A stretch of 64,000 nt of DNA. Source: Acidimicrobiia bacterium (GTDB lineage: Bacteria; Actinomycetota; Acidimicrobiia; IMCC26256; PALSA-610). How positions within the stretch are numbered: position 1 is the stretch's first letter; each line of letters opens with the position of its first letter. This document shows, one piece after another, positions 1 through 64,000 of the stretch. The notes below the pieces were generated by a model. That model saw only the letters and a list, made by a program, of their open reading frames with translations, was not told where the DNA came from and made no database searches. A program made the position numbers and the translations under genes. The stretch lies in contig JBBSEC010000004.1 of assembly GCA_038240075.1 (NCBI GenBank), positions 9,674 to 73,673 on the forward strand. Direction: 5' to 3'.

Positions 1-881
1 TGTCGCAGCCGCGCGAGCTCCTCGGCGCTCACCGTCGCGCACCGGTACATCGTCGGAACGTCGTCCCGGTCGAGCCGGATCAGCTGCCCGCACGCCTCGA
101 GCCGGCGGAAGAGATCGTCGACCGATTCGGCTTCGGCCGCAGCCTCCAGGTACAGACTCACTCCTTCCATCAGCGCGGCGACGAGCGTGAGTGGCTGCTG
201 GAACGCGCGGTCGAGGAGCCAGGCGTCACGCGGACGAATCCATCGGATCGCATCCGCCGGCACACCGTTGTCGAGGAGCCAGATGCACGCGTCCATCGCG
301 GTCTTGCCGGCACCGACGACCGTGTATCCGTCGGCCGGCTCCGGCAGATCGACGAGACCGTTCACCGGGATGAACCACGCGTCGGGGTCGACCGCGAACG
401 ACGGCGTGTGCGTCGACGGCACCGGAGTTTCGAGATAGGTCGCGTCGACGACCCTGCGCCGCACCCGGACCGTTGTCGATTCACCGGTGAGGCGGGAGAC
501 GAACCGGCGCTCGTCCACACCGTCGCCGACGGAGTCACACATCCCGAAGAAGCGGACGCGGCCCGATGCCAGGAGCTGCTCGTCGAGCACGCGCTGGAAG
601 TAGCCACAGATCTCGGCCGCGGTCGCGCGCTCGTAGAGGCCGGCGTTCGGACCGGTCTCGTCGATCGCATCGTGGCCGAGGACGCGTGAGTTGACGCCGT
701 AGAACGCCGACGGTTGGTGGAGGCGGACGAACGGATACGCGTCGTTCCAGTGCCCGCCGGGACTGTGACGTCGGTCGACCATCACGACGTCGGCGTCCGA
801 GTCGGCAATCAGTGCGTCGGTGAACGCCATCCCCGCCGCGCCGGCGCCGACGACCAGGTAGTCGGTCTCGATCTCCGTCAC
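1..881 (-). CDS. FAD/NAD(P)-binding oxidoreductase (flavin monooxygenase-like); 3' end lies beyond window start
   Basis: Own minus-strand translation from GTG at 879-881: VTEIETDYLVVGAGAAGMAFTDALI (GxGxxG). A second dinucleotide motif YTVVGAGKTAMD lies at ~300-340 in the same frame. Absent from the ORF track because there is no in-window stop. Starts 3 nt after the stop of the upstream GH4 gene. Confidence 0.6.
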   Translation of the reverse strand, partial: MTEIETDYLVVGAGAAGMAFTDALIADSDADVVMVDRRHSPGGHWNDAYPFVRLHQPSAFYGVNSRVLGHDAIDETGPNAGLYERATAAEICGYFQRVLDEQLLASGRVRFFGMCDSVGDGVDERRFVSRLTGESTTVRVRRRVVDATYLETPVPSTHTPSFAVDPDAWFIPVNGLVDLPEPADGYTVVGAGKTAMDACIWLLDNGVPADAIRWIRPRDAWLLDRAFQQPLTLVAALMEGVSLYLEAAAEAESVDDLFRRLEACGQLIRLDRDDVPTMYRCATVSAEELARLR

Positions 882-884
882 GGG

Positions 885-2165
885 TCAGCTCAGCGCCGGC
901 CAGAGATCGCGGTGCGCGACCTCGAAGTCGGCGAGGATCTGCTCGGCGACGCGCGACGAGCTCACGACCGGGTCGAGCTCGAGGGCCTGGAGCGCGGCAT
1001 CGCGCGAGCCGAGGATCGCGGCGTCGCCGACGAGCTGCTGAATCGTCACTTCGGTGTGCAGGGCACCGGCGATCGCCGTGGGTACGTCGTCACTGCGATC
1101 TCCGACCAGGCCGTTGGCCGTGGCGGTCGCGCTCACCTCGACCGCGCAATCGCGCGGGAGTGCCGGCACGAGATCGTCGTTGGGCAGGATCGCCGACGCG
1201 ATGCGCTCGGGCTCGCCCGAGATCGCGGCGCGCAGGATCGGACGCAGCGCATCGTCGGTCACCCACTGCAGGAACGGCTCCAGATCGAACGAACCGGCGA
1301 TGATCGCGTCGATGACCTCGGAGATCATCGATCGCATCTTGTGCTGCCGTGCCGCGATGTCGAGCGGCTCCGCGAACTCGGTCGCACTCCGGAAGTACTC
1401 ACCGGCGTGGCTGTCGCTCGTGGCGACGATCGCACCGAAACGGTCGTGCAGGTGCTTCACGAACGCGAACGTCTCACCGTCGCCGTCGGCGAGGCGGTCG
1501 ACGGCATCGTGCAGCGGCTGCGTAAGGTCTTCGCGCGTCTCCCGGTCCCAGGCTTCGAGCAGGAACGTGAAGTGGTTGAGACCGGCGGCGCGCGTCTCGA
1601 TCCGGCGGCCGAGCAATCGCGAGAAGCGACCGTTGGCGATGTTCACCTCGTGGCACAACCCGATCACCGGCTGGTCGACATGACGACGGAAGGCGGTGCA
1701 GATCCGGCCCTCGGGATTGGTGAAGTTCACCAGCAGCGCGTCGGGCGCGAGGCGTTCGACGTCGTGTGCGATCGACGCGACGAGCGGGATCGTGCGCAAC
1801 GCGTGCGCGAGGCCGCCCGGCCCTCCGTTCTCGCCGTAGAGATGGTCGACACCGTGCCGCCGGGGGATGTCGAAGTCGAGGAGCCAACGATTGAGGCGAT
1901 CGACCTCGACCGACACGACGACCGCATCGGCGCCCGGCATCGCGTCGGCGCCGTCGCGGAAGCGTTCGATCGTGATGCCGCGCGAGGTTGCCGCCTCGAG
2001 CGCGGACGCGACCTGCGACATCCGTTCCAACGGCGCCGGCTCGAGGTCGACGAGACGCACGGTCGCGCCCGTGAACACCGGATCGGCGTAGAGATCGTGC
2101 AGGGTCGTGAGACCGAACGACGCGCTGCCGGCACCGATGAGGACGATCGTGGGTGCCTCGCGCAC
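885..2165 (-). CDS. Glycoside hydrolase family 4 (NAD/metal-dependent glycosidase)
   Basis: Last 427 codons of ORF 885..2900. GTG start chosen at VREAPTIVLIGAGSASFG (N-terminal Rossmann motif typical of GH4). VIGLCHEV Cys-His motif present. The upstream 245 codons of the track ORF are Arg/Gly-rich shadow. Confidence 0.8.
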   Translation of the reverse strand: MREAPTIVLIGAGSASFGLTTLHDLYADPVFTGATVRLVDLEPAPLERMSQVASALEAATSRGITIERFRDGADAMPGADAVVVSVEVDRLNRWLLDFDIPRRHGVDHLYGENGGPGGLAHALRTIPLVASIAHDVERLAPDALLVNFTNPEGRICTAFRRHVDQPVIGLCHEVNIANGRFSRLLGRRIETRAAGLNHFTFLLEAWDRETREDLTQPLHDAVDRLADGDGETFAFVKHLHDRFGAIVATSDSHAGEYFRSATEFAEPLDIAARQHKMRSMISEVIDAIIAGSFDLEPFLQWVTDDALRPILRAAISGEPERIASAILPNDDLVPALPRDCAVEVSATATANGLVGDRSDDVPTAIAGALHTEVTIQQLVGDAAILGSRDAALQALELDPVVSSSRVAEQILADFEVAHRDLWPALS

Positions 2166-2189
2166 GCAGTGAACAGTAGCTTCACTCTC

Positions 2190-3221
2190 GTGAAGGCATG
2201 GAGAGTGCACCAGTACGGCTCGCCCCGCGAGGTCTTGCAACTCGACGACGTCGACGCGCCCGAACCCGGTCCCGGAGAGCTGAAGATCCGCGTGACATCG
2301 GTGACGCTGAACTTCAACGACCTCGACGGCATCCACGGTCGCTACAAGACCGTGCCGCGCCCGGTTCCGTACATCCCGGGCATGGAAGTGCTCGGTGTCG
2401 TCGAAGCGTGCGATCCGACGGTCGAGTCGTGGCTCGGCCGGCGCGTCGTCGCGATTCCCTCGGGCGCATTCGGCGGCTATGCCGAATGCGTCACTGCTCC
2501 CGCCGCGATGACCTTCGAGATGCCGCCCGACATGCCCGAGCCCGACGCGGCCGCGATCTTCATGCCGTTTCATCTCGCGTGGCTCGCGTTGTATCAGCGG
2601 GCCCGCCTCCTGCCGGGCGAGACGCTGCTCGTCCACGCCGGTGCCGGTGGTGCGGGCTCGGCCGCGATCCAGCTCGGTGTGCACGCGGGGGCGCGCGTCA
2701 TCGCGACGGCGGGATCGGCCGAGAAGACGAAGCTGTGCCTCGAGCTCGGTGCCGAGCTCGCGATCAACTACCGCGAGACCGATTTCGCCGAGGCCGTGCT
2801 CGACGCGACCGACGGCCGGGGTGTCGACGTCGCCTTCGACGCGGTGAGCGGCGACGTGACCCTGCAGACGTTCCGGTGCATGGCCTTCAACGGCCGTCAC
2901 ATCCTCGCGGGGTTCGCGTCCGGCATCGAGCTCGAAGACGAAGGCCTCGTTCCTCGGCCGGTGTTGTTCGGCAACTTCTCACTCGTCGGCGTGTGCCACG
3001 CGTACGTCGACGATCCCGTCGTGTTCAAGCGACTGAGCGGCTTCAACTTTCCTTCGCATCACGACGGCGAGCAGTTGCACTCGGAGTTGCTGGCCCTGTT
3101 CGCGGCGGGCACGCTCCGCGCCGTCGTCGGTCAGGAAGTGCCGTTCAGCGCGCTGCCTGCCGCGCTCGACGCGATGGAGCGACGGCAGACCGTCGGCCGC
3201 ACGGTGGTCCGCCTGCCGTAA
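2190..3221 (+). CDS. NADPH:quinone oxidoreductase / zinc-type alcohol dehydrogenase (MDR) family
   Basis: Tail of ORF 714..3221 from an in-frame GTG: VKAWRVHQYGSPREVLQLDDV... Nucleotide-binding LLVHAGAGGAGSAAIQL. Typical MDR length of 343 aa. Confidence 0.8.
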   Translation: MKAWRVHQYGSPREVLQLDDVDAPEPGPGELKIRVTSVTLNFNDLDGIHGRYKTVPRPVPYIPGMEVLGVVEACDPTVESWLGRRVVAIPSGAFGGYAECVTAPAAMTFEMPPDMPEPDAAAIFMPFHLAWLALYQRARLLPGETLLVHAGAGGAGSAAIQLGVHAGARVIATAGSAEKTKLCLELGAELAINYRETDFAEAVLDATDGRGVDVAFDAVSGDVTLQTFRCMAFNGRHILAGFASGIELEDEGLVPRPVLFGNFSLVGVCHAYVDDPVVFKRLSGFNFPSHHDGEQLHSELLALFAAGTLRAVVGQEVPFSALPAALDAMERRQTVGRTVVRLP

Positions 3222-3231
3222 GCCGACCGCG

Positions 3232-3675
3232 TTACTTCGGTGCCTTCACCGTGACGGAGCCGTGCATGATCGCGTAGCCGTGGATCGCGCAGTAGTAGTT
3301 GTACGTCCCCTTACCGTGGAAGGTGTGGGTGAACGTGCCGTTCGCCGCGACCATCGCGCTCGTGAACGTCGAATCGGTGCCCGTTCCCGGACCGACCCCA
3401 TTACACGCGGCCGGGGTGCACCGCGTGACCGTGTGCGGTGCGGCGGTCGAGTTCGTCCACGTGACGCTCGCGCCATCCACCACCGTCACCGTCGGGGGCT
3501 TGAAACAGAACAGAGTGCCGCCGCAGCCCGTGGAGGTGATCGCGACGCTTGTCGGACCTGCGGCCGAAGCCATTGACGTCGCCGCCACGATCGAGAGCGC
3601 CAACCCTGACAGCACCGCTGCCGCGCACTGAGCCAGTCTGCGCACACTGCCCCCCTTGAGTACACGCGTTCTCAC
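3232..3675 (-). CDS. Secreted cupredoxin/plastocyanin-like blue copper protein
   Basis: ORF 147 aa with a signal-peptide-like N-terminus (AAAVLSGLALSIVAATSMASA). C-terminal copper-ligand motif YYCAIHGYAIMHGSVTV plus an upstream His (APHTV). Confidence 0.75.
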   Translation of the reverse strand: MRTRVLKGGSVRRLAQCAAAVLSGLALSIVAATSMASAAGPTSVAITSTGCGGTLFCFKPPTVTVVDGASVTWTNSTAAPHTVTRCTPAACNGVGPGTGTDSTFTSAMVAANGTFTHTFHGKGTYNYYCAIHGYAIMHGSVTVKAPK

Positions 3676-3781
3676 ACTGAGTGAGCGCGTTCACAACGAC
3701 CGAATCCCTGACTGGGCGTACGGACGGCCGTCGCGATTCGTTCAATGTGCTCGCGGGGTGGCGCGTCGCGAGGTCCCCGAC

Positions 3782-4165
3782 CTATCTCGAGTCTTCGAGG
3801 GCGCGGACCAGGCCTTCGGGATCGGCGACGGTGACCGTCAGCGCCGAGTGTCCCGAGCGTCGCAGCGCGCTGCGGACCTTCTCGCGGAAGTGAACGCAGA
3901 CACCGGCCGCGGCGTTCGTGCCGAAGGTCAGCCCGTCGTCGGCGAACGACGTGCGTGCCCCGATGGCGGTCCACCACCGGTAGCCCGTCGTGATGTGGGC
4001 TCCGTCGATGTTGTCGAGTCGCGTGTCGAGCCGCAGCAGGCCGTACGTGGCGACGAATCGGCCGTCGTCGGTCAGCGTGACGCCGTCCTTTGACGGCCGA
4101 ACGCCGAACGGAACCCACAGCGGAGCGAACTTCCTGTCGACCTTGTACAGAAAGACGGCGTTCAC
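3782..4165 (-). CDS. Hypothetical protein
   Basis: ORF 3782..4339. The start is uncertain; a GTG at VNAVFLYKVDRKF was chosen so it does not overlap the divergent hydrolase gene. No recognisable motif. Confidence 0.4.
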   Translation of the reverse strand: MNAVFLYKVDRKFAPLWVPFGVRPSKDGVTLTDDGRFVATYGLLRLDTRLDNIDGAHITTGYRWWTAIGARTSFADDGLTFGTNAAAGVCVHFREKVRSALRRSGHSALTVTVADPEGLVRALEDSR

Positions 4166-4244
4166 GGTTCTCCCACGAAATGTCGCGTGGCCGACGCTAC
4201 CTTGGCGTAGCTCATCGAGGTCGGCGACAGGTCGGGGCGTGTTG

Positions 4245-5738
4245 ATGACGAATCTTCGTTCGCTCGTGATCGACTCCAGCCGACGGCACGGCCTGGGCGG
4301 CGTTGCGGTCGCGGTGGTGACGAAAGGTGAGCCGCCCACGATCGAATGCCTCGGGCTCGCGGATCACACCCGCAGCCGTCCCGTTGCCGAGAACACGGTG
4401 TTTCGCATCGCGTCGATCTCGAAGACGCTGACGGCGATCGGTTTGATGCAGCTGCGCGACGAGGGGTTGTTCCAACTCGACGACGCGGTGAACAACTCCG
4501 TGAAGGGGATGCGGATCGAGTCTCCACCCGGCGCGCCCGAGGTGACGTTCCGAGATCTGCTGACCCATACCGCCGGAATCGGCGAGGTACCGAGGCTCTC
4601 GGATCTGGTGCGCCGCGACGCTTGGGGAGGCGGACGGCCGGACGCGCCGCTCGTGGATCCGACCGAGTTGTACCGGGGCGTGTTGCGAACGGAAGTCGCG
4701 GCCGGCACCAAGTGGGCCTACGCGAACCACGGTTTCGTGGTCCTCGCGAAGTTGGTCGCCGACATCGGCGGCGGATCGTTCGCCGAGCACCTGCGCGAAC
4801 GCGTCCTGCAGCCGCTCGGCATGGCCGACACCGACTGCGTGCGGAGCGAGCGCGTCGCCGACGAGATGGCGACCGGCTACCACTGGGTCCTCGGGCGCTT
4901 CCGACCCGTGGGCGACTACGACCTCACGTTGCTCGGCGCCGGCTCCGTGCTGTCACCCCTGAGCGATATGGCGAAGTACGCCGCGTGGCTTCTCGCCGGC
5001 GGACCGGGTGTGCACGGCGACGTGCTCGCGCCCGAGACGCTGCACGAAATGATGTCGATGCAGTTCACCGTCGACCCCCGCATCGACACAGCCATGGGTC
5101 TGGCGTTCTTCCTCGACCGATTCGACACCCATCGCGTGTGCGGCCACGACGGAAACATGCCCGGCTTCGCTTCGTCGTTGTTGGTGGCGCCTGACGACGG
5201 AATCGGCGTCGTCGTCATGACCAACACCAGTTCGTTCCTCGGCGCGCACCGGCTCGCCGCGTCGGTGCTGAGGTCGCGGTTGGGAGTGCCCGACCCCGCA
5301 GGTCTGCTCCCGAGAAGCGACGTCGCCGCGTCCCCACACGTGTGGTCCGAGCTCACAGGCTGTTACGCACCGAAGCCCGGTTTCCTGACCAACGTTCGCA
5401 CCTGGCAGATGGCCGGTGGAGAGGTCGAGGTGTTCATCAGGAAGCGGCGCCTGTTCATACGCGCCCTTTCACCGGTTCCGCAGCTGCGACGCGGCGTGGA
5501 GCTCCACGCAACCGACGCCACCGACCCGCTGGTGTTTGCCTTCACCATCGAGGGCCTCGTCGTCCCCGTGTCGTTCGGCACCGACGAAACGGGGCGAATG
5601 GAGCGCTGCCACATCGGCGCGCCGGCGATGGCGACGTTGCACCGCCGCCCCGTCTGGAGGAGTTCTCGACGCCGCCTCGTCACCGTCGCGTCCGGCGGCC
5701 TCGCCGCCGCGGCGACGAAACGCGCCCGGCGGCACTGA
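4245..5738 (+). CDS. Serine hydrolase, beta-lactamase/transpeptidase-like family
   Basis: Tail of ORF 3990..5738 from an ATG (MTNLRSLV; alternative GTG/TTG 3-6 nt upstream). SxxK motif FRIASISKTLTA. About 497 aa with a C-terminal extra domain. Confidence 0.8.
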   Translation: MTNLRSLVIDSSRRHGLGGVAVAVVTKGEPPTIECLGLADHTRSRPVAENTVFRIASISKTLTAIGLMQLRDEGLFQLDDAVNNSVKGMRIESPPGAPEVTFRDLLTHTAGIGEVPRLSDLVRRDAWGGGRPDAPLVDPTELYRGVLRTEVAAGTKWAYANHGFVVLAKLVADIGGGSFAEHLRERVLQPLGMADTDCVRSERVADEMATGYHWVLGRFRPVGDYDLTLLGAGSVLSPLSDMAKYAAWLLAGGPGVHGDVLAPETLHEMMSMQFTVDPRIDTAMGLAFFLDRFDTHRVCGHDGNMPGFASSLLVAPDDGIGVVVMTNTSSFLGAHRLAASVLRSRLGVPDPAGLLPRSDVAASPHVWSELTGCYAPKPGFLTNVRTWQMAGGEVEVFIRKRRLFIRALSPVPQLRRGVELHATDATDPLVFAFTIEGLVVPVSFGTDETGRMERCHIGAPAMATLHRRPVWRSSRRRLVTVASGGLAAAATKRARRH

Positions 5739-5772
5739 CCCCGTCGTCGGGTCCACGGGGCGGGCGTGGGGT

Positions 5773-5803
5773 GGCGGCCTCCCCACGGGCCGGGAAGGCC
5801 GCC
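5773..5803 (+). terminator. Candidate stem-loop downstream of serine hydrolase gene
   Basis: GGCGGCCT (5773-5780) pairs with AGGCCGCC (5796-5803) across a 15-nt loop, 35 nt after the stop. No strong U-tract. Confidence 0.3.
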
Positions 5804-5867
5804 TCCTTGCCGCCGGCCGTTCGTGGGCGCGGACTACGAGGGCTGAACAACACGGCGGGGGGATCTC

Positions 5868-7301
5868 ATGTTCGGTGCTGCTTCCGTTTCCAGAAGGCAC
5901 GGCCGCAGCGCGGCCGCCAAGCTGACCTACTTCGCGGTCGCGCTCGTCACGTTCGCGACCACCACGGCGACCGCGTCGGCGACGACCGCACGGCCGGCCG
6001 TGCGGCCCACGGCAAGGCGACCCGCGGTGCCTCAGCTCGATTGGGCCGATTGCGGTGACGGCTTCGACTGCGCGACCGCGACGCTGCCACTCGACTACGA
6101 CCAGCCGCAGGGTGCGACGATCAAGCTCAAGCTGATCCGTCTGCCCGCCTCCGACCCGTCGCGACGCATCGGCTCGGTGTTCCTGAATCCGGGTGGGCCT
6201 GGCGGTTCGGGCGTCGACATGGTGCGCCAAGTGGGCAAGCTCTTGTACTCCGACGAGGTACGCGCCCGATTCGACCTCGTCGGCTTCGATCCCCGCGGCA
6301 TCCGGCGCAGCACACCCCTGCACTGCTTCGACAGCCTCGACGAGGCACTCGGCGTGCTCACGCCCTACGCGTTCCCGTTCACGCGCCCTGAAGATCGCGC
6401 GTGGGAACACTCCGATCGCTTGCTCGCCGACGCGTGCAGCACGCACGCGGGACCCATCATCGACCACATGTCGACCGCGAACGTCGCGCGCGACCTGGAT
6501 CTCCTCCGCCAGGCCGTGGGCGACGCCCAGTTGACGTACGCCGGCTATTCGTACGGCTCGTACATCGGGAACACCTACGCGAACCTCTTTCCGGGCAAGG
6601 TTCGCGCGCTGATCGTCGATGGCGTGCTCGACCCGATCGCGTGGTCGACCGGCCGTGGCAACGACGCGCGCACCCTGCCGTTCTCGACGCGCATTGGCAG
6701 CGACGAGGGCGCCGCCGTGACGCTGCAGCAGTTCTTCGAGCTGTGCGATCGCGGCGGTAGGAGCTGCGCGTTCTCGGGCAACGCCGCCGGTCGCTATCGG
6801 AACCTCACTCGACGTCTGCTCGACAACCCGCTGGTGCTTCCCGACGGCACGGTGATCAGCTACGCCGACGTGGTCGGGTTCACGCTCAACTCGTTGTACG
6901 ACCCGCCGACGTGGCCGAAGCTGGCGAAGACGCTGGCCCAGGTGGAGGCCGCGCTCAGCGAACCGGCGGTCGCGGGAGACGATCTGCAAACCGAGCTCAC
7001 CGCGTACGACAACTATCCCAACTTCGTCGAGGGTGGGCCCGGCGTGGCCTGCTCCGACACCAACAATCCGTCGACCCCGGGCGCGTGGGCCACCGCGGCG
7101 GCCGCCGCCGACCGTGAGTTCGGTTACTTCGGTCGTCCGTGGACCTGGCTTTCGAGCGTGTGCGCGGTGTGGCCGGGCGCGGATCACGATCGCTACATGG
7201 GACCGTTCACGCACCGCACCGCGAATCCGGCACCATGTGCCAACCCGATGTCGTTCCCTTCCAGGGGCCGGCCACCGCCAACACGGCGCGAACCGCAGTG
7301 A
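5868..7301 (+). CDS. Secreted alpha/beta hydrolase, tripeptidyl aminopeptidase (Tap/SlpD, S33-like) family; C-terminus possibly disrupted
   Basis: ORF 477 aa with a signal-like N-terminus. Motifs FLNPGGPGGSG and nucleophile elbow GYSYGSY. The expected C-terminal Asp/His region appears scattered over other frames after ~7225 (see findings). Confidence 0.7.
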   Translation: MFGAASVSRRHGRSAAAKLTYFAVALVTFATTTATASATTARPAVRPTARRPAVPQLDWADCGDGFDCATATLPLDYDQPQGATIKLKLIRLPASDPSRRIGSVFLNPGGPGGSGVDMVRQVGKLLYSDEVRARFDLVGFDPRGIRRSTPLHCFDSLDEALGVLTPYAFPFTRPEDRAWEHSDRLLADACSTHAGPIIDHMSTANVARDLDLLRQAVGDAQLTYAGYSYGSYIGNTYANLFPGKVRALIVDGVLDPIAWSTGRGNDARTLPFSTRIGSDEGAAVTLQQFFELCDRGGRSCAFSGNAAGRYRNLTRRLLDNPLVLPDGTVISYADVVGFTLNSLYDPPTWPKLAKTLAQVEAALSEPAVAGDDLQTELTAYDNYPNFVEGGPGVACSDTNNPSTPGAWATAAAAADREFGYFGRPWTWLSSVCAVWPGADHDRYMGPFTHRTANPAPCANPMSFPSRGRPPPTRREPQ

Positions 7302-7508
7302 TCTCACCGAACATCATCCGCTGATGAGGTGCGGGGCTACCCGCAAGAATCATGACCCTCCCCGTCGTCTCGGCCCTGGCGTGCGTGGGTCACGACATCC
7401 ATCACCGATGCAGGGCCAGGCAGCGGTCCGCTTCGTCGATGACTCACTCGTCGCTTCCTTCTCCGTTTCCTACGAGCGCATCTCAAGGCCGACAGGGTCA
7501 ACGCGCGA

Positions 7509-7540
7509 AAGCGGGTGGGGCAGCGCTGCCCCACCCGCTT
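7509..7540. terminator. Perfect 32-nt palindrome between convergent genes (bidirectional terminator candidate)
   Basis: AAGCGGGTGGGGCAGC|GCTGCCCCACCCGCTT forms a 16-bp perfect stem. It lies between the Tap-like gene region and the stop of the 7563..8084 gene. Confidence 0.5.
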
Positions 7541-7562
7541 CGTCGTGCTGTGTGCTTGTCGT

Positions 7563-8084
7563 CTACCAGCCGCCCTGCTGTGAGTAGCAGTACTGCGAGT
7601 TGACACCGCTCGTCGCCCCGGCGTACGTGCTCGTGATCGAGTTGAGCAGGACGCCTTCGTAGTGCCAGACGTTGTAGCGGTCGCGGAAGGCGTAGTCGAC
7701 CCACACGCTGTACGCACCCGTGCCCATGGCGGGGATGTTCCACTGCGCAAGGTTCCAGCCGTTCGTGTACTGGTAGGCGCGACCGCCGATGTAGTTCTGC
7801 GGGTACGCCCATGCGCTCGGAGCAGACCAGCGGCGCTGCGCCCATGAGTAGAACGTGATGCGGAACGCGCTGGCGGTCGTGTTGGCGCCGAGCACGGACA
7901 TCTCGTCCATGTTGAAGTACGAACCGCTGCATCCGACCTGGAAGGCGATGCCCGAGCCGTAGCCGTTGATGACGCCGTTGCCGTTGGTGACGGCACCGGC
8001 GGGGCTGGCGGCGAGGCCGGCGACGAGTGTCCCGGCGAGGGCAACGGTGGCGACGGTGGCGCTGAGACGCTTGAACAGACGCAT
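7563..8084 (-). CDS. Small secreted protein of unknown function (aromatic-rich, two Cys)
   Basis: ORF 173 aa. Signal peptide MRLFKRLSATVATVALAGTLVAGLAASPAGA. The mature part is rich in Y/W/N/G with Cys at VGCSG and QYCYS. No family recognised. Confidence 0.6.
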   Translation of the reverse strand: MRLFKRLSATVATVALAGTLVAGLAASPAGAVTNGNGVINGYGSGIAFQVGCSGSYFNMDEMSVLGANTTASAFRITFYSWAQRRWSAPSAWAYPQNYIGGRAYQYTNGWNLAQWNIPAMGTGAYSVWVDYAFRDRYNVWHYEGVLLNSITSTYAGATSGVNSQYCYSQQGGW

Positions 8085-8147
8085 GTCGGGCTCCTTTCGT
8101 TCCGGCCGGTCGGTCCGGCTGGTAGAGCCACACTGCGCCTCGTCAGT

Positions 8148-8193
8148 TCAGAGCGACTTCAGCCCGCATCAAAGTCACATCGGCGCAGGTCAG
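8148..8193 (+). promoter_or_regulatory. Helically phased TCAG/TCRR repeats in divergent intergenic region (candidate SARP boxes)
   Basis: TCAG at 8148, TCAG at 8159, TCAA at 8169, TCGG at 8180 and TCAG at 8190, spaced 11/10/11/10 nt. The site lies between the secreted-protein gene and the SARP gene. Confidence 0.25.
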
Positions 8194-8239
8194 GGCCGGT
8201 AGCGGCCCAACGCAGTACCTTCCCGCCAAGGGAGGGCCT

Positions 8240-11176
8240 ATGGAAGTGCGGGTGCTGGGCCCGTGCGACGTGATCGACGACGAGGGCCGCACGCTTGCGC
8301 TCGGTGGCGCGAAGCAGCGGTCCGTTCTCGCCATGCTCGCGTTGCAGCCCAATTCGGCGCTCAGCGTCGATGCCATCGCCGAGGGCGTCTGGGGCGAGGA
8401 GATCCCGGACCGGTACGTCCAGAACGTGCAGGTGTACGTGTCGACCCTGCGCAAGCTGATCGAGCCGCACCGGACGCGCGGGATGCCGAGTCGCATCATG
8501 GGCCGCGGCACGGGCTACGAGCTCGTTGCCGGACCGGACGACGTCGACCTGCTGCGGTTCCGCAGGCATGTCGGCGAAGCCGCCGCCGCCGGCGACCAGC
8601 ACCAACCAGCCACGGCGGCGGCCGCGTTTCGCCGCGCGCTCGAGGTGTGGCGGGGCGAACCGTGCGAAGACCTCGTGTTCCAACCGTTCGCGACGAACGC
8701 GACGCGACCATTGCTCGAGGAACGCTGGTCCGCGTTCGAACGGTGCATCGACGCCGAGCTCGCGTCGGGAGCCGGGTCGGGGCTCGTCGCCGAGCTCGAG
8801 CGGGCGATCGACCTCCAGCCCTTGCGCGAACGGCTTTGGGAGCAGTTGGCCGTCGCGCTGTACCGAGCGGGCCGGCAGGCCGATGCGCTCGGGGCCATCC
8901 GCCGTGCGCGCGAGTACCTGGTCGACGAGCTCGGGATCGACGCCGGGCCGGGCCTGCGCCTGCTCGAACAGCAACTGCTGGAACAGGACGCGGCTCTCGA
9001 CGCACCGCGCGGCGCGTCGATGCGCGCCGCGCGCGTCCCGGTGCCGCTCACGTCATTGCTGGGCCGTGAACGCCTGATCGAGTCGATCCACCGCTCACTC
9101 GACGATCGACGGCTCGTCGTGTTGACCGGGCCTGGTGGCGTCGGAAAGACCCACGCGGCGCTGACCGCGGTGCACGCGCGAGCGGCTGGTAGCGGCGCCG
9201 TGAAGTTCGTCGACCTGTCGTTGGAGCGCGACATCGACGAGGTCCTCCCGCTCATCGCGAAGGCGGCGGGCCTCGGCGCCGAGGCGTCAGTTGCCGAAGT
9301 GTCGGGTCGCCTCGAACAGGACGACTCCATGCTGCTGATCGACAATTTCGAGCAGGTTGTCGAGGCGGCGCCGCTGCTCGGAGCGATCCTCGAAGGTGCG
9401 CGCACGACCCGCGCGTTGGTGACGAGTCGCGTCCAGCTCGGCATTCCGGGCGAGCGCGTCATCGAGGTCGAACCGCTGCCAGTGAGCGAACGCGCCGACG
9501 AGATGTCGATCGCCGCGCGCCTGTTCGTCGAGCGCGCCTCCGAAGCCGACCCGCTCTTCGTCGTCGACGGCCTCACGGCCGAGATCGAGACGATCTGTCG
9601 AGCCGTCGACGGCATGCCGCTCGCGATCGAGCTCGCCGCGTCGAGGACCCGCGTGGTCGGGCTCCGCGAGCTCGCGCGACGCATCGACAGCGCCGTTCAT
9701 GGTGCCTCACGACGAACGGGCTCCGATCGGCATCGTTCGATGCAGGCGGCGATCGAGTGGAGCATCGACCTCCTCGAATCCGGCGAACGCGCGCTGTTCG
9801 CGGCGCTCGGCGTGTGCGAGGGCGCCGTTGATCTCGCGACGGTCGTCGCGATCGGCGGCGGTGCGGGTCTCGACGGGTTCGCGGCCGAAGCCGGGCTCGA
9901 CGCACTCGTGCGCGCGAGCTTGCTCCGCAGCATCGAGACGCCGAGCGGCCGTCGGTTCGCGTTCCTGACCCCGATCCGCGGGGTCGCTCGGGATCGGCTG
10001 CGACTCGGCGACGAGCACCCGATCCGGGATCGTCACGCCGAGTGGTTCGTGGAGCGGGCCGAGAACATGGCGCGCGACGAGGGCCACTTCGATCCGTCGA
10101 CGCTCGCAACGTGTGTCGCCGACCTGCGCGATACGGCCGCCGCGATTGGTTGGCTCGCCGGCCACGGAGCCGCCGACCGCGCCGTGGCGACGCTGACCGC
10201 GATGTACACGCTCACGGTCGTCGAGGCCGGAGAGTTCTCGATCATGCGCACCCTCGCCGACGAGCTGCGCGACGGCGAGATCGACCCGGCGTCGTCGGCC
10301 CGGCTCGCCGTAGTGGCCGGAGGGATGGCGTACATGGCGAGCGATTTCACCACCGCCGCCGCCCAACTGGCGCTGACCGATGGGCTCGCCGCCGACGATC
10401 ACCCTTTTCGTGCCCGGGGAGCGATGTGGCTCGCGGTCCTGTGCGCCGACCAAGGCGACCGCGGCGCCGCCCTCGAGCACGCAGCCGAGGCGCTCGCGCA
10501 CGCGCGGGCGTCGGGACGTACACGCCTGATCGGCTTGGCGATGAGCGCGGCCTCGTACACCGCCCTCACATTGGGCGATGCTCCGCTCGCGCTGCAGCGC
10601 GCGCAGGAGCGACTCGCGTTCGAGACGGAGGGCGGCCTCGGTCACGTCAACGCGATGATCGAAGTGAGCCTCGCGCTCGTCGAGCTCGACCGCATCGACG
10701 AAGCCTTGCCCGTTGCGACGGCCGCAGTCGTCGCCGCCCGCCGTCTCGGCATACCGCAACCCCGGGGTGACGCCTTCCGGTGTCTGGCGTGGTGCGCGCT
10801 CGCCGCTGGCGACGCACCCGCTGCCGCGGGATATCTCCTGGAACAGCTGGCCGTCTTCGGGCGAGCCGACGGCATGATCGACCGCGTCCTGGAAGTGGTG
10901 CTGGGCGCCGCGCTCGTGCTCCTGATCCAGGGCGACGTCGGCGGCGCGCGGATCCTCTGGGAACGCGGTCAGGCCCTGCATACGACGCTCGATGTCGTCG
11001 TCGGGACCTGGCCGCCACCGACCCGCGAGCTGATCACGACCAGCGGTTTCGACGCGATCGACGCGTCCGACGCCGGCGGCGACCTCTCCCGCGCCGTCGC
11101 GGATGCGGCCGCGACGCTGCGTGCGGTCGTCGCGGCCGACGCGGCTCCCGATGACGTGCGTGACGGCGACAGCTGA
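8240..11176 (+). CDS. Large SARP/AfsR-family transcriptional regulator (wHTH-BTAD + NB-ARC ATPase + TPR-like)
   Basis: ORF 978 aa. N-terminal SARP DNA-binding and BTAD region (MEVRVLGPCDV..., LLRFRRH..., LRERLWEQLAVALYRAGRQADAL). Walker A VVLTGPGGVGKTHAAL. C-terminus is Ala/Leu-rich and repeat-like. Confidence 0.85.
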   Translation: MEVRVLGPCDVIDDEGRTLALGGAKQRSVLAMLALQPNSALSVDAIAEGVWGEEIPDRYVQNVQVYVSTLRKLIEPHRTRGMPSRIMGRGTGYELVAGPDDVDLLRFRRHVGEAAAAGDQHQPATAAAAFRRALEVWRGEPCEDLVFQPFATNATRPLLEERWSAFERCIDAELASGAGSGLVAELERAIDLQPLRERLWEQLAVALYRAGRQADALGAIRRAREYLVDELGIDAGPGLRLLEQQLLEQDAALDAPRGASMRAARVPVPLTSLLGRERLIESIHRSLDDRRLVVLTGPGGVGKTHAALTAVHARAAGSGAVKFVDLSLERDIDEVLPLIAKAAGLGAEASVAEVSGRLEQDDSMLLIDNFEQVVEAAPLLGAILEGARTTRALVTSRVQLGIPGERVIEVEPLPVSERADEMSIAARLFVERASEADPLFVVDGLTAEIETICRAVDGMPLAIELAASRTRVVGLRELARRIDSAVHGASRRTGSDRHRSMQAAIEWSIDLLESGERALFAALGVCEGAVDLATVVAIGGGAGLDGFAAEAGLDALVRASLLRSIETPSGRRFAFLTPIRGVARDRLRLGDEHPIRDRHAEWFVERAENMARDEGHFDPSTLATCVADLRDTAAAIGWLAGHGAADRAVATLTAMYTLTVVEAGEFSIMRTLADELRDGEIDPASSARLAVVAGGMAYMASDFTTAAAQLALTDGLAADDHPFRARGAMWLAVLCADQGDRGAALEHAAEALAHARASGRTRLIGLAMSAASYTALTLGDAPLALQRAQERLAFETEGGLGHVNAMIEVSLALVELDRIDEALPVATAAVVAARRLGIPQPRGDAFRCLAWCALAAGDAPAAAGYLLEQLAVFGRADGMIDRVLEVVLGAALVLLIQGDVGGARILWERGQALHTTLDVVVGTWPPPTRELITTSGFDAIDASDAGGDLSRAVADAAATLRAVVAADAAPDDVRDGDS

Positions 11177-11185
11177 CCAGGCGGT

Positions 11186-12184
11186 TCAGGGCGCGAGGAC
11201 GCCGGCCACGCGAGCGCGGAGATGGTCGTTCGCGGCGAGCCAGCGAATGGAGTCGGCGAGGGTCTCGTCGACGGGCCGCCACCGCAGATCGAGCGCGCGC
11301 AATGTCGCGTCGCTGTCGTACGGGCACGCGCGGGTCGCCATCACCATCGACTCGTACGTGAGCGGATAGTCGAACGGCAGCACCCGCTTCACCAGATCAC
11401 CGGCCCGGCCCGCGAGCCGCAGCGCCGCTCCGGGAGTGGGCAACGCCCGCCGGTGCACGCCGGTGACGCGAGCGATGGCGCCGTGCAGCTTGGCGTACGG
11501 CATGAACGTGCCGCCGAGCATCCAGCGCGCCGGCGGCGCGTCGAGCGCGCGTTCGATCGCGAGCGCAACATCGCGCACGTCGACGATCGAACAACCCGAG
11601 CTTGTCTTCGGTGGCGTACGGACCCACCCGATGAGTCCGAGGTAGGTGCTGCCCAGGTCGGGAGCGTCCGGGCCGAGCACACCCGACGGGTACACCACGG
11701 CGACCGGTGCGCGCTGTTCCTGCAGCCCCCGCACGAACCGTTCGGCCGCGACCTTCGATCGCGTGTAACCACCGCGCGCCTCTGCGAGCGGCGAATCGAT
11801 CGTGATCATCGAGTGTCCGGTCCCGAAGACCGACACACTCGATACGTGCACGGCCGTGATCCCACGCTCGGCGGCGCCGCCGACGACGAGGCGGGTCCCG
11901 CCGACGTTCACGGCCTCGGCGCGGGCCGCATCCCGTTCCGCGAGCGAGACGAGCGCGGCGCCGTGCACGACCGCGGTGCAGCCGTCGAGCGCGCGCTCGA
12001 CGCTCGCGCGATCGGTGACGTCACCGACGACGACATCGATCGACGTCGCGTCGATCAGTGCCGGCACCCGCGCCAGCTTTGCCGGATCGCGCACGAGAAG
12101 CCGCACGGCGCGTCCCGACTCGGCAAGACGCGCCGCGACATGCGATCCGACGAAACCCGTTCCTCCGGTCACCAGCACCGTCAT
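11186..12184 (-). CDS. NAD-dependent epimerase/dehydratase (extended SDR)
   Basis: ORF 332 aa; MTVLVTGGTGFVGSHVAARL Rossmann motif. Confidence 0.8.
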   Translation of the reverse strand: MTVLVTGGTGFVGSHVAARLAESGRAVRLLVRDPAKLARVPALIDATSIDVVVGDVTDRASVERALDGCTAVVHGAALVSLAERDAARAEAVNVGGTRLVVGGAAERGITAVHVSSVSVFGTGHSMITIDSPLAEARGGYTRSKVAAERFVRGLQEQRAPVAVVYPSGVLGPDAPDLGSTYLGLIGWVRTPPKTSSGCSIVDVRDVALAIERALDAPPARWMLGGTFMPYAKLHGAIARVTGVHRRALPTPGAALRLAGRAGDLVKRVLPFDYPLTYESMVMATRACPYDSDATLRALDLRWRPVDETLADSIRWLAANDHLRARVAGVLAP

Positions 12185-12238
12185 ACCGTGCGCTCCCCGA
12201 TATCGTGCGTGAGTCTGACCGAACGGCGACGCTGATGC

Positions 12239-12916
12239 TCACGCCGGCGCGCGCAGCACCAGCACGTCGAAGACCGCTCGCGTCTCGAACCCGAGCGCGT
12301 CGTACACACGGATCGCGGGCGCGTTGGTGGCGACGACGTGCAGGATCGGGGTGTCGCCACGCCCCTCGATGACGCCGGCGACAGCCCGCACGAGGCGCTT
12401 CGCGAGCCCTTGCCGGCGGGCGCGGGTGTCGGTGCACACGGCGCTGATCTCGGAGAATCGCGGTCCCCGCATCCGCTCGCCCGCCATCGCGACGAGACCC
12501 TCGTGATCGCGGCGGCCGACGTACGAGCCGAGCTCGCGCGTGCGCTCGAAGAACGGCCCGGGCTCCGTCCGTCCGACCAGCGCCAGCATCTCGGGCACAT
12601 CCTCGGATCCGAGATCGACGAGCGCGTCGTCGGGCTCACCGATCGGCTCACTCGCGACCATCTGGACGGCCGAGACACGGACGAGCACCTCCCAATCGGC
12701 CGGCGCCTGCGCCTCGACGGTCCTGAAGATGAGGGCCGTTCCCGCGGGGCCGACCAAGTTCGCGAGCGCGCCCCATGCCTCGGCGTCAGGCTCGTCGGGG
12801 AGCGCCGCGAACGGCGCGACATCGTGCTGGTAGCGCCGGGCCTGCCCCTCACCCTCGGCGAACAGGGCGTGCTGAGTCGTGAGCGCGTGCCACGCGGGGT
12901 TGTCGAGCGGCTCCAT
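12239..12916 (-). CDS. GNAT family N-acetyltransferase
   Basis: ORF 12239..13009 trimmed to the ATG at MEPLDNPAWHAL. Acetyl-CoA motif RRQGLAKRLVRAV. C-terminal NAPAIRVYDALGF. Confidence 0.7.
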   Translation of the reverse strand: MEPLDNPAWHALTTQHALFAEGEGQARRYQHDVAPFAALPDEPDAEAWGALANLVGPAGTALIFRTVEAQAPADWEVLVRVSAVQMVASEPIGEPDDALVDLGSEDVPEMLALVGRTEPGPFFERTRELGSYVGRRDHEGLVAMAGERMRGPRFSEISAVCTDTRARRQGLAKRLVRAVAGVIEGRGDTPILHVVATNAPAIRVYDALGFETRAVFDVLVLRAPA

Positions 12917-12938
12917 TGTCCGCGATCGTGACACGCAT

Positions 12939-13982
12939 ATGACGAACCGAGTGGTGCAATGGACAACCGGCAACGTGGGTCGGCGCTCGGTGCGCGCCGT
13001 CGTCGACAATCCCGACCTCGAGCTGATCGGCTGCTACGCGTGGTCGGCCGACAAGGTCGGCCGGGACGTCGGTGAGCTCTGCGGCATCGATCCCGTCGGC
13101 GTGGTCGCGACCGACGACGTCGACGCACTGCTCGCGCTGCGTCCCGATTGCGTCATCTACAACCCGATGTGGCAGGACGTCGACGAGCTCGTCCGCCTCC
13201 TCGAAGCCGGGGTCAACGTGGTCAGCACCGCCGCGTTCATCAACGGCCGGGGGCTCGGTACCGACCGCGACCGCCTCGTCGACGCCTGCCAACGCGGCGG
13301 TTCGTCGATGTTCGGCTCCGGTATCAACCCGGGCTTCGCGGAGCTGCTGAGCATCGTCACCGCGAGCATCTGCGACCGGGTCGACAAGATCACGATCACC
13401 GAATCGGCCGACAGCACCCTGTACGACTCGCCCACAACCGAGCTGCCCGCGGGTTTCGCCCGCCCCATCGACGACCCCGACCTCCCGGCGATGACCGCGA
13501 AGGGCACCGCGGTGTTCGGCGAGGCCGTCGCGATGGTGGCCGACGCGCTCGGCGTCGAGCTCGACGAGATCCTGTGCGAGGCGGAGTACGCGCAGACCAC
13601 CGAAGACCTCGTGCTCGAGTCCTGGACCATCCCTGCCGGCTGCGTCGCCGGCATCGCCGCGAACTGGCACGGCCGCGTGGGCGGCCGCACCATCGTCGAG
13701 CTGCAGGTCCGGTGGAAGAAGGGCAACACCCTCGATCCCGACTGGCCCATCGAGGAGGGCTACGTCATTCAGGTCGACGGCCGGCCCACCGTGCGGACGA
13801 AGCTCGAGTTCCTGCCCCCGCCCGACTTCGAGGCCACGACGTTCGCCGACTTCATGGTGCTCGGCATGATCATGACCGCCATGCCGGCCATCAACGCGAT
13901 CCCGCGCGTGGTGGCCGCCGCGCCCGGCATCGTCACGTACACGGACCTCCCCTTGCCGTTGCCCCGAGGCCTCGTGCGCTGA
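12939..13982 (+). CDS. NAD(P)-binding oxidoreductase, DapB-N-terminal-like / amine dehydrogenase-like family
   Basis: ORF 12879..13982 trimmed to the ATG at MTNRVVQWTTGNVGRRSVRAVVDNPDLELIG, the characteristic N-terminus of this actinobacterial family. Confidence 0.7.
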   Translation: MTNRVVQWTTGNVGRRSVRAVVDNPDLELIGCYAWSADKVGRDVGELCGIDPVGVVATDDVDALLALRPDCVIYNPMWQDVDELVRLLEAGVNVVSTAAFINGRGLGTDRDRLVDACQRGGSSMFGSGINPGFAELLSIVTASICDRVDKITITESADSTLYDSPTTELPAGFARPIDDPDLPAMTAKGTAVFGEAVAMVADALGVELDEILCEAEYAQTTEDLVLESWTIPAGCVAGIAANWHGRVGGRTIVELQVRWKKGNTLDPDWPIEEGYVIQVDGRPTVRTKLEFLPPPDFEATTFADFMVLGMIMTAMPAINAIPRVVAAAPGIVTYTDLPLPLPRGLVR

Positions 13983-14004
13983 CGCCGCACCTCCGGAAAC
14001 CGCG

Positions 14005-14052
14005 CCTTGGTACTGCGCCCATGTCGTATGCGTAGAAAGTGCAGTACCAAGG
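14005..14052. repeat. 12-bp perfect inverted repeat with 24-nt loop in convergent intergenic region
   Basis: CCTTGGTACTGC (14005-14016) and GCAGTACCAAGG (14041-14052), in a locally A/T-richer stretch between two gene ends. Confidence 0.5.
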
Positions 14053-14099
14053 AGGTCGGGGCACGCGGCGAACCGTGCGGAACGCCCCTGCCCATCGCG

Positions 14100-15275
14100 T
14101 CAGCGTCGGTCGAAGCCGAGGCGGAACGAGCGCACGGCTCCGACGAAGATGTTCGGCTCGATGTCGGGTTCCGCGACAACTCGCAGGTTCGTGATGCGCC
14201 GGGTCAAGTGCGTGAACAGCATCCGCAGCTCGAGCCGTGCGAGCGAAGCCCCCAGGCAGAAGTGCGGCCCGAACCCGAACGCGATGTGCGGATTCGGTTG
14301 ACGGGTGATGTCGAAGGTGTAGGGATCCTCGAACAGCAGCTCGTCGCGGTTGGCCGACGGGTACAGCAGGATCACTCGATCACCTTCGCGAACCGGGGTG
14401 CCGGCGATCTGCGCGTCGCGCGTCGCGGTTCGGAACATGTTGTTGAGCGGTGTCACCCAACGGATGATCTCTTCGACCGCAGCCGGGATCGCCTCGGCGT
14501 CGGCCGCCATCGCTTCCCATGCTGCGGGATGACGCGCCAACTCGTACAGCCCGCGCGCGATGACGGTGCGGGTGGTCTCGGCGCCTCCCGAGATGAAGAG
14601 TCCCGTCTCCTGTACGAGCACCGACATGTCGACCGGGCAACCTCCGAGCTCGGCATTCGCCCAGATCGAAACGAGGTCGTCGCGCGGCGTTTGCCGCCGG
14701 TTCTCGACCAGCGGTGCGAGGTCCGTCGCGAACTCCTGGATCGCGGTCATCATGCCCATCAGCACGGTCGGATCGTCTTCCAGCTGGTCGATGCGCATGA
14801 GCCGTTCCGACCACGAACGGACGGACGCGGCGCGGTCCTCGCCGAAGCCGAGAAGGTGTGCGGTCAGGCGAGCCGGGAACGGTGCCGCGAGGTCGTCGAC
14901 GACCTCGAAGTCACGACCGTCGACGAATGCGTCGACGAGGTCGTTGACGGTGGCATCGATGGCGCGCTCGAGACGCTGGACCGCCTTCGGAGTGAACCGC
15001 CGCGATACGAGCGCACGCTGCTCGTGGTGCGCAGGATCGTCCTTCGCGATCATGTCTTCTTCCATTGGCGCGACGCGCGACCGGTAACAGCCGCTGCTCG
15101 AGAAGATGTCGGCGCTCCGTTCGACGTCGACCAGCGCGGCGTGCTGCACCACTGCCCACATCTCGTTCTTCTCGTCGCGCCAGGCCGGGCCTTCGGCGCG
15201 CATCGCGCGGAACGCGTCGTGCATGCCGTCGATGTCGGCGTAGAACTTGGGGTCGAGCAGATCAGGCGTCGTCAC
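14100..15275 (-). CDS. Cytochrome P450
   Basis: ORF 14100..15638 trimmed to the GTG at VTTPDLLDPKFY. I-helix SGGAETT, ExxR (EEIIRW), heme loop FGFGPHFCLGASLA. 391 aa. Confidence 0.9.
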   Translation of the reverse strand: MTTPDLLDPKFYADIDGMHDAFRAMRAEGPAWRDEKNEMWAVVQHAALVDVERSADIFSSSGCYRSRVAPMEEDMIAKDDPAHHEQRALVSRRFTPKAVQRLERAIDATVNDLVDAFVDGRDFEVVDDLAAPFPARLTAHLLGFGEDRAASVRSWSERLMRIDQLEDDPTVLMGMMTAIQEFATDLAPLVENRRQTPRDDLVSIWANAELGGCPVDMSVLVQETGLFISGGAETTRTVIARGLYELARHPAAWEAMAADAEAIPAAVEEIIRWVTPLNNMFRTATRDAQIAGTPVREGDRVILLYPSANRDELLFEDPYTFDITRQPNPHIAFGFGPHFCLGASLARLELRMLFTHLTRRITNLRVVAEPDIEPNIFVGAVRSFRLGFDRR

Positions 15276-15441
15276 GGCCGAGAGTCTGCACCACTGGCTC
15301 GCTGCGCCAGTCGTCGAGATCGCCGCCCCGCCGGCTATCGACCCGAGAACCTCGGCCGACAGATCAGCGACAAGGATGGGCATCCTGGTCGGAGACAGCT
15401 GACCGGGCGCGATCGCTTCCTTCAGCGCGATCATCGCGGAC

Positions 15442-16152
15442 ATGGTCGACAGCGCACAGAAGGTCGCGATCATCACCGGAAGTTCGCGGGGCATCGGCGC
15501 CGGGCTGACCGCGGCGTACCGTCTACGAGGCTGGGGCGTCGTCGGGAGCTCGCTCACGGGCAAGCCTTCGGACGACCCGGGCGTGCTCGTCGTCGGCGGC
15601 GACATCTCCGAGCCCGCTACCGCCGAACGGATCGTCACCGAGGCGCGGGAGCGATTCGGCGTATCGACACGCTGATCAACAACGCCGGCGTATTCATTTC
15701 GAAGCCGTTCAGAATACGCCGCGGCCGACTACGCGTCGGTGGTCGGAGTGAACGTCACCGGCTTCTTCGCGCTGACGCAACGCGCGATCGCCGAGATGCT
15801 GGAGCGCGACGGCGGACACGTTGTGAACATCACGACCACGCTCGTCGATTACGCCGATTCGAATGTACCGGCCGCGCTGACGGCACTCACGAAGGGCGGC
15901 CTGGCCGCGGTCACGAAGTCGCTCGCGATCGAGTACGCGACGCGCGGCATTCGGGTCAACGCCGTTTCACCGGGCGTCATCCAGACGTCGACGCGCGACC
16001 CCGAGGCCTACGACGCGCTCGGCGCGCAGCAGCCCATCGGTCGCGTGGGCCAGGTGCGCGACATCGTGGAAGGCGTCCTGTTCCTCGAGTCGTCACCGTT
16101 CATCACCGGCGAGATCATCCACATCGATGGCGGCGGGATCGCGGGCCACTAG
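15442..16152 (+). pseudogene. Short-chain dehydrogenase/reductase interrupted by two compensating frameshifts
   Basis: The N-terminal piece (15442..15675; TGSSRGIGAG) and the C-terminal piece (15739..16152; VNAVSPGVIQT) are in the same frame. The NNAG segment RIDTLINNAGVFISKPF (~15659-15709) is only readable in another frame, and TGA at 15673-15675 stops the main frame. Confidence 0.75.
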
Positions 16153-16907
16153 CTGCGTCCTCGCGCCGCCCAGGCACGAGCAGTCACCGCGAACGGTGCC
16201 GCTGGCAACATCTCGCGGCAGCGCTCGCTGAGCTCGCCTTGCCGGATCCCGTCGAGTCCCGCGACGTGTACACCCGCCGGGCCGACCCCAAGCGTGAACG
16301 GCTCCCACCAGTCCTCGAACGTCGGGTGCTCGACGGTGATCCGGAGCGCGCGCTCCTCGATCGCTTCGAGTCCGGCTTCTCCGAAGAGCTGGGCGAGGTG
16401 ACCTTCGCGCGCCCCGGCCAGCCGAGACTCGTCGTCGACGTCGGGATCGAGCGTGCGTGCCGCCTCCCAGAAGACGCTGAGCGGTCCCTCACCGCCGTGG
16501 TGATCCCAGACGCATGCGGCCACGATGCCGCCATCACGGGTCACGCGTGCCATCTCGCGCAAACCCACCACCGGCTCGCGCATGAAGTGGACGACGAGCT
16601 GCGCCAACGCGGCATCGAAGGCCTGATCATCGAACGGGAGGCGCTCCGCGCTCGCTTTGCGCACGTCGACCGTGGGATACCGCGCGTGCGCCGCCGCGAC
16701 GAAGCTGTCGGAAGGATCGACCGCGGCGATGGACGCGGGGCCCAGGCGCCTGACGAGCTCGGCAGTCAACGAACCCGGGCCGCATCCGACATCGAGCACG
16801 CGCGTCGCGTCGGCGGCCTCGGCGAAGTCCACGAACACAGGAGCGAGCGGCCCGGAATACCGGCCCATGAACCGGTCGTACGCATCGGCTGCGACCGCAA
16901 AGCTCAT
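16149..16907 (-). CDS. Class I SAM-dependent methyltransferase
   Basis: ORF 16149..17117 trimmed to the ATG at MSFAVAADAYDRFMGRY. SAM motif I VLDVGCGPGSL. Confidence 0.8.
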   Translation of the reverse strand: MSFAVAADAYDRFMGRYSGPLAPVFVDFAEAADATRVLDVGCGPGSLTAELVRRLGPASIAAVDPSDSFVAAAHARYPTVDVRKASAERLPFDDQAFDAALAQLVVHFMREPVVGLREMARVTRDGGIVAACVWDHHGGEGPLSVFWEAARTLDPDVDDESRLAGAREGHLAQLFGEAGLEAIEERALRITVEHPTFEDWWEPFTLGVGPAGVHVAGLDGIRQGELSERCREMLPAAPFAVTARAWAARGRS

Positions 16908-16921
16908 GGTGGGGAAATTAG

Positions 16922-16967
16922 TGGAGTTGACGGGACTTGAACGCACGACTTGTCCGCCGCGAACGTC
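16922..16967 (-). repeat. Degenerate copy of tRNA-Ala 3' segment (candidate ancient att site)
   Basis: Hand alignment to 39546-39591 gives 39/46 identities in the same orientation. No matching tRNA 5' half is adjacent. It lies in the 133-nt gap between the methyltransferase and CMD genes. Confidence 0.5.
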
Positions 16968-17040
16968 GTACGGCAGTGGCACAAGCCCGCGCATCAGACG
17001 GCACCATCGAATACGGTCGACGAGACGAAAGGGAGGTGCC

Positions 17041-17436
17041 ATGGCTGAGAGTGACGCCCACGCGACCGGGCGCGAGACGCGACGGGAGTTGATGGGAGAC
17101 GCGATGGTCGATCGCATGGCTCAGGACGCCTATGACGACCCGATCATGTCCGACTTCGTTGACTACGCGACCGAGGCGCTGTGGGGTCTGCTGTGGTCGC
17201 GCCCCGGCCTCGACAAGAAAACGCGCACGCTCATCAGCGTCGTGTCCACCGCGACGAACGCGCGGTGGGCGGAGCTCGCGATGTACCTGCCAATGGCGCG
17301 GCGGCAGGGTTGGACCGAGGCCGAGCTCAGCGAGGTGCTCCTTCACCTCGCCGGGTATATCGGAATGCCCGCGACGCGCGAGGCGATGCTGACCGCGAAG
17401 GAGGTGTTCGCGGAGATGCGCAGCGAGGGCGCGTAG
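17041..17436 (+). CDS. Carboxymuconolactone decarboxylase (AhpD-like) family protein
   Basis: Tail of ORF 16657..17436 from an ATG preceded by GAAAGGGAGG. MAESDAHATGRETRRELMGD... with the CMD-type core LDKKTRTLISVV...LHLAGYIGMP. Confidence 0.8.
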   Translation: MAESDAHATGRETRRELMGDAMVDRMAQDAYDDPIMSDFVDYATEALWGLLWSRPGLDKKTRTLISVVSTATNARWAELAMYLPMARRQGWTEAELSEVLLHLAGYIGMPATREAMLTAKEVFAEMRSEGA

Positions 17437-17536
17437 TGCGGGCGTTGCGGACTAGCTGCACTACCAGCGAACGGCTGGCCACGCGACTGCTCGCCGCCCA
17501 AGACTGGTGGACGCAGGAGCGAGCCCGCGCCGCGAC

Positions 17537-19069
17537 TCAGTCTGGGAGCGGCGACGGTTCCATCACGTCGAACAACAGCGGTTTCGCCGGCGGCGCGTCG
17601 AGCGGTACCGCGGCGCGCCGGTGCCAGAGCACGGGCGCGCCGTCGACCGCGCGCGCGAGGACCCAGCGCCGCGTCAGCCGCAGACCGCAGTTCGGAACCG
17701 ATCGGGGCGCGATCTCGAAGTACGCCGGCACGTGTCCGCTGCCGTCGGTGAAGAAGGGTGAGCGCGGCGGAGGGAAGGGAACGGGATCGTCGGCGCGCAG
17801 GTTGGCGAGCCGGTGGGGAACGAAGCGCGCGGGGCCGCTGCCCGCCTCGAGAAGGTACGGAAACCAGGGCTTTTCCATGGGTCCGGTCGGTTGGTAGTCG
17901 AGCGGACCGGTCGGCAGCTTGTCGGCCAATTCGGCGGTGCTCACCGCGATCTCGTCGGCGCCGAGTGGGGGCACAATGCCCGCGACCCGGCGCTCGACAC
18001 CCCACAGCACGTTGGCTTCCTCGTCGACACCGATCGCGACTTCGTCGAAATCGTCGCCGACCAAGGGAGTGGTCGCGAGCACCGCGACGAGCATCGGCGC
18101 CGGCCCGAGGGGGCTCGACGACGGCGCGCTGACGCGTTGGAGCGACCAATCTCCGGGCGGCGCAACTGGATACGAGTGACCGAATCCGTCGATGATCTGC
18201 GCGGTCGGCACGCCGACGACCGTCGCGACGTCGGCAGGCACAGGGAAGACGAACCAGTCGTTGGTGTGCGAGCACACGATGTCGATCAGCAACATCGTCG
18301 CCAGGTGCGCGCGATCGGGTGGGTAGCCCGCGATGTCGACGGAATGATCTTCTATCTGCCACCAGCGCGGCGCGGGCGCGCCGGGGAACGTGAGTCGCGT
18401 AGGCACGGCTCTGACGTCTTGCTGTTCCAGCTGGGCCGGCACTCCGATCATCGTCGCCGACCACCAGTCGAGCTCGCCGCCCCGGTGTCCCTCCACGAGC
18501 ACGCGTCCGCCCCCTGCGGGCCACGATCCGTCGTAGGCCAGCTCGGGCGGGCGCCACATGTTCGAGCGCAGAGCGGGAACATCGGCGAACAGGCTCGCGG
18601 GCAACGCGAGCTCTGCGCGCGCGAGCCAGATCGCGCGGCCGTCGTACTCACCTTCGCGAGTCACGGTCCCGTCGGCTGCCTCGGCGCGGTTGAACCGGTC
18701 GTAGGGCGGGGCGAGATCACGGCAGCGCAACTCGGGGCGATCCCCGACCGCGGCCGCGCTGCGGCGACCGAGCTCGACGCGCCGACGCGGTGTCCACCAG
18801 TCGTCGGGTTCGCCCTCGATCAGCGACTCCGCAGGCACGTTCTCAGGGAGCGCGCCCGGACGCGCGTCGATATTGCTGACGCGCGCGGCAACCACCGTCG
18901 AGACGGCGAGCACCGGCGAAGAGGCGTTCTCGCCCTGGTGCTCGCCGAGCTGCCACTGCCGGCCGAGGAACCACACCGGGTCGGCCGACTCGGCCGCGAA
19001 GCCGCGGTCGAGATCGCCGAGCGGAGCCTGCGGCTCGATGCGCCGCACGACGTCGAAGCGCTGCGTCAT
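17537..19069 (-). CDS. Orphan operon gene 6: 510-aa protein of unknown function
   Basis: ORF 510 aa. Its ATG overlaps the stop of the upstream gene (ATGA at 19066-19069). No signal peptide, TM segment or P-loop seen. Distinctive N-terminal segment WFLGRQWQLGEHQGENASSPV. Confidence 0.75.
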   Translation of the reverse strand: MTQRFDVVRRIEPQAPLGDLDRGFAAESADPVWFLGRQWQLGEHQGENASSPVLAVSTVVAARVSNIDARPGALPENVPAESLIEGEPDDWWTPRRRVELGRRSAAAVGDRPELRCRDLAPPYDRFNRAEAADGTVTREGEYDGRAIWLARAELALPASLFADVPALRSNMWRPPELAYDGSWPAGGGRVLVEGHRGGELDWWSATMIGVPAQLEQQDVRAVPTRLTFPGAPAPRWWQIEDHSVDIAGYPPDRAHLATMLLIDIVCSHTNDWFVFPVPADVATVVGVPTAQIIDGFGHSYPVAPPGDWSLQRVSAPSSSPLGPAPMLVAVLATTPLVGDDFDEVAIGVDEEANVLWGVERRVAGIVPPLGADEIAVSTAELADKLPTGPLDYQPTGPMEKPWFPYLLEAGSGPARFVPHRLANLRADDPVPFPPPRSPFFTDGSGHVPAYFEIAPRSVPNCGLRLTRRWVLARAVDGAPVLWHRRAAVPLDAPPAKPLLFDVMEPSPLPD

Positions 19070-22000
19070 AGCTCGGCCGCCAACGAGAGATCGAGGCCGG
19101 TACGCCTCGCCATCGGCTGCGGTGCGATCGGCGCGCCGGCGGCGAAATCTTCAACTCCGAGTGGTCCCGCCACACGCGCGTGCGCGAGGGCGCGCGTCTC
19201 GATGACGATGTCGACGAGGGTCGGGCCGTCGAGCGGTTGATCGACATCGGGCGGAACTGCCAGCAGCACCGCTTGCGGCGCGCGGGCTGCGGGTGCGTTG
19301 AACCCGACCGCGGCGGTGAGGACCCGATCGCCGGGCGCTTGCTTCGCGCCCGAACGGGACGCGGGAATCGTTTCGACGAAATCATCGGCCAAACCGACCG
19401 CGACCGTGTCGCCGACGGGGCCGGCCGGGTTCGCGAACGCGGCCGGCGGCCCGAACGCGGCGACGAGACGCGTGGCGGGGTCGCCGCCGGCCGGCGCCGC
19501 CGTGATCTGCCACACGTCGCCGGGCCGGTCGAGGCGCCCGGTGAACGGCGTTGCGTCGAGCTGGTACGCATCGATACCCGCGAGCCGTGGTCGTACCGCC
19601 GCAACGATACCCAGCCACTCCTCGAGCTCGGCGCCCGTCGGCGCCTGCAGGGGTGCGAGGGTTGCCGCGGGTCGCCGCGCGAGCACCGGCCACGGCGCGC
19701 CGGGACACGCGAGCGCAACGATGGCGCGCGCGAATCCGCGCGCGTCGAGGCCCGCGGCCTCGGATGGTTCCGGCGTGCCGGCCGGATCCGACGCGGTCGG
19801 TTCGCGCGGCGTGGCGTGCAGCCGCTCGCCGAGCGCGTCGATCGCGCGCGCCATCACCGAGTCGGGTGATTCGCCGGGCGCGGGTGTGGGTGTGACACCC
19901 CACGGTCGCAGGCTCACGAGCAACGCAACCGCGTCGGCCCCCGGCACCTGCGCCGCGACGCGCAGGGCCTTCGCCGATTCGCGCAGCCGTCGGTAACGCG
20001 CCAGCAGCTCGTCGAGCGGAACGTCGCCGGCGTCGGCATCCGCGTCGCCGACCCACGGGTCGCCGCGCAGCGCGAGCAGGATGCCCGCACCGGTGTCGAG
20101 CGCGCTCGGCCGCGTCGTCACTGCGGTGCCACTCACGGAGTCGATCACCATCTGGTCGAGCGCGGCGGTGCCCAAGGCAATCGCGTCGGCCGGTTGCAAG
20201 CCGAGGTCGGCGAGCGTCACCGGGAGATCGCCCGACCCGGTCGACGCCGTCCACGTCCACGGCACAGCGCCGAGGGCGGTGTCGAGGTGGTCGGCGACGG
20301 CGGCGTCGGCCAACGCGGCCGGTCGTGTCACTGCCGCCGGATCCGAGAACGGCAGCGCCACGAGCACGGTCGTACGCGCCGCGCGTCCCGGACGCGGCGA
20401 ACGAACGACATCGAGATCGGGAGGCAGAGCCAGACCGGCCGCCGCTTCCATCGAACGCCGGGCCGCGTCCGGGCGGCCGAGGATCACCTGGTGCACTCCG
20501 TCGGCGACGAGCAGATCGCTGTAGGCGTCGACAACGAGTTGCAGCCCGAGGATCTGGTCCCGTTCCGCCGCTGTGAACATCGAGAGATCGGCGCCCGGCT
20601 CGAGCATCGCGAGTCCGTCGCAGACGCGGCGTTGCTGCGCGTCGTTCCCGAGCGGGAACTGCTTGCGTGCGAGGTCGATCCGATCGCGGCGGTCGAGAAT
20701 CGCCTCGACGCGGCGCCCGAGTGCCTCACCGGGATGCACGCCGAGGCGCACGTCGTCGGCGAGGCGAACCGCGGCGGCGGTCGTCGCGGAGTCGAGATGC
20801 ATCTGCCACCGCGCGTCGGGATCGTGGATGGCCTTGTCGCGGAGCACGGCCATCGTGCGCGCTTGCGCGTCGGAAGTCGCGAGCAGCAACCCCGCGGGCG
20901 TCGGTCCCGGTGTACCGACGAGTGGTCCGTCGACCCAACCGTAGATACCCGACGCGCTCGGCGCGCCGAGGCGGCGCATGTCGAGGAGCCGTCGCCACGC
21001 GATACCCGTGACCCATGGGTCGATGCGGTGCGACGCGGTGTCGAGCAACGCGCGAAACGCGAGCTCGAGGTCGGGAGGGTTGTCCGCGGCGATCGACGCG
21101 ACGGCCTTGACGGTCATGTCGCGTGCGTTGCCCGCCGGCCCGCCTGCACCGGCACCACCGCCGAAGATCAGATCTTCGAGCACCGTTCGCGGCAGCACGC
21201 CGTCGACATCGTTCACGACAACCGGGTCGAGCACGGTTCCCGGCCCCGCGCCGATCGCCGCGTGACCAACTGCGACGAGCAGCGAACGCACGATGAGCCG
21301 AATGAGCAGTGAGTCGGGTGTGTCGTACCGCTCGCTGAGGTTCGGCATTCGGAACGGCTGGAACAGCTCCAACGGCTGGAGGAACTCGCCCCACTGTTCG
21401 TGCTCCGCGACCTCGGTGATCCGATCGAGCATCTTGGCGACGAGGTTCGGTTCGCCCTTCGGGTTCCACATCACGGGATCGACGAGCGCGATCTCGAGCG
21501 GTCCGGTGTCGCTGATCGCGAAGTAGGGCCGGCCGGGCATGCCGACGAGATCGACGAGCGCGCGTGCTTGATCGCGCCACCACTCGTCGAGTTTCGCCGG
21601 TTGATTCACGAATCGTTCGGCCAGCTCGAGCGGCCACAACCACCGGACCCCGAAGCGGTCGCTCCACGGAACGTCGCCCAGCAGGTCGAGCCAGCGGCGC
21701 GCGTCGGCCGCGGTGGTCGTGCCGCGCGCCTCGGCTGCGCTCGCAGCCGCGGCTCGCAGCCTTTGCAGCGGTGCCGTGAGCATCGCTTCGACGGCCGGAT
21801 CGCCGGGCGCGGCCTGCCATCGCGCCAGCGCGGTCGCGGGGAGGATCCCGTAGGGCTGGTCGCCGACGCGCACCGCGGGCAACGGCCCGAGGGGCCGCAG
21901 GTTGTCGGCCGCCCACGCGCCGGCTTCGTGCACGGCATCGGGATTCCAGTTCCACAGATCGATCGCGGCGAAGCCCCAGAGTGCGGGCCACAGCGCGGCG

Positions 22001-22842
22001 ACCAATGCACCATCGGGTGTCGCGCCACGCTCGCCGCCGAGGATCGGGCCCACACCGTCGGTTGCGCCCGTGAGTGCGAAGCCGAGCTGACCGGCCACGC
22101 CGGCGTCGGGCGCTTCGTCGACGATCGCGCGCCACTGCGCGCCGGTGCCGGTGAGGTCGACGGTGGGCGCGCCCGCGACGGTGTTGGTCGCGGTCGCGGC
22201 GTCGAGCACCGCGAGCCGGCCCGCGTCGCGATGCGCTGCGAACAACGGAGCGGGGTCGACGCCTTCGTCGATCCCGACGACGATCAACGCCTCGATCGCG
22301 CTGGTGGGATCGAGCTGATCGAGATCGATCTCCGCCCCGAGCCCGACGGCGAGCGCGCGTTTCCACGACGTCGACCAACGATCTTCGACCTTCAGGGTCG
22401 GGTCGATGGTGAGCTCGTCGACGAGCACCGATTGCTCGTGCAAGAGTTGCGGCACGCCGCCGACGAGCGCCCACACCTGATAGGCGCTCGGGAAGCTCGA
22501 CACGGTCGCGAAGCCGGGAGCGGCGTCGGGCGTGGTGCCGCCGTGCACACGTCGAGGTGCGGTGCTGCGATCGAAGCCCGACGGAAACGCGCGAACGAGC
22601 CACGCGGCGCGGGCGCCGCCGAATCGCTGCGCGAGGATGGCGAAGCCCTCGTCGAAACCGGCCGGGCCGGCGCTCCACAACGCTTCGAGCGCGTCGAGCT
22701 CGTCGTCGGTGACGCGCGGATCGTGCCGGTCGATCTGTACCTCGTCGGGAACGACGCGCAGCAGGAGGAGCCAACGCCCGTCGACGTAGTCGGCGACCGT
22801 CTCGAGGCGAACGGGGCAGAGAACTCCGATCGGCGGGCTCAC
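19066..22842 (-). CDS. Orphan operon gene 5: 1258-aa protein of unknown function
   Basis: ORF 1258 aa. Its GTG start overlaps the upstream stop (GTGA at 22839-22842). Composition is coding-like (Asp/Leu/Ala/Trp-rich rather than Arg-rich). No recognised domain. Confidence 0.8.
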   Translation of the reverse strand: MSPPIGVLCPVRLETVADYVDGRWLLLLRVVPDEVQIDRHDPRVTDDELDALEALWSAGPAGFDEGFAILAQRFGGARAAWLVRAFPSGFDRSTAPRRVHGGTTPDAAPGFATVSSFPSAYQVWALVGGVPQLLHEQSVLVDELTIDPTLKVEDRWSTSWKRALAVGLGAEIDLDQLDPTSAIEALIVVGIDEGVDPAPLFAAHRDAGRLAVLDAATATNTVAGAPTVDLTGTGAQWRAIVDEAPDAGVAGQLGFALTGATDGVGPILGGERGATPDGALVAALWPALWGFAAIDLWNWNPDAVHEAGAWAADNLRPLGPLPAVRVGDQPYGILPATALARWQAAPGDPAVEAMLTAPLQRLRAAAASAAEARGTTTAADARRWLDLLGDVPWSDRFGVRWLWPLELAERFVNQPAKLDEWWRDQARALVDLVGMPGRPYFAISDTGPLEIALVDPVMWNPKGEPNLVAKMLDRITEVAEHEQWGEFLQPLELFQPFRMPNLSERYDTPDSLLIRLIVRSLLVAVGHAAIGAGPGTVLDPVVVNDVDGVLPRTVLEDLIFGGGAGAGGPAGNARDMTVKAVASIAADNPPDLELAFRALLDTASHRIDPWVTGIAWRRLLDMRRLGAPSASGIYGWVDGPLVGTPGPTPAGLLLATSDAQARTMAVLRDKAIHDPDARWQMHLDSATTAAAVRLADDVRLGVHPGEALGRRVEAILDRRDRIDLARKQFPLGNDAQQRRVCDGLAMLEPGADLSMFTAAERDQILGLQLVVDAYSDLLVADGVHQVILGRPDAARRSMEAAAGLALPPDLDVVRSPRPGRAARTTVLVALPFSDPAAVTRPAALADAAVADHLDTALGAVPWTWTASTGSGDLPVTLADLGLQPADAIALGTAALDQMVIDSVSGTAVTTRPSALDTGAGILLALRGDPWVGDADADAGDVPLDELLARYRRLRESAKALRVAAQVPGADAVALLVSLRPWGVTPTPAPGESPDSVMARAIDALGERLHATPREPTASDPAGTPEPSEAAGLDARGFARAIVALACPGAPWPVLARRPAATLAPLQAPTGAELEEWLGIVAAVRPRLAGIDAYQLDATPFTGRLDRPGDVWQITAAPAGGDPATRLVAAFGPPAAFANPAGPVGDTVAVGLADDFVETIPASRSGAKQAPGDRVLTAAVGFNAPAARAPQAVLLAVPPDVDQPLDGPTLVDIVIETRALAHARVAGPLGVEDFAAGAPIAPQPMARRTGLDLSLAAEL

Positions 22843-25238
22843 GGCGCGGAACCCATCAATGCCGCGCCGCTCAGGAATACGCGTACCGGTGAGATGAACT
22901 TGACCTGCGCGTACACGCCGCCGTCGGGATCGACCGCAACCGGATCATCGACGCCGAACTGGTAGCCGTGCGGTACCTGCTCGATCACGACCCAGTACTC
23001 GTCGGCGACGGCCGGTGTGATCGGGAAGCCAAAGAACGGGAGGTCGCGTTCGACCTCGCCGACGAGCACGGGCAGGACGCGCAGGGCGGGCGTCGGATCG
23101 GGCGGAGGGTCCGAGAACGCGGGGTCGTGCACGAGGTAGATCAACGTGTCGGGGTACCGCCGGAACAGTTGGGTCCGGAGGACCACGACGAACTCGCTGC
23201 TGGGCGCGTCGGCCGGCAGGTGCTCACCGAGACTCGACCCCGCGTCCCAAGCGGCGATCCCGACGATGTCGTCGTGCGCGGTGCCGGCGTCGGGATGCAC
23301 GAGATCCCAGAACCGCCGTACCGGCGTGCAACCGGTTCGCACCGGGACGTTGCGCCATCGCAATTCGCCGACGAGTTGCTGGTTGAGGCCGACGAGAAAC
23401 GCGTCGACGAAGACGGGGTTCGTGCTCAGACCGGTGACGTGATCCGGTTGCAGGACCTCGGCGCCGGGAAGCAACCACCGCTTCGCGTGATCGCGCAGGA
23501 AGCGCCACGCCGGCACGTCGATGTCTGCGCACGGCTCCGGCGGCGCGAGCAGCGGTGCTTCGAGCCCTTCGATCGGACCGAGCACGCGCGTGCGCGCCGG
23601 GGCATCGTCACTCGTCGGGTCGACGGCGGCGTCGAGGACTCCGACCAGCGCGCCGATATCGAGCGGTTGGCATTCGTGTCGCGGCGGTCCCGGCACGCGG
23701 CCTGCGATGTCGACGAGGCTCTCGTTGTCGATCCCCTCGGCCTGCAACCGGCCTTCGCGCGCGAGGTCGAGAAACGACCGCCCGTCGCCGCGGCCCTGCT
23801 CGGCGAGCACCCGGCCGGCGCCGTCGCCGTCCGGAAGTCCGCCCGGCGGTTTCGGTGCCTCGGGGCAGCGGTTCGCGGCATCGACCAGGTCGACTTCGCT
23901 GAGCGTGCTCCCGTGCGGCCGCCGGCCGGTCGAGGGCCGCATCGCGCGCCGGGCCGCACCGGAGAAGAACGCGGCCGAGAACGGCCGGCTCGCGGTCGTG
24001 AGCAGCTCGAGCACGGTGTGGTCGCCCTCGGCAACCATGCCGGCGAGCGACGGACCGTAGAGCAGGAGCCGCCGTTCGGGCGCCACGGGCATGCGTCGAC
24101 GCCAGAGCGACGACGACGCGGCCAAGCCCAACGCGAGGCTCCGCACCCGTTGCGCGACGGGGAGAATCGCGCCCCACTTGCGGCGCGCGCTGTCGAGCAG
24201 GAGGTCTTGCTCGCGAACCGCGCACCACGCGCCGAGGCCCGCAACGCCACGGCGGCGCGGATCGTCGTCGAGCTCCGCCTCCCACGTCGGCACCGGTGCC
24301 TTCGGATCGACCCACAGGTCGCCGTAGGTCGGGAGTCCGAGCACCGGTGGTCGCAGCGGAAGGGACCCAACCGCGCGTCGGAGCGCGAGATCAGCAGCGA
24401 TATCCGGCGCGATCGCGCCGTCGGCCGCGGGTACCGGGTCGCTGGTGGTGAGCGCACCGCGGATCGCGAGATCGTGACCGGGCTGCGCGCGGTACGACAG
24501 ATCGACGACGCCGAGCCCCGCGGGATCCTGCGGCTCGAGCGCGGCGGCCATCGTCTTGAAGTCGAGGAGGTCGGTGGCGGTCGAGAACGACCAGCGGTGG
24601 TAGCAGGGCAACGTGACCGGATCGCCCGGGTTCTGTGGCCACGCCGGCGCGCCGGCCGCGTTGAACGCGGGCACGAGCACCGCGGTCCACTTCCAGACCT
24701 GCCCGGCCGGCGTCTTCTCGAGCGGTCGCACCGACAACACGCGCGCGAGTGGTGGCGACACTCCGTCGTCCTGCATGTGCGCCCACCGACTCGACCGCGA
24801 AAGGTCATAGAGCTTCATGAGATCGGGGCTCAACGTCACGAGCCCCGACGGGAGCACCGTCAGCTCACCGTCGGCTTCGGTGCCGACCACGAGCACGAGC
24901 CACGGGCGCACACCGCCACCGGGCTCGTTGCCGACCGGCGTGTACCGCCACGGCAGCTCGGCGGGAACCAGCTCGATGTACGGGCTGTGCCGCTCCTCGA
25001 ATCCCACTGCGCCCGGTTGGGGCATCACCGTGCGGATCGCGTTGGCACCCAAGCCCGCGATGTCGCCGGGACCGAGCAACTCCAGCGGGACGGCAGCCGA
25101 CGCGGTTCCCGTTCCGCCGTCGAGTTGGTGCACCGTCGCTCCGACCGTGACCGTCGTCGCCAGCCGCCCCAACGGCGTGAGCGTTCCCGACTGCGCGACG
25201 GCCGGCCGTCGCCAACCTTGGAAGTTGATGTCGCTCAT
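22839..25238 (-). CDS. Orphan operon gene 4: 799-aa protein of unknown function
   Basis: ORF 22839..25385 trimmed to the ATG at MSDINFQGWRRPAV, 19 nt after the upstream stop and preceded by GGTGGA. Contains an LPWRYTP segment. No recognised domain. Confidence 0.75.
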   Translation of the reverse strand: MSDINFQGWRRPAVAQSGTLTPLGRLATTVTVGATVHQLDGGTGTASAAVPLELLGPGDIAGLGANAIRTVMPQPGAVGFEERHSPYIELVPAELPWRYTPVGNEPGGGVRPWLVLVVGTEADGELTVLPSGLVTLSPDLMKLYDLSRSSRWAHMQDDGVSPPLARVLSVRPLEKTPAGQVWKWTAVLVPAFNAAGAPAWPQNPGDPVTLPCYHRWSFSTATDLLDFKTMAAALEPQDPAGLGVVDLSYRAQPGHDLAIRGALTTSDPVPAADGAIAPDIAADLALRRAVGSLPLRPPVLGLPTYGDLWVDPKAPVPTWEAELDDDPRRRGVAGLGAWCAVREQDLLLDSARRKWGAILPVAQRVRSLALGLAASSSLWRRRMPVAPERRLLLYGPSLAGMVAEGDHTVLELLTTASRPFSAAFFSGAARRAMRPSTGRRPHGSTLSEVDLVDAANRCPEAPKPPGGLPDGDGAGRVLAEQGRGDGRSFLDLAREGRLQAEGIDNESLVDIAGRVPGPPRHECQPLDIGALVGVLDAAVDPTSDDAPARTRVLGPIEGLEAPLLAPPEPCADIDVPAWRFLRDHAKRWLLPGAEVLQPDHVTGLSTNPVFVDAFLVGLNQQLVGELRWRNVPVRTGCTPVRRFWDLVHPDAGTAHDDIVGIAAWDAGSSLGEHLPADAPSSEFVVVLRTQLFRRYPDTLIYLVHDPAFSDPPPDPTPALRVLPVLVGEVERDLPFFGFPITPAVADEYWVVIEQVPHGYQFGVDDPVAVDPDGGVYAQVKFISPVRVFLSGAALMGSAP

Positions 25239-25257
25239 CGGTTCCACCGCCGTTGCG

Positions 25258-27588
25258 TCACAGCACTCCTCCGAGCGCGACGCGGTCGTCGACCCGCGCG
25301 GCCGCGAGCGGTTGTGCAGGTGACGACAACGCGACCTGCGTGTGCGCCTCGGTCTCGCTCGAGACGGATTGCGCAGTCCCACCACCGGCCACCGACCACG
25401 CCTTCTCCTTGGCCCGGTCGATCGTGAGTACAGCGTCGTCGTTCGTGAGCGTCGGCGCGCCGGCCCGTCCGGCGAGGCGCGACGCCAACAGGCTCCCGAA
25501 CGCGAGCAGCGCGTGCGATCCGAGCGCCGTCAGCGACTTGTCGTCTTCGCGTCGCACGTACACCTCGAAGTCGCTCGACTTCGCTACCACCGGTCCCATC
25601 GCCGGCACGAGCGCGAGCACGCTTCCGCCCGGGAGCTCGGCGAACGAAGGCTGGTTGAGGCTCTCGGCCGCGGTGAGGTGCCGGAACGAAGCCGGGCTGA
25701 ACCACTCGTCGCTCGCGCCGGTCTGGTTGAGCGTTCCCGACGGCGCGTCGAAGCTGAGCTGGCCCGCGTCGCTCGCGGGCGCGCCCCGCAACTCCATGAT
25801 CGTCGTGTCGAACGGGAGCACCGACTGACTCCATTGCAACGTACCAGTCGGCGCGACCAACGCAACCTGCGGCGCGTCGGCGAGCCCGGAGCGTGGGGCC
25901 ATCTTCACCGCGGGATCGGTCACGTCGACGCCGCGCAGATTGGCGGGGCGGTCGAGCTGCTCCTTGATGATGTCGTGCAACGAAACCGGCGGCGGTCCCT
26001 GATCGACGGAGTCGCCGATGGTGAACGTCTCGCCCCACGACACCGACAGGAACAGGATGTCGACTTCGAGCGACGCGCTGATCGACAAGGGGCCGGGGCC
26101 GGAGATCGTTCCCGAAACGGTGATCGATGCGAGGTCGACACCGTCGAAGCGCACCGCGAAACCGGCGCTGTAGTCGACCTCGAAGTGGAACGGGCGGAAC
26201 GTCGCGATCGCGTCGAGCGCGACGAAGCCGGCCGCCTCGACCGGTCCGGCCGAGATGCCCGCCTCGAGCCGGCCGCCGAACTGCAGGGTGTTGGTCGTAA
26301 CGGCGAAGTAGCCCTCGGCGCGGATCGTCACGCCGGGAACGGGGCTGTCGAGCGTGATCGCGAGCCGCGCCAACGCCCGCCCGATGCTCGGCTCGGGTGT
26401 GAAGCCGGGGAAGAAGCCGCCGATCGAGAGCAGCATGTACGGCCGGTCGCCCCAGCTGAGCCGGAAGGCGGCGTCGCCGGTGATGCGCAGCACGCCGAGC
26501 ACGGAGGAGTTGACGAGCGAGGCGTCGATGCTCACGAGCGCGGCGACGAAATCGATCACGCCGAGCACGTCGAGCTCGAGGTGCACGAGGTTGATTGGTC
26601 CCGGCGGAAGCGCGATGACGAGTCGTCCGACCAGCACGATGCGGCGCGGGCCCGGCAGCTCGATCAGCAGACCCAGATCCGCCTGCGCAATTGCCGGTCC
26701 CGTGGGCGAGAGCTGTCCCCACGTGAGCTCGAACGTCGGCCCGAACACCGCGCTGCCGTCGCGCGGCGGAAAGAGCTCTCCGAGCGAGGCGAGGATCGAC
26801 GGCGCCTTCGCGACGGGATCGTCGGGGAAGAGCGCGTCGGTGACACTGCCGTCGGAGAGCTTGCGGCGCGCAGCGTCGACATCGATGGTGCGATTGATGC
26901 CGACGAGCCCGCCGATCGCGCCGATCGCGAAGCCGAAGCTGAGCTGGATGCCGGGGAAGAAGCGCGCACCGAGCAACACGAGCACCGAGAGGTCGCCGGA
27001 AACGTGCTCGATGATGCCGAACGCGTGCACGTCGACGATCCCGAGCTTCAGCTCGAGCACACCCGACAGTCGATCGCCCTGCGCGGCGAGGTAGCCGCCG
27101 CCGCCCATCGGCGCGAGGTCGAGATCGAGGCCGACCGAGCCGAGTGACGCGTAGCCGAGGAACACCGGCGGGGGCGCGCCGGCGACGATCGCAGGAAACG
27201 CGGCGTCGACCGGCGGCACCTGCACGCGCAGGAGCAGCGGTCCGAGGTTCACCTGCTCGTCGATGCCGTTCGCGCCGACGCTGCCGAGCAGCTCGCGCAG
27301 CCCCGGAATCGGGAGCATGTCGAGCATCGGCTTCAGGAGCCCGGCAAGATCCGCGCCCGCCACGGCCTGGAGCGCCGTGGCCCAATCGCCCGCCGCCGCG
27401 TTGTACGCGGTGATCGCGGCGTTCAGCGCAGGCCCCGCAACGGGCGGCTGCGGCAGGGCGATGACATCTCCCATCGCGGCGACAAGCTCGTCGCGTGCCG
27501 TCGTGAGCTGCGTTCGTATCGGCCCGGCGGGGACGAGGTTCTCGGCGATGCCCGACATCGTCTGGACGAGAGGGCGCGGGTCGGTCAT
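25258..27588 (-). CDS. Orphan operon gene 3: 776-aa Gly/hydrophobic-rich, strand-like protein of unknown function
   Basis: ORF 25258..27924 trimmed to the ATG at MTDPRPLVQTMSGIAE, which overlaps the upstream stop by 1 nt (TGATG). Motifs FGFAIGAIGGLVGINRT and LLSIGGFFPGFTP. The alternate-frame ORF 25235..27817 is Arg/Ser-rich shadow. Confidence 0.75.
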   Translation of the reverse strand: MTDPRPLVQTMSGIAENLVPAGPIRTQLTTARDELVAAMGDVIALPQPPVAGPALNAAITAYNAAAGDWATALQAVAGADLAGLLKPMLDMLPIPGLRELLGSVGANGIDEQVNLGPLLLRVQVPPVDAAFPAIVAGAPPPVFLGYASLGSVGLDLDLAPMGGGGYLAAQGDRLSGVLELKLGIVDVHAFGIIEHVSGDLSVLVLLGARFFPGIQLSFGFAIGAIGGLVGINRTIDVDAARRKLSDGSVTDALFPDDPVAKAPSILASLGELFPPRDGSAVFGPTFELTWGQLSPTGPAIAQADLGLLIELPGPRRIVLVGRLVIALPPGPINLVHLELDVLGVIDFVAALVSIDASLVNSSVLGVLRITGDAAFRLSWGDRPYMLLSIGGFFPGFTPEPSIGRALARLAITLDSPVPGVTIRAEGYFAVTTNTLQFGGRLEAGISAGPVEAAGFVALDAIATFRPFHFEVDYSAGFAVRFDGVDLASITVSGTISGPGPLSISASLEVDILFLSVSWGETFTIGDSVDQGPPPVSLHDIIKEQLDRPANLRGVDVTDPAVKMAPRSGLADAPQVALVAPTGTLQWSQSVLPFDTTIMELRGAPASDAGQLSFDAPSGTLNQTGASDEWFSPASFRHLTAAESLNQPSFAELPGGSVLALVPAMGPVVAKSSDFEVYVRREDDKSLTALGSHALLAFGSLLASRLAGRAGAPTLTNDDAVLTIDRAKEKAWSVAGGGTAQSVSSETEAHTQVALSSPAQPLAAARVDDRVALGGVL

Positions 27589-29339
27589 CAGTCGATCCGG
27601 TCCACGACCAGGGTCCCGTCGGACGCGCGATGAGCAAGCCAGTGGTTCTGACCACCGAGCATGAACGGTGCGATCGCCGTCCAGAGCGCGCTCCAGGTCG
27701 TGCTCCCGAGCTCCGCGAGCGAGATGCCACCGAGGGGGACGCCCGGGGCGAATGGCGCACCGAAGTCGCCGGCGAACACCCAGCGGGTGTCGCCGGTGAC
27801 CGAGTTGTTGAGCGCAAGGATCATCTCGTTGCGGGCGAACACCGGCACCATCTGGGTCGCGAACGGCAGCGTGGCGAGCCGGGCCACTTCGGTGAGTGCC
27901 GAGCCGTCGTCGGGGATCGCCCACGCGACCACGGTTCCGCTGTCGGGCTTGTAGCCGACGAGCAGCGCGCCACCGGGCCGGACTCCAGGGATCACGGGAT
28001 CGACGCGGTCCATCGCCGCGAACGCGGTGAAGCCGGATTCAATCGTGCCGTCGAAGCGCGTGATCGTGCCGGTTCCGTCGTCGGCAACCCGGTCGATTGC
28101 CGCGCGCCCACTGATCGTCTTGTACGAGAACAGGAACGGGCTGCCCGCGCACATGTACGACGTCATCGCCGACCAATCGGTCGTCCACTGCGCCGGCCAC
28201 AACGTCACGATGCGCGTCCCGTCGCCCGCGACCTCGTCGATCTCGACGCGTCCGGTGAGCGCCGAATAGATCAACAGACCGACTCGCGCGTTCAACGCGA
28301 GCGGCACGGTCGCGGTGACACCGGTCGACCAGGTGTGCGAGAACGTCGGTGTGAGCGAAGACGCGTCGGCGGCGATGGCCCACAACTGCGCGGAGCCGCT
28401 CGCAGGGTCGTACACGAGTGCCGACGGGCCGGCGTCGAGTTGGAGCGTCGTCAGCTGCAGGATGCTCGGCGGGTTCACCGCGAACCGGTTTCGTTCGATC
28501 GTCACCGGCCGGAAGGTGCGCAGGGTGGCCCGCGCCTGCTCGATGCAGACGGTGCAGAACTGGGTCGCGATGTGGCGCATCTTGCAGTCGCCCGCGGGCC
28601 GGTACAGGTCGCAGTGTGCGTGACGCGCACCTTCGAACAACCCGATCTGATCGGGTGGCGACGCGGCGCCGTTCACGCTGGGTTTCGAGCAGTCGGGATT
28701 CCTCACGCGTGTGAGGCCGGGGGTGACGAGGTTGTGCCACGGAACTTTCGCGAGATCGGTGATCTTCGCGACGTTGGGCTCGGCTGGTGGCGGGCCGGAG
28801 AAGTGAGCCGTATCGGTTGTGTCGGCGTCGTACTCGTCGGCGAGACCGAATGCGCTGTGCCCCAATTCGTGGATCACGACGTCTGCAATCGAAGGGTTGC
28901 CCGAGCCGACGATCGAGACACCGTTGGGTGCCGACGCGAAGTCTCCCGCGACCTGTGCGATCACAACCGGATAGTGGTACTGCGAGATCTGCGCGCGGCA
29001 GAGGGTGTGCACGGCCGCCTCGTCGCACCGGATGACGCGCGCCGCGCCCGGCAGCCGGCCGTCGAAGAACGTGTTGCGCACCGTTGCGGTGGCCGGAACG
29101 TCGACACCGGAATCGGTCGACGCAACGTCGATACGGAAGACGTTCATCGCGGGCCACAGCTCGCGGAACGGAAGTTTCAGTCTCAGCGACACGACGACCC
29201 CCGTCACGAGGTTGACGAAGTCGCTCAGTTGCGGCGCCTGGTAACCCTCCGAGAGGAACACGAGGTTGAAGCGGCGATCGACCGGTCCGTGGTCGACGAC
29301 CTTCGTGATGCCGAGAACGACCCCGTCGGCGGCGGTCAC
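27588..29339 (-). CDS. Orphan operon gene 2: M64-like (IgA-peptidase family) zinc metallopeptidase fused to a ~300-aa repeat (propeller-like) domain
   Basis: ORF 27588..29846 trimmed to the GTG overlapping the upstream stop (GTGA at 29336-29339). N-terminus DHGPVDRRFNLVFLSEGY and VVIHELGHSAFGLADEYD match the M64 signature. The C-terminal half carries ~6 repeats of the [LF]L.Y...G....D.V.DDG type. No signal peptide. Confidence 0.75.
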   Translation of the reverse strand: MTAADGVVLGITKVVDHGPVDRRFNLVFLSEGYQAPQLSDFVNLVTGVVVSLRLKLPFRELWPAMNVFRIDVASTDSGVDVPATATVRNTFFDGRLPGAARVIRCDEAAVHTLCRAQISQYHYPVVIAQVAGDFASAPNGVSIVGSGNPSIADVVIHELGHSAFGLADEYDADTTDTAHFSGPPPAEPNVAKITDLAKVPWHNLVTPGLTRVRNPDCSKPSVNGAASPPDQIGLFEGARHAHCDLYRPAGDCKMRHIATQFCTVCIEQARATLRTFRPVTIERNRFAVNPPSILQLTTLQLDAGPSALVYDPASGSAQLWAIAADASSLTPTFSHTWSTGVTATVPLALNARVGLLIYSALTGRVEIDEVAGDGTRIVTLWPAQWTTDWSAMTSYMCAGSPFLFSYKTISGRAAIDRVADDGTGTITRFDGTIESGFTAFAAMDRVDPVIPGVRPGGALLVGYKPDSGTVVAWAIPDDGSALTEVARLATLPFATQMVPVFARNEMILALNNSVTGDTRWVFAGDFGAPFAPGVPLGGISLAELGSTTWSALWTAIAPFMLGGQNHWLAHRASDGTLVVDRID

Positions 29340-29746
29340 GGCGTCTCGGCGAACGGGTGCGTGAGGAGCTCGACTGCCGGGCCGTCGAGCTGTGTCGCGG
29401 GCGATCCCATGACGGCGACCGTGACTCCGTCGGTGATCGCCGGAACGACCGTGACGACCGTTCCACCGGCCTGGTCGTCGGCGACGTTCGCCGGGCTGGT
29501 GTCGTCGGGCAGCTCGACGACTGCGGCGAGCGGATTGTTCGTCACGAGCTGCCACAGCACGGCGCCGGTGACCGTGCGCAACTCGTACCAGTAGCCACTG
29601 AACGGAGCGTCGGCTGGGTCGAGCACGACACCGGGCAGCGCGGTCATCGCGACGCGGACACCGTCGAGGAGACTCAGCGTGCCGTCGGCAGCCCACGCAT
29701 ACGTGAACCGGATGGCGTCGGCTTCGGCGACGAACTCCTCTGGCAT
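29336..29746 (-). CDS. Orphan operon gene 1: 136-aa protein of unknown function
   Basis: ORF 136 aa. AAGGA lies 9 nt upstream of the ATG. Its stop overlaps the start of the peptidase gene. Confidence 0.65.
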   Translation of the reverse strand: MPEEFVAEADAIRFTYAWAADGTLSLLDGVRVAMTALPGVVLDPADAPFSGYWYELRTVTGAVLWQLVTNNPLAAVVELPDDTSPANVADDQAGGTVVTVVPAITDGVTVAVMGSPATQLDGPAVELLTHPFAETP

Positions 29747-29838
29747 TCCTTCGCGTCCTTACAAGGTCCGCGCCCGCACCGCGCATCGGTTTAACACAGC
29801 ACGCCCGTCTCGGCCAGGGTTTCTCAAACGGGCCCGTG

Positions 29839-31011
29839 TCACGCAAGCTCGATCGGAGTGGGCGCCGGCGGGGGCGACGGCTCCGACGGCGTGCTCGCCG
29901 CGGCTGGGTCGTCGCCCGTGGCGGGCTCGCGCAGCAGGCGCGCGACGAGCGCCGCGACCGCGACCATCACCGCGCCGAACACGATCGCGAACGCGCCGTA
30001 CACGGACGCGGCGTGCGAATTGCTTCCGCCGCTCGTTGTCGAGTCGGTGACCTTGCCGGCCAGCAGCACTGCTCCGACCGTGGCGGCGAACGCGCCGACC
30101 CACACCGTGAAGCGGCGGTGCGACTGGGTGCCAACCGACCCGACGAACAGGCCGGCTGCGACACTCAGCAAGCCGGCGACGATCACGCTCTTCGCCTCCG
30201 CACCGAGGAAGATCACCGCCTCGACCATGGCGATGACGCCGGGGAGCACGGCCGCGGTGGCGATGCCCCTTCGGCCGCGCGCGTCGAGGACCGCGACGCC
30301 GATGAGGTAGACGATGCCGAACGCGAGCGCGACACCACCGATCTCGCCGTCGTTGGGCTTGTGCGGTTCCCCGACGATCGGCGGGAACGAGTCGGGACTG
30401 ATCGACCCGTCCGGGTTGGTCGTGAAGGTGCTGCTGCCGCTGCCCGAACCGGTGTCGAACGTGAACGACGAGGCGAACGGCGAGCGCGCGACCGTGTTCG
30501 TGTCCGCGACCTCGACCGTTGCCCAGGTCAATCCCATCAGCAATGCGAGGGACAGGAGCAATGGGCGGGCTTTCGCCGGACCGAACGCAAAGCCAAGGAG
30601 CCAGGCGACGATCGTCACCGCGAAGAAGGGGCGCAGGTCGCTCGGGCTGTGCACGCGAGGGAGCTGCACGAACGCCATCGCTCCCAGGACACCGATCGCG
30701 ATCATCGCGATCCCGGCCGACTCCAACAACGTCGGCAGCGCGACGACGAGCGCGAGTCCGGCCACAATCAACACCACGCACAACGCGAGGCCGGCCCAGC
30801 CCACCCCGTGCCCGTGATCGGGGTACAGGTCGACGCCGAACGCGATCACGCCGCTCGCGGCGAGTACGCCGGCCCCACCGGCGATTGCATTGGCGAGCCA
30901 TGGCGTCGCACGCTCCGCGGACCGCCACGACACGACGCGTTCGGGTTGTGTCGGCGCCCCCACCGGCGGCTGTTCCACTGCGAGAACGCTATAGCGCCGA
31001 CGACGCTGCAC
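29839..31011 (-). CDS. Polytopic integral membrane protein of unknown function
   Basis: ORF 390 aa (GTG start, exact start uncertain). Multiple long hydrophobic segments, a central Ser/Gly/Thr-rich loop (FTFDTGSGSGSSTFTTNPDGS) and a Pro-rich C-terminal tail. Sits 92 nt upstream of the orphan operon on the same strand. Confidence 0.65.
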   Translation of the reverse strand: MQRRRRYSVLAVEQPPVGAPTQPERVVSWRSAERATPWLANAIAGGAGVLAASGVIAFGVDLYPDHGHGVGWAGLALCVVLIVAGLALVVALPTLLESAGIAMIAIGVLGAMAFVQLPRVHSPSDLRPFFAVTIVAWLLGFAFGPAKARPLLLSLALLMGLTWATVEVADTNTVARSPFASSFTFDTGSGSGSSTFTTNPDGSISPDSFPPIVGEPHKPNDGEIGGVALAFGIVYLIGVAVLDARGRRGIATAAVLPGVIAMVEAVIFLGAEAKSVIVAGLLSVAAGLFVGSVGTQSHRRFTVWVGAFAATVGAVLLAGKVTDSTTSGGSNSHAASVYGAFAIVFGAVMVAVAALVARLLREPATGDDPAAASTPSEPSPPPAPTPIELA

Positions 31012-31055
31012 GGTTGATCACCGCTTCGCTGCGGCGGATCGGCTTGCTGCGGAGA

Positions 31056-31101
31056 GTGGAGGTGATGGGACTTGAACCCACGGCTTCTACGTTGCGAACG
31101 T
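31056..31101 (-). repeat. Direct repeat of tRNA-Ala 3' segment (att-type junction)
   Basis: GTGGAGGTGATGGGACTTGAACCCACGGCTTCTACGTTGCGAACGT matches 39546-39591 at 45/46 positions. No tRNA 5' half follows. Confidence 0.8.
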
Positions 31102-31206
31102 CCGACACAGGGGCCGCTGTGACCTGCTCCGTCGCGGCCGAGTCATCGTGACCTGCGGAAGCGCTCATCGTTAGTTCGCGTCACTGATCGCCGTTTTTCA
31201 ACGTCC

Positions 31207-31224
31207 CGCGGACTCTTCGCGGAC
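31207..31224 (+). promoter_or_regulatory. Paired CGCGGAC(T) motifs, left end of remnant element (arm-type site candidate)
   Basis: CGCGGACT at 31207-31214 and CGCGGAC at 31218-31224, 11 nt start to start. The same arrangement recurs at 33081-33099. Confidence 0.35.
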
Positions 31225-31432
31225 CGAACATCAATCAACGGGTCGACCGTGCGCAGTCGTCGAGCTGCATAGGTCCCTCGTCCGACGTCTCCACCGAGCG
31301 ATCCCGAGCGTCTCGGTCCCGGCGATAGGAGACAGCCGATACGCGTGATATTGGGACGCGTGTTCTAGGACGCGAAGTGTCTGGCGAGGCAACCTGTGGT
31401 GCCTGGGGTTGTGTCGGTCAGACTGATGGCGG

Positions 31433-32938
31433 ATGGACGATGTTGAGACGGGCTTGGCGAGGGTGGACGGAGACGTCGCCGGGGTTGCGTGGTGTCCGGT
31501 GCTCGCGATTGCGGCGGCGGTCGGCGTTGCTCATCTTGTCGTTGCGACGCGTTACGGGTGGCATCGCGACGAGTTCTATTACGTCGCTGCGGGGCGGCAC
31601 CTGGCGTGGGGTTACGTCGATCAGCCTCCGCTGACCCCGCTTCTCGCGCGGTTGGCTGCATCCCAGGCGCACGGGGTGTTGCCGCTGCGTCTGGTAGCCA
31701 TCAGCACGCAGGTCGCGACGATTGTGGTGGCGGCGCTGGTCGCTCGCGAGTTGGGCGGCCGGCGATTCGCGCAGGCGTTGACGGCGGGCTGTATCGGTGG
31801 AGCTGCGGTGTTCGTCGGGGCCTCCCTGTTCCTCGGTACAACGCCGACCGATCAGTTGTTCTGGGTACTGATCATCTGGAGCACGTTGCGGGCGCTTCGC
31901 CTGCGAACCTCCGGAGCATGGGTCGTCATGGGTTGCGCGGCCGGGCTCGGGCTCGAGAACAAGCACACCGTGTTCGTTCTCCTCGTCGGCATCGTCGTCG
32001 GTTTGGCGATCCGGCGGAGAGAGGCGGTCACGGGCCGGGGGCCGTGGATCGCCGGTGTGATCGCGTTCTGTGTTTGGGTGCCGAACCTTTGGTGGGACGC
32101 TCGCCACCACTGGGTGACCCTCGACATGGCGAAGGTCCTCTCGCGACATCAGGGGGGTGTCGGAGGGGCGATCGGGCAGCTGCCGTTGTTGCTATTTGTC
32201 TTCCCCGGCCCGCTCATCGTCTTCTTGTGGATTCGCGGCGCGCGGTGGGCCGGCCCGCGCTCGGAAGGGAGTGCGAACTCGTGGCTGCTTGTTACCGCGG
32301 CCGTTGTTGTGGGCGCGGTCACCGCGGCGGGCGGCAAGCCCTACTACAGCGCGCCGATGTTGGTGCCGCTCTTCGCGCTCGGCGCGGTTGCTACCGAGCG
32401 CCATTTCCGCCCAGGTGATCGCGGTCGACGCCGAGCCGGCGTCTTGGTCGTGGCATCGGCGATGATCGCGCCGCTGGTCGCGCTTCCGTTCTATCCGCCA
32501 TCGGTTGCGACCGCGCTGCGTCCACTCGCCAAAGACCCGATGGAAACGTACGGCTGGCCCGACATCGCACGACAGATCAGCCACGCCGTCACCACCCACC
32601 CGGACGTCACTGCGGTGTACGTGAGCAACTACGGCGAAGCCGGAGCGCTCGCCACCTACGGCCGATCGTACGGCCTCAAAGTCAAAGTCGTTGCTGGGCA
32701 GAACGCCTATCGAGACTGGGGACCGCCGCCAGGTACACCGACCGATGTCCTCGCGGCCGGCGAGTTCACCCAATCGTTTCTCGAACGATCGTGGACCCAC
32801 GTCGAACCCATCGCCAAGCTCACCCTGCCCGACAGTCTCGAGAACGAAGAAACCGCGAACAACGCGACGATCTTCCGCTGCCAAGGACCCAAAGGCAGCT
32901 GGGCTCACCTTTGGCCACAACTCACCTACCTGAGCTGA
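31433..32938 (+). CDS. Glycosyltransferase family 39 (ArnT/PMT-like) membrane protein
   Basis: ORF 501 aa, polytopic. N-terminal loop motif YGWHRDEFYYVAAGRHLAWGYVDQPPLTP is typical of GT39/GT-C enzymes. Confidence 0.75.
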   Translation: MDDVETGLARVDGDVAGVAWCPVLAIAAAVGVAHLVVATRYGWHRDEFYYVAAGRHLAWGYVDQPPLTPLLARLAASQAHGVLPLRLVAISTQVATIVVAALVARELGGRRFAQALTAGCIGGAAVFVGASLFLGTTPTDQLFWVLIIWSTLRALRLRTSGAWVVMGCAAGLGLENKHTVFVLLVGIVVGLAIRRREAVTGRGPWIAGVIAFCVWVPNLWWDARHHWVTLDMAKVLSRHQGGVGGAIGQLPLLLFVFPGPLIVFLWIRGARWAGPRSEGSANSWLLVTAAVVVGAVTAAGGKPYYSAPMLVPLFALGAVATERHFRPGDRGRRRAGVLVVASAMIAPLVALPFYPPSVATALRPLAKDPMETYGWPDIARQISHAVTTHPDVTAVYVSNYGEAGALATYGRSYGLKVKVVAGQNAYRDWGPPPGTPTDVLAAGEFTQSFLERSWTHVEPIAKLTLPDSLENEETANNATIFRCQGPKGSWAHLWPQLTYLS

Positions 32939-32965
32939 CCCACGACGACTCGGGCAAGCCCGCGA

Positions 32966-33136
32966 GAACTCCAGCTCGGCCACTCGTCGATTCGCGTGAC
33001 CAGCGATGTCTATGGCTCGCTGCTGCCGACCGTCGACGAGGGCGTAACGACCGCCCTCGAGCAACGCTTCGCGAGATTCTCGCGGACTAATCGCGGACTC
33101 GAGCCAGACGCAGTTTCGGGACCCGAACTCTTGTAG
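32966..33136 (+). pseudogene. C-terminal fragment of a tyrosine recombinase/integrase
   Basis: Own translation immediately after the GT39 stop: ...RELQLGHSSIRVTSDVYGSLLPTVDEG... (the LGHSSxxxTxDxYxH-type catalytic Tyr region). Only ~55 codons remain, ending 28 nt from the att-type repeat at 33164. Confidence 0.6.
33081..33099 (+). promoter_or_regulatory. Paired CGCGGACT motifs, right end of remnant element (arm-type site candidate)
   Basis: CGCGGACT at 33081-33088 and 33092-33099, 11 nt start to start, in the same orientation as the pair at 31207-31224. Confidence 0.35.
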
Positions 33137-33163
33137 GCCCATGACCTGGGGCTTCACGAGCGA

Positions 33164-33206
33164 GTGGAGGTGATGGGACTTGAACCCACGACTTCTACGT
33201 TGCGAA
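33164..33206 (-). repeat. Direct repeat of tRNA-Ala 3' segment (distal att site of the intact element)
   Basis: GTGGAGGTGATGGGACTTGAACCCACGACTTCTACGTTGCGAA is identical to 39546-39588 (43/43). Confidence 0.85.
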
Positions 33207-33310
33207 GGCGTCTGAGGGAGTTCGGAGGGTCGCGTCAGGTTCGTTTGGCCAGGTCAGATCGGGTGCGTCGTTCGCACGACCGCACTGATTCCAGGGCGTT
33301 TCGCGGATTC

Positions 33311-33330
33311 GGTTGACAAAATGTTGACAG
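33311..33330 (+). promoter_or_regulatory. GGTTGACAAAATGTTGACAG motif (arm-type integrase site candidate, distal end)
   Basis: Near-identical to 39459-39479 (GGTTGACAAATTGTTGACAAG). ~105 nt inside the 33164-33206 repeat. A degenerate third copy TCGACAAATCGTTGACGAAG lies at 33468-33487. Confidence 0.45.
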
Positions 33331-33352
33331 AACTGTCGCAGCCGAACGGCCG

Positions 33353-34099
33353 TCAGCGAGCCGCGGTCACCGCGGCGTGCACACCGGCAAGGTCGTCGAC
33401 GGTCACCGGGTCGGCAGGCGCGAGGTTCGAGATGATGCGCACGGTACGCGGGCCGTCGTCGACAAATCGTTGACGAAGTTGCGACACTGTCCGCGGACCG
33501 AGGTCGCCCGGCGCGGTTCCGAGCTCGTCGATGACCGTACGTCCGGAAGCGAGATCCGACTGCAAGAGTCGGTAGAGGTCGTACAGATCGGAAGCTTGCT
33601 TCTCGGCTCGCCCTGCCCGACGAGCGAGCGAACTCTGCGCTTTGCAAGCAACGAGCGCGGCTCGGCCGGCGACGTTGGTTGCGGTCGTCGAGAGCATGAC
33701 ACCTGCGTGATCGACCAGACCGACCGACACGGGTGTCGCAGTGTCGAGCGCCCAACGGTGCGACAGCACGAACATACGCTGCGCAACGTCTTCGGGAAGC
33801 TGGGCGGGGTCGTAGTCGTCGACGGCGATGATGTCGACCTTCACGCCGCCGGCCTCGATCGTCGACCGAGTATTCGTCGGCACTGCCACTCCGGCGTCGA
33901 CCAAGATTTGTGCAGGCTCCGGGTCCGTGCCGAACGCGACCTCGTCGACGTCTCCCGTGGCGCGGTGCGCGGCGGCGACGCGGATCATCACTGCAAGTCC
34001 ACCGATGAGCGCGTGGCGGTTCGCGAGGTGTTCGTCGATCGTGGATACCGCTGCGAACATCGCCTGCAGAGGCATCCCCGCTCCTGTGACAAGCAGCAC
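33353..34099 (-). CDS. Nucleotidyltransferase-fold protein (AbiEii-like toxin candidate)
   Basis: ORF 33353..34318 trimmed to a GTG 1 nt after the upstream stop. Minimal NTase motif LIGGLAVMIRVAAAHRATGDVDEV (G[GS]-x9-13-DxD). 248 aa. Confidence 0.55.
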   Translation of the reverse strand: MLLVTGAGMPLQAMFAAVSTIDEHLANRHALIGGLAVMIRVAAAHRATGDVDEVAFGTDPEPAQILVDAGVAVPTNTRSTIEAGGVKVDIIAVDDYDPAQLPEDVAQRMFVLSHRWALDTATPVSVGLVDHAGVMLSTTATNVAGRAALVACKAQSSLARRAGRAEKQASDLYDLYRLLQSDLASGRTVIDELGTAPGDLGPRTVSQLRQRFVDDGPRTVRIISNLAPADPVTVDDLAGVHAAVTAAR

Positions 34100-34100
34100 G

Positions 34101-35135
34101 TCACCAGACACGGGCAGATCCCTCAGGCGGACTCCAATCTTCGAGGATCTCGCGACCGCGGGCTCGATCCTGCGCGAGATCGAGAGCGACGACGGCGGGA
34201 TGTGCCAGCGCCCACCGGACGCCGTCCGGCTGGGCGGGAAGGCGGGTTGCGACTTCCGCGTGCGCGAGCCGCGTCGGAGTGTGCGCAACACGAGCGACCA
34301 CCGGATCGACAGGGCCACGAGTGCGATGCCGCGCGACGATCGCCTTCACCACTGCGAGCTGCTCGCAGTACAGCTCGGGCGGGTAGCCATCGCTCACCGC
34401 GACCGGAGCCCCCCATGCCGCGGCGCCGAGGGTGCCGCTCTGCAGGAAGGCGTGGTCACCTTCCGGGAGCGACGCGAGCGGATACCAACGCGGAGTCCAT
34501 GCGTCGGCGATCTCCCAGAACAACGCAGGATGTTCCGCGCGACCCTTGCCACCCACGAGCCCGTGGGCACGCATCGCGGCGAGAAGTTCCGAGACTCTGC
34601 CCTTCGAGCGCCCGACCTCGGCCGCGAGCTCACTGACACCCCATCCGCGATCCGGATCGAGCAGAAAGCAGAGCCCGACGTCGAGTCCGGTCGTCGTGAA
34701 CAGCTCAGTGACCCGTCGCGGGCCGTCGACGGCCGCAGGCACGTCCGAATCAATGAAGAGCTCCGATGTTTGAATGCGGAGATGTCCGCGACGGTCGAAC
34801 CACGAGATGCCGAAACGATCGAGCGCGGCGCGGCCGTCGGCCGACAACCTGTCGGCGGCCACCATCGGGACATAGATTCGGTCCGGGTCCGTCTGCCGGA
34901 GGCGATCCGCCGACGCGATCAGCTCCTGTACCCCTGAACGGCCCATGGTCGAGTCCACCCGCCGCTTCTCATCGACGACCAGCACGCCCCGGCCCGTGTC
35001 GACGATCGCGAACGGCGAACCCTCGCCCCGTGCCAGAGCCGACTCCGACCCCAAGCCGACCGCGTGCAGCGCGACCTCGAGCCCCGAGATATCGCGGGCC
35101 GACCTCCGAGCTGTGTTCGATGTTCGTGGCGCCAC
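34101..35135 (-). CDS. wHTH-containing protein (AbiEi-like antitoxin/regulator candidate); start uncertain
   Basis: ORF 34101..35237. High GC3 begins upstream of the first ATG, so a GTG at 35135 was chosen provisionally (alternatives 35054 and 34946). MarR-like segment VSELAAEVGRSKGRVSELLAAMRAHGLV. Translationally adjacent to the NTase gene. Confidence 0.5.
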   Translation of the reverse strand: MAPRTSNTARRSARDISGLEVALHAVGLGSESALARGEGSPFAIVDTGRGVLVVDEKRRVDSTMGRSGVQELIASADRLRQTDPDRIYVPMVAADRLSADGRAALDRFGISWFDRRGHLRIQTSELFIDSDVPAAVDGPRRVTELFTTTGLDVGLCFLLDPDRGWGVSELAAEVGRSKGRVSELLAAMRAHGLVGGKGRAEHPALFWEIADAWTPRWYPLASLPEGDHAFLQSGTLGAAAWGAPVAVSDGYPPELYCEQLAVVKAIVARHRTRGPVDPVVARVAHTPTRLAHAEVATRLPAQPDGVRWALAHPAVVALDLAQDRARGREILEDWSPPEGSARVW

Positions 35136-35230
35136 GAACAGACAGGATAGCCGACCGCGCGCGAGCTCGCTCAAGTGCCGAGAACGGGATGCTGAATCCC
35201 GGGACCCGGTGTCTCCGGGCCCCGGCGAAC

Positions 35231-35251
35231 CGGACACCGGACACCGGACAC
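35231..35251 (+). repeat. Heptanucleotide tandem repeat (CGGACAC)x3
   Basis: Three perfect head-to-tail units at 35231-35237, 35238-35244 and 35245-35251, in the non-coding stretch upstream of the wHTH gene. Confidence 0.7.
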
Positions 35252-35323
35252 CTGATCGCCCCCTGAAGACATCGGCACGAACTCGGCGACGACGACGCCG
35301 ACACCGCCTTCACAGGGTCGACA

Positions 35324-35347
35324 AGGACTCACCAAAACACCCACCAG
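35324..35347 (-). repeat. Copy R4 of 24-nt TGGTGGGTGTYTTGGTGAGTC repeat family
   Basis: Minus-strand reading CTGGTGGGTGTTTTGGTGAGTCCT matches R1 at 20/24 positions. Confidence 0.6.
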
Positions 35348-35587
35348 ACCGTGTCCCGCATCCCCGATGCATCGGTGTACCCCGACTTTGAACTGTCCGA
35401 CGGCACGGTTGACCGTCAAGAGCGCGATCGTCTCGACGAGGACGGCGCATCGACATCGCGCGCCGGACGCGCGTCGAGCCTGTCGTCGCGTTCACGACAA
35501 CACGACGCTCGCGCGCCGACGCGTTCAATCATCTCGCGACACCGGTGCTCTCCATGGCCGTCTAAGACGATCACGACCCAGAAGGGC

Positions 35588-35788
35588 TCACCAGGCGGCC
35601 GGGCGGTGCCGCGGGCGGTTGAGGAGCTGCTCAAGCGCGTTGCGGGGAACCACGATCCGTCGGCCGAGGCGGACGTGCGCGATGTCACCGCGCGCGACGA
35701 GCTCGTAAGCGTGGGTTCTCGAGATACCGAGCAGCACCGCGGTCTGGGTGACCGTGTAGACGAGCGGCAGTTCGATCGATTCACTCAT
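35588..35788 (-). CDS. xis: Excisionase-family helix-turn-helix DNA-binding protein
   Basis: ORF 35588..35824 trimmed to an ATG with AAGGAG 7 nt upstream. MSESIELPLVYTVTQTAVLLGISRTHAYELVARGDIAHVRLGRRIVVPRNALEQLL is a typical MerR-like Xis/HTH_17 pattern. Confidence 0.8.
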   Translation of the reverse strand: MSESIELPLVYTVTQTAVLLGISRTHAYELVARGDIAHVRLGRRIVVPRNALEQLLNRPRHRPAAW

Positions 35789-36029
35789 CGTTGACTCCTT
35801 GATCGGGAAACCGGAACACGACAACGCCGACGCGATCCGGTCTCATGGACTGCGCGACACGCTTCCGAACGGGTTGCGTACCTCTGTGTGCCAATGAACA
35901 CCCGCGATCGGAACCAGAATCTGCGAAACATGCGTGACGCCACGGAAATGTCGCTGCGCGCACGGTCCGCGACAGCAAACGCTCGAGATTTCTGCGGCGG
36001 CGATCCTCTGACCAGGACCGGTGAGCGCA

Positions 36030-36086
36030 TTGGTGGGTGTCTTGGTGAGTCACTTCGACCGTTTGGTGGGTGTCTTGGTGAGTCAC
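36030..36086 (+). repeat. Copies R1 and R2: two identical 24-nt direct repeats separated by 9 nt
   Basis: TTGGTGGGTGTCTTGGTGAGTCAC at 36030-36053 and again at 36063-36086. Each unit contains TTGGTG twice. They lie ~240-300 nt upstream of xis. Confidence 0.85.
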
Positions 36087-36310
36087 CACGCTCGGGCAGG
36101 GGCCGACGACCTGCGCGTGCGATCGAGCAGCGAGACCACCGGCGGAGGCGCGTCGAGTCGCACGATTCCGTCGCCGACGCGGCGCCGCTCGGGCCCGCGG
36201 GCCATCGAAACCGGCCGCGTTCGAGCGCGTGCTCGTCGCACGATCGCGACTCACCAGGAACCGTCCGCTGGTTCCGCTTTGCGGAACCACCATGTGTGCT
36301 CTACCTAGTC

Positions 36311-36334
36311 ATCGCTCACCAACAACCCCACCAA
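36311..36334 (-). repeat. Copy R3 of the 24-nt repeat family (inverted relative to R1/R2)
   Basis: Minus-strand reading TTGGTGGGGTTGTTGGTGAGCGAT matches R1 at 18/24 positions. Confidence 0.5.
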
Positions 36335-36431
36335 ACATTCCTCGCCCGCGATGAAGAAATTCGTTCCGATCGTGCTCTCCGATTCGCACACATGACCGTG
36401 AACGAATCACGTCGCGCCTCCGCCATCGATC

Positions 36432-36728
36432 TCAGCCCCGTCCGACACCGACGACGCCCGCGACGATCTCCGCGTCGTCGTCCGCCTCGTCCGACACCGA
36501 GTCAGCGAATGCCGCACCCACGATCGCCGTCCGGCGTCCGCCGGTTCCACACAGTGAAACCGGCAAGTCTGTGCCCACTTTTGACAACGTGTCAGAGCCT
36601 CGCGGGAGCCTCGACGACGACGGTGTCGAGACACACGAGGCCGATGATCGAGTGCTTCGATGCGCGGCACCGAACTCGAGGAAGTCGGGCGACGCGACGT
36701 CTCCGAGCGTCAGGGGACTCGCGATCAC
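36432..36728 (-). CDS. Hypothetical protein (weak call)
   Basis: ORF 98 aa in the track with a GTG start. GC3 is high at both ends, and the tail is acidic (SDEADDDAEIV). No motif recognised. Confidence 0.25.
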   Translation of the reverse strand: MIASPLTLGDVASPDFLEFGAAHRSTRSSASCVSTPSSSRLPRGSDTLSKVGTDLPVSLCGTGGRRTAIVGAAFADSVSDEADDDAEIVAGVVGVGRG

Positions 36729-36868
36729 AGTGTCCGGTCTCGATCGTGCCGACGATGTCCCGCCGACCGCCGTCGTCTCACGAGAGCCAGGACGTGCAGG
36801 CGCCGGCTTCGCTCACGCTGCCGCGACGTGCGGGGCCAAGCCAATGCGCCCGCCCGCACAGCGAATCC

Positions 36869-37045
36869 TCAGGAAACCCAGTTGAGGATCGCGTTGAGGA
36901 TCTCGGGTGCCGTGAGCTCATCATTCGGTCGGTCGGGAAATGTCCGACGATCCCCGGCCCAGCCGAGCAGCAGTTCAGTACGGTGAGCGCGCACGGGATC
37001 GAACTCCGATGCGCTCAAACGTGCCCTCGATTCCCGCGCGTCCAT
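36869..37045 (-). CDS. Hypothetical small protein, 58 aa (weak call)
   Basis: Own translation: MDARESRARLSASEFDPVRAHRTELLLGWAGDRRTFPDRPNDELTAPEILNAILNWVS. It starts 27 nt after the DUF2293 stop and is below the ORF-track length cutoff. Confidence 0.25.
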   Translation of the reverse strand: MDARESRARLSASEFDPVRAHRTELLLGWAGDRRTFPDRPNDELTAPEILNAILNWVS

Positions 37046-37072
37046 GCGCCCAGACTGCCCGCTCGGTGCTCG

Positions 37073-37780
37073 TCATGCGAGAGCAGATCCGTCGTGTCGG
37101 TGCGCGTCGAGGAAGGCATCGACGTCGCGTTGCGCCGCTCGTTTGATTTCCTGGTAGTCGACGTACTCGAGGTCGTCGAGGTCATCGAGGTCGCCAAGAT
37201 CGATCTCGAACACGTCGATGCCGGCGAGTTTCTGCTCGTAGTCGGTGTGGCGGTGGCGGATGTAAGCCCGAGCGGCCAGCGCCGCCCGCTCTTCCAAAGG
37301 CAACGTTGCTGTCCGCCCAACGCGGCCGCTGCCGACCACGGCGGCCTGCTCCGCGGCGCCGACCGCGATCTCTTCCGCCAGCGCGGCGTGCTCGGCCGTG
37401 AAGTCAAGCCAGGCTCGCACGGCGGCGGCGAATTCGTCCCGGTAGCGGACCTCGCCGCGCTCGCGTTGCCGAGCGCCAGCGACACGCTGCTTCGCGCGTC
37501 GCTCCGCCGTCTTCTCGGCTTCCTTCTGCGCCGTCGAGATCGTCGTCGCCGGCGCGAGCAGGCCGAGACTGCGACGATGCGGACGGTTCCGGCCCCGAGG
37601 CTGCCACAACAACCAGAAGACACCCGCCGCTTTCACTTGACGGGTGACGAACGCCTCACCGGTCGGCAGTTGCTCCCACCCATCGGGTATCTCGAGCGCA
37701 CCGTGCTCAGGGTTCCAGAGTCCGTCTCTGGTGTCATACACGTCGAGATTCAGCTCGGCAGGGTCGTCGGCACCCATCCC
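37073..37780 (-). CDS. DUF2293-like protein
   Basis: ORF 37073..38089 trimmed to the ATG at MGADDPAELNLDVYD. The C-terminal segment AARAYIRHRHTDYEQKL resembles the conserved IRHxHTxYD core of DUF2293. Confidence 0.55.
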   Translation of the reverse strand, partial: GMGADDPAELNLDVYDTRDGLWNPEHGALEIPDGWEQLPTGEAFVTRQVKAAGVFWLLWQPRGRNRPHRRSLGLLAPATTISTAQKEAEKTAERRAKQRVAGARQRERGEVRYRDEFAAAVRAWLDFTAEHAALAEEIAVGAAEQAAVVGSGRVGRTATLPLEERAALAARAYIRHRHTDYEQKLAGIDVFEIDLGDLDDLDDLEYVDYQEIKRAAQRDVDAFLDAHRHDGSALA

Positions 37781-37882
37781 CCAAAGTCTTGCCGCGAACA
37801 CCACCCCCGAGACAAGCGCCACACGCGAAATGCCCGCCCCGTCGGGCTCGCATAACGAGCTCCGACCGGGCAATATGGGCGG

Positions 37883-38077
37883 GTGGCAGTGGAGCAGGGA
37901 GATGCCCCGACGACGGCGCGCCCTGCCGAATTTCAGTCCGTACAACTTCGTTGCGCGTTCTGCGAACAGCGGGTAGCCGCGCACCACGGAGTGGCCGGAA
38001 AGGCGTTCATCTGCTTCGATTGCGTCGACGCGATCAACCGATTTCGAGCCGAGTCGTCGGGCTCCTCCGCCGGGTAG
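37883..38077 (+). CDS. Small ClpX-type C4 zinc-finger protein
   Basis: ORF 64 aa (GTG). LRCAFCEQRVAAHHGVAGKAFICFDCVDAI matches the ClpX N-terminal zinc-finger pattern CxFC...AG...ICxxC. Divergent from the DUF2293 gene. Confidence 0.5.
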   Translation: MAVEQGDAPTTARPAEFQSVQLRCAFCEQRVAAHHGVAGKAFICFDCVDAINRFRAESSGSSAG

Positions 38078-38277
38078 AGCGCGGACCACTGCATACAGAT
38101 CTGTAGATATTCCGGTAATCGGTGATGTTGGCGACCCTGATACGCGCCGTCGTTCACGATTGTCCGGCGTAGCGGCTGACTCGCTACAACGCGTCGCTAC
38201 CGGTCGCGGTTATGCGCACGGTCAGCATTCGGGACGCCGGAGACAGCCGATCGCGTGAGCCCGATCTCGAGCGGCGT

Positions 38278-39441
38278 TCAGTTCCGGCCACCTCCGCGCG
38301 CTTGCCGATCGAGCAGCGCGCCGCGCAGATCCGCGGCGTCTTGGTCGGTGGCTTCGACAAAGTGCGAGTAGATGTTGAGCGTGGTCGCGGAATTGGAGTG
38401 TCCGAGGCGCCCGGACACGGTTCGCACGGACACGCCGGCGGCGATGAGCCGCGTGGCCACATAGTGGCGCATGTCGTGCAGACGAACGTGTTCGAGACCG
38501 ACTCGGCTGCGCAGGCGCGCGAAACGCTGCGTCGCCGAGTTCGGTTGCCAGGGTGCCGACCCGTCGGCCTCGTACGAGAACACGTAGCCATCCGTGCCGA
38601 GTGCAACACCGCACGCGGCCGCGGTTTTCTCGCAACGAGCTCGATGCTCCGACAATGCATCGACGGTCCCGATGTCGAGCGCGATCCGCCGCGCCTGATG
38701 CGTCTTCGTGTCTTTCTCGACGACCCCGCCACCGCCGTTCACAACGCTGCGCGAGATGAGCACCGCCCGGCCGTCGAAATCGATCGACTTCCACCGCAGA
38801 CCGAGCAGCTCTCCGCGCCGAGCACCGGTCGCGGCAGCGAGACGAACGAACATCGCGAAGTCAGGATCGTCTCGCTCGCAGAAGTCGAGCAGCGTCGCGA
38901 CGTCGTCCGGCGTCGGTGGCCGCGGCTCGATCTTCATGGTGCGCGGCGGCGTGGCGTTGATCGCGGGATTCGTGGCCAGCCAGCCCCATCGCACTCCCTG
39001 TTGGAGGGAAGCGCGGACGATGTTGTGCATGCGTCGCACCGTGCGCGGAGCGAGCGGCTTGCCGTCGCGGCCGCCGCCCTTGCGCATCGCCGCGTAGAAC
39101 TGGTCGAGCTTCACCGCGGTGATCTTCCGCAGTGCCACCCGGCCGAGCGCCGGCAACACGTAGGCGTCGCAGTACCACTCGGTCACCTGCAGCGTGCTCG
39201 GCGACCAGTCGGGGCCTGCGGTTTCGAGCCACTTGGCGATCAGGTCGCCGAGCGTCGCGCTTGTGGCCACCTGTTCGCCCTGGCCCGCCGACACCAGCAG
39301 CTTGGCCAACTCGGCCTCGGCGTGCTTCTTCGTGCCCCGCACCGTGCGGGTGACGTGACGCCGACGGCCGGTGATCGGATCGTCGCCGCCGGACACGATC
39401 AGCTGCCAGCTCTCGCCCCGCTTTCGGAGGTATCCACGCAT
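38278..39441 (-). CDS. int: Tyrosine-type site-specific integrase
   Basis: ORF 38278..39519 trimmed to the ATG at MRGYLRKRGESWQLIV (typical integrase N-terminus). Catalytic region ARRGELLGLRW ... HDMRHYVAT ... LGHSNSATTLNIYSH. Adjacent to the tRNA-Ala gene. Confidence 0.9.
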   Translation of the reverse strand: MRGYLRKRGESWQLIVSGGDDPITGRRRHVTRTVRGTKKHAEAELAKLLVSAGQGEQVATSATLGDLIAKWLETAGPDWSPSTLQVTEWYCDAYVLPALGRVALRKITAVKLDQFYAAMRKGGGRDGKPLAPRTVRRMHNIVRASLQQGVRWGWLATNPAINATPPRTMKIEPRPPTPDDVATLLDFCERDDPDFAMFVRLAAATGARRGELLGLRWKSIDFDGRAVLISRSVVNGGGGVVEKDTKTHQARRIALDIGTVDALSEHRARCEKTAAACGVALGTDGYVFSYEADGSAPWQPNSATQRFARLRSRVGLEHVRLHDMRHYVATRLIAAGVSVRTVSGRLGHSNSATTLNIYSHFVEATDQDAADLRGALLDRQARGGGRN

Positions 39442-39458
39442 GCGGGCGAAGCTAACTC

Positions 39459-39479
39459 GGTTGACAAATTGTTGACAAG
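39459..39479 (+). promoter_or_regulatory. GGTTGACAAATTGTTGACAAG motif (arm-type integrase site / int promoter region candidate)
   Basis: Matches 33311-33330 apart from a 1-nt length difference. Lies 18-38 nt upstream of the int start, between int and the tRNA. Confidence 0.45.
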
Positions 39480-39543
39480 ACCATCCGGCGGCCCGGCACT
39501 GGGCGGTCCGACCGGACATTCGGGCCTCTGAACTGGACTTTCT

Positions 39544-39620
39544 TGGTGGAGGTGATGGGACTTGAACCCACGACTTCTACGTTGCGAACGTAGCGCTCTA
39601 CCGGGCTGAGCTACACCCCC
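39544..39620 (-). tRNA. tRNA-Ala (anticodon CGC), CCA encoded
   Basis: The reverse complement folds by hand into a cloverleaf: GGGGGTG-TA-GCTC-AGCCCGGTA-GAGC-G-CTACG-TTCGCAA-CGTAG-AAGTC-GTGGG-TTCAAGT-CCCAT-CACCTCC-A-CCA. G3:U70 Ala identity pair present. 77 nt. Confidence 0.9.
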
Positions 39621-39749
39621 CGGAACCGATGAGGCTAGCAAAGCGTCTCTCGGGCCCAACGGGTCGGATCGGTGATTGATGGACCGTCAATACCCGTGAG
39701 AGGCATTGGATGTCCATCGAACGCCGCGCAGCCCGCGACCCGGGGCGCG

Positions 39750-40391
39750 TCAGGCGCGTTGCGAGCCGGTGGCGGCGTCGATGGAGGCCTGGAGGCGAGA
39801 CGCGACGATCGTGGTGGTGAGGTCGCCGCGGGTGCGCTCGAGGACGGCGCGCAACGCGTCGGTGGTCCGGCGCAGGCCGCCGGTCACGACGTCGGGGTAG
39901 TCGATCGTGGCGAGCACCGAGTAGACGTCGTCCATCGCGGCCATCAACGACTCACCGCGCTCGAGCTCGCCGCGCCGCAGGCAGTCGAGCACCTGGCGCC
40001 GCAGCTCGCTCGCAGCTTCCGCCATGCCGTTGAGGTACGCCGACGCGTCGACACCGAGCTCGTCGGCACCGGGGAGCGCGTCGCCACGCACGAGCGCGAG
40101 CGTCAGCCACGCCTCCACGACCTCTTTGCGCGCGTCGTGAATCGGACCGTTGCCGCGCAGGTCGGGCTGCGACGTGAGCGCGGCGTCGGCCTGCGCGAGC
40201 TGCGCGCGGGCGTCGCCGGCGAGGTCGGCCGCGTTGTCGAACTCGCCGCGATGCGTCGCGCGGATCGAAGCGGCTGACGACTGGATCGCCCGCCGCGACG
40301 CGCTGAGCACCACCTCACGCGCCTGATGCTTCTCTTCGAGCGTCTGCCGGCACGCCGCGCCGATCGCAGCGATCTCGGCGGCCCGCTCCAT
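39750..40391 (-). CDS. Translin-family protein
   Basis: ORF 213 aa, all-helical in appearance. AYLNGMAEAASELRRQVLDCLRRG resembles the Translin/TRAX YLxGxxDxxGELRR motif. Confidence 0.6.
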   Translation of the reverse strand: MERAAEIAAIGAACRQTLEEKHQAREVVLSASRRAIQSSAASIRATHRGEFDNAADLAGDARAQLAQADAALTSQPDLRGNGPIHDARKEVVEAWLTLALVRGDALPGADELGVDASAYLNGMAEAASELRRQVLDCLRRGELERGESLMAAMDDVYSVLATIDYPDVVTGGLRRTTDALRAVLERTRGDLTTTIVASRLQASIDAATGSQRA

Positions 40392-40402
40392 CAGCGGGAA
40401 GG

Positions 40403-41005
40403 CTACGAAGACGCCGTGCGGCGCAGCGCGTACGCGGCAACCGGACGCGGGCGAACCTGCGGCAGGTAGTGCACCGTGCGCTTGCGGTCGACGCCGTTGT
40501 TCTTGAACCAGAGCATGCCGACGACGTAGCCGAGCAGCGCCACATCACACAGGATCTGCAGTCCCCACAGCGCGCTCGCACCAATCGCGGACGCGACCGC
40601 GGCCGTGAGCATCGTGGTGGTGAACAGCACCGTGACGACCTCGCGGCGACGGCGCGCCGAGCGCTCCGCGGCCCGCGTGCGCATCGGTTCGACGGGGCCG
40701 GTCAACGCGGCCGGGGTTCGGCTCACGCGCGCGGTTCGGCGGCGAGCGTCGAGCGGGGCACCGACACGAGGCATCGGCGCGAGGGCGGCGTGCGGACCCT
40801 GGGTCACACGACCCTGCTTCGCGAGCGAAGCGGCACGCGCACGCCCGCCGCGACGCGAGTGCGAACGGGCGAGCACACCGAGGCGATTCTGGAAGTCACC
40901 GATCGAGTCGCCGCGGTTCCGGGAGTCGTTTCGCGCCCTCAACACGGGAGGGACGAGAACGACGATCCAGGCGACCGCAAGGACTCCGAGAAACAATTTC
41001 GGCAA
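40403..41005 (-). CDS. Membrane protein, SepX/GlpR-like (divisome-associated family) candidate
   Basis: ORF 40403..41473 trimmed to a TTG after GGAGAGG/AAAGGAG. N-terminal TM plus basic stretch LPKLFLGVLAVAWIVVLVPPVLRARNDSRN, and a C-terminal TM pair. The start is uncertain. Confidence 0.4.
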   Translation of the reverse strand: MPKLFLGVLAVAWIVVLVPPVLRARNDSRNRGDSIGDFQNRLGVLARSHSRRGGRARAASLAKQGRVTQGPHAALAPMPRVGAPLDARRRTARVSRTPAALTGPVEPMRTRAAERSARRRREVVTVLFTTTMLTAAVASAIGASALWGLQILCDVALLGYVVGMLWFKNNGVDRKRTVHYLPQVRPRPVAAYALRRTASS

Positions 41006-41199
41006 GACTCCTTTGCCCCTCTCCGGATCGACGACGTTATTGCCGGGCGCGCGAAAACGGGTGGACCCCGGCTGGCGACAGTCTTGCGCCCAGTCGGGGG
41101 CACGAGTCAAACCCCCACCCTCTGACCTGCAGCGATTCCGAATCGTCAGTCGAAAATCGGTCGCGCGCGGTTGCTGAGAGGCGTCCGAGACGGCCCGTC

Positions 41200-41712
41200 T
41201 CAGAGGTCGAAGTCGTCGGGGCCCGACTTCGGGCGGCGCCACGTTCCGGAGCGCCCGCCGTTCTTCTCCCAGAGCTGCAGCTCGCCGATCGTCATCGAGC
41301 GGTCGATCGACTTGCACATGTCGTAGATCGTGAGCGCCGCGATCGTGCACGCGGTCATCGCTTCCATCTCGACACCGGTGCGATCGATCGTGTCGACCTG
41401 GGTCTCGATCTCGACGTGGCTGTCTTCGATGCGGAAGTTCACGTAGACGGAACCGACCAGCAGCGGATGGCACAGCGGCAGCAGGTTCGAGGTCTGTTTC
41501 GCAGCCTGGATGCCCGCGACCCGCGCGACGGCGAACACGTCACCCTTCGTGATCGCGCCGGACGCGATCGCGGAGACGGTGTTGGACTCCATGTAGACCC
41601 GGCAGCGCGCCACCGCCCTGCGGTGCGTCGCGTCCTTGGAGGTCACGTCGACCATCCGGGCACGTCCGAGCGGGTCGAGGTGGGTGAACTCCGAGGCGGG
41701 CATGGGACTCAA
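41200..41712 (-). CDS. moaC: Cyclic pyranopterin monophosphate synthase MoaC
   Basis: ORF 170 aa. MVDVTSKDATHRRAVA..., LLPLCHPL, DRTGVEMEAMTA and IYDMCK are all MoaC hallmarks. Confidence 0.9.
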   Translation of the reverse strand: MSPMPASEFTHLDPLGRARMVDVTSKDATHRRAVARCRVYMESNTVSAIASGAITKGDVFAVARVAGIQAAKQTSNLLPLCHPLLVGSVYVNFRIEDSHVEIETQVDTIDRTGVEMEAMTACTIAALTIYDMCKSIDRSMTIGELQLWEKNGGRSGTWRRPKSGPDDFDL

Positions 41713-41760
41713 GTCTACGACCGGTACCCGGCCCGGCCCCGGAAGCTCGCTCCGACGGGG

Positions 41761-42831
41761 CTATCCGCCGATCTGGCTCATCGAGCGGCCGGGACGGATG
41801 AAGTCGACCTGCCCGATCCGGTGGCCGGCCCACTTCGTGCCCACCGCCGCGACGAGCGCCTCGGCCAGCCGGTCGTCGAGCGCTTCATCGTCGTGATCGG
41901 GGTCGTCGAGGCCGCCGGGACCGCGCACGAGCGAGCGGAGATCGGTCTCGTCGAGTGCGAACAGGCACGTGCGCAGCTTGCCCTCGGCCGTGAGCCGCAC
42001 CCGGTCGCAGTTGTCGCAGAACGGCTCGGTCACCGACGCGATGACGCCGACGTCGCCGATCCCGTCGCGGTAGCGGTACCGCGCCGCGGGCTCGATGTGG
42101 CCGCCCGGGGTCTCGATGTCGACCTCGACCGTCGGCGTGGGCTCGAGCGGGAAGACCGCGTCGATGCGCTCGAGGATCTCGGCCGCAGGCACCACCTTGT
42201 CGCGGCTCCAGGCCTCGTCGGCGTCGAGGGGCATGAACTCGATGAAGCGCATGCCGACGCCCTTCTCCCGCCCGAACGCGGCGAGGTCGACGACCTCGGT
42301 GTCGTTGACGCCCCGCATCACGACGCAGTTGACCTTCACGGGCCGCATCCCCGCGTCGAGCGCGGCATCGATGCCGGCCAGCACCCGGTCGAGCTCGTCG
42401 CGGCGGGTGAGAGCGAGGAACACATCCCGGCGGAGGGAGTCGAGGGAGACGTTGACCCGCTCGAGCCCGGCCGCGGCGAGGTCGTGCGCGGCCTCGGGGA
42501 GCTTCACCCCGTTGGTGGTCAGCGCCAGGTCGACGCCCAACGGAGCCAGCAGCTCGATCAGACGGACGATGTGGGCCCGGATGAGCGGCTCACCGCCGGT
42601 GAGGCGGATCGACTCGAAGCCGAACCGGGTGACGCACACGCGGGCGATCCGGGCGATCTCCTCATAGGTGAGGAGCTGATCGCGGGGCAGCCAGTCCATG
42701 CCTTCGGACGGCATGCAGTAGGTGCAGCGGAAATTGCACCGGTCGGTGATCGAGATGCGCAGGTCCCGGACGCGGCGCGCGTGGGCGTCGACAATGGGAA
42801 CCGGGGTGCCTACCGGTTCGCTCGCAATCAT
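41761..42831 (-). CDS. moaA: GTP 3',8-cyclase MoaA (radical SAM)
   Basis: ORF 41761..42852. ATG at MIASEP preferred (GTG 21 nt upstream is also possible). LRISITDRCNFRCTYCMP is the CxxxCxxC radical SAM motif. C-terminal CDNCDRVRLTAEGKLRTC. Confidence 0.9.
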   Translation of the reverse strand: MIASEPVGTPVPIVDAHARRVRDLRISITDRCNFRCTYCMPSEGMDWLPRDQLLTYEEIARIARVCVTRFGFESIRLTGGEPLIRAHIVRLIELLAPLGVDLALTTNGVKLPEAAHDLAAAGLERVNVSLDSLRRDVFLALTRRDELDRVLAGIDAALDAGMRPVKVNCVVMRGVNDTEVVDLAAFGREKGVGMRFIEFMPLDADEAWSRDKVVPAAEILERIDAVFPLEPTPTVEVDIETPGGHIEPAARYRYRDGIGDVGVIASVTEPFCDNCDRVRLTAEGKLRTCLFALDETDLRSLVRGPGGLDDPDHDDEALDDRLAEALVAAVGTKWAGHRIGQVDFIRPGRSMSQIGG

Positions 42832-43205
42832 GCTCACCGGCTCGGCCTTCACGTACTCAGCGTACGGTGCGCCGCACCAGGGTGGAACCGCCGCCTCTGC
42901 GGCGGTGGAAAGTTCGTGGCTCCGGGGTCGGGTTCGCTCTGACTCCCCGCCGGCTCAGCGACCAACTGCTGCCATTGCGGATCAACATCTCCCCGGGTGC
43001 GTTCACGGCGCCCCAGCCCGGCAGCCGCTCGCACAACGCCACGTCTTTGTTACTTGCCTCCCTGGTGTTGCTCCGCCCGCCCTGGCGGTTGGTGGAGCCA
43101 AGGAAGTTGTACCACGCAGAGTGGGCATCGTCCAGGGTCAAACGGCCTATCTCTCACACCTGGTGGCAAATCGGCCGCTTGTGCACTCGCGCGCCGCGCG
43201 CGGGG

Positions 43206-44447
43206 TCAGCCGGGGAGGTCGAGCACGAGCACGGTGAGCTCGCCACCCGCGGCGACACCGTCGCCGTCGGGCAGCAGCGCGAGCCCGTTCGCGCGCGCCA
43301 TCCCCGAGAGCACGTTGCTCGCCTGCACGCCCGAGCGCGCGGCGACGAACCCACCGTCATCGTCGCGGCTCAGCACGACGCGCTCGATGTAGAGACGGCC
43401 GTCGGGCCGGCGTCCGAAGTCGGTGGCGGCGCGGGCGCGCACGCGCGGCCGGCCCGGCTCGCCGTGGCCCATCATCAACCGCAGCGCGGGACGGGCGAAC
43501 ATCTCGAAGCTCACGTGCGAGGAGACCGGGTTCCCCGGGAGGCCGAACACCGGCACCCGTCCGAGGCGGCCGAACGCGAGCGGTTTGGCCGGCTTGATCG
43601 CGACCTGCGCCCACACGAAGTCGCTGCCGGGCCGGTCGCGGGCGACGGTCTCGATCGCCGTCTTCACGAAGTCGTAGTCGCCGACCGACACCGCGCCGCT
43701 CGTCACGAGCGCGTCGCAGGTGTCGGCGGCATCGGCGATGGCCTTCGTGATCGCGGCCTCGTCGTCGCGGGCCATGCCGAGGTCGACGGCGACCGCGCCC
43801 GCCTCCTCGACGAGCGCCTTCAACATGGGGCGGTTGGCGTCGCGGATCTGGCCGGGCGCGAGGGGACCCCGCTCGACGAGCTCGTCGCCCGTCGACATCA
43901 CGGCGACCCGCGCACGGGGGACGACGTCGATCTCGGCAATGTCGAGGCTCGCGAGCACACCGACGTGCGCGGCGCGCACGACGGTGCCGGCCGTGAACAC
44001 GACGACGCCGGGCGCCACGTCACCGGCTGACGGACGGACGTGATCCCCAGGCCCGGCCGGTTGCATGATCCGCACACTCGCGTCGCCGTCATCGAGGCGA
44101 GCGGTGTGCTCCACCATGACGATCGCGTCGGCGCCGTCGGGGATGGGCGCGCCGGTCATGATCCGGATCGCCTCCCCCACTCCGACTGCGGTCGTGGGTG
44201 CCCGACCGGCCGGAAGCTCACCGACGACGCGGAGCGTCACCGGCGCCCCCTCCGATGCGCCAACGGTGTCTGCGGCACGGACCGCGTACCCGTCCATTGC
44301 CGTGTTCGCGAACGGCGGAATCGCCTCGGTCGCGACGATGTCGGCAGCCAGCACGAGACCCACCGCGTCGGCGACGGCGACCGATTGCGTCGGCAGGGTC
44401 GTGATGCCGGACATCACGCGCGCCTGGGCCTCGGCGAGCGAGATCAC
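43206..44447 (-). CDS. moeA: Molybdopterin molybdenumtransferase MoeA
   Basis: ORF 413 aa. MISLAEAQARV..., PPFANTAMDGYAVRAAD, MSTGDELV and LPGNPVSS are typical of MoeA. Confidence 0.9.
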   Translation of the reverse strand: MISLAEAQARVMSGITTLPTQSVAVADAVGLVLAADIVATEAIPPFANTAMDGYAVRAADTVGASEGAPVTLRVVGELPAGRAPTTAVGVGEAIRIMTGAPIPDGADAIVMVEHTARLDDGDASVRIMQPAGPGDHVRPSAGDVAPGVVVFTAGTVVRAAHVGVLASLDIAEIDVVPRARVAVMSTGDELVERGPLAPGQIRDANRPMLKALVEEAGAVAVDLGMARDDEAAITKAIADAADTCDALVTSGAVSVGDYDFVKTAIETVARDRPGSDFVWAQVAIKPAKPLAFGRLGRVPVFGLPGNPVSSHVSFEMFARPALRLMMGHGEPGRPRVRARAATDFGRRPDGRLYIERVVLSRDDDGGFVAARSGVQASNVLSGMARANGLALLPDGDGVAAGGELTVLVLDLPG

Positions 44448-44466
44448 CGAGCGTTCGTGAGGTTCA

Positions 44467-45345
44467 TCAGAGGCTGTATTTGCGCATCACGTCGCGCAGC
44501 ATGTCGGCGACGGCCGGCCCGAGGTCGGGACGTTCGAGCGCGAGCTCCACGTTGGCGCGCAGGAAGCCGAGCTTCTGACCGATGTCGTGGCGGCCTTCCA
44601 CGAAGAGCCGGCCGTAGACGCTCTGGTCTTCGAGCAGCAGCGAGACCGCGTCGGTGAGCTGTAGCTCTCCGCCCCGACCCGGCTGGATGTTGTCGAGGGC
44701 GTCGAAGATCTCGGGGGTGAAGACGTAGCGGCCGAACACGGCGAGGTTCGAGGGTGCCTCTTCGCGCGGCGGCTTCTCGACGATCTCCTTCACCTCGATC
44801 AGACCTTCGTGCACCACCTCGCCCGCGGCGCAGCCGTAGGAGGAGATCTCCTCCTCGCTCACTTGCAGCAGCGCCATCACCGAGCGCCCGTAGCGCTCGT
44901 GCACGTCGAGCATCGAGCGCAGCAACTCACCGTCGTCGACCATCAGGTCGTCGGCGAGCAGCACCGCGAAGGGCTCGCTCCCCACGTGCTCGCGTGCGAC
45001 CGACACCGCGTGCCCGAGACCGTTCGGATCGCCCTGGCGCACGTAGTGGATGTGCGCGAGCTCCGCAGAGGCCTGCACCTCCTTGAGGAGGTCGTGCTTG
45101 CCGGCCTCCTCGAGGTAGTGCTCGAGCTCGAAGTTGCGGTCGAAGTGGTCTTCGATCGCGCGCTTGTTCCGGCCGGTGATGATCAGGATGTCGGTGAGCC
45201 CGGCCCTGACCGCTTCCTCGACGACGTACTGGATCGCGGGCTTGTCGACGACCGGCAGCATCTCTTTGGGCTGGCTCTTCGTCGCCGGGAGGAATCGCGT
45301 CCCCAGGCCCGCGGCCGGGATGACGGCCTTGCGCACCTTCGTCAC
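44467..45345 (-). CDS. galU: UTP--glucose-1-phosphate uridylyltransferase
   Basis: ORF 44467..45387 trimmed to a GTG. VRKAVIPAAGLGTRFLPATKSQPKEMLPVVDKPAIQYVVEE. Confidence 0.9.
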   Translation of the reverse strand: MTKVRKAVIPAAGLGTRFLPATKSQPKEMLPVVDKPAIQYVVEEAVRAGLTDILIITGRNKRAIEDHFDRNFELEHYLEEAGKHDLLKEVQASAELAHIHYVRQGDPNGLGHAVSVAREHVGSEPFAVLLADDLMVDDGELLRSMLDVHERYGRSVMALLQVSEEEISSYGCAAGEVVHEGLIEVKEIVEKPPREEAPSNLAVFGRYVFTPEIFDALDNIQPGRGGELQLTDAVSLLLEDQSVYGRLFVEGRHDIGQKLGFLRANVELALERPDLGPAVADMLRDVMRKYSL

Positions 45346-45408
45346 ACACCACTCCTCGATCGCCTGGACCCGAAATGCTAGGTGCACGCGCCGCCGCGCA
45401 CCCCTTCG

Positions 45409-46008
45409 TCACACCATCGGCGGTTCGGGGCCCGGCTGCAGGTTGATCTCGGCCCGCCGCGCCAGCCGGCGGATGTTGGGAAGGTGCCGGAGCAGCAGCA
45501 ACACCGCGACCCCCGAGATCACCGCGATCTCCCAGCCGTCGTAGCCGGTCAACGCGACCGTCACCGGGAACGCGACCACGAGCAGCAGCGAGGCGATCGA
45601 CGCCTTGTGCAGCACCCGGGAGACGACGAACCAGACCACCGCGAGGGGCAGGGCGATCAACGGGAAGAGCACGACCAGCATGCCTCCCGCGGCTGCGACG
45701 CCCTTCCCGCCCTTGCGCCGCAGCGGGTAGGTGTGGCCGACGACGGCCGCGCAGCCGACGAGGTACGCGCCGGGCCGGCCGCCGGCCGCCCAGCCCATGC
45801 CCGCGGCCGCCGCACCCTTCGCGAAGTCGGCGAGCAGCACGATCGCCCCGAAGCGCCACCCGAGGATGCGGGCCACGTTGGAGGCACCCGGGTTGCCGGA
45901 TCCCTCGGCGAGGATGTCGTGGCCCTTCGCCCGGGCGACGAGCACCGCGCTCGGGAACACGCCGAGCACGTAGCCGACCGGAATCAGGGCGACGGCGAAC
46001 CACGGCAT
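45409..46008 (-). CDS. plsY: Glycerol-3-phosphate acyltransferase PlsY
   Basis: ORF 199 aa, a polytopic membrane protein with SGNPGASNVAR and YPLRRKGGKGVA motifs. Confidence 0.85.
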   Translation of the reverse strand: MPWFAVALIPVGYVLGVFPSAVLVARAKGHDILAEGSGNPGASNVARILGWRFGAIVLLADFAKGAAAAGMGWAAGGRPGAYLVGCAAVVGHTYPLRRKGGKGVAAAGGMLVVLFPLIALPLAVVWFVVSRVLHKASIASLLLVVAFPVTVALTGYDGWEIAVISGVAVLLLLRHLPNIRRLARRAEINLQPGPEPPMV

Positions 46009-46123
46009 TGCCGCTCATCTTGGCACCCACGCCGCGCGCGGTACGATTAGCACTCCACGCCCGCGAGTGCCAGCCCTGGTGTTCAGGAGAACGGGCACTC
46101 TGCAGAACGGAAGCCGACGTTCG

Positions 46124-46576
46124 ATGCCGACCTACGAGTATCGCTGCGCCAAGTGCGGTGAGGATCTCGAGGTGTACCAGACCTTCAGCGAGGAACCGCT
46201 GAAGAAGCACGTCGGCTGCGGCGGCAAGCTCAGCAAGGTGTTCCCGTCGGTCGGGATCGTGCTCAAGGGGTCGGGTTTCTACAAGACCGACAACCGCGAC
46301 TCCGGCACGAAGCGCAAGGCTCGTGAGGACGCCTCGGGCAGTAGCGACTCCTCGTCGTCGAACGGCGGCTCGGAGAAATCGGAGACCGCGGCGAAGTCCG
46401 AGAAGTCGGACACCAAGGCTTCCGACTCGGGTTCGGGCTCGGGCTCGTCGTCCGGCGACTCGTCGAAGTCGACGTCGTCGAGCGAGAAGAAGTCGGGTGA
46501 GAAGAAGTCGGGTGAGAAGAAGCGCGGCGGCGACCAGAAGAGCGGCGAGAAGAAGTCGCCGGTCAAGTCTGCGTGA
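46124..46576 (+). CDS. FmdB-family zinc-ribbon protein with long Ser/Lys/Glu-rich tail
   Basis: ORF 46067..46576 trimmed to the ATG at MPTYEYRCAKCGEDLEVYQTFSEEPLKKHVGCGGKLSKV (CxxC...CxGG zinc ribbon). The low-complexity tail includes GEKKSGEKKSGEKK. Confidence 0.8.
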   Translation: MPTYEYRCAKCGEDLEVYQTFSEEPLKKHVGCGGKLSKVFPSVGIVLKGSGFYKTDNRDSGTKRKAREDASGSSDSSSSNGGSEKSETAAKSEKSDTKASDSGSGSGSSSGDSSKSTSSSEKKSGEKKSGEKKRGGDQKSGEKKSPVKSA

Positions 46577-47421
46577 CTGACGCGGTCGCGCCCGTCGGAG
46601 TCTTCGGCGGATCCGGCTTCACGGAGTTTCTCGACGGAGTGACGCACCGCGAGATCGACACGCCCTTCGGGCGGCCGTCGGCGCCGCTCGCGATCGGACA
46701 GGTCGGCGACCGCCGCGTCGTGTTCGTGCCCCGCCACGGCGTCGCGCACGAGCACGCGCCGCACCTCGTACCCGCGAAGGCGAACCTCTGGGCAATGCGC
46801 ACCCTCGGTGTGCGCCAGGTGATCGGTCCGTGCGCCGCGGGCTCGTTGCGCGCCGCGATCGCACCGGGCGATTTCGTGGTGCTCGACCAGATCGTCGACC
46901 GGACGTCGGGCCGGCCCGACACGTACTACGACGCGGGCCATCCGCATCACGTGTCGTTCGCGGATCCGTACTGCCCCCGCCTCGGGCTCGCGGCGATCGC
47001 GGCTGCGAAGCGGCTCGGGATCACAGTGCACGAACGCGGCACCGTCGTCGTCGTGCAGGGCCCCCGATTCTCGACGCGCGCCGAGTCGCGTTGGTACCGC
47101 TCCGAAGGTTGGGACGTCGTCAACATGACGCAGTATCCCGAGGCGTATCTCGCTCGCGAGCTCGGCCTCTGCTACGCCGGGATCGCGCTCATCACCGATT
47201 ACGACACCGGGGTCGAAGACGATCCGAGCGTCACGCCGGTCACGCAGGACCAGGTGTTCTCGTTCTTCGACGACAACCTGCACCGGCTCCGGCAACTGCT
47301 GCTCGACGTGATCCCCACGTTGCCGGCCGTGCCGGCGTGCGACTGCGCACAGGCGGTCGGTCCGCTCGCGCACTTCGACGCGTCACACCCGCCGCTCGAC
47401 GGATCGGCATCGCCGCCGTAG
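46573..47421 (+). CDS. mtnP: S-methyl-5'-thioadenosine phosphorylase
   Basis: ORF 282 aa whose GTG overlaps the previous stop. VGVFGGSGF, FVPRHG and RFSTRAESRWYRSEGWDVVNMT are typical of MTAP/PNP family 2. Confidence 0.85.
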   Translation: MTDAVAPVGVFGGSGFTEFLDGVTHREIDTPFGRPSAPLAIGQVGDRRVVFVPRHGVAHEHAPHLVPAKANLWAMRTLGVRQVIGPCAAGSLRAAIAPGDFVVLDQIVDRTSGRPDTYYDAGHPHHVSFADPYCPRLGLAAIAAAKRLGITVHERGTVVVVQGPRFSTRAESRWYRSEGWDVVNMTQYPEAYLARELGLCYAGIALITDYDTGVEDDPSVTPVTQDQVFSFFDDNLHRLRQLLLDVIPTLPAVPACDCAQAVGPLAHFDASHPPLDGSASPP

Positions 47422-47517
47422 TGTCGTCCCGCTCCCCCGGGCGCTTCCCCCGCAGTTCAACGTCGCGCACGATGCGCATCACTCAGATGCTCATCACCGA
47501 GATGCCGGGGGTCCGTC

Positions 47518-48267
47518 TTGCATCAACGAACGTTCCTGCACGGGACCCCGCGGGCACGGGTGATCCAGATCGCGGCGGTGCTCGTCGCGCTCCTGACGTT
47601 CAGAGTCGTAGCCGGCGATCTCTCGGCGCTGCACCGCAACGCGCGGCGCTTCGGGAGCACGCGCGCCGTCGTGGTCGCGGTGGTCGACCTCGAGCTCGGC
47701 TCACGAGTGCACGGCGGTGACGTGAAGACCGTCGAGCTCCCGGCTGCGGCCGTTCCGAACGGGGCGCTCGCGACGCGCGATGACGCGATCGGTCGGGTCG
47801 TCGCGGTACCGGTGCTCGCCGGTGCGGCCGTTGCTGATCGCGCGCTCGTGTCGGCACGGCGAGGTGCCGACGCCGGCGGCGGTGGCGCCGGCGACGCGGG
47901 CGGCCTCGATGGCCTGATCGCTCCGGGCCGGCGGGCCGTGCGTGTGACCACGACCGACGGGCTGCGTCCCGATCCCGGCAGTGTCCTCGACATCCTCGCC
48001 ACGCTCGACGCGCGCGACGTCGGTGGCACCGTCGAGCCGACTGTCGTGGTGGCACGAGCCGCCCGGGTGTTGGCGGTGGATCCGGCGCCGTCGTCGCGCG
48101 ACTCGACCGCGGTCGGGCCCGACGCTCGCGTGGGGGTCGTCGTCCTCGTGACCGCGCTCGAAGCGAGTCGAATCGCCGACGCCACGGCACGGGGCGCGTT
48201 GATGCTCGCCCTCGATCCGCCCGACGACGCGTGCACCGGTGACGCGCCGGTAGCGTGCCGCCCGTGA
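47518..48267 (+). CDS. SAF-domain / Flp pilus assembly CpaB-like protein
   Basis: ORF 249 aa (TTG start). N-terminal TM IQIAAVLVALLTF followed by a SAF-like segment VVVAVVDLELGSRVHGGDVKTVELPAAAVPNGAL...IGRVVAVPVLAGAAV. Confidence 0.55.
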   Translation: MHQRTFLHGTPRARVIQIAAVLVALLTFRVVAGDLSALHRNARRFGSTRAVVVAVVDLELGSRVHGGDVKTVELPAAAVPNGALATRDDAIGRVVAVPVLAGAAVADRALVSARRGADAGGGGAGDAGGLDGLIAPGRRAVRVTTTDGLRPDPGSVLDILATLDARDVGGTVEPTVVVARAARVLAVDPAPSSRDSTAVGPDARVGVVVLVTALEASRIADATARGALMLALDPPDDACTGDAPVACRP

Positions 48268-49001
48268 TCCGAGCAGTGATCTTCGACTACGGCGGTGTGA
48301 TCTCGAGCCCGTTGTTCCGCGGCATCGGCGAGTTCGAGGCGGCCGAGGGCTACCGCAAGGGCTCGTTGCTGCAGCTGCTCTTCGGCGAGACGCACTACAT
48401 CGGAGTCCACGGGCGCGCGGTCGCCGACGAGCTGACCGCCGACGAGCTCGGGGGCGACCCCGACTCGCTCGAGTCGGAAGGCGAGACCGACGACGTGCCC
48501 GCATGGCACCGCTTGGAGCGCGGCGAGATCGACATGGCCGAGTACTACACGATCATCGTCGAGCGCGCACCGGCACTCCTCGGCCGCACGATCGACTTCG
48601 AGGCGTACGGCCGGTTCATGCGCTCGAGCGCGCCCGGCGTGCACTGGCAGGTCGTCCACCGCATCCGCGAGCTGCGCGGCACGGTGAAGCTCGGATTGCT
48701 CACCAACAACGTGAAGGAGTTCGGGGAGCACTGGCGCTCCACGTTCCCGATCGACGAGCTGTTCGAGGTGATCGTCGACTCGAGTCACGTCGGGATGCGC
48801 AAACCCGATCCGGAGATCTACCTGCTCACGTGCTCAGCGCTCGAGGTCGAACCGGGTGAGGCCGTGTTCGTCGACGACAACGCCGACAACGTCGCGGCCG
48901 CGCGCTCCCTCGGCATGGAGACCGTGCACTTCGGCGACGACCCTCGCGTCGCGCTCGCCGAGCTCGACACCGTCTTGCAGCGCCGCGGGCTCGCCGGATA
49001 G
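48255..49001 (+). CDS. HAD-superfamily hydrolase (subfamily IA)
   Basis: ORF 248 aa. Motif I VIFDYGGVI, then LLTNN, then C-terminal VFVDDNADNV. Confidence 0.75.
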   Translation: MPPVIRAVIFDYGGVISSPLFRGIGEFEAAEGYRKGSLLQLLFGETHYIGVHGRAVADELTADELGGDPDSLESEGETDDVPAWHRLERGEIDMAEYYTIIVERAPALLGRTIDFEAYGRFMRSSAPGVHWQVVHRIRELRGTVKLGLLTNNVKEFGEHWRSTFPIDELFEVIVDSSHVGMRKPDPEIYLLTCSALEVEPGEAVFVDDNADNVAAARSLGMETVHFGDDPRVALAELDTVLQRRGLAG

Positions 49002-49013
49002 CAGTCTGAGCCG

Positions 49014-50441
49014 TTAGCGATCGCGCGCCGCGGCGAGGATCGCCGCTACCGACGCGGTGACGTCGGCTTCGGTCGTCGCGAAGTTGCTGACCGAGATGCG
49101 CATCACGGCCCGGTTCCGCCAGGTCGAGCCACCGAGCCAACAGGTGCCGTCGTCCTGCACCGCCGCGATCACCGCGCGCGTGCGCGCGTCGTGGTCGTCG
49201 TCGATGCCCGACGGCGCGAGGAAGCGCACCAGCACCTGGTTGAGCACGACGTCGTTGAGCACCACGATGCCAGGCTCGACCGCGAGGAGATCCGCGAACC
49301 GGCGTGCGTGCGCGCAGCAGCGCTCGACGATCGCGACGATGCCGTCACGACCGAGCGCCGCCAACGCGGCGTAGACCGGCACGCCGCGCGCGCGTCGTGA
49401 GAACTCGGGGTTCCAGTCGACCGGATCACGATCGGTCCCCGGCGCGGCCTGCACGAGGTACGACGCGGTTGCCGTCATCGCGGCCCGGTGCGCATCGGGA
49501 TGCCGGCAGATCACGATGCCGCAGTCGTACGGAACATTGAGCCATTTGTGCGCATCGGTCGACCACGAGTCGGCGTCGGCGAGACGCGCCAGCTCCGGCC
49601 TGGAGCGACCTGCGGCCGCCCACAAGCCGATGGCGCCGTCGACGTGCAACCAGGCGCCGTGCGCGTGCGCTACGGCCGCGAGCTCGCCGATGGGATCGAG
49701 CGCGCCGGTATTGATGTTTCCGGCCTGACAGCACACGATCGTGGGCCGACCAGGCGTGGCTGCGAGCACCCGCTCGAGATCGGCCGGCACCATCGCACCG
49801 TTGGCATCGACGGCCACGTACTCCTGCGAACGGGTACCGAGACCAAGGAACCGGGCGGCACGCGGAATCGTGACGTGAACTTCGTCGCCGACCACGAGGC
49901 GGATCGGAGGCGAGCCCGCGAGACCGTCGGTCTCGACGTCGTGGCCGACGGCTGCGAGAACGTGGTGGCGCGCCGCCGCGAGCGCGGTCGTGTTGGCCAT
50001 CTGCCCGCCGGTGACGAATCCGAACGACGATTCCGTCGGGAGCCCGAGCAGCTCGATGACCCAGCGGCCCGCGACCTCCTCGATCACCGACGTCGCCGGG
50101 CTCGGCGCGAACAGCCCGGTGTTCTGGTCCCATGCCGTCACGAGCCAGTCCGCACCGATCGCGGCCGGGGTTGCGCCGCCGATCACGAAGCCGAAGAAGC
50201 GCCCCGATCCCATGCCCATCAGGCCGCCGGATTCGACGACGTCGGCCAACCGGTTCAACACCGTGGCCGGATCACTCGAGTGCTCGGGCACCGGTCCGCC
50301 GAGCGCGGCCCGCAGCTGCGCGGGCGTCGCGGTCGGCGTCACCGTTTCGTCGCGCACACGCGCGCGGTACGCGATCCCACGGTCGGCCGCGGCGCGCAGC
50401 AGCTCGGCCTCGCCGCTCAGGTCGGCGTCACCCTCGCTCAT
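49014..50441 (-). CDS. Pyridoxal-dependent (group II) decarboxylase
   Basis: ORF 49014..50696 trimmed to the ATG at MSEGDADL. PLP-lysine motif SWSTDAHKWLNVPYDCG, and GGQMANTTAL. Confidence 0.85.
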   Translation of the reverse strand: MSEGDADLSGEAELLRAAADRGIAYRARVRDETVTPTATPAQLRAALGGPVPEHSSDPATVLNRLADVVESGGLMGMGSGRFFGFVIGGATPAAIGADWLVTAWDQNTGLFAPSPATSVIEEVAGRWVIELLGLPTESSFGFVTGGQMANTTALAAARHHVLAAVGHDVETDGLAGSPPIRLVVGDEVHVTIPRAARFLGLGTRSQEYVAVDANGAMVPADLERVLAATPGRPTIVCCQAGNINTGALDPIGELAAVAHAHGAWLHVDGAIGLWAAAGRSRPELARLADADSWSTDAHKWLNVPYDCGIVICRHPDAHRAAMTATASYLVQAAPGTDRDPVDWNPEFSRRARGVPVYAALAALGRDGIVAIVERCCAHARRFADLLAVEPGIVVLNDVVLNQVLVRFLAPSGIDDDHDARTRAVIAAVQDDGTCWLGGSTWRNRAVMRISVSNFATTEADVTASVAAILAAARDR

Positions 50442-50467
50442 ACGCTCAGCGTACGGCCGCGGCGCCG

Positions 50468-50860
50468 TTACGACCTCGTGACGGTGGCGTCGATCTCCAC
50501 GAGCTGCGTCGCGTAGCCGAGACACGGCACACCGAGCAGCGTCGCAGGGGGAACACTCCCGTCGAACCAGCCGGTCACGCCGTCCCAGGCGTCGAGGAGG
50601 TTCTGGTGCTCGCCGACCACGTACACCGTGAACTGGTGGATGTCGCCGGTCGCGAAGCCATGATGTTCGACGAGCGTGACCAAGTTGCGCAGGCACTGGC
50701 GCGCCTGCGCGCCTGCGTCGCCCGCACCCACGAGATTCCCGTCGACATCGAGCGGCACCTGTCCCGCGACGAACAGGCGGTCACCGACGCGGTCGGCGTA
50801 GCGATAGCCGGGTGTGGGCGCGAGGCCCGCCACGGCGTCGGGCTCGTTCCCGCCGCTCAT
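50468..50860 (-). CDS. RidA/YjgF family protein
   Basis: ORF 130 aa. LFVAGQVPLD...GDAGAQARQCLRNL...VEIDATV follows the RidA pattern. Confidence 0.8.
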   Translation of the reverse strand: MSGGNEPDAVAGLAPTPGYRYADRVGDRLFVAGQVPLDVDGNLVGAGDAGAQARQCLRNLVTLVEHHGFATGDIHQFTVYVVGEHQNLLDAWDGVTGWFDGSVPPATLLGVPCLGYATQLVEIDATVTRS

Positions 50861-50864
50861 CGGC

Positions 50865-52223
50865 TCAGGCGCCGCTCATCGTCATCTCGGAGACGAGCAG
50901 GGTGACACCGGCGGCGCTTCCACCGAGCGCGGTGACATCGGAGCCGATCTCCGCGATGTCGAGCAGCATGCGCGGCAGTGTCGACGCGATCGTCACCTCG
51001 CGAACGGGCTCCGCGAGCACACCGTCGCGCACCATGAGCCCCTCGGCGCCGACCGAGAAGTCGCCGCTGATCGGGTTCGTGCCCGAGTGCAGTCCGCTCA
51101 CCGACTGCACGTAGAGCCCGTCGGGAACCGCAGCAAGGATCTCGTCGTGCCCGCGCGCTCCCGGCTTCAGCTGCAGCGCGCGCACTCCGACTCCCGGCGT
51201 CGATCGGTAGCCGGCGCGCGTCGCCGAACCCGTCGTTGCGGTGCCGGCGCGGCGCGCCGTCGCGCTGTTGTGCAGGAACCCCTGCAGGACGCCCGCGGAG
51301 ACGAGCGGGTTCCGCCGGCACGGCATGCCCTCGGAGTCGTGCGTCGTCGCGCCGGGCATCAGCGGATCGGTCGGGTCGTCGGCGAGGTCGACGATCGGCG
51401 CCGCGACCGTTTCACCGACCCGATCGAGGAACAACGAACGGCCTTTCAGCATCGACTCGCCGTTGAACGCGGCCGAGAGCACACCCAGGAACGCGGCGGT
51501 GACGAGCGGGTCGAGCACGACCGGCAGGCGGCGGCCCTTGGGCTGACGCGCGCCGAGCAGCCGCAATGCGCGATCGGTCGCCATCGCGACGATCTGGTCG
51601 GCGTCGAGATCCGCGAACGTGCGGCCGACGCTGAAGCCGTAGCCCGTCTGCGTCTGGCCGTCGGCCTCCGCGAGCGCGACGGCGCTCGCGGAGCACACCG
51701 TGCGCCGGGTCGCGGCCTCGACACCCGCCGAGCTCGCGATCGCAGCTTCGACGAGACCGTCTCCGTAGCTCGTCGACTCGACCTCGCGGATCCGCGGGTC
51801 CGAGCCCGACACGCGCGCGTCGAGATCGATCGTGTACTTCACCTTGTCGTCGGTCGTGACCGCGAGCAGCTCCTCGCGCCAGAGATCGAGGTCGGGCACG
51901 GCGACGTTCGCGGCGTCGCTGACGCTGGGAAGACCACTCCACTCGTCGGGCTCCGCGAAGGTCGCGTTGTCGCGCGCTTCGGCGATGGTCTCCGCGATCA
52001 CGTCGGCGTCGAACGTCCCGGCCCACGCGAAACCCTGCCGGTGATCCGCGATGACCCGCACGCCGACGCCCTGCACTCCGGCGACCGCGAGCGAATCGAT
52101 CTCGCCGCGGAACACCTCGATGTCGGTCTCGCGCGTCCGCACGACGTAGGCCTCGATCTGCTCTCCGGGCCCGGCCGCGCCCGCGACGCCGCGAGCGAGC
52201 GACAACAGATCGACGTCGCTCAT
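50865..52223 (-). CDS. TldD/PmbA-family metalloprotease subunit (PmbA/TldE-like)
   Basis: ORF 50865..52322 trimmed to the ATG at MSDVDLLSLARG, whose start overlaps the tldD stop (ATGA-type coupling). C-terminal GLHSGTNPISGDFSVGAEG. Confidence 0.8.
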   Translation of the reverse strand: MSDVDLLSLARGVAGAAGPGEQIEAYVVRTRETDIEVFRGEIDSLAVAGVQGVGVRVIADHRQGFAWAGTFDADVIAETIAEARDNATFAEPDEWSGLPSVSDAANVAVPDLDLWREELLAVTTDDKVKYTIDLDARVSGSDPRIREVESTSYGDGLVEAAIASSAGVEAATRRTVCSASAVALAEADGQTQTGYGFSVGRTFADLDADQIVAMATDRALRLLGARQPKGRRLPVVLDPLVTAAFLGVLSAAFNGESMLKGRSLFLDRVGETVAAPIVDLADDPTDPLMPGATTHDSEGMPCRRNPLVSAGVLQGFLHNSATARRAGTATTGSATRAGYRSTPGVGVRALQLKPGARGHDEILAAVPDGLYVQSVSGLHSGTNPISGDFSVGAEGLMVRDGVLAEPVREVTIASTLPRMLLDIAEIGSDVTALGGSAAGVTLLVSEMTMSGA

Positions 52224-53617
52224 GCCGCGGTCCCGCCGACCGTGATGCCGGTGACCCGGAGCGTCGGCTGGCCCGACGAGACCGGAACGCCCTGACCGTT
52301 CTTCCCGCAGATGCCGGTCCACGTGTCGAAGTCGTTACCGACGACGTCGATGCGATGCAGCGTCTCGGGCCCGTTGCCGATGAGCTGCGCCGCGCGAATC
52401 GGGTGCGTGACCTCGCCGTGCTCGATCAGATACGCCTCGGTGATGCCGAACACGAAGTCGCCGGTGGCCGTGTTGACCTGCCCACCGCCGAGCTGCACGC
52501 AGTAGATGCCGTGCTCGGTGTCGCGCACGATGTCGTCGGGATCGGTGTCGCCGGGCGTGAGGTACGTGTTGGTCATCCGCACCATGGGCATGTGCTGGTA
52601 CGTCTCCCGCCGGCCGTTCCCGCTCGACGCGCGCCCCGCCTTGCGGGCGCGGAGGTAGTCCCACATGTAGTCGTTGAGCACACCGTTCTCGATGAGCACG
52701 TTGCTCTGCGCGGGACGACCTTCGTCGTCGACCGCGAACGTTCCCCACTCACGGTCGTAGCTGCCGTCATCGATCAGGGTCACGAGCGGCGACGCGACCT
52801 GGGTTCCGACCTTGCCGTCGAACACCGACGCGGCCCGCTGCACGAGGTCGGCCTCGAGACCGTGCCCGCACGCCTCGTGGAAGAGCACGGCGCCCGCGCC
52901 ACGCGCGAGCACCACCGGGAGGGTTCCGCTCGGCGCGGGCCGGGCGTCGAGCATCGTGATCGCCCGCCGCGCCGAGGTGCGTGCGATCTCCTCGACATCG
53001 AACTCGTCGAAGTACTCGAAGCCGAGCGTGCGTCCGGGAGACTCGTAGCCGGTCTGCATGCCGGTGTCACCGGCGGCCACGGTCTGCACACCGAAGCGGG
53101 TGCGGACCTGGTCGTCGTCGGTGAGGAGACCGTCGGAGTTGGCGACGAGGATGCGCCGCCGCGAGTCGGCGTACGACGCGGTGACCGAGCGGATCGATCC
53201 GCCCTCGGCGCGGGCCGACGCGTCGGCGACCCGCAGGAGCTCGACCTTCCGGGCCTTCGGCACCGACTCGGGCTGCACCGCGATGTCGTGGGGGTTGGAA
53301 GGCGTTCGGGTCAACGCGACCTCGCGGACACCTCCGCCTCCCGACCGCGCGGCTGCCGCCGCCGCTTCCGCCGCCTCGGCGAGGCCGCCCTCGGCCAGAT
53401 CGGCCGTGTGCGCGAACCCGGTCGTGTCGCCGCGCACCACTCGAATGCCGGCACCTCTCGACCGTCCGGTGGTGAGCTCTTCGACCCGGCCGTCGTCGAA
53501 GCGGCCGCTGCTCCCGCGGCGATCCTCGACGAAGACCTCCGCGAAATCACCGCCGCTTCGCAGCGCGGTGCGCAGGGTGCGCTCGAGGACTGGAGCTTCG
53601 ATCAACGGTGCTGTCAT
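52220..53617 (-). CDS. tldD: Metalloprotease TldD
   Basis: ORF 52220..53887 trimmed to the ATG at MTAPLIEAPVLE. HEACGHGLEADL metal-binding motif. C-terminal GGQVNTATGDFVFG. Confidence 0.85.
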   Translation of the reverse strand: MTAPLIEAPVLERTLRTALRSGGDFAEVFVEDRRGSSGRFDDGRVEELTTGRSRGAGIRVVRGDTTGFAHTADLAEGGLAEAAEAAAAAARSGGGGVREVALTRTPSNPHDIAVQPESVPKARKVELLRVADASARAEGGSIRSVTASYADSRRRILVANSDGLLTDDDQVRTRFGVQTVAAGDTGMQTGYESPGRTLGFEYFDEFDVEEIARTSARRAITMLDARPAPSGTLPVVLARGAGAVLFHEACGHGLEADLVQRAASVFDGKVGTQVASPLVTLIDDGSYDREWGTFAVDDEGRPAQSNVLIENGVLNDYMWDYLRARKAGRASSGNGRRETYQHMPMVRMTNTYLTPGDTDPDDIVRDTEHGIYCVQLGGGQVNTATGDFVFGITEAYLIEHGEVTHPIRAAQLIGNGPETLHRIDVVGNDFDTWTGICGKNGQGVPVSSGQPTLRVTGITVGGTAA

Positions 53618-53683
53618 GCGCGTCGCTTTCGCCCAAATTCCCACAAATGTTGCCGGTGCACCCGGGGTGCCTATCGTACGCAG

Positions 53684-54070
53684 ATGGTTCTGACGCCCGG
53701 GATGGCCGCGAGCGTGACCCGGGTCGTTGAACAGATCGACACCGCGATTGCATTCCGGAGCGGCGACGTGCCCGTGATCGCCACTCCGCGGGTGGTCGGC
53801 CTGGCCGAGGAGGCCACGGTGATCGCGGTCGCGGATGCCCTCCCCCCTGGTCAGACGACCGTCGGCTCGGCGGTGCGGCTGACCCACCTCGCCCCGAGCC
53901 CGATCGGCGCGACCGTGACGGCCGATGTCGTCCTCGAATCGATCGAGGGGCGCCGTCTGGTCTTTCGCGTCTCGGTGACCGACGGCCGCGGCCTCGTCGC
54001 GGCCGGCTACATCACCCGGGTCATGGTGGAACGGGAACGCTTCATCGAGCGCGCCCGCGACGGTTCCTGA
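53684..54070 (+). CDS. Hotdog-fold thioesterase (FlK-like family)
   Basis: Tail of ORF 52355..54070 from an ATG. VIATPRVVGLAEEATV...TTVGSAVRLTHLAPSPIGATVTA...EGRRLVFRVSVTD matches the family pattern. 128 aa. Confidence 0.7.
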   Translation: MVLTPGMAASVTRVVEQIDTAIAFRSGDVPVIATPRVVGLAEEATVIAVADALPPGQTTVGSAVRLTHLAPSPIGATVTADVVLESIEGRRLVFRVSVTDGRGLVAAGYITRVMVERERFIERARDGS

Positions 54071-54076
54071 GCCCGT

Positions 54077-55705
54077 TCACGCGAGGTTGCTCGAGCGCGG
54101 GTAGGCGTCGGCGGGATCGGTGAGCACGTTGACGACCGACGGGCCCGGGGTCGCGAACGCACGCGTGAGCGCAGGCCGGATCTCGCCGGGCTCGCGCACG
54201 AGCTCGCCGTGGCCGCCGAGTGCCTCCATCACGAGGTCGTAGCGCGTCTCGGGTTGCAGGTCGGCGACGACGTCGTATCCGAACAACGCCTGCATCGGAT
54301 GCTTCTCGAGCCCCCAGATGCCGTTGTTGCCGATGATCACCGTGACGTCGACGCGGTGCCGCACCAACGTGTCGAAGTCGCCGAGGGAGAAGCCCGCGGC
54401 GCCGTCGCCGAGGAGGAGCACGATCTGGCGACCGGGGCGCCCGCGCGACGCGCCGAGCGCGTAGCCGGGACCGGTGCCCAGGCAGCCGTACGGGCCCGGG
54501 TCGAGAAACGAGCCCGGAACGAACGTGTCGATGTACTTCCCCGCGTACGACACGAAGTCGCCACCGTCGCCGATGACGACCGAGTCGCGATCGAGCAGCG
54601 CGCGCAGCTCGCCGTAGATGCGCGACGGCGCGATCGGCGTGGCGTCCGACTCGAGCCGCGCCCGTTCGGCATCGCGCCCGCCTTGCTCCTCGGCGCGGAG
54701 CTGCTCGATCCACCGCTCGTGCTCGGCGCGCACGTCCGGCGCAACTCCCGCCGCCGCGAGCGCGCCGAGGGTCGCGCGCAGGTCGGCACCGATGTCGTCG
54801 GTGGGCGCGGCGTGCGTACCGATCTCCTCGGGTGCATCGGCGAGGTGCACAACGCGGGCGTCGCCGAAGTTGCCGAACCCGAGGCGGAAGTCGAGCGGCG
54901 TGCCCACGACGAGAACGAGGTCGGCGCCACGCAGTGCGGCACTCCGGGCGCGCGAGAACGCGAGCCGGTGATCGGCCGGCAGGAGCCCGCGGCCGAGTCC
55001 GTTCGCGAACACCGGCACGTTCGCGGCCTCCGCGAACGCGCGCAGCTCCTCGTGACCACCGGCCCAGTAGACGTCGCCGCCCGCGACCACGACCGGTCGC
55101 GTCGCGGCGCCGAGAATGCCGGCAATCCGCGCGACCGCCGCGGGGTCAGGATCGGCGCCGAGCGTGTCGCGCGGGTCGAACGCCGGGATGTCGGCGGTCG
55201 CAGGCCCGAACGCGTCGAGCGGAAGGTCGACGAAGGTCGGCCCACGGTGCGGAGTGCGCGCCGCGAGCAGCGCCTCGTGCACCGCTGTCACGATTCCCGC
55301 ACCCGGCGTCGCGGTGACGGCCGTCTTCGTCACGGTCTCGACGATCGGGATGTGATCGAGCTCCTGCAGTGAGCCCCTTCCCCACCGGCCTTGCGGCGCG
55401 CGGCCACCGATCACGAGCATGGGCGAGCCCGCGAGGCGGGCGGACGCGAGCGCGCTGACCCCGTTGGTGACGCCCGGACCGGCCGTCAGTGCCGCGCAAC
55501 CGGGCCGGCCGGTGACCTTCGCGAACCCTTCGGCGGCGAAGGCCGCGGTCTGCTCGTGCCGGGTGTCGACCAGCGCGATGTCGGTCTGGACGCAACCGTC
55601 GTACAGCACGAACAGGTGGCCGCCGGAGAGTGTGAACACCGTCTCGACGCCGTGCGCGCGCAGCACCTCTGCCGCGAGCCGACCGCCGTGCTGGTCCGTT
55701 CTCAT
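54077..55705 (-). CDS. Thiamine pyrophosphate-dependent enzyme (acetolactate synthase large subunit-like)
   Basis: ORF 54077..55837 trimmed to the ATG at [32 protein letters not shown] motif [10 protein letters not shown]...IIGNNGIWG. Confidence 0.85.
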
Positions 55706-55782
55706 GGTCGCATGCTTGCTCGTCGCGACATGGAGCGTCGCCCCCTCGTCTGAAGCTGACCGCGCGCCTGCTCCGGTACGGC

Positions 55783-56607
55783 CTACGACACTGCGGCCGG
55801 GAGCCCTGCGAGGAAGCGTTCGAGCACATCGATCCAACGGTCGGGCGCCTCGAACTGCGGCGAGTGCCCGGCTTCGGGGATGACCTCGAGCTCGGCGCCC
55901 GGGATCGCGGCGGCCATCGCGTACGAAACCTCAACGAACGGCAGATCGAGCTCGCCCACCATCACGAGCGTCGGGCACGTCACTTCCCGCAAGATCGGGA
56001 GATCGTCAGGTTGGTGGGCGATCTCGACGGCGAGCGTGCTCCACATCACGACCGACGTGTCGGCCCACTTGCGGTCCTGGAACTCGCGATAGCCGGGCCG
56101 GTCGACCAGCATGCGGAGATAGGCATCGGTGTCGAGGGTGCCGGCCGAGTCGAGGAGCGCCTTGAGCGCGTCCTTGCCCTCCGTGAGCCCGACGTAGGCG
56201 CCGATCTCCACCAGCTCGGGTACCAGCGCGGGAATCGGTCCTGCGCTCGTGTCCATCAGCACCAGCGCCTCGATGCGTTCCGGCTGCTCGAGCGGCACGC
56301 GGCGCACGACCATTCCACCCATCGAGTGCCCGAGGACGCGGAAGCGGTCGAGGCCGGCCGCGTCGGCGACGGCCCACGTGTCGGCCCGCATGCGCGCCAA
56401 CGAGTACGAGCCCGCGTCGGTCGGGTGATCGCTGCTGCCGTGCCCGCGATGATCGAAGGTCACGACGGTGTGCCGCTCCGCCAGTCGTTCGACGTGGTCC
56501 GCGAAGTCCTCCTTCGCGCCGCCGTGGCCGTGGACGAGGAGCAGGCCGGGGCCCGAACCACTGACTTCCACGTCGAGCTCGACACCGTCGTCGGTCCGTA
56601 CCCGCAT
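55783..56607 (-). CDS. Alpha/beta hydrolase
   Basis: ORF 55783..56664 trimmed to the ATG at [22 protein letters not shown] oxyanion region, nucleophile elbow GHSMGG, and a C-terminal His in PEAGHSPQ. Confidence 0.8.
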
Positions 56608-56726
56608 TGCGTCCCCCCCGTGGTCGATGCACCATCGTCGCCGCTGCGGGTCGCGGCGCGCCACCTTCGGCTCGTTGCGGGATCGGCGCAGTTCGATGCC
56701 GGGGGTTCCGTAGGCTGTCGAACGCC

Positions 56727-57752
56727 ATGTCCCAACCGCCTCCGCCCGAACCGCAGCCGAGCCCGGCGCCGGCGCCGGCGCCCGAGCGGTCGGGTCGGTG
56801 GAAGGTCGTGGCGCGGATCGTCTTCAGCGTCGGAGTGCTCACGCTGCTCGTGTTGAAGACCCCGCACCCCAACGACGTCATCCCCCATCACGACCACTGG
56901 CGCACCGCGTTGCTGCTCGGCGCGGCGTTGCTGCTGATCTTCGGCGGCATCGTGCTCCAGGCCTGGCGCTGGCAGCAGGTGCTGCGCATCTTCGACTACC
57001 GAGTCGGCCTCGGAACGCTCACGGCGTACACGCTGGCCGGCCAGTTCGTGGGCAACGTGCTGCCGTCGACGATCGGCGGTGACGTCGTCCGGGTCAGCCG
57101 GCTCGGAGCCACCATCCACTCGAACGAGACCGCGTTCGGGTCGGTCGCGATCGAGCGTCTCACCGGTTTCGTCGCGCTCCCCGCCCTCGTGATCGTCGGG
57201 TTCATCGCGCGGCCGTCGCTGCTGAAGCACGCCCACGCGTTCCTGGCGCTCGGCATCGCTGCGATCACCGTCGGCGCGCTCGTCGCGATCTTGACGGCCG
57301 CCGCCCACCCCCGCCTCGCGGGGCGCTTCGCCGGCAACGACAACTGGATGCGCTTCATCGGTGTGGTGCACGTCGGCGTCGACCGGTTGCGCCGCCAACC
57401 GCGCGAGGCGCTCGGCGTGGTCGGCACGTCGGTCGCGTACCAGGTGTCGGTGATCATCGCCGTGCTCTGCATCGTGCGGACGCTCGAGCTCCCGCTCCCG
57501 AACGCCGCGGTCATCGCGTTCGTGCCCGCCGTCGCGATGGCCCAGGCCGTCCCGATCTCCCTCGGCGGCCTCGGTGTCCGCGAAGGCGCGTTCGTGCTGT
57601 TCTTCCATTCGTTCGGCGTGACGAACGCGAAGGCCATCGCGGTCGGTCTGCTCTGGTACGCGTGCGTGCTCATCTCGAGCATGCTCGGCGCGCCCGCGTT
57701 CGCGGTCGGGAAGCGGCAACCGTCGCGCGTCGCCGAGCAAACCAACTCATGA
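56727..57752 (+). CDS. Lysylphosphatidylglycerol-synthase-TM-like (UPF0104, flippase-like) membrane protein
   Basis: ORF 56607..57752 trimmed to the ATG at MSQPPPPE. Characteristic WRWQQVLRIF...LAGQFVGNVLPSTIGGDVVRV. Confidence 0.7.
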   Translation: MSQPPPPEPQPSPAPAPAPERSGRWKVVARIVFSVGVLTLLVLKTPHPNDVIPHHDHWRTALLLGAALLLIFGGIVLQAWRWQQVLRIFDYRVGLGTLTAYTLAGQFVGNVLPSTIGGDVVRVSRLGATIHSNETAFGSVAIERLTGFVALPALVIVGFIARPSLLKHAHAFLALGIAAITVGALVAILTAAAHPRLAGRFAGNDNWMRFIGVVHVGVDRLRRQPREALGVVGTSVAYQVSVIIAVLCIVRTLELPLPNAAVIAFVPAVAMAQAVPISLGGLGVREGAFVLFFHSFGVTNAKAIAVGLLWYACVLISSMLGAPAFAVGKRQPSRVAEQTNS

Positions 57753-58552
57753 CGAGCGCCGAGACGACCACGCGATCCGCGCGCCGCGGACGAACCGGCC
57801 GCCGCCTGAGTGACGGCTCGGTCATCTGCTGGTGGCTCGAGATCCTGATGTGCCTCGTCTTCTACTTCGTGTACTCGTTGGCCCGGAACGCCAACAAGAG
57901 CGACCCGTCGAAGGCGTTCCGCAACGCGGGTACGATCATCAACCTCGAGCACCACCTCGGCATCTTCCACGAGGCGACGATCGAAGGCTGGGCGCTGCAC
58001 GCGAAGGCCGTCGTGATCGCCGCGAACTACTACTACGGATCACTGCACTTCGCCGTGACGATCGGCGTCGCGTTCGTGCTGTTCCGAAAGTGGTCGGACG
58101 AGTACCCACGCTGGCGCAACACGCTGGCCGTGTCGACCGGCCTCGCGCTCGTCGGTTTCATCAGTTTCCCGCTGATGCCGCCGCGGCTCCTGCCATCGCA
58201 CTACGGCTTCGTCGACACGCTCGACAAGTACCCGACCTTCTGGTCGTTCGACTCCGGCGCGGTCAGCAGGATCTCGAACCAGTTCGCGGCGATGCCGAGC
58301 GTCCACTGCTGCTGGGCGTTGTGGTGCGCGTGCATCCTCGTCCCCCACCTCAAACATCCCGTCGCCAAGGCCGCCGCGGCCCTGTATCCCGTGCTCACGG
58401 TGACCGTGATCGTGATCACGGCCAACCACTTCTTCCTCGACGCCGTCGGCGGGTTCGCGACGCTCGGGATCGGCTACCTCGTCGCGCAGCGCTTCACCCG
58501 CGCGGGACGCAAGGGCGACCAACTCGACGCGCGTTCCCCCTCACCAGCATGA
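57749..58552 (+). CDS. PAP2-superfamily membrane protein (inositolphosphotransferase/AUR1-like)
   Basis: ORF 57662..58552 trimmed to an ATG overlapping the previous stop (ATGA). FPLMPPR...NQFAAMPSVHCCWALW...ANHFFLDAVGG are PAP2 C2/C3-like motifs. Confidence 0.7.
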   Translation: MTSAETTTRSARRGRTGRRLSDGSVICWWLEILMCLVFYFVYSLARNANKSDPSKAFRNAGTIINLEHHLGIFHEATIEGWALHAKAVVIAANYYYGSLHFAVTIGVAFVLFRKWSDEYPRWRNTLAVSTGLALVGFISFPLMPPRLLPSHYGFVDTLDKYPTFWSFDSGAVSRISNQFAAMPSVHCCWALWCACILVPHLKHPVAKAAAALYPVLTVTVIVITANHFFLDAVGGFATLGIGYLVAQRFTRAGRKGDQLDARSPSPA

Positions 58553-59319
58553 GCACCGACATGGGAGTCGACGCCGACCTCGATCACGTCGCGCTCGCCG
58601 CGGCCGACACGGCCCCGGCGATGCGCTTCCTCACCGGGACGCTGGCCGGCACGGTGCGGTCGGGCGGCCAGGCCTTCGGGTTCCGACCCGTGCAGGTGCT
58701 CGTCGGCGACATCACTGGTGGCATGAAGGTCGAGCTGCTCGAACCGTGGGACACGGAGCACAACGACTTCCTCGCGCGTTTCGTTGCGCGCACCGGCTCC
58801 GGTCCGCACCACATGACGTTCAAGGTGAAGAATCTCGACATCGCGCTCGACGCCGCGCGCGCCGCGGGCTTCACGCCCGTCGGCATCGAACGCTCCGATC
58901 CGCGTTGGCAGGAGGCGTTCCTGCATCCGAGCGAGGCACACGGCACCGTCGTGCAGTTGGCGCAGACGACCGAGGGCACCGACCGCGCGACCTGGCTCGC
59001 GTACGTCGCCGCGAACGGCGCGGAAGGCAGCCCGAGATGGTGGGTCGACCCCGAGCCGCCGGCCGGACCCGCCGCGTACCTTCGCCGCGTCGTCCTCGGC
59101 GCGCCCGAACCCGCCGCGCTGCTGCCGTTGTACCGCGGGCTGCTCGGCGGAGTGGAGGTCGCGCACGCCGACGGCACCGACCTCGCGTGGCCGGGCGGTG
59201 GCCGGGTGCGGATCGAACTCCGGCCGGATGTTCCGCCCGGCGTCGACCGACTCGAGGTCGAAGGGCTCGCCGCCCCGACCAACGTCGTGGGCACCTGGTT
59301 CACACCGACGAAGGGTTGA
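58549..59319 (+). CDS. VOC (glyoxalase/bleomycin resistance/dioxygenase) family protein
   Basis: Tail of ORF 57832..59319 from an ATG overlapping the previous stop (ATGA). LDHVALAAADT...KVELLEP...GPHHMTFKV. Confidence 0.65.
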   Translation: MSTDMGVDADLDHVALAAADTAPAMRFLTGTLAGTVRSGGQAFGFRPVQVLVGDITGGMKVELLEPWDTEHNDFLARFVARTGSGPHHMTFKVKNLDIALDAARAAGFTPVGIERSDPRWQEAFLHPSEAHGTVVQLAQTTEGTDRATWLAYVAANGAEGSPRWWVDPEPPAGPAAYLRRVVLGAPEPAALLPLYRGLLGGVEVAHADGTDLAWPGGGRVRIELRPDVPPGVDRLEVEGLAAPTNVVGTWFTPTKG

Positions 59320-59327
59320 CGTCCCCG

Positions 59328-59567
59328 TCAACGCCGGCGGCGGACGAGGGTGGCAAGGCGGTCGATGAGCGCGCCGAGAACCGCGGCGACCGCGAGCGCG
59401 TAGATCAACCTCACCTTGCTGTGCACGACGATGAAGCTCACCTTCACCTCGCCGCGGTTGGCGACACCGAACCAGACGAGCACGATGAGGAGCACGACGA
59501 ACGCGATCAGCCGCGCCGTCGGCCTGCCCCCGTCGTGGAGATCGTGGAGCTCGCTGTCGTCGGGCAT
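59328..59567 (-). CDS. LapA-domain (DUF1049-like) small membrane protein
   Basis: ORF 79 aa. Two TM segments flank NRGEVKVSFIVVHSKVRL, with a basic tail. Confidence 0.55.
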   Translation of the reverse strand: MPDDSELHDLHDGGRPTARLIAFVVLLIVLVWFGVANRGEVKVSFIVVHSKVRLIYALAVAAVLGALIDRLATLVRRRR

Positions 59568-59621
59568 GACCTCACGCTACGCCGACGCGCGCGGCGGCGT
59601 GCGTCTGTGGGAGCGATGCGA

Positions 59622-60512
59622 TCAGCGCCGTTGCGACCGCACGAGCCGGACCACGGCGTCGCGCACCGCCGCGTCGGCGAGCGAGAGGCGCACTCCTCGC
59701 GCCGTGACGAGCGCGAGGCGACGCGGCGGCATGTCGGCGATCGCGACCGCACACACACCGGGCTCGCGCGGCGGGACCGCGGTCTCGGGAATGATCGACA
59801 CTCCCGCGCCGGCGGCGACGAGGTCGCCGATGAGCCGCACACCCTCGACCTCGAGCGGCACCGAGAACGAGAGCCCCTGGTCGCGCGCCGCGGTCTCGAC
59901 CTCGGAACGCAACGGGTTGCCGAGGGGCGGCAGGATCATCGGGTGGGCCGCAAGCTCGGAGAGCGGCACCGGACCGGCCGTCGCGGCGAGCTCGAACGAG
60001 CTCGGGACGAGGCCGACGAGATCCTCGTCGAGCAGGTGCTCGACGACGAGACGGGAGTCGATCACCGGTTCGGTGATCACGGCCTGCGAGAGCTCCCGGC
60101 CCGCGACCTCCGCGGCGAGCCGTTCCGACGCACCTTCGGTGACCCGCAGCGAGAGGGCCGGGGCCTGGAGGCGGAGGTCGGCCACGACCGCGGGCACGAG
60201 CCAGCGGCTGATCGTGCCGACGGCTCCGAGGGTTGCGTGGCCGGTCTGGAGGCCCTGGAGCATCGAGAGATCGGCGCGGAGGGCGTCGAGCTCGCGGCGG
60301 ACGTGGCGCGCCCGCTCGAGCACGAGGTCACCGAACTCGGTCGGCACCGCGCCGCGGCGACCCCTCGTGAAGAGGACGACCCCGAGCTCCTCCTCGAGCT
60401 GGCGGATCTGGTCGGAGACGTTCGACTGCACCGTGTGCAGGCGATCGGCCGCTCCGGTGAACGACCCGGTCTCCTGCACCGCCAGCAGGGTCTCGAGGTG
60501 CCGAAGATGCAT
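59622..60512 (-). CDS. LysR-family transcriptional regulator
   Basis: ORF 59622..60683 trimmed to the ATG at MHLRHLETLLAVQETGSFTGAADRLHTVQSNVSDQIRQLEEELG (LysR HTH). Confidence 0.9.
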   Translation of the reverse strand: MHLRHLETLLAVQETGSFTGAADRLHTVQSNVSDQIRQLEEELGVVLFTRGRRGAVPTEFGDLVLERARHVRRELDALRADLSMLQGLQTGHATLGAVGTISRWLVPAVVADLRLQAPALSLRVTEGASERLAAEVAGRELSQAVITEPVIDSRLVVEHLLDEDLVGLVPSSFELAATAGPVPLSELAAHPMILPPLGNPLRSEVETAARDQGLSFSVPLEVEGVRLIGDLVAAGAGVSIIPETAVPPREPGVCAVAIADMPPRRLALVTARGVRLSLADAAVRDAVVRLVRSQRR

Positions 60513-60813
60513 GTTTATCCCTAGCGCCCTTCCTACCGCTGGCGGGACAAGCCCACCTGCATCTGTGTCCGTCCGGGCGGGCGGGCGCCCCAGGCCGGAG
60601 CCCCCGCTATGGCATGTAGGGTGTGCATGTGAAAATCGCCACAAGCGATGTATAGCATCCCTTTCAACTGTTTGACAGATCAAGCCCTCACCGCTTGACT
60701 AAGTCCCACTGGATGACTCGGAGGGTCGGCGTCCCCCCCGCCGGCTCTCCGATCTCCGGTCCCCCACCAGCCAGCAGTTTGATCCGAAACCGCTGCCGGG
60801 AAGGAAATTCGAC

Positions 60814-61161
60814 ATGGCAACCGACACGGTCACGTCCCTGATCTTCACCGGTGTTCTCGAATGGACCGTCGACGCGGCCTGCGGAGGTCAGACCGAGCTC
60901 TTCTTCGCCCCGGCCGGCGAGCGTCCGGAGGCCCGCGTCGTGCGCGAGGCCGCGGCCCGCTCCGTCTGCGCCGAGTGCCCCGTGCTCCTCGAGTGCCGCG
61001 ACTGGGCCCGGGAGCACCGTGAGTACGGCTTCTGGGGTGGCGAGTCGGAAGAAGAGCGTGCGGCCGCCGGCTACCGGGTCGACATGCCGGTCGGGCGGGT
61101 TGCGCGCTACCCCCGCGGCAACGGCACCCCGGTCGAGCCCCGCATCACGCGCATCGCGTAG
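60814..61161 (+). CDS. whiB: WhiB-family transcriptional regulator
   Basis: ORF 115 aa. Cys pattern AACGG...CAECPVLLEC plus GFWGGESEEER. Preceded by a ~300-nt comparatively A/T-rich leader. Confidence 0.85.
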   Translation: MATDTVTSLIFTGVLEWTVDAACGGQTELFFAPAGERPEARVVREAAARSVCAECPVLLECRDWAREHREYGFWGGESEEERAAAGYRVDMPVGRVARYPRGNGTPVEPRITRIA

Positions 61162-61283
61162 CTGTACCTCTGGTCGCACTCGCTGCGACTCGGCACGGCG
61201 CCTGTCACTGTTCGCCGCGCCCGCTCGCCGCTCCTGACGCCTCAGCCGACGGGCGCCTGCGTGCGGGAACTACCTTTCGCCGG

Positions 61284-62339
61284 GTGAGCGATCAACCCAC
61301 CCCTGACGGCGTCGACCTCGAAGCGTTGCGCGGGTGGTTCTCGCGCGAGGTCGAAGGTGCCGGCGACGGAGCGCTCTGGGCCGAGCTGATCGCCGGGGGC
61401 CGCTCCAACCTCACCTACGTCGTCGGCGACGGCGCGAGCGTGTGGGTGCTGCGCCGGCCGCCACTCGGTCACGTGTTGCCGACCGCGCACGACATGGCCC
61501 GCGAGTACACGGTCCTGCGCGCGCTCGCCGACACCGACGTTCCCGTTCCCCGCGCGCTCGCGTTCTGCGACGACGCGGACGTCAACGGCGCTCCGTTCTA
61601 CGTGATGTCGAAGGTCGACGGCGTGATCCTGCGCACTCCCGCCGACATGGCCGAGCTCACGACCGCGCAGGCGCGGGGGTGCTCCGAAGCGCTCGTCGAC
61701 GTTCTGGCCGCGATCCACGCCGTCGACTACAACGCGGTCGGCCTCGGCGACTTCGGTCATCCCGACGGCTTTCTGGCCCGGCAAGTGCGGCGCTGGGGCG
61801 AGCAGTGGGAACGGTCGAAGGCGACGGAGCTTCCGGCAATCGACGAGCTCGCGCGCCGGCTGCGCGCCGCGCTTCCCGAGTCGCCCCCGCCGACGATCGT
61901 GCACGGCGACTACCGGCTCGACAACACGATGCTCGCGCCCGGCGATCCCGGTCGCGTCGTCGCGGTGCTCGATTGGGAGATGTCGACGCTGGGCGATCCG
62001 CTCGCCGATCTCGGGCTCTTCCTGCTCTATTGGGGGCAAGCCGACGCGCAGGTGATCGCAACCGGCGCGGGGATCGACCCGGCGCGAGGATTCCTCAGCC
62101 GCGAGGCGGTGATCGACCGGTACGCGTCGGCGACGGGCACCGCGCTCGACTCGCTCGACTGGTACGAGGCGTTCGCGGCCTACAAGCTCGCGATCATCGT
62201 CGCCGGCATTCACGCCCGCTATCTCATGGGCAAGACCCTCGGTGAAGGGTTCGACAGCATGGGCGCGATGATCGCCCGGCTCGCCGAATCGGCGCTCGAA
62301 CGCACGTCGCACTCGTCGATCGCCGCGCTCCGAGGCTGA
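61284..62339 (+). CDS. Phosphotransferase (APH/choline kinase-like) family protein
   Basis: ORF 351 aa (GTG). GGRSNLTY, the Brenner-type motif VHGDYRLDNTML, and DWEMSTLGDP. Confidence 0.8.
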   Translation: MSDQPTPDGVDLEALRGWFSREVEGAGDGALWAELIAGGRSNLTYVVGDGASVWVLRRPPLGHVLPTAHDMAREYTVLRALADTDVPVPRALAFCDDADVNGAPFYVMSKVDGVILRTPADMAELTTAQARGCSEALVDVLAAIHAVDYNAVGLGDFGHPDGFLARQVRRWGEQWERSKATELPAIDELARRLRAALPESPPPTIVHGDYRLDNTMLAPGDPGRVVAVLDWEMSTLGDPLADLGLFLLYWGQADAQVIATGAGIDPARGFLSREAVIDRYASATGTALDSLDWYEAFAAYKLAIIVAGIHARYLMGKTLGEGFDSMGAMIARLAESALERTSHSSIAALRG

Positions 62340-62354
62340 GGACGGGAGACGCAC

Positions 62355-63554
62355 ATGGGTGTGATGGACGGCATCAAGGTCGTCGAGGTCGCGGAACACG
62401 GGTTCGTGCCGTCGGCCGCGGCCATCCTCGCCGATTGGGGCGCCGACGTCGTGAAGGTCGAGCGCGCGACGGGCGATCCGTTGCGGGCGATCATGGGTGC
62501 GGGGTTCGTCGCCGATACCGGCGACTTCAACTTCCTGTTCGAGCAGTTCAATCGCAACAAGCGCGGGGTCTCCCTCGATCTCCGCAGCGACGGTGGCCGC
62601 GCCGCGCTCGATCGGCTCATCGAGTGGGCCGACGTCTTCATCACGAACTTCCTGCCGTCCGCGCGTACGAAGTTGCGCATCGAGCCCGAAGACATCTGGG
62701 CCGTGAACCCACGAGCGGTCTACGCGCGCGGTCACGGCCAGGGTCAGCGCGGTCCCGACGCCGACCTCGGCGGCTTCGACTCCGTCTCCTACTGGTCGCG
62801 CGGCGGTATCGGCCACATGCTCACTCCGCCCCAGGGGCCGTTCATCATGCAGCGCGGCGCGATGGGTGACGCTCCTTCCGGTGCGTTCCTCGCGGGTGGG
62901 ATCGGTACCGCGCTGTTCCAACGCGAGCGCACGGGCAAGGGCGTGCTCGTCGACGTCGGATTGCTCGGCGCGGCGGTCTGGACACTCGCCGTCGATCTCG
63001 TACCGACGTCGATCCTCGGACGCGACCCCGACAAGTTCGGAACGACGGTGCTGTCGAGCCCGCTCGTCGGCCCGTACGCGACCGCCGATGCGCGCTGGAT
63101 CGTGCTCAACATGCTCGACGCCGATCGGCACTGGGATCCGGCGTGCCGCGCCCTCGGCCTCGAGCGTCTCATCGACGATCCCGACTACGCGACGACCGCG
63201 GCGCGCGCCGAGAACCGCGTTGCGCTGCGCGACATCTTCGTCGACACGATCAGGAAGCAGACACTGGCTGATCTGAAGGCCGCGTTGAGCGCGCACGACA
63301 CCGTCTACTCGGCACTGGCCGCGCCGACCGAGGTGATCGCCGACCCCCAGGTGGAGGCGAACGGCTACATGCCCGCGCACCCGCAGCACGAGCGGGCCCG
63401 GGTGGCCTCCGGGCCGGTGCAGTTCGACATGGAGACGACGGTGGTGCGCCGCGGGGCACCGAAGGTCGGCGAGCACACCGACGAGGTGCTCGCCGAGGTC
63501 GGATTCACACCGGCCGAGATCGAGATCTTGCGCGAGTCCCACGCGATCGCCTGA
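62355..63554 (+). CDS. CoA-transferase family III (CaiB/BaiF) protein
   Basis: ORF 399 aa. GIKVVEVAEHGFVPSAAAILADWGADVVKVE is a typical N-terminus. Confidence 0.9.
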   Translation: MGVMDGIKVVEVAEHGFVPSAAAILADWGADVVKVERATGDPLRAIMGAGFVADTGDFNFLFEQFNRNKRGVSLDLRSDGGRAALDRLIEWADVFITNFLPSARTKLRIEPEDIWAVNPRAVYARGHGQGQRGPDADLGGFDSVSYWSRGGIGHMLTPPQGPFIMQRGAMGDAPSGAFLAGGIGTALFQRERTGKGVLVDVGLLGAAVWTLAVDLVPTSILGRDPDKFGTTVLSSPLVGPYATADARWIVLNMLDADRHWDPACRALGLERLIDDPDYATTAARAENRVALRDIFVDTIRKQTLADLKAALSAHDTVYSALAAPTEVIADPQVEANGYMPAHPQHERARVASGPVQFDMETTVVRRGAPKVGEHTDEVLAEVGFTPAEIEILRESHAIA

Positions 63555-63603
63555 AAGCAAGCCTCGTGTCAACCGAACCGGCCGGTCGCCCGTTGACCTG
63601 AGG

Positions 63604-64000
63604 ATGGGAACATTGGGGGCCGACGGCAGGTCGCACGACGACGGCTTCGAGGAAGCGTTCGACGCGTTGTTCGCCGCGGCCCGCCGGATCGCGATGCGCC
63701 TGGTGGGCGACGGTGCCGAGGCCGACGACGTCGCCGCCGAGGCGCTCGCCCGTGCGTACGCGCGCTGGCCGAAGGTGCGTGACCTCGACTACCGCGACGC
63801 CTGGGTGATGCGGGTGACGGCGAACGTCGCCCTCGACGTGCTCCGCCGCGCGCGTCGTCCGCTGCCCCTGCCGGCGGTCTCCGATTTCGATCCCGCCGAC
63901 GCGGCGGTCACCCGCATTGCACTCGCGCAGGCACTGCGTCGCCTGCCCCGGCGACAACGCGACGTCGTGGTGCTGCGGTATCTCGCCGACCTCAGTGAAG
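63604..64000 (+). CDS. ECF-type RNA polymerase sigma-70 factor (3' end beyond window)
   Basis: Own translation from the ATG at 63604: MGTLGADGRSHDDGFEEAFDALFAAARRIAMRLVGDGAEADDVAAEALARAY (region 2) ... LPRRQRDVVVLRYLADLSE (region 4). Confidence 0.75.
   Translation, partial: MGTLGADGRSHDDGFEEAFDALFAAARRIAMRLVGDGAEADDVAAEALARAYARWPKVRDLDYRDAWVMRVTANVALDVLRRARRPLPLPAVSDFDPADAAVTRIALAQALRRLPRRQRDVVVLRYLADLSE

Follow-up and report, generated by a model that had tools for sequence, protein, structure and literature searches.

A four-gene module with a clade-specific add-on, matching no known system, in a tRNA-Ala island array of an Acidimicrobiia bacterium

Introduction

In Tc (ABC) toxins, several giant acidic subunits, TcA, TcB and TcC, are produced from a single coupled operon that sits on an island or plasmid and includes neither an ATPase nor signal peptides. 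One component engages the membrane, Ig-like decorations bind receptors, and the enzymatic payload varies. Extracellular contractile injection systems and tailocins consist of multiple subunits, lack signal peptides and reside on islands; they bear adhesins and have enzymes or effectors attached.

Here, we analysed a stretch of 64,000 nucleotides (the window) from an Acidimicrobiia bacterium, which holds an operon of six genes, g1 to g6. The module formed by g3-g6 resembles the Tc toxins by analogy, in overall logic only, including giant acidic subunits, a coupled operon and a variable payload. No sequence or fold similarity was found, and no RHS, TcB/TcC, VRP1 or TcA-type Pfam match. In addition, the candidate payloads are separate genes rather than a C-terminal hypervariable region, the candidate membrane-engaging part is a β-sheet (g3) rather than an α-helical injection channel, and the module also occurs in archaea. 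It shares the listed traits of the contractile systems but lacks their sheath, tube, baseplate (gp25/gp6), spike and AAA+ ATPase genes.

Results

The six genes are as follows.

g1, 29336..29746, minus strand: acidic small protein of 136 aa; stop codon overlapping the start of g2 (GTGA)
g2, 27588..29339, minus strand: 583 aa; M64-like zinc metallopeptidase domain and β-propeller-like repeats
g3, 25258..27588, minus strand: 776 aa; DUF6603 protein, core subunit 1
g4, 22839..25238, minus strand: 799 aa; core subunit 2, novel family with LPWRYTP motif
g5, 19066..22842, minus strand: 1258 aa; core subunit 3, novel Ala/Leu-rich family with N-terminal VLxPVRLETRF motif
g6, 17537..19069, minus strand: 510 aa; core subunit 4, novel Trp-rich β family

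An earlier sequence-only reading had proposed these reading frames, and all six were recovered at full length, free of internal stops and with the coding-like composition ascribed to them (GC1 0.64-0.78, GC2 0.50-0.54, GC3 0.84-0.89; 0.85 for GC3 of g1). Its junctions proved exact: GTGA at 29336-29339 (g1/g2), TGATG at 27586-27590 (g2/g3), a 19-nt gap, CGCAACGGCGGTGGAACCG, at 25239-25257, where a GGTGGA ribosome-binding site precedes g4, and two 4-nt overlaps, GTGA at 22839-22842 (g4/g5) and ATGA at 19066-19069 (g5/g6). On sequence grounds, all six are genuine, co-transcribed genes. The motifs quoted earlier were also located (WFLGRQWQLGEHQGENASSPV in g6, LLSIGGFFPGFTP in g3, LPWRYTP in g4, HELGH...ADEY in g2). 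HExxH occurs in g2 only among the six proteins, and no Walker A motif was found in any of them. A hydropathy scan of g2-g6 likewise bore out the reported lack of signal peptides and convincing transmembrane helices; g3 and g5 contain a few hydrophobic 19-mers, which fall within predicted β-strands or the protein interior.

The operon lies between partial copies of a tRNA gene.

tRNA-Ala 3' fragment, 16921..16966, no strand assigned: degenerate (83%); distal att-like boundary of the 14.1-kb operon-bearing segment
polytopic membrane protein gene, 29839..31017, minus strand: 92 nt upstream of g1
tRNA-Ala 3' fragment, 31056..31101, no strand assigned: 98% identity with the copy inside the intact tRNA gene; proximal boundary of that 14.1-kb segment
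tRNA-Ala 3' fragment, 33164-33209: further 46-nt copy
tyrosine integrase, 38278-39576, minus strand: adjoins tRNA-Ala; Phage_integrase Pfam match at 2e-26
tRNA-Ala(CGC), intact, 39544..39620, minus strand: found by ARAGORN; contains the fragment copy 39546-39591

The fragment repeats on which the earlier reading drew are real, being four copies of a 46-nt 3' piece (repeat family D1), and tRNA-Ala(CGC) is the site at which a tandem array of islands integrates. The locus is a 4+2 operon inside that array. The membrane protein gene is directly upstream, as described, and co-directional, encodes at least six hydrophobic segments and shares the island segment with the operon; its only match is a weak CD20-like one. 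L091 and L093, two loci with a g2 orthologue, lack this gene upstream, as do the other loci. No conserved lysis cassette or dedicated secretion genes were found adjoining the module. Genes for LGFP repeat and M14 peptidase proteins, which are cell-wall-linked, occur near it in a few loci.

The order, orientation and start/stop overlaps of g3-g4-g5-g6 are kept in 66 of the 68 informative genomes, those with sufficient upstream DNA, from more than ten bacterial phyla. The g4-g5 junction overlaps in 53/69 loci, and the core-module junctions have gaps of 30 nt or less in 56/65, 63/69 and 70/78. Dozens of unrelated genomes share the core arrangement together with its overlaps, and the operon observation is far beyond chance. 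The proposal of a single translationally coupled, co-expressed multi-subunit unit is supported, with coupling kept across phyla. The claim of a six-gene unit stands for the operon here, but the evolutionarily stable unit is the four genes g3-g6. They form a mobile, autonomous module that ranges over Actinomycetota, Chloroflexota, Acidobacteriota, Planctomycetota, Verrucomicrobiota, Bacteroidota, Proteobacteria and Halobacteria, the cross-domain core orthologues being located on haloarchaeal plasmids. Its hosts comprise single-membrane bacteria, double-membrane bacteria and archaea, and it turns up rarely and patchily, on islands or plasmids, rather than lineage-wide.

Beyond DUF6603 (g3) and M64 (g2), the proteins have no match in Pfam, and NCBIfam and PADLOC returned none. 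"Almost entirely unrecognisable", as the proteins had been called, therefore fails for g3 (Pfam DUF6603, E = 1e-93) but holds for the other core proteins, which match nothing characterised. No NTPase motif, signal peptide or transmembrane anchor was found in g3-g6, nor any signal peptide or transmembrane helix in the actinobacterial, proteobacterial and archaeal versions of core and accessory proteins. Among invariant residues, Trp, Pro, Gly and Arg predominate, a pattern that points to structural and interface roles rather than catalysis. Neither library nor structure searches place the proteins in a characterised system, in keeping with the earlier failure to name one, and synteny is not missing; we rate the four-gene module as a new kind of system, matching no known one.

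For g4, no match was found in Pfam, NCBIfam, PADLOC, PHROGs or the PDB. It is syntenic in 66/68 loci, has an archaeal orthologue and at least 234 homologues, every one annotated "hypothetical". g5, also conserved in synteny, has no library or PDB match, and is naturally fused with g6 into one polypeptide in some organisms. The g6 family comprises 3,917 representative clusters. Its AF2 model (pLDDT 83.4, pTM 0.79) has no structural neighbour by Foldseek in PDB or BFVD; the segment that holds the invariant N-terminal RQWQxGE motif is modelled with low confidence. A minority of lineages add adhesin-type domains: g6 variants are fused to two PG_binding_1 domains, TIG or LTD (the archaeal g6 carries two LTD), the archaeal g5 orthologue has a BGTF surface-domain insertion, and S. 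longwoodensis has a VCBS-repeat variant of g4 downstream of the gene for a peptidoglycan-binding protein of 1514 aa. These lineage-specific fusions point to a putative action at cell surfaces. Among the roles first listed (surface or secreted assembly, toxin delivery, defence), they favour the surface-or-secreted-assembly/delivery reading over the others.

Such Ig-like decorations also resemble those of tail fibres, and the module travels on islands and plasmids. It might then be a domesticated or mobile virus-like structural module, an adsorption or tail-like apparatus or the particle of an unrecognised element, with g6 as a distant sheath relative. A g6 profile indeed matched tail sheath gp76 of Pakpunavirus P7-1 (PDB 9zdk) at E = 4.5e-6 over ~150 residues, and at L102 the module lies 1.7 kb from a Phage_sheath_1 gene. 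However, the identification of g6 as a phage tail sheath was rejected: the confident g6 model recovers no sheath from PDB (best E 0.5) or from BFVD (best E 0.02), with TM <0.1, and profile-profile comparison with an alignment of eight phage sheaths gave a probability of 0.09%. PHROGs holds no credible match for the six proteins (the sole match is g1, E = 0.029), genes for a tube, baseplate, capsid, portal or terminase are missing from the module's surroundings, a sheath neighbour occurs in 1 of ~100 loci, and the one "phage" record that carries a module homologue is an unverified contig with a GC content of 75-79%. We regard this virus-like reading as improbable.

The AF2 model of g3 (pLDDT 82.8, pTM 0.70) comprises an N-terminal helical bundle, an antiparallel β-meander of ~24 amphipathic strands and a small C-terminal domain. 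Its strands alternate strongly between hydrophobic and polar residues (amphipathicity 3.07 versus 1.38 shuffled). The best Foldseek PDB neighbours, at low TM, are the ApoB100 lipid belt, porins, LptD and SlpA. Like the ApoB100 β-belt, LptD, SlpA/SDBC, porins and ushers, g3 is modelled as a long up-and-down meander with 10-17-residue strands, and like other large amphipathic sheets it would present a hydrophobic face opposite a polar one. With TM <=0.2 on the query and E >=9e-4, this is topological likeness and no evidence of homology. It is generic, and the model is compatible with a membrane barrel, a lipid-binding sheet or a soluble β-structure. In contrast to these sheets and barrels, g3 has no signal peptide, carries the helical bundle and occurs in single-membrane bacteria and archaea.

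These lipid-associated neighbours, the peptidoglycan-binding and surface domains of relatives and the cell-wall-linked neighbours in a few loci would also fit a complex built into the envelope of the producer, where it would benefit that cell and not be aimed at others. Such a complex could handle lipids, form a bridge or act in a surface layer or in adhesion, for example by lipid transport along the g3 sheet or by wall anchoring. We consider this quite unlikely, as the proteins lack signal peptides, lipoboxes and membrane anchors, envelopes differ radically among the hosts, and the distribution is that of a rare, mobile element.

The M64-type signature reported for g2 was recovered with Pfam Peptidase_M64 (E = 1.6e-26, above threshold, matching profile positions 4-201 of 302) and with the Bacteroides M64-like structures 3p1v and 4df9 (~1e-16). 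The likeness to this IgA peptidase-like family concerns g2 only and comprises HExxH (HELGH at residue 157) and the downstream ADEY. g2 differs in its partial profile coverage, in having no signal peptide or lipoprotein sequence, in the ~300 aa of β-propeller-like repeats that follow the peptidase domain (residues ~15-275), and in its coupling into a DUF6603 operon. A 50% identical orthologue lies directly upstream of the DUF6603 gene in L091 and L093. g1, with a weak, sub-threshold DUF4429 match, has a 47% identical homologue in the equivalent position in L091 and is absent from 80 other loci. Both genes are restricted to the window's clade (relatives 47-64% identical) and are a clade-specific add-on to g3-g6. 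Other clades couple other signal-less hydrolases likewise. M64 is found in the window, L091 and L093, S8 subtilases after g6 in L068, L083 and L103, and PhoD-like enzymes before g3 in L013, L014, L016, L084, L102 and L107, whereas many loci have no obvious payload gene. g2 is a candidate payload, and g1 is possibly its partner, inhibitor or chaperone.

Swappable effector-like enzymes are typical of defence systems, and the main rival to a surface- and membrane-engaging complex is an anti-phage or abortive-infection module. A cytoplasmic sensor-effector complex would release g3 upon infection to perforate the producer's own membrane, with the hydrolases as alternative effectors. Defence-type genes do lie nearby: AbiEii in the window's neighbouring island segment, TIR, SIR2 and nSTAND/WD40 genes beside L002, NB-ARC and RHS genes near L105 and L107, AbiE and PIN genes near L090, and a CHAT-domain gene with integrases near L089. 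g3 is membrane-compatible, and the module's place in mobile, variable regions, with a sporadic distribution shaped by horizontal transfer including plasmids, agrees with defence. Zorya, Druantia and other systems in PADLOC are similarly large, multi-gene, horizontally transferred and frequently beside defence genes. However, PADLOC gave zero matches across the six proteins, which lack motor, helicase, nuclease, NTPase, NADase and recognisable sensor domains, and ~3,300 aa of purely structural-looking protein would be atypical. The extracytoplasmic-type fusions of relatives, moreover, fit a cytoplasmic sensor poorly. Taken together, a defence role appears unlikely.

Discussion

Our tentative reading, to which we give a probability of about 0.35, is a complex that works without Sec, engages surfaces and membranes, and delivers hydrolases as its payload. 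g3-g6 would assemble into a large hetero-oligomeric complex whose site of action is a cell envelope, most likely outside the cytoplasm of the cell that makes it. In this complex, g4, g5 and g6 may be the scaffold and surface-binding parts, since their relatives gained peptidoglycan-binding, LTD, TIG, VCBS and BGTF domains in different lineages. The amphipathic sheet predicted for g3 could engage or breach a lipid layer, and the variable hydrolase, here g2 with g1 as its putative partner or inhibitor, would be the deployed payload. Export would bypass Sec and Tat, through lysis or by a route of another kind. The proposed logic resembles that of Tc toxins or tailocins as an analogy, without homology. 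Defence genes are frequent among the island neighbours, and these fit the defence rival equally well.

A conserved four-gene core with a clade-specific add-on

The operon occupies the minus strand of the window, and all six of its ORFs are intact:

29336-29746, minus strand, g1, 136 aa
27588-29339, minus strand, g2, 583 aa
25258-27588, minus strand, g3, 776 aa
22839-25238, minus strand, g4, 799 aa
19066-22842, minus strand, g5, 1258 aa
17537-19069, minus strand, g6, 510 aa

The proteins g3 to g6 amount to ~3,300 aa, and to ~4,060 aa together with g1 and g2. The window has a GC content of ~70%, and the codon-position composition of the six genes (GC3 0.84-0.89, GC2 0.50-0.54) is typical for the real genes of this genome. 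The sequence-only reading had described a chain of junctions consisting of GTGA, TGATG, a 19-nt gap with GGTGGA, GTGA and ATGA, and each of these is exactly as it was given; the peptide motifs it quoted are all found in the translations. Its observation that the operon encodes no Walker A motif holds for every protein, and a hydropathy scan agrees that g2 to g6 lack signal peptides and any credible transmembrane helix. The HELGH of g2 is the only HExxH among the six proteins. A scan for promoters and terminators returned 0 sigma-70-like sites, and the number of terminator-like sites equals the shuffled expectation. On the whole, this description is supported, as is the cautious reading placed on it, with two refinements. 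The operon is real, but the conserved unit is not the six-gene unit that had been proposed; it is a four-gene core plus two clade-specific accessory genes. Among the candidate roles that had been listed, a surface or delivery role is currently the best supported.

Conservation of the gene order in other genomes had been named as a test of the operon. When two invariant g6 peptides were used to scan genomes, 80 loci were recovered, from Actinomycetota, Chloroflexota, Acidobacteriota, Planctomycetota, Verrucomicrobiota, Bacteroidota, Alpha-, Beta- and 'Delta'-proteobacteria and one cyanobacterium. By tblastn with the window proteins, the order and orientation g3-g4-g5-g6 are kept in 66 of the 68 loci with enough upstream DNA; L015 and L018, which do not keep them, appear to be truncated. 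The same search found g1, g2 and both flanking genes in none of the 80 loci. The core genes are closely spaced:

Spacing of the core genes across loci
g3-g4: gap of at most 30 nt in 56 of 65 loci; overlap in 26
g4-g5: gap of at most 30 nt in 63 of 69 loci; overlap in 53, 49 of these by 4 nt
g5-g6: gap of at most 30 nt in 70 of 78 loci; overlap in 40

Homologues of g6 and of g4 number hundreds each, all annotated 'hypothetical protein', and an exhaustive profile search groups the relatives of g6 into 3,917 representative clusters at 50% identity, of which 1,551 score E <= 1e-30. The module stands alone among unrelated neighbours in Cupriavidus, Tessaracoccus, Frankia and Paraburkholderia. It is plasmid-borne in Streptomyces, Nocardia and Paraburkholderia, and also in the haloarchaea Salinigranum and Halalkalicoccus; plasmids of Natrinema and Halobellus give weaker g6 matches. 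The g4 and g5 of Salinigranum are collinear orthologues by BLASTP, with the LPW and PVxLETRF motifs included. Several proteins of 1,700-1,880 aa are fusions of g5 and g6, a classical indicator that the two proteins function in physical contact. These comparisons show that the module is autonomous, horizontally mobile, translationally coupled and under purifying selection in two domains of life.

In a few genomes (L073, L076, L079 and L056), the module has internal gaps of 0.8-2.3 kb or contains shortened ORFs, which may be frameshifts or decay; because of them, the module appears to be dispensable and sometimes lost. A Streptomyces anthocyanicus plasmid (L104, 14923-16728) carries a lone divergent g6 homologue of 601 aa (26% identity), which lacks g3-g5, adjoins two IS5 transposase genes and looks like a remnant of the module.

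Interchangeable enzymes attached to the core

The nearest relatives of the operon are two metagenome contigs (L091 and L093), whose six proteins are 47-64% identical to those of the window and whose six genes are coupled alike (137, 581 (M64), 785, 788, 1277 and 498 aa). The protein g2 is a putative M64-like metallopeptidase by HMM score (93.7 bits against a cut-off of 26; Pfam E = 1.6e-26 over the first ~275 residues), with the HELGH at residue 157 and the best stretch of the alignment covering profile positions 4-201 of 302. PDB entries 3p1v and 4df9 match it at ~1e-16. The M64 part is followed by ~300 residues of repeats (Y..xG...I..V..DG) with a beta-propeller-like look, and g2 also gives a sub-threshold match to the M6 domain TIGR03296. 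Those of g1 are to DUF4429 (Pfam) and to a PHROGs goF family, both below threshold, and g1 may be a partner or an inhibitor of g2.

The pair g1 and g2 is a clade-specific add-on, one of several kinds. Across ~100 loci used for the accessory-gene statistics, an S8 subtilase gene overlaps the g6 stop codon in Cupriavidus and Paraburkholderia and lies directly 3' of g6 in a Kineosporiaceae genome. A PhoD-like protein of ~750 aa is encoded directly 5' of a long (~1,100 aa) DUF6603 gene in Frankia, Actinoplanes, Actinomycetospora, Nonomuraea and a MAG, and homology to it extends to S. longwoodensis, in the N-terminal part of a 'peptidoglycan-binding' protein of 1,514 aa. An alpha/beta-hydrolase gene follows g6 on its 3' side in three Chloroflexota genomes, and M14 peptidases are found at two loci. 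These loci show that the hydrolase add-ons are interchangeable. Enzymes of the S8 and PhoD-like types are usually exported; none of those examined here has a Sec/Tat signal. Otherwise the gene 3' of g6 differs in almost every genome: 43 co-directional downstream genes fall into about as many BLAST families, leaving no conserved downstream partner, and no Pfam family recurs more than twice among 44 downstream genes scanned.

Database identity and predicted structures of the core proteins

Searches of Pfam, NCBIfam, PADLOC and PHROGs with g1 to g6 returned only DUF6603, M64 and three sub-threshold matches. The DUF6603 assignment (PF20248) belongs to g3 and is strong (E = 1e-93, 314.8 bits against a cut-off of 27, positions 25-500 of 502), and PF20248 is present in all of the 120 homologues listed. 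No match to these libraries was found for g4, g5 or g6, nor for 30 relatives of g5 and 25 of g4. Profile searches of PDB sequences with g3, g4 and g5 produced no match below E = 0.08. The literature searched held no mention of DUF6603, PF20248 or 'BGTF surface domain'. Paralogy with g4 was rejected for both g5 and g6, each having a profile unrelated to that of g4. At the sequence level, g3 to g6 are shown to contain no NTPase and no recognised catalytic domain.

In a confident model (115-sequence alignment, pLDDT 83.4, pTM 0.79), g6 is mostly beta. Its invariant N-terminal 50 residues are modeled with low confidence, as expected of a segment that would fold only on a partner. The g3 model, also confident (87-sequence alignment, pLDDT 82.8, pTM 0.70), begins with a helical bundle (residues 1-100), continues with ~24 antiparallel strands, each 10-17 residues long and connected by tight turns (108-524), and ends in a small C-terminal domain. 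Hydrophobic and polar residues alternate strongly along the strands, with a mean difference of 3.07 Kyte-Doolittle units compared with 1.38 in shuffled sequences, and the sheet therefore has one hydrophobic face.

The sequence-only reading had proposed structure searches, and Foldseek searches with the g3 and g6 models, which covered PDB and BFVD, matched no characterised system. For g6, no neighbour was found in PDB (best E = 0.5) or BFVD (best E = 0.02), with all TM-scores <0.1. For g3, the only PDB neighbours are of two kinds, all at TM <=0.2 on the query. One is the beta-belt with which ApoB100 wraps lipid (E = 9e-4 to 6e-3, probability up to 0.99), and the other comprises generic large barrels, namely porins, LptD, SlpA/SDBC, ushers, VDAC and Tom40; the likeness is one of topology, not homology. 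The g3 protein does not qualify as an outer-membrane beta-barrel: it and its orthologues lack a signal peptide and occur also in single-membrane bacteria and archaea.

Comparison with known systems and possible site of action

Domains fused to the core proteins give a hint of where the module acts. The archaeal g6 has two lamin-tail domains, and a haloarchaeal BGTF surface domain is inserted in the archaeal g5. Bacterial variants of g6 carry two PG_binding_1 domains, TIG domains or LTD, and the g4 of S. longwoodensis has VCBS repeats and is encoded beside a peptidoglycan-binding protein. These are classic extracytoplasmic binding domains, placed on differing core subunits lineage by lineage. 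No export signal was found in any subunit of any lineage. Taken with the amphipathic sheet of g3, the fused domains point to a complex in contact with cell walls, surfaces and membranes. We tentatively propose that the four proteins form a large complex whose site of action is an envelope, probably one belonging to another cell. In such a complex, g3 would engage lipid, g4 to g6 would supply the scaffold and do the binding, and the hydrolase would be the payload. A structure of the cell's own envelope, or one that handles lipids, is an improbable account of the module, since single-membrane bacteria, double-membrane bacteria and archaea all carry it and export signals are missing.

Phage particles, tailocins, contractile injection systems and Tc toxins combine surface action with a lack of export signals, and the module would resemble them in this respect. 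With respect to contractile injection systems (phage tails, tailocins, eCIS and T6SS), no sheath homologue was confirmed and partner genes were not found: no Pfam or credible PHROGs match to a tube, baseplate (gp25/gp6-like), spike or AAA+ ATPase was seen in the six genes or their neighbours. A profile match of g6 to PDB 9zdk chain S (E = 4.5e-6), the tail sheath gp76 of Pakpunavirus P7-1 (PMC12697256), was followed up and rejected. Against an alignment of eight diverse phage sheath proteins of the gp76 family, hhalign gave a probability of 0.09% and aligned a different segment; Foldseek retrieved no sheath from PDB or BFVD; and the matched region is predicted to be all-beta in g6. For these reasons we treat the match as spurious. 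Among the loci, only L102 has a sheath gene near the module, at a distance of 1.7 kb (21435-23417, where the 1.7 kb downstream also hold genes for a patatin and an alpha/beta-hydrolase ahead of the first part of a Phage_sheath_1 gene); this one-off raises the question of a contractile injection system at that locus.

The view that the module is a virus-like structural module is, in our estimate, very improbable; no tube, baseplate, capsid or terminase genes were found beside it. The sole 'phage' record with a g6 homologue (L088, MT835531.1, 'Bacteriophage sp.', human faecal sample) is UNVERIFIED, unannotated and of 75-79% GC, is probably a misfiled bacterial contig, and was rejected as a sign of phage origin. 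Tc toxins do not match either: the TcA-type (VRP1, neuraminidase-like, pore-forming) and TcB/TcC (SpvB, RHS) domains are absent, with no Tc-type Pfam domain in g3-g6 or in 55 family members and nothing from PDB profile searches.

There is no characterised system with the sequences, the folds (as far as Foldseek searches of PDB and BFVD reach) or the gene set of the module, and we rate it as a new kind of system whose families are known in databases only as 'hypothetical' or DUF6603. Our most far-reaching reading, to which we give a probability of roughly 0.3, is that the module represents a new Sec-independent class of machine in Bacteria and Archaea, built from four novel families and serving as an inter-microbial weapon or delivery device. 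The giant amphipathic beta-sheet of DUF6603 would insert into or wrap the lipid layer of the target, the adhesin-decorated subunits would bind the target surface, and the interchangeable hydrolases (M64, S8 and PhoD-like) would be delivered as cargo. Such a device would be unrelated to Tc toxins, contractile systems and known secretion systems. If so, soil bacteria and archaea would possess a new type of weapon, which might also be a chassis for protein delivery. The module is present in >10 bacterial phyla and haloarchaea; its g6, from a family of ~3,900 clusters, has no structural neighbour in Foldseek searches of PDB and BFVD, and its g3 is likened only to lipid-wrapping or porin-type sheets. 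The experimental target is a clean one, with four core genes and natural payload variants.

A decayed tRNA-Ala island and its neighbourhood

The setting of the operon is that of a tRNA-integrated genomic island, with direct repeats of a tRNA 3' end and a tyrosine integrase gene by the tRNA:

39544-39620, intact tRNA-Ala(CGC)
38278-39576, tyrosine integrase, adjoining the tRNA-Ala
16921-16966, 31056-31101, 33164-33209 and 39546-39591, four copies of a 46-nt 3' fragment of the tRNA-Ala

Because this 46-nt piece is repeated at four sites, the window holds a tandem array of island segments of ~14.1, 2.1 and 6.3 kb. The three segments look like successive insertions at a single tRNA-Ala(CGC). An integrase is kept only in the segment adjoining the tRNA; the segment of the operon (16967-31055) has none of its own, and its distal fragment copy (16921-16966) is more degenerate (83%). 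This segment is the outermost and apparently the oldest of the array. It also carries a polytopic membrane protein gene upstream of the operon (29839-31017) and a CMD-family gene, and its GC content shows no difference from the rest of the window. The neighbouring segments hold a PMT_2 glycosyltransferase gene and an AbiEii toxin gene. The window is shown to contain the M64 version of the module in a decayed tRNA-Ala island.

Such surroundings would suit a defence or abortive-infection module, with AbiEii in the window, TIR, SIR2 and nSTAND genes by L002, an Actinomycetes locus, and NB-ARC, CHAT and AbiE elsewhere; if it were one, it would work without known enzymatic logic. We consider this unlikely, as PADLOC is silent (PADLOC-DB 2.0, which covers defence systems described up to 2023, gave 0 families for g1 to g6 with E as high as 0.1 allowed) and such a role is a poor fit for the surface-domain fusions. 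Action at a surface or in delivery stays our preferred reading.

Several details of the neighbourhoods may be recorded. The AbiEii-type nucleotidyltransferase toxin gene of the window (33353-34345, minus strand, Pfam E = 5.5e-6) lies in the segment next to the integrase, and an AbiEii/AbiEi pair is found near an archaeal copy of the module too (L090). In a 2-Mb Actinomycetes MAG (L002/L003, 12256-21455), the module adjoins a conflict-system block of TIR_2, SIR2_2, nSTAND1-WD40, trypsin and Tricorn/PD40 genes. Two different Streptomyces plasmids carry pentapeptide-repeat homologues, 45% identical, near the module (L089, 15656-17614, and L105, 29798-31215); one is directly 3' of g6, and the other is ~13 kb from the module on the opposite strand.

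Next to the operon, at 16149-17436, two long ORFs overlap on opposite strands with real domains in each:

~16356-16815, minus strand, methyltransferase domain
~17152-17403, plus strand, CMD domain

The maximal ORFs overstate both genes, because the degenerate tRNA fragment sits between the domains. Finally, a 21-nt repeat, TCGGTTGACAAA(A/T)TGTTGACA, occurs at 33309-33329 and 39457-39477 (95% identical). It has two TTGACA hexamers, each copy lies ~70-100 nt from a copy of the tRNA fragment, and it is possibly an att-flank that was duplicated, a promoter element or an arm site for the integrase.
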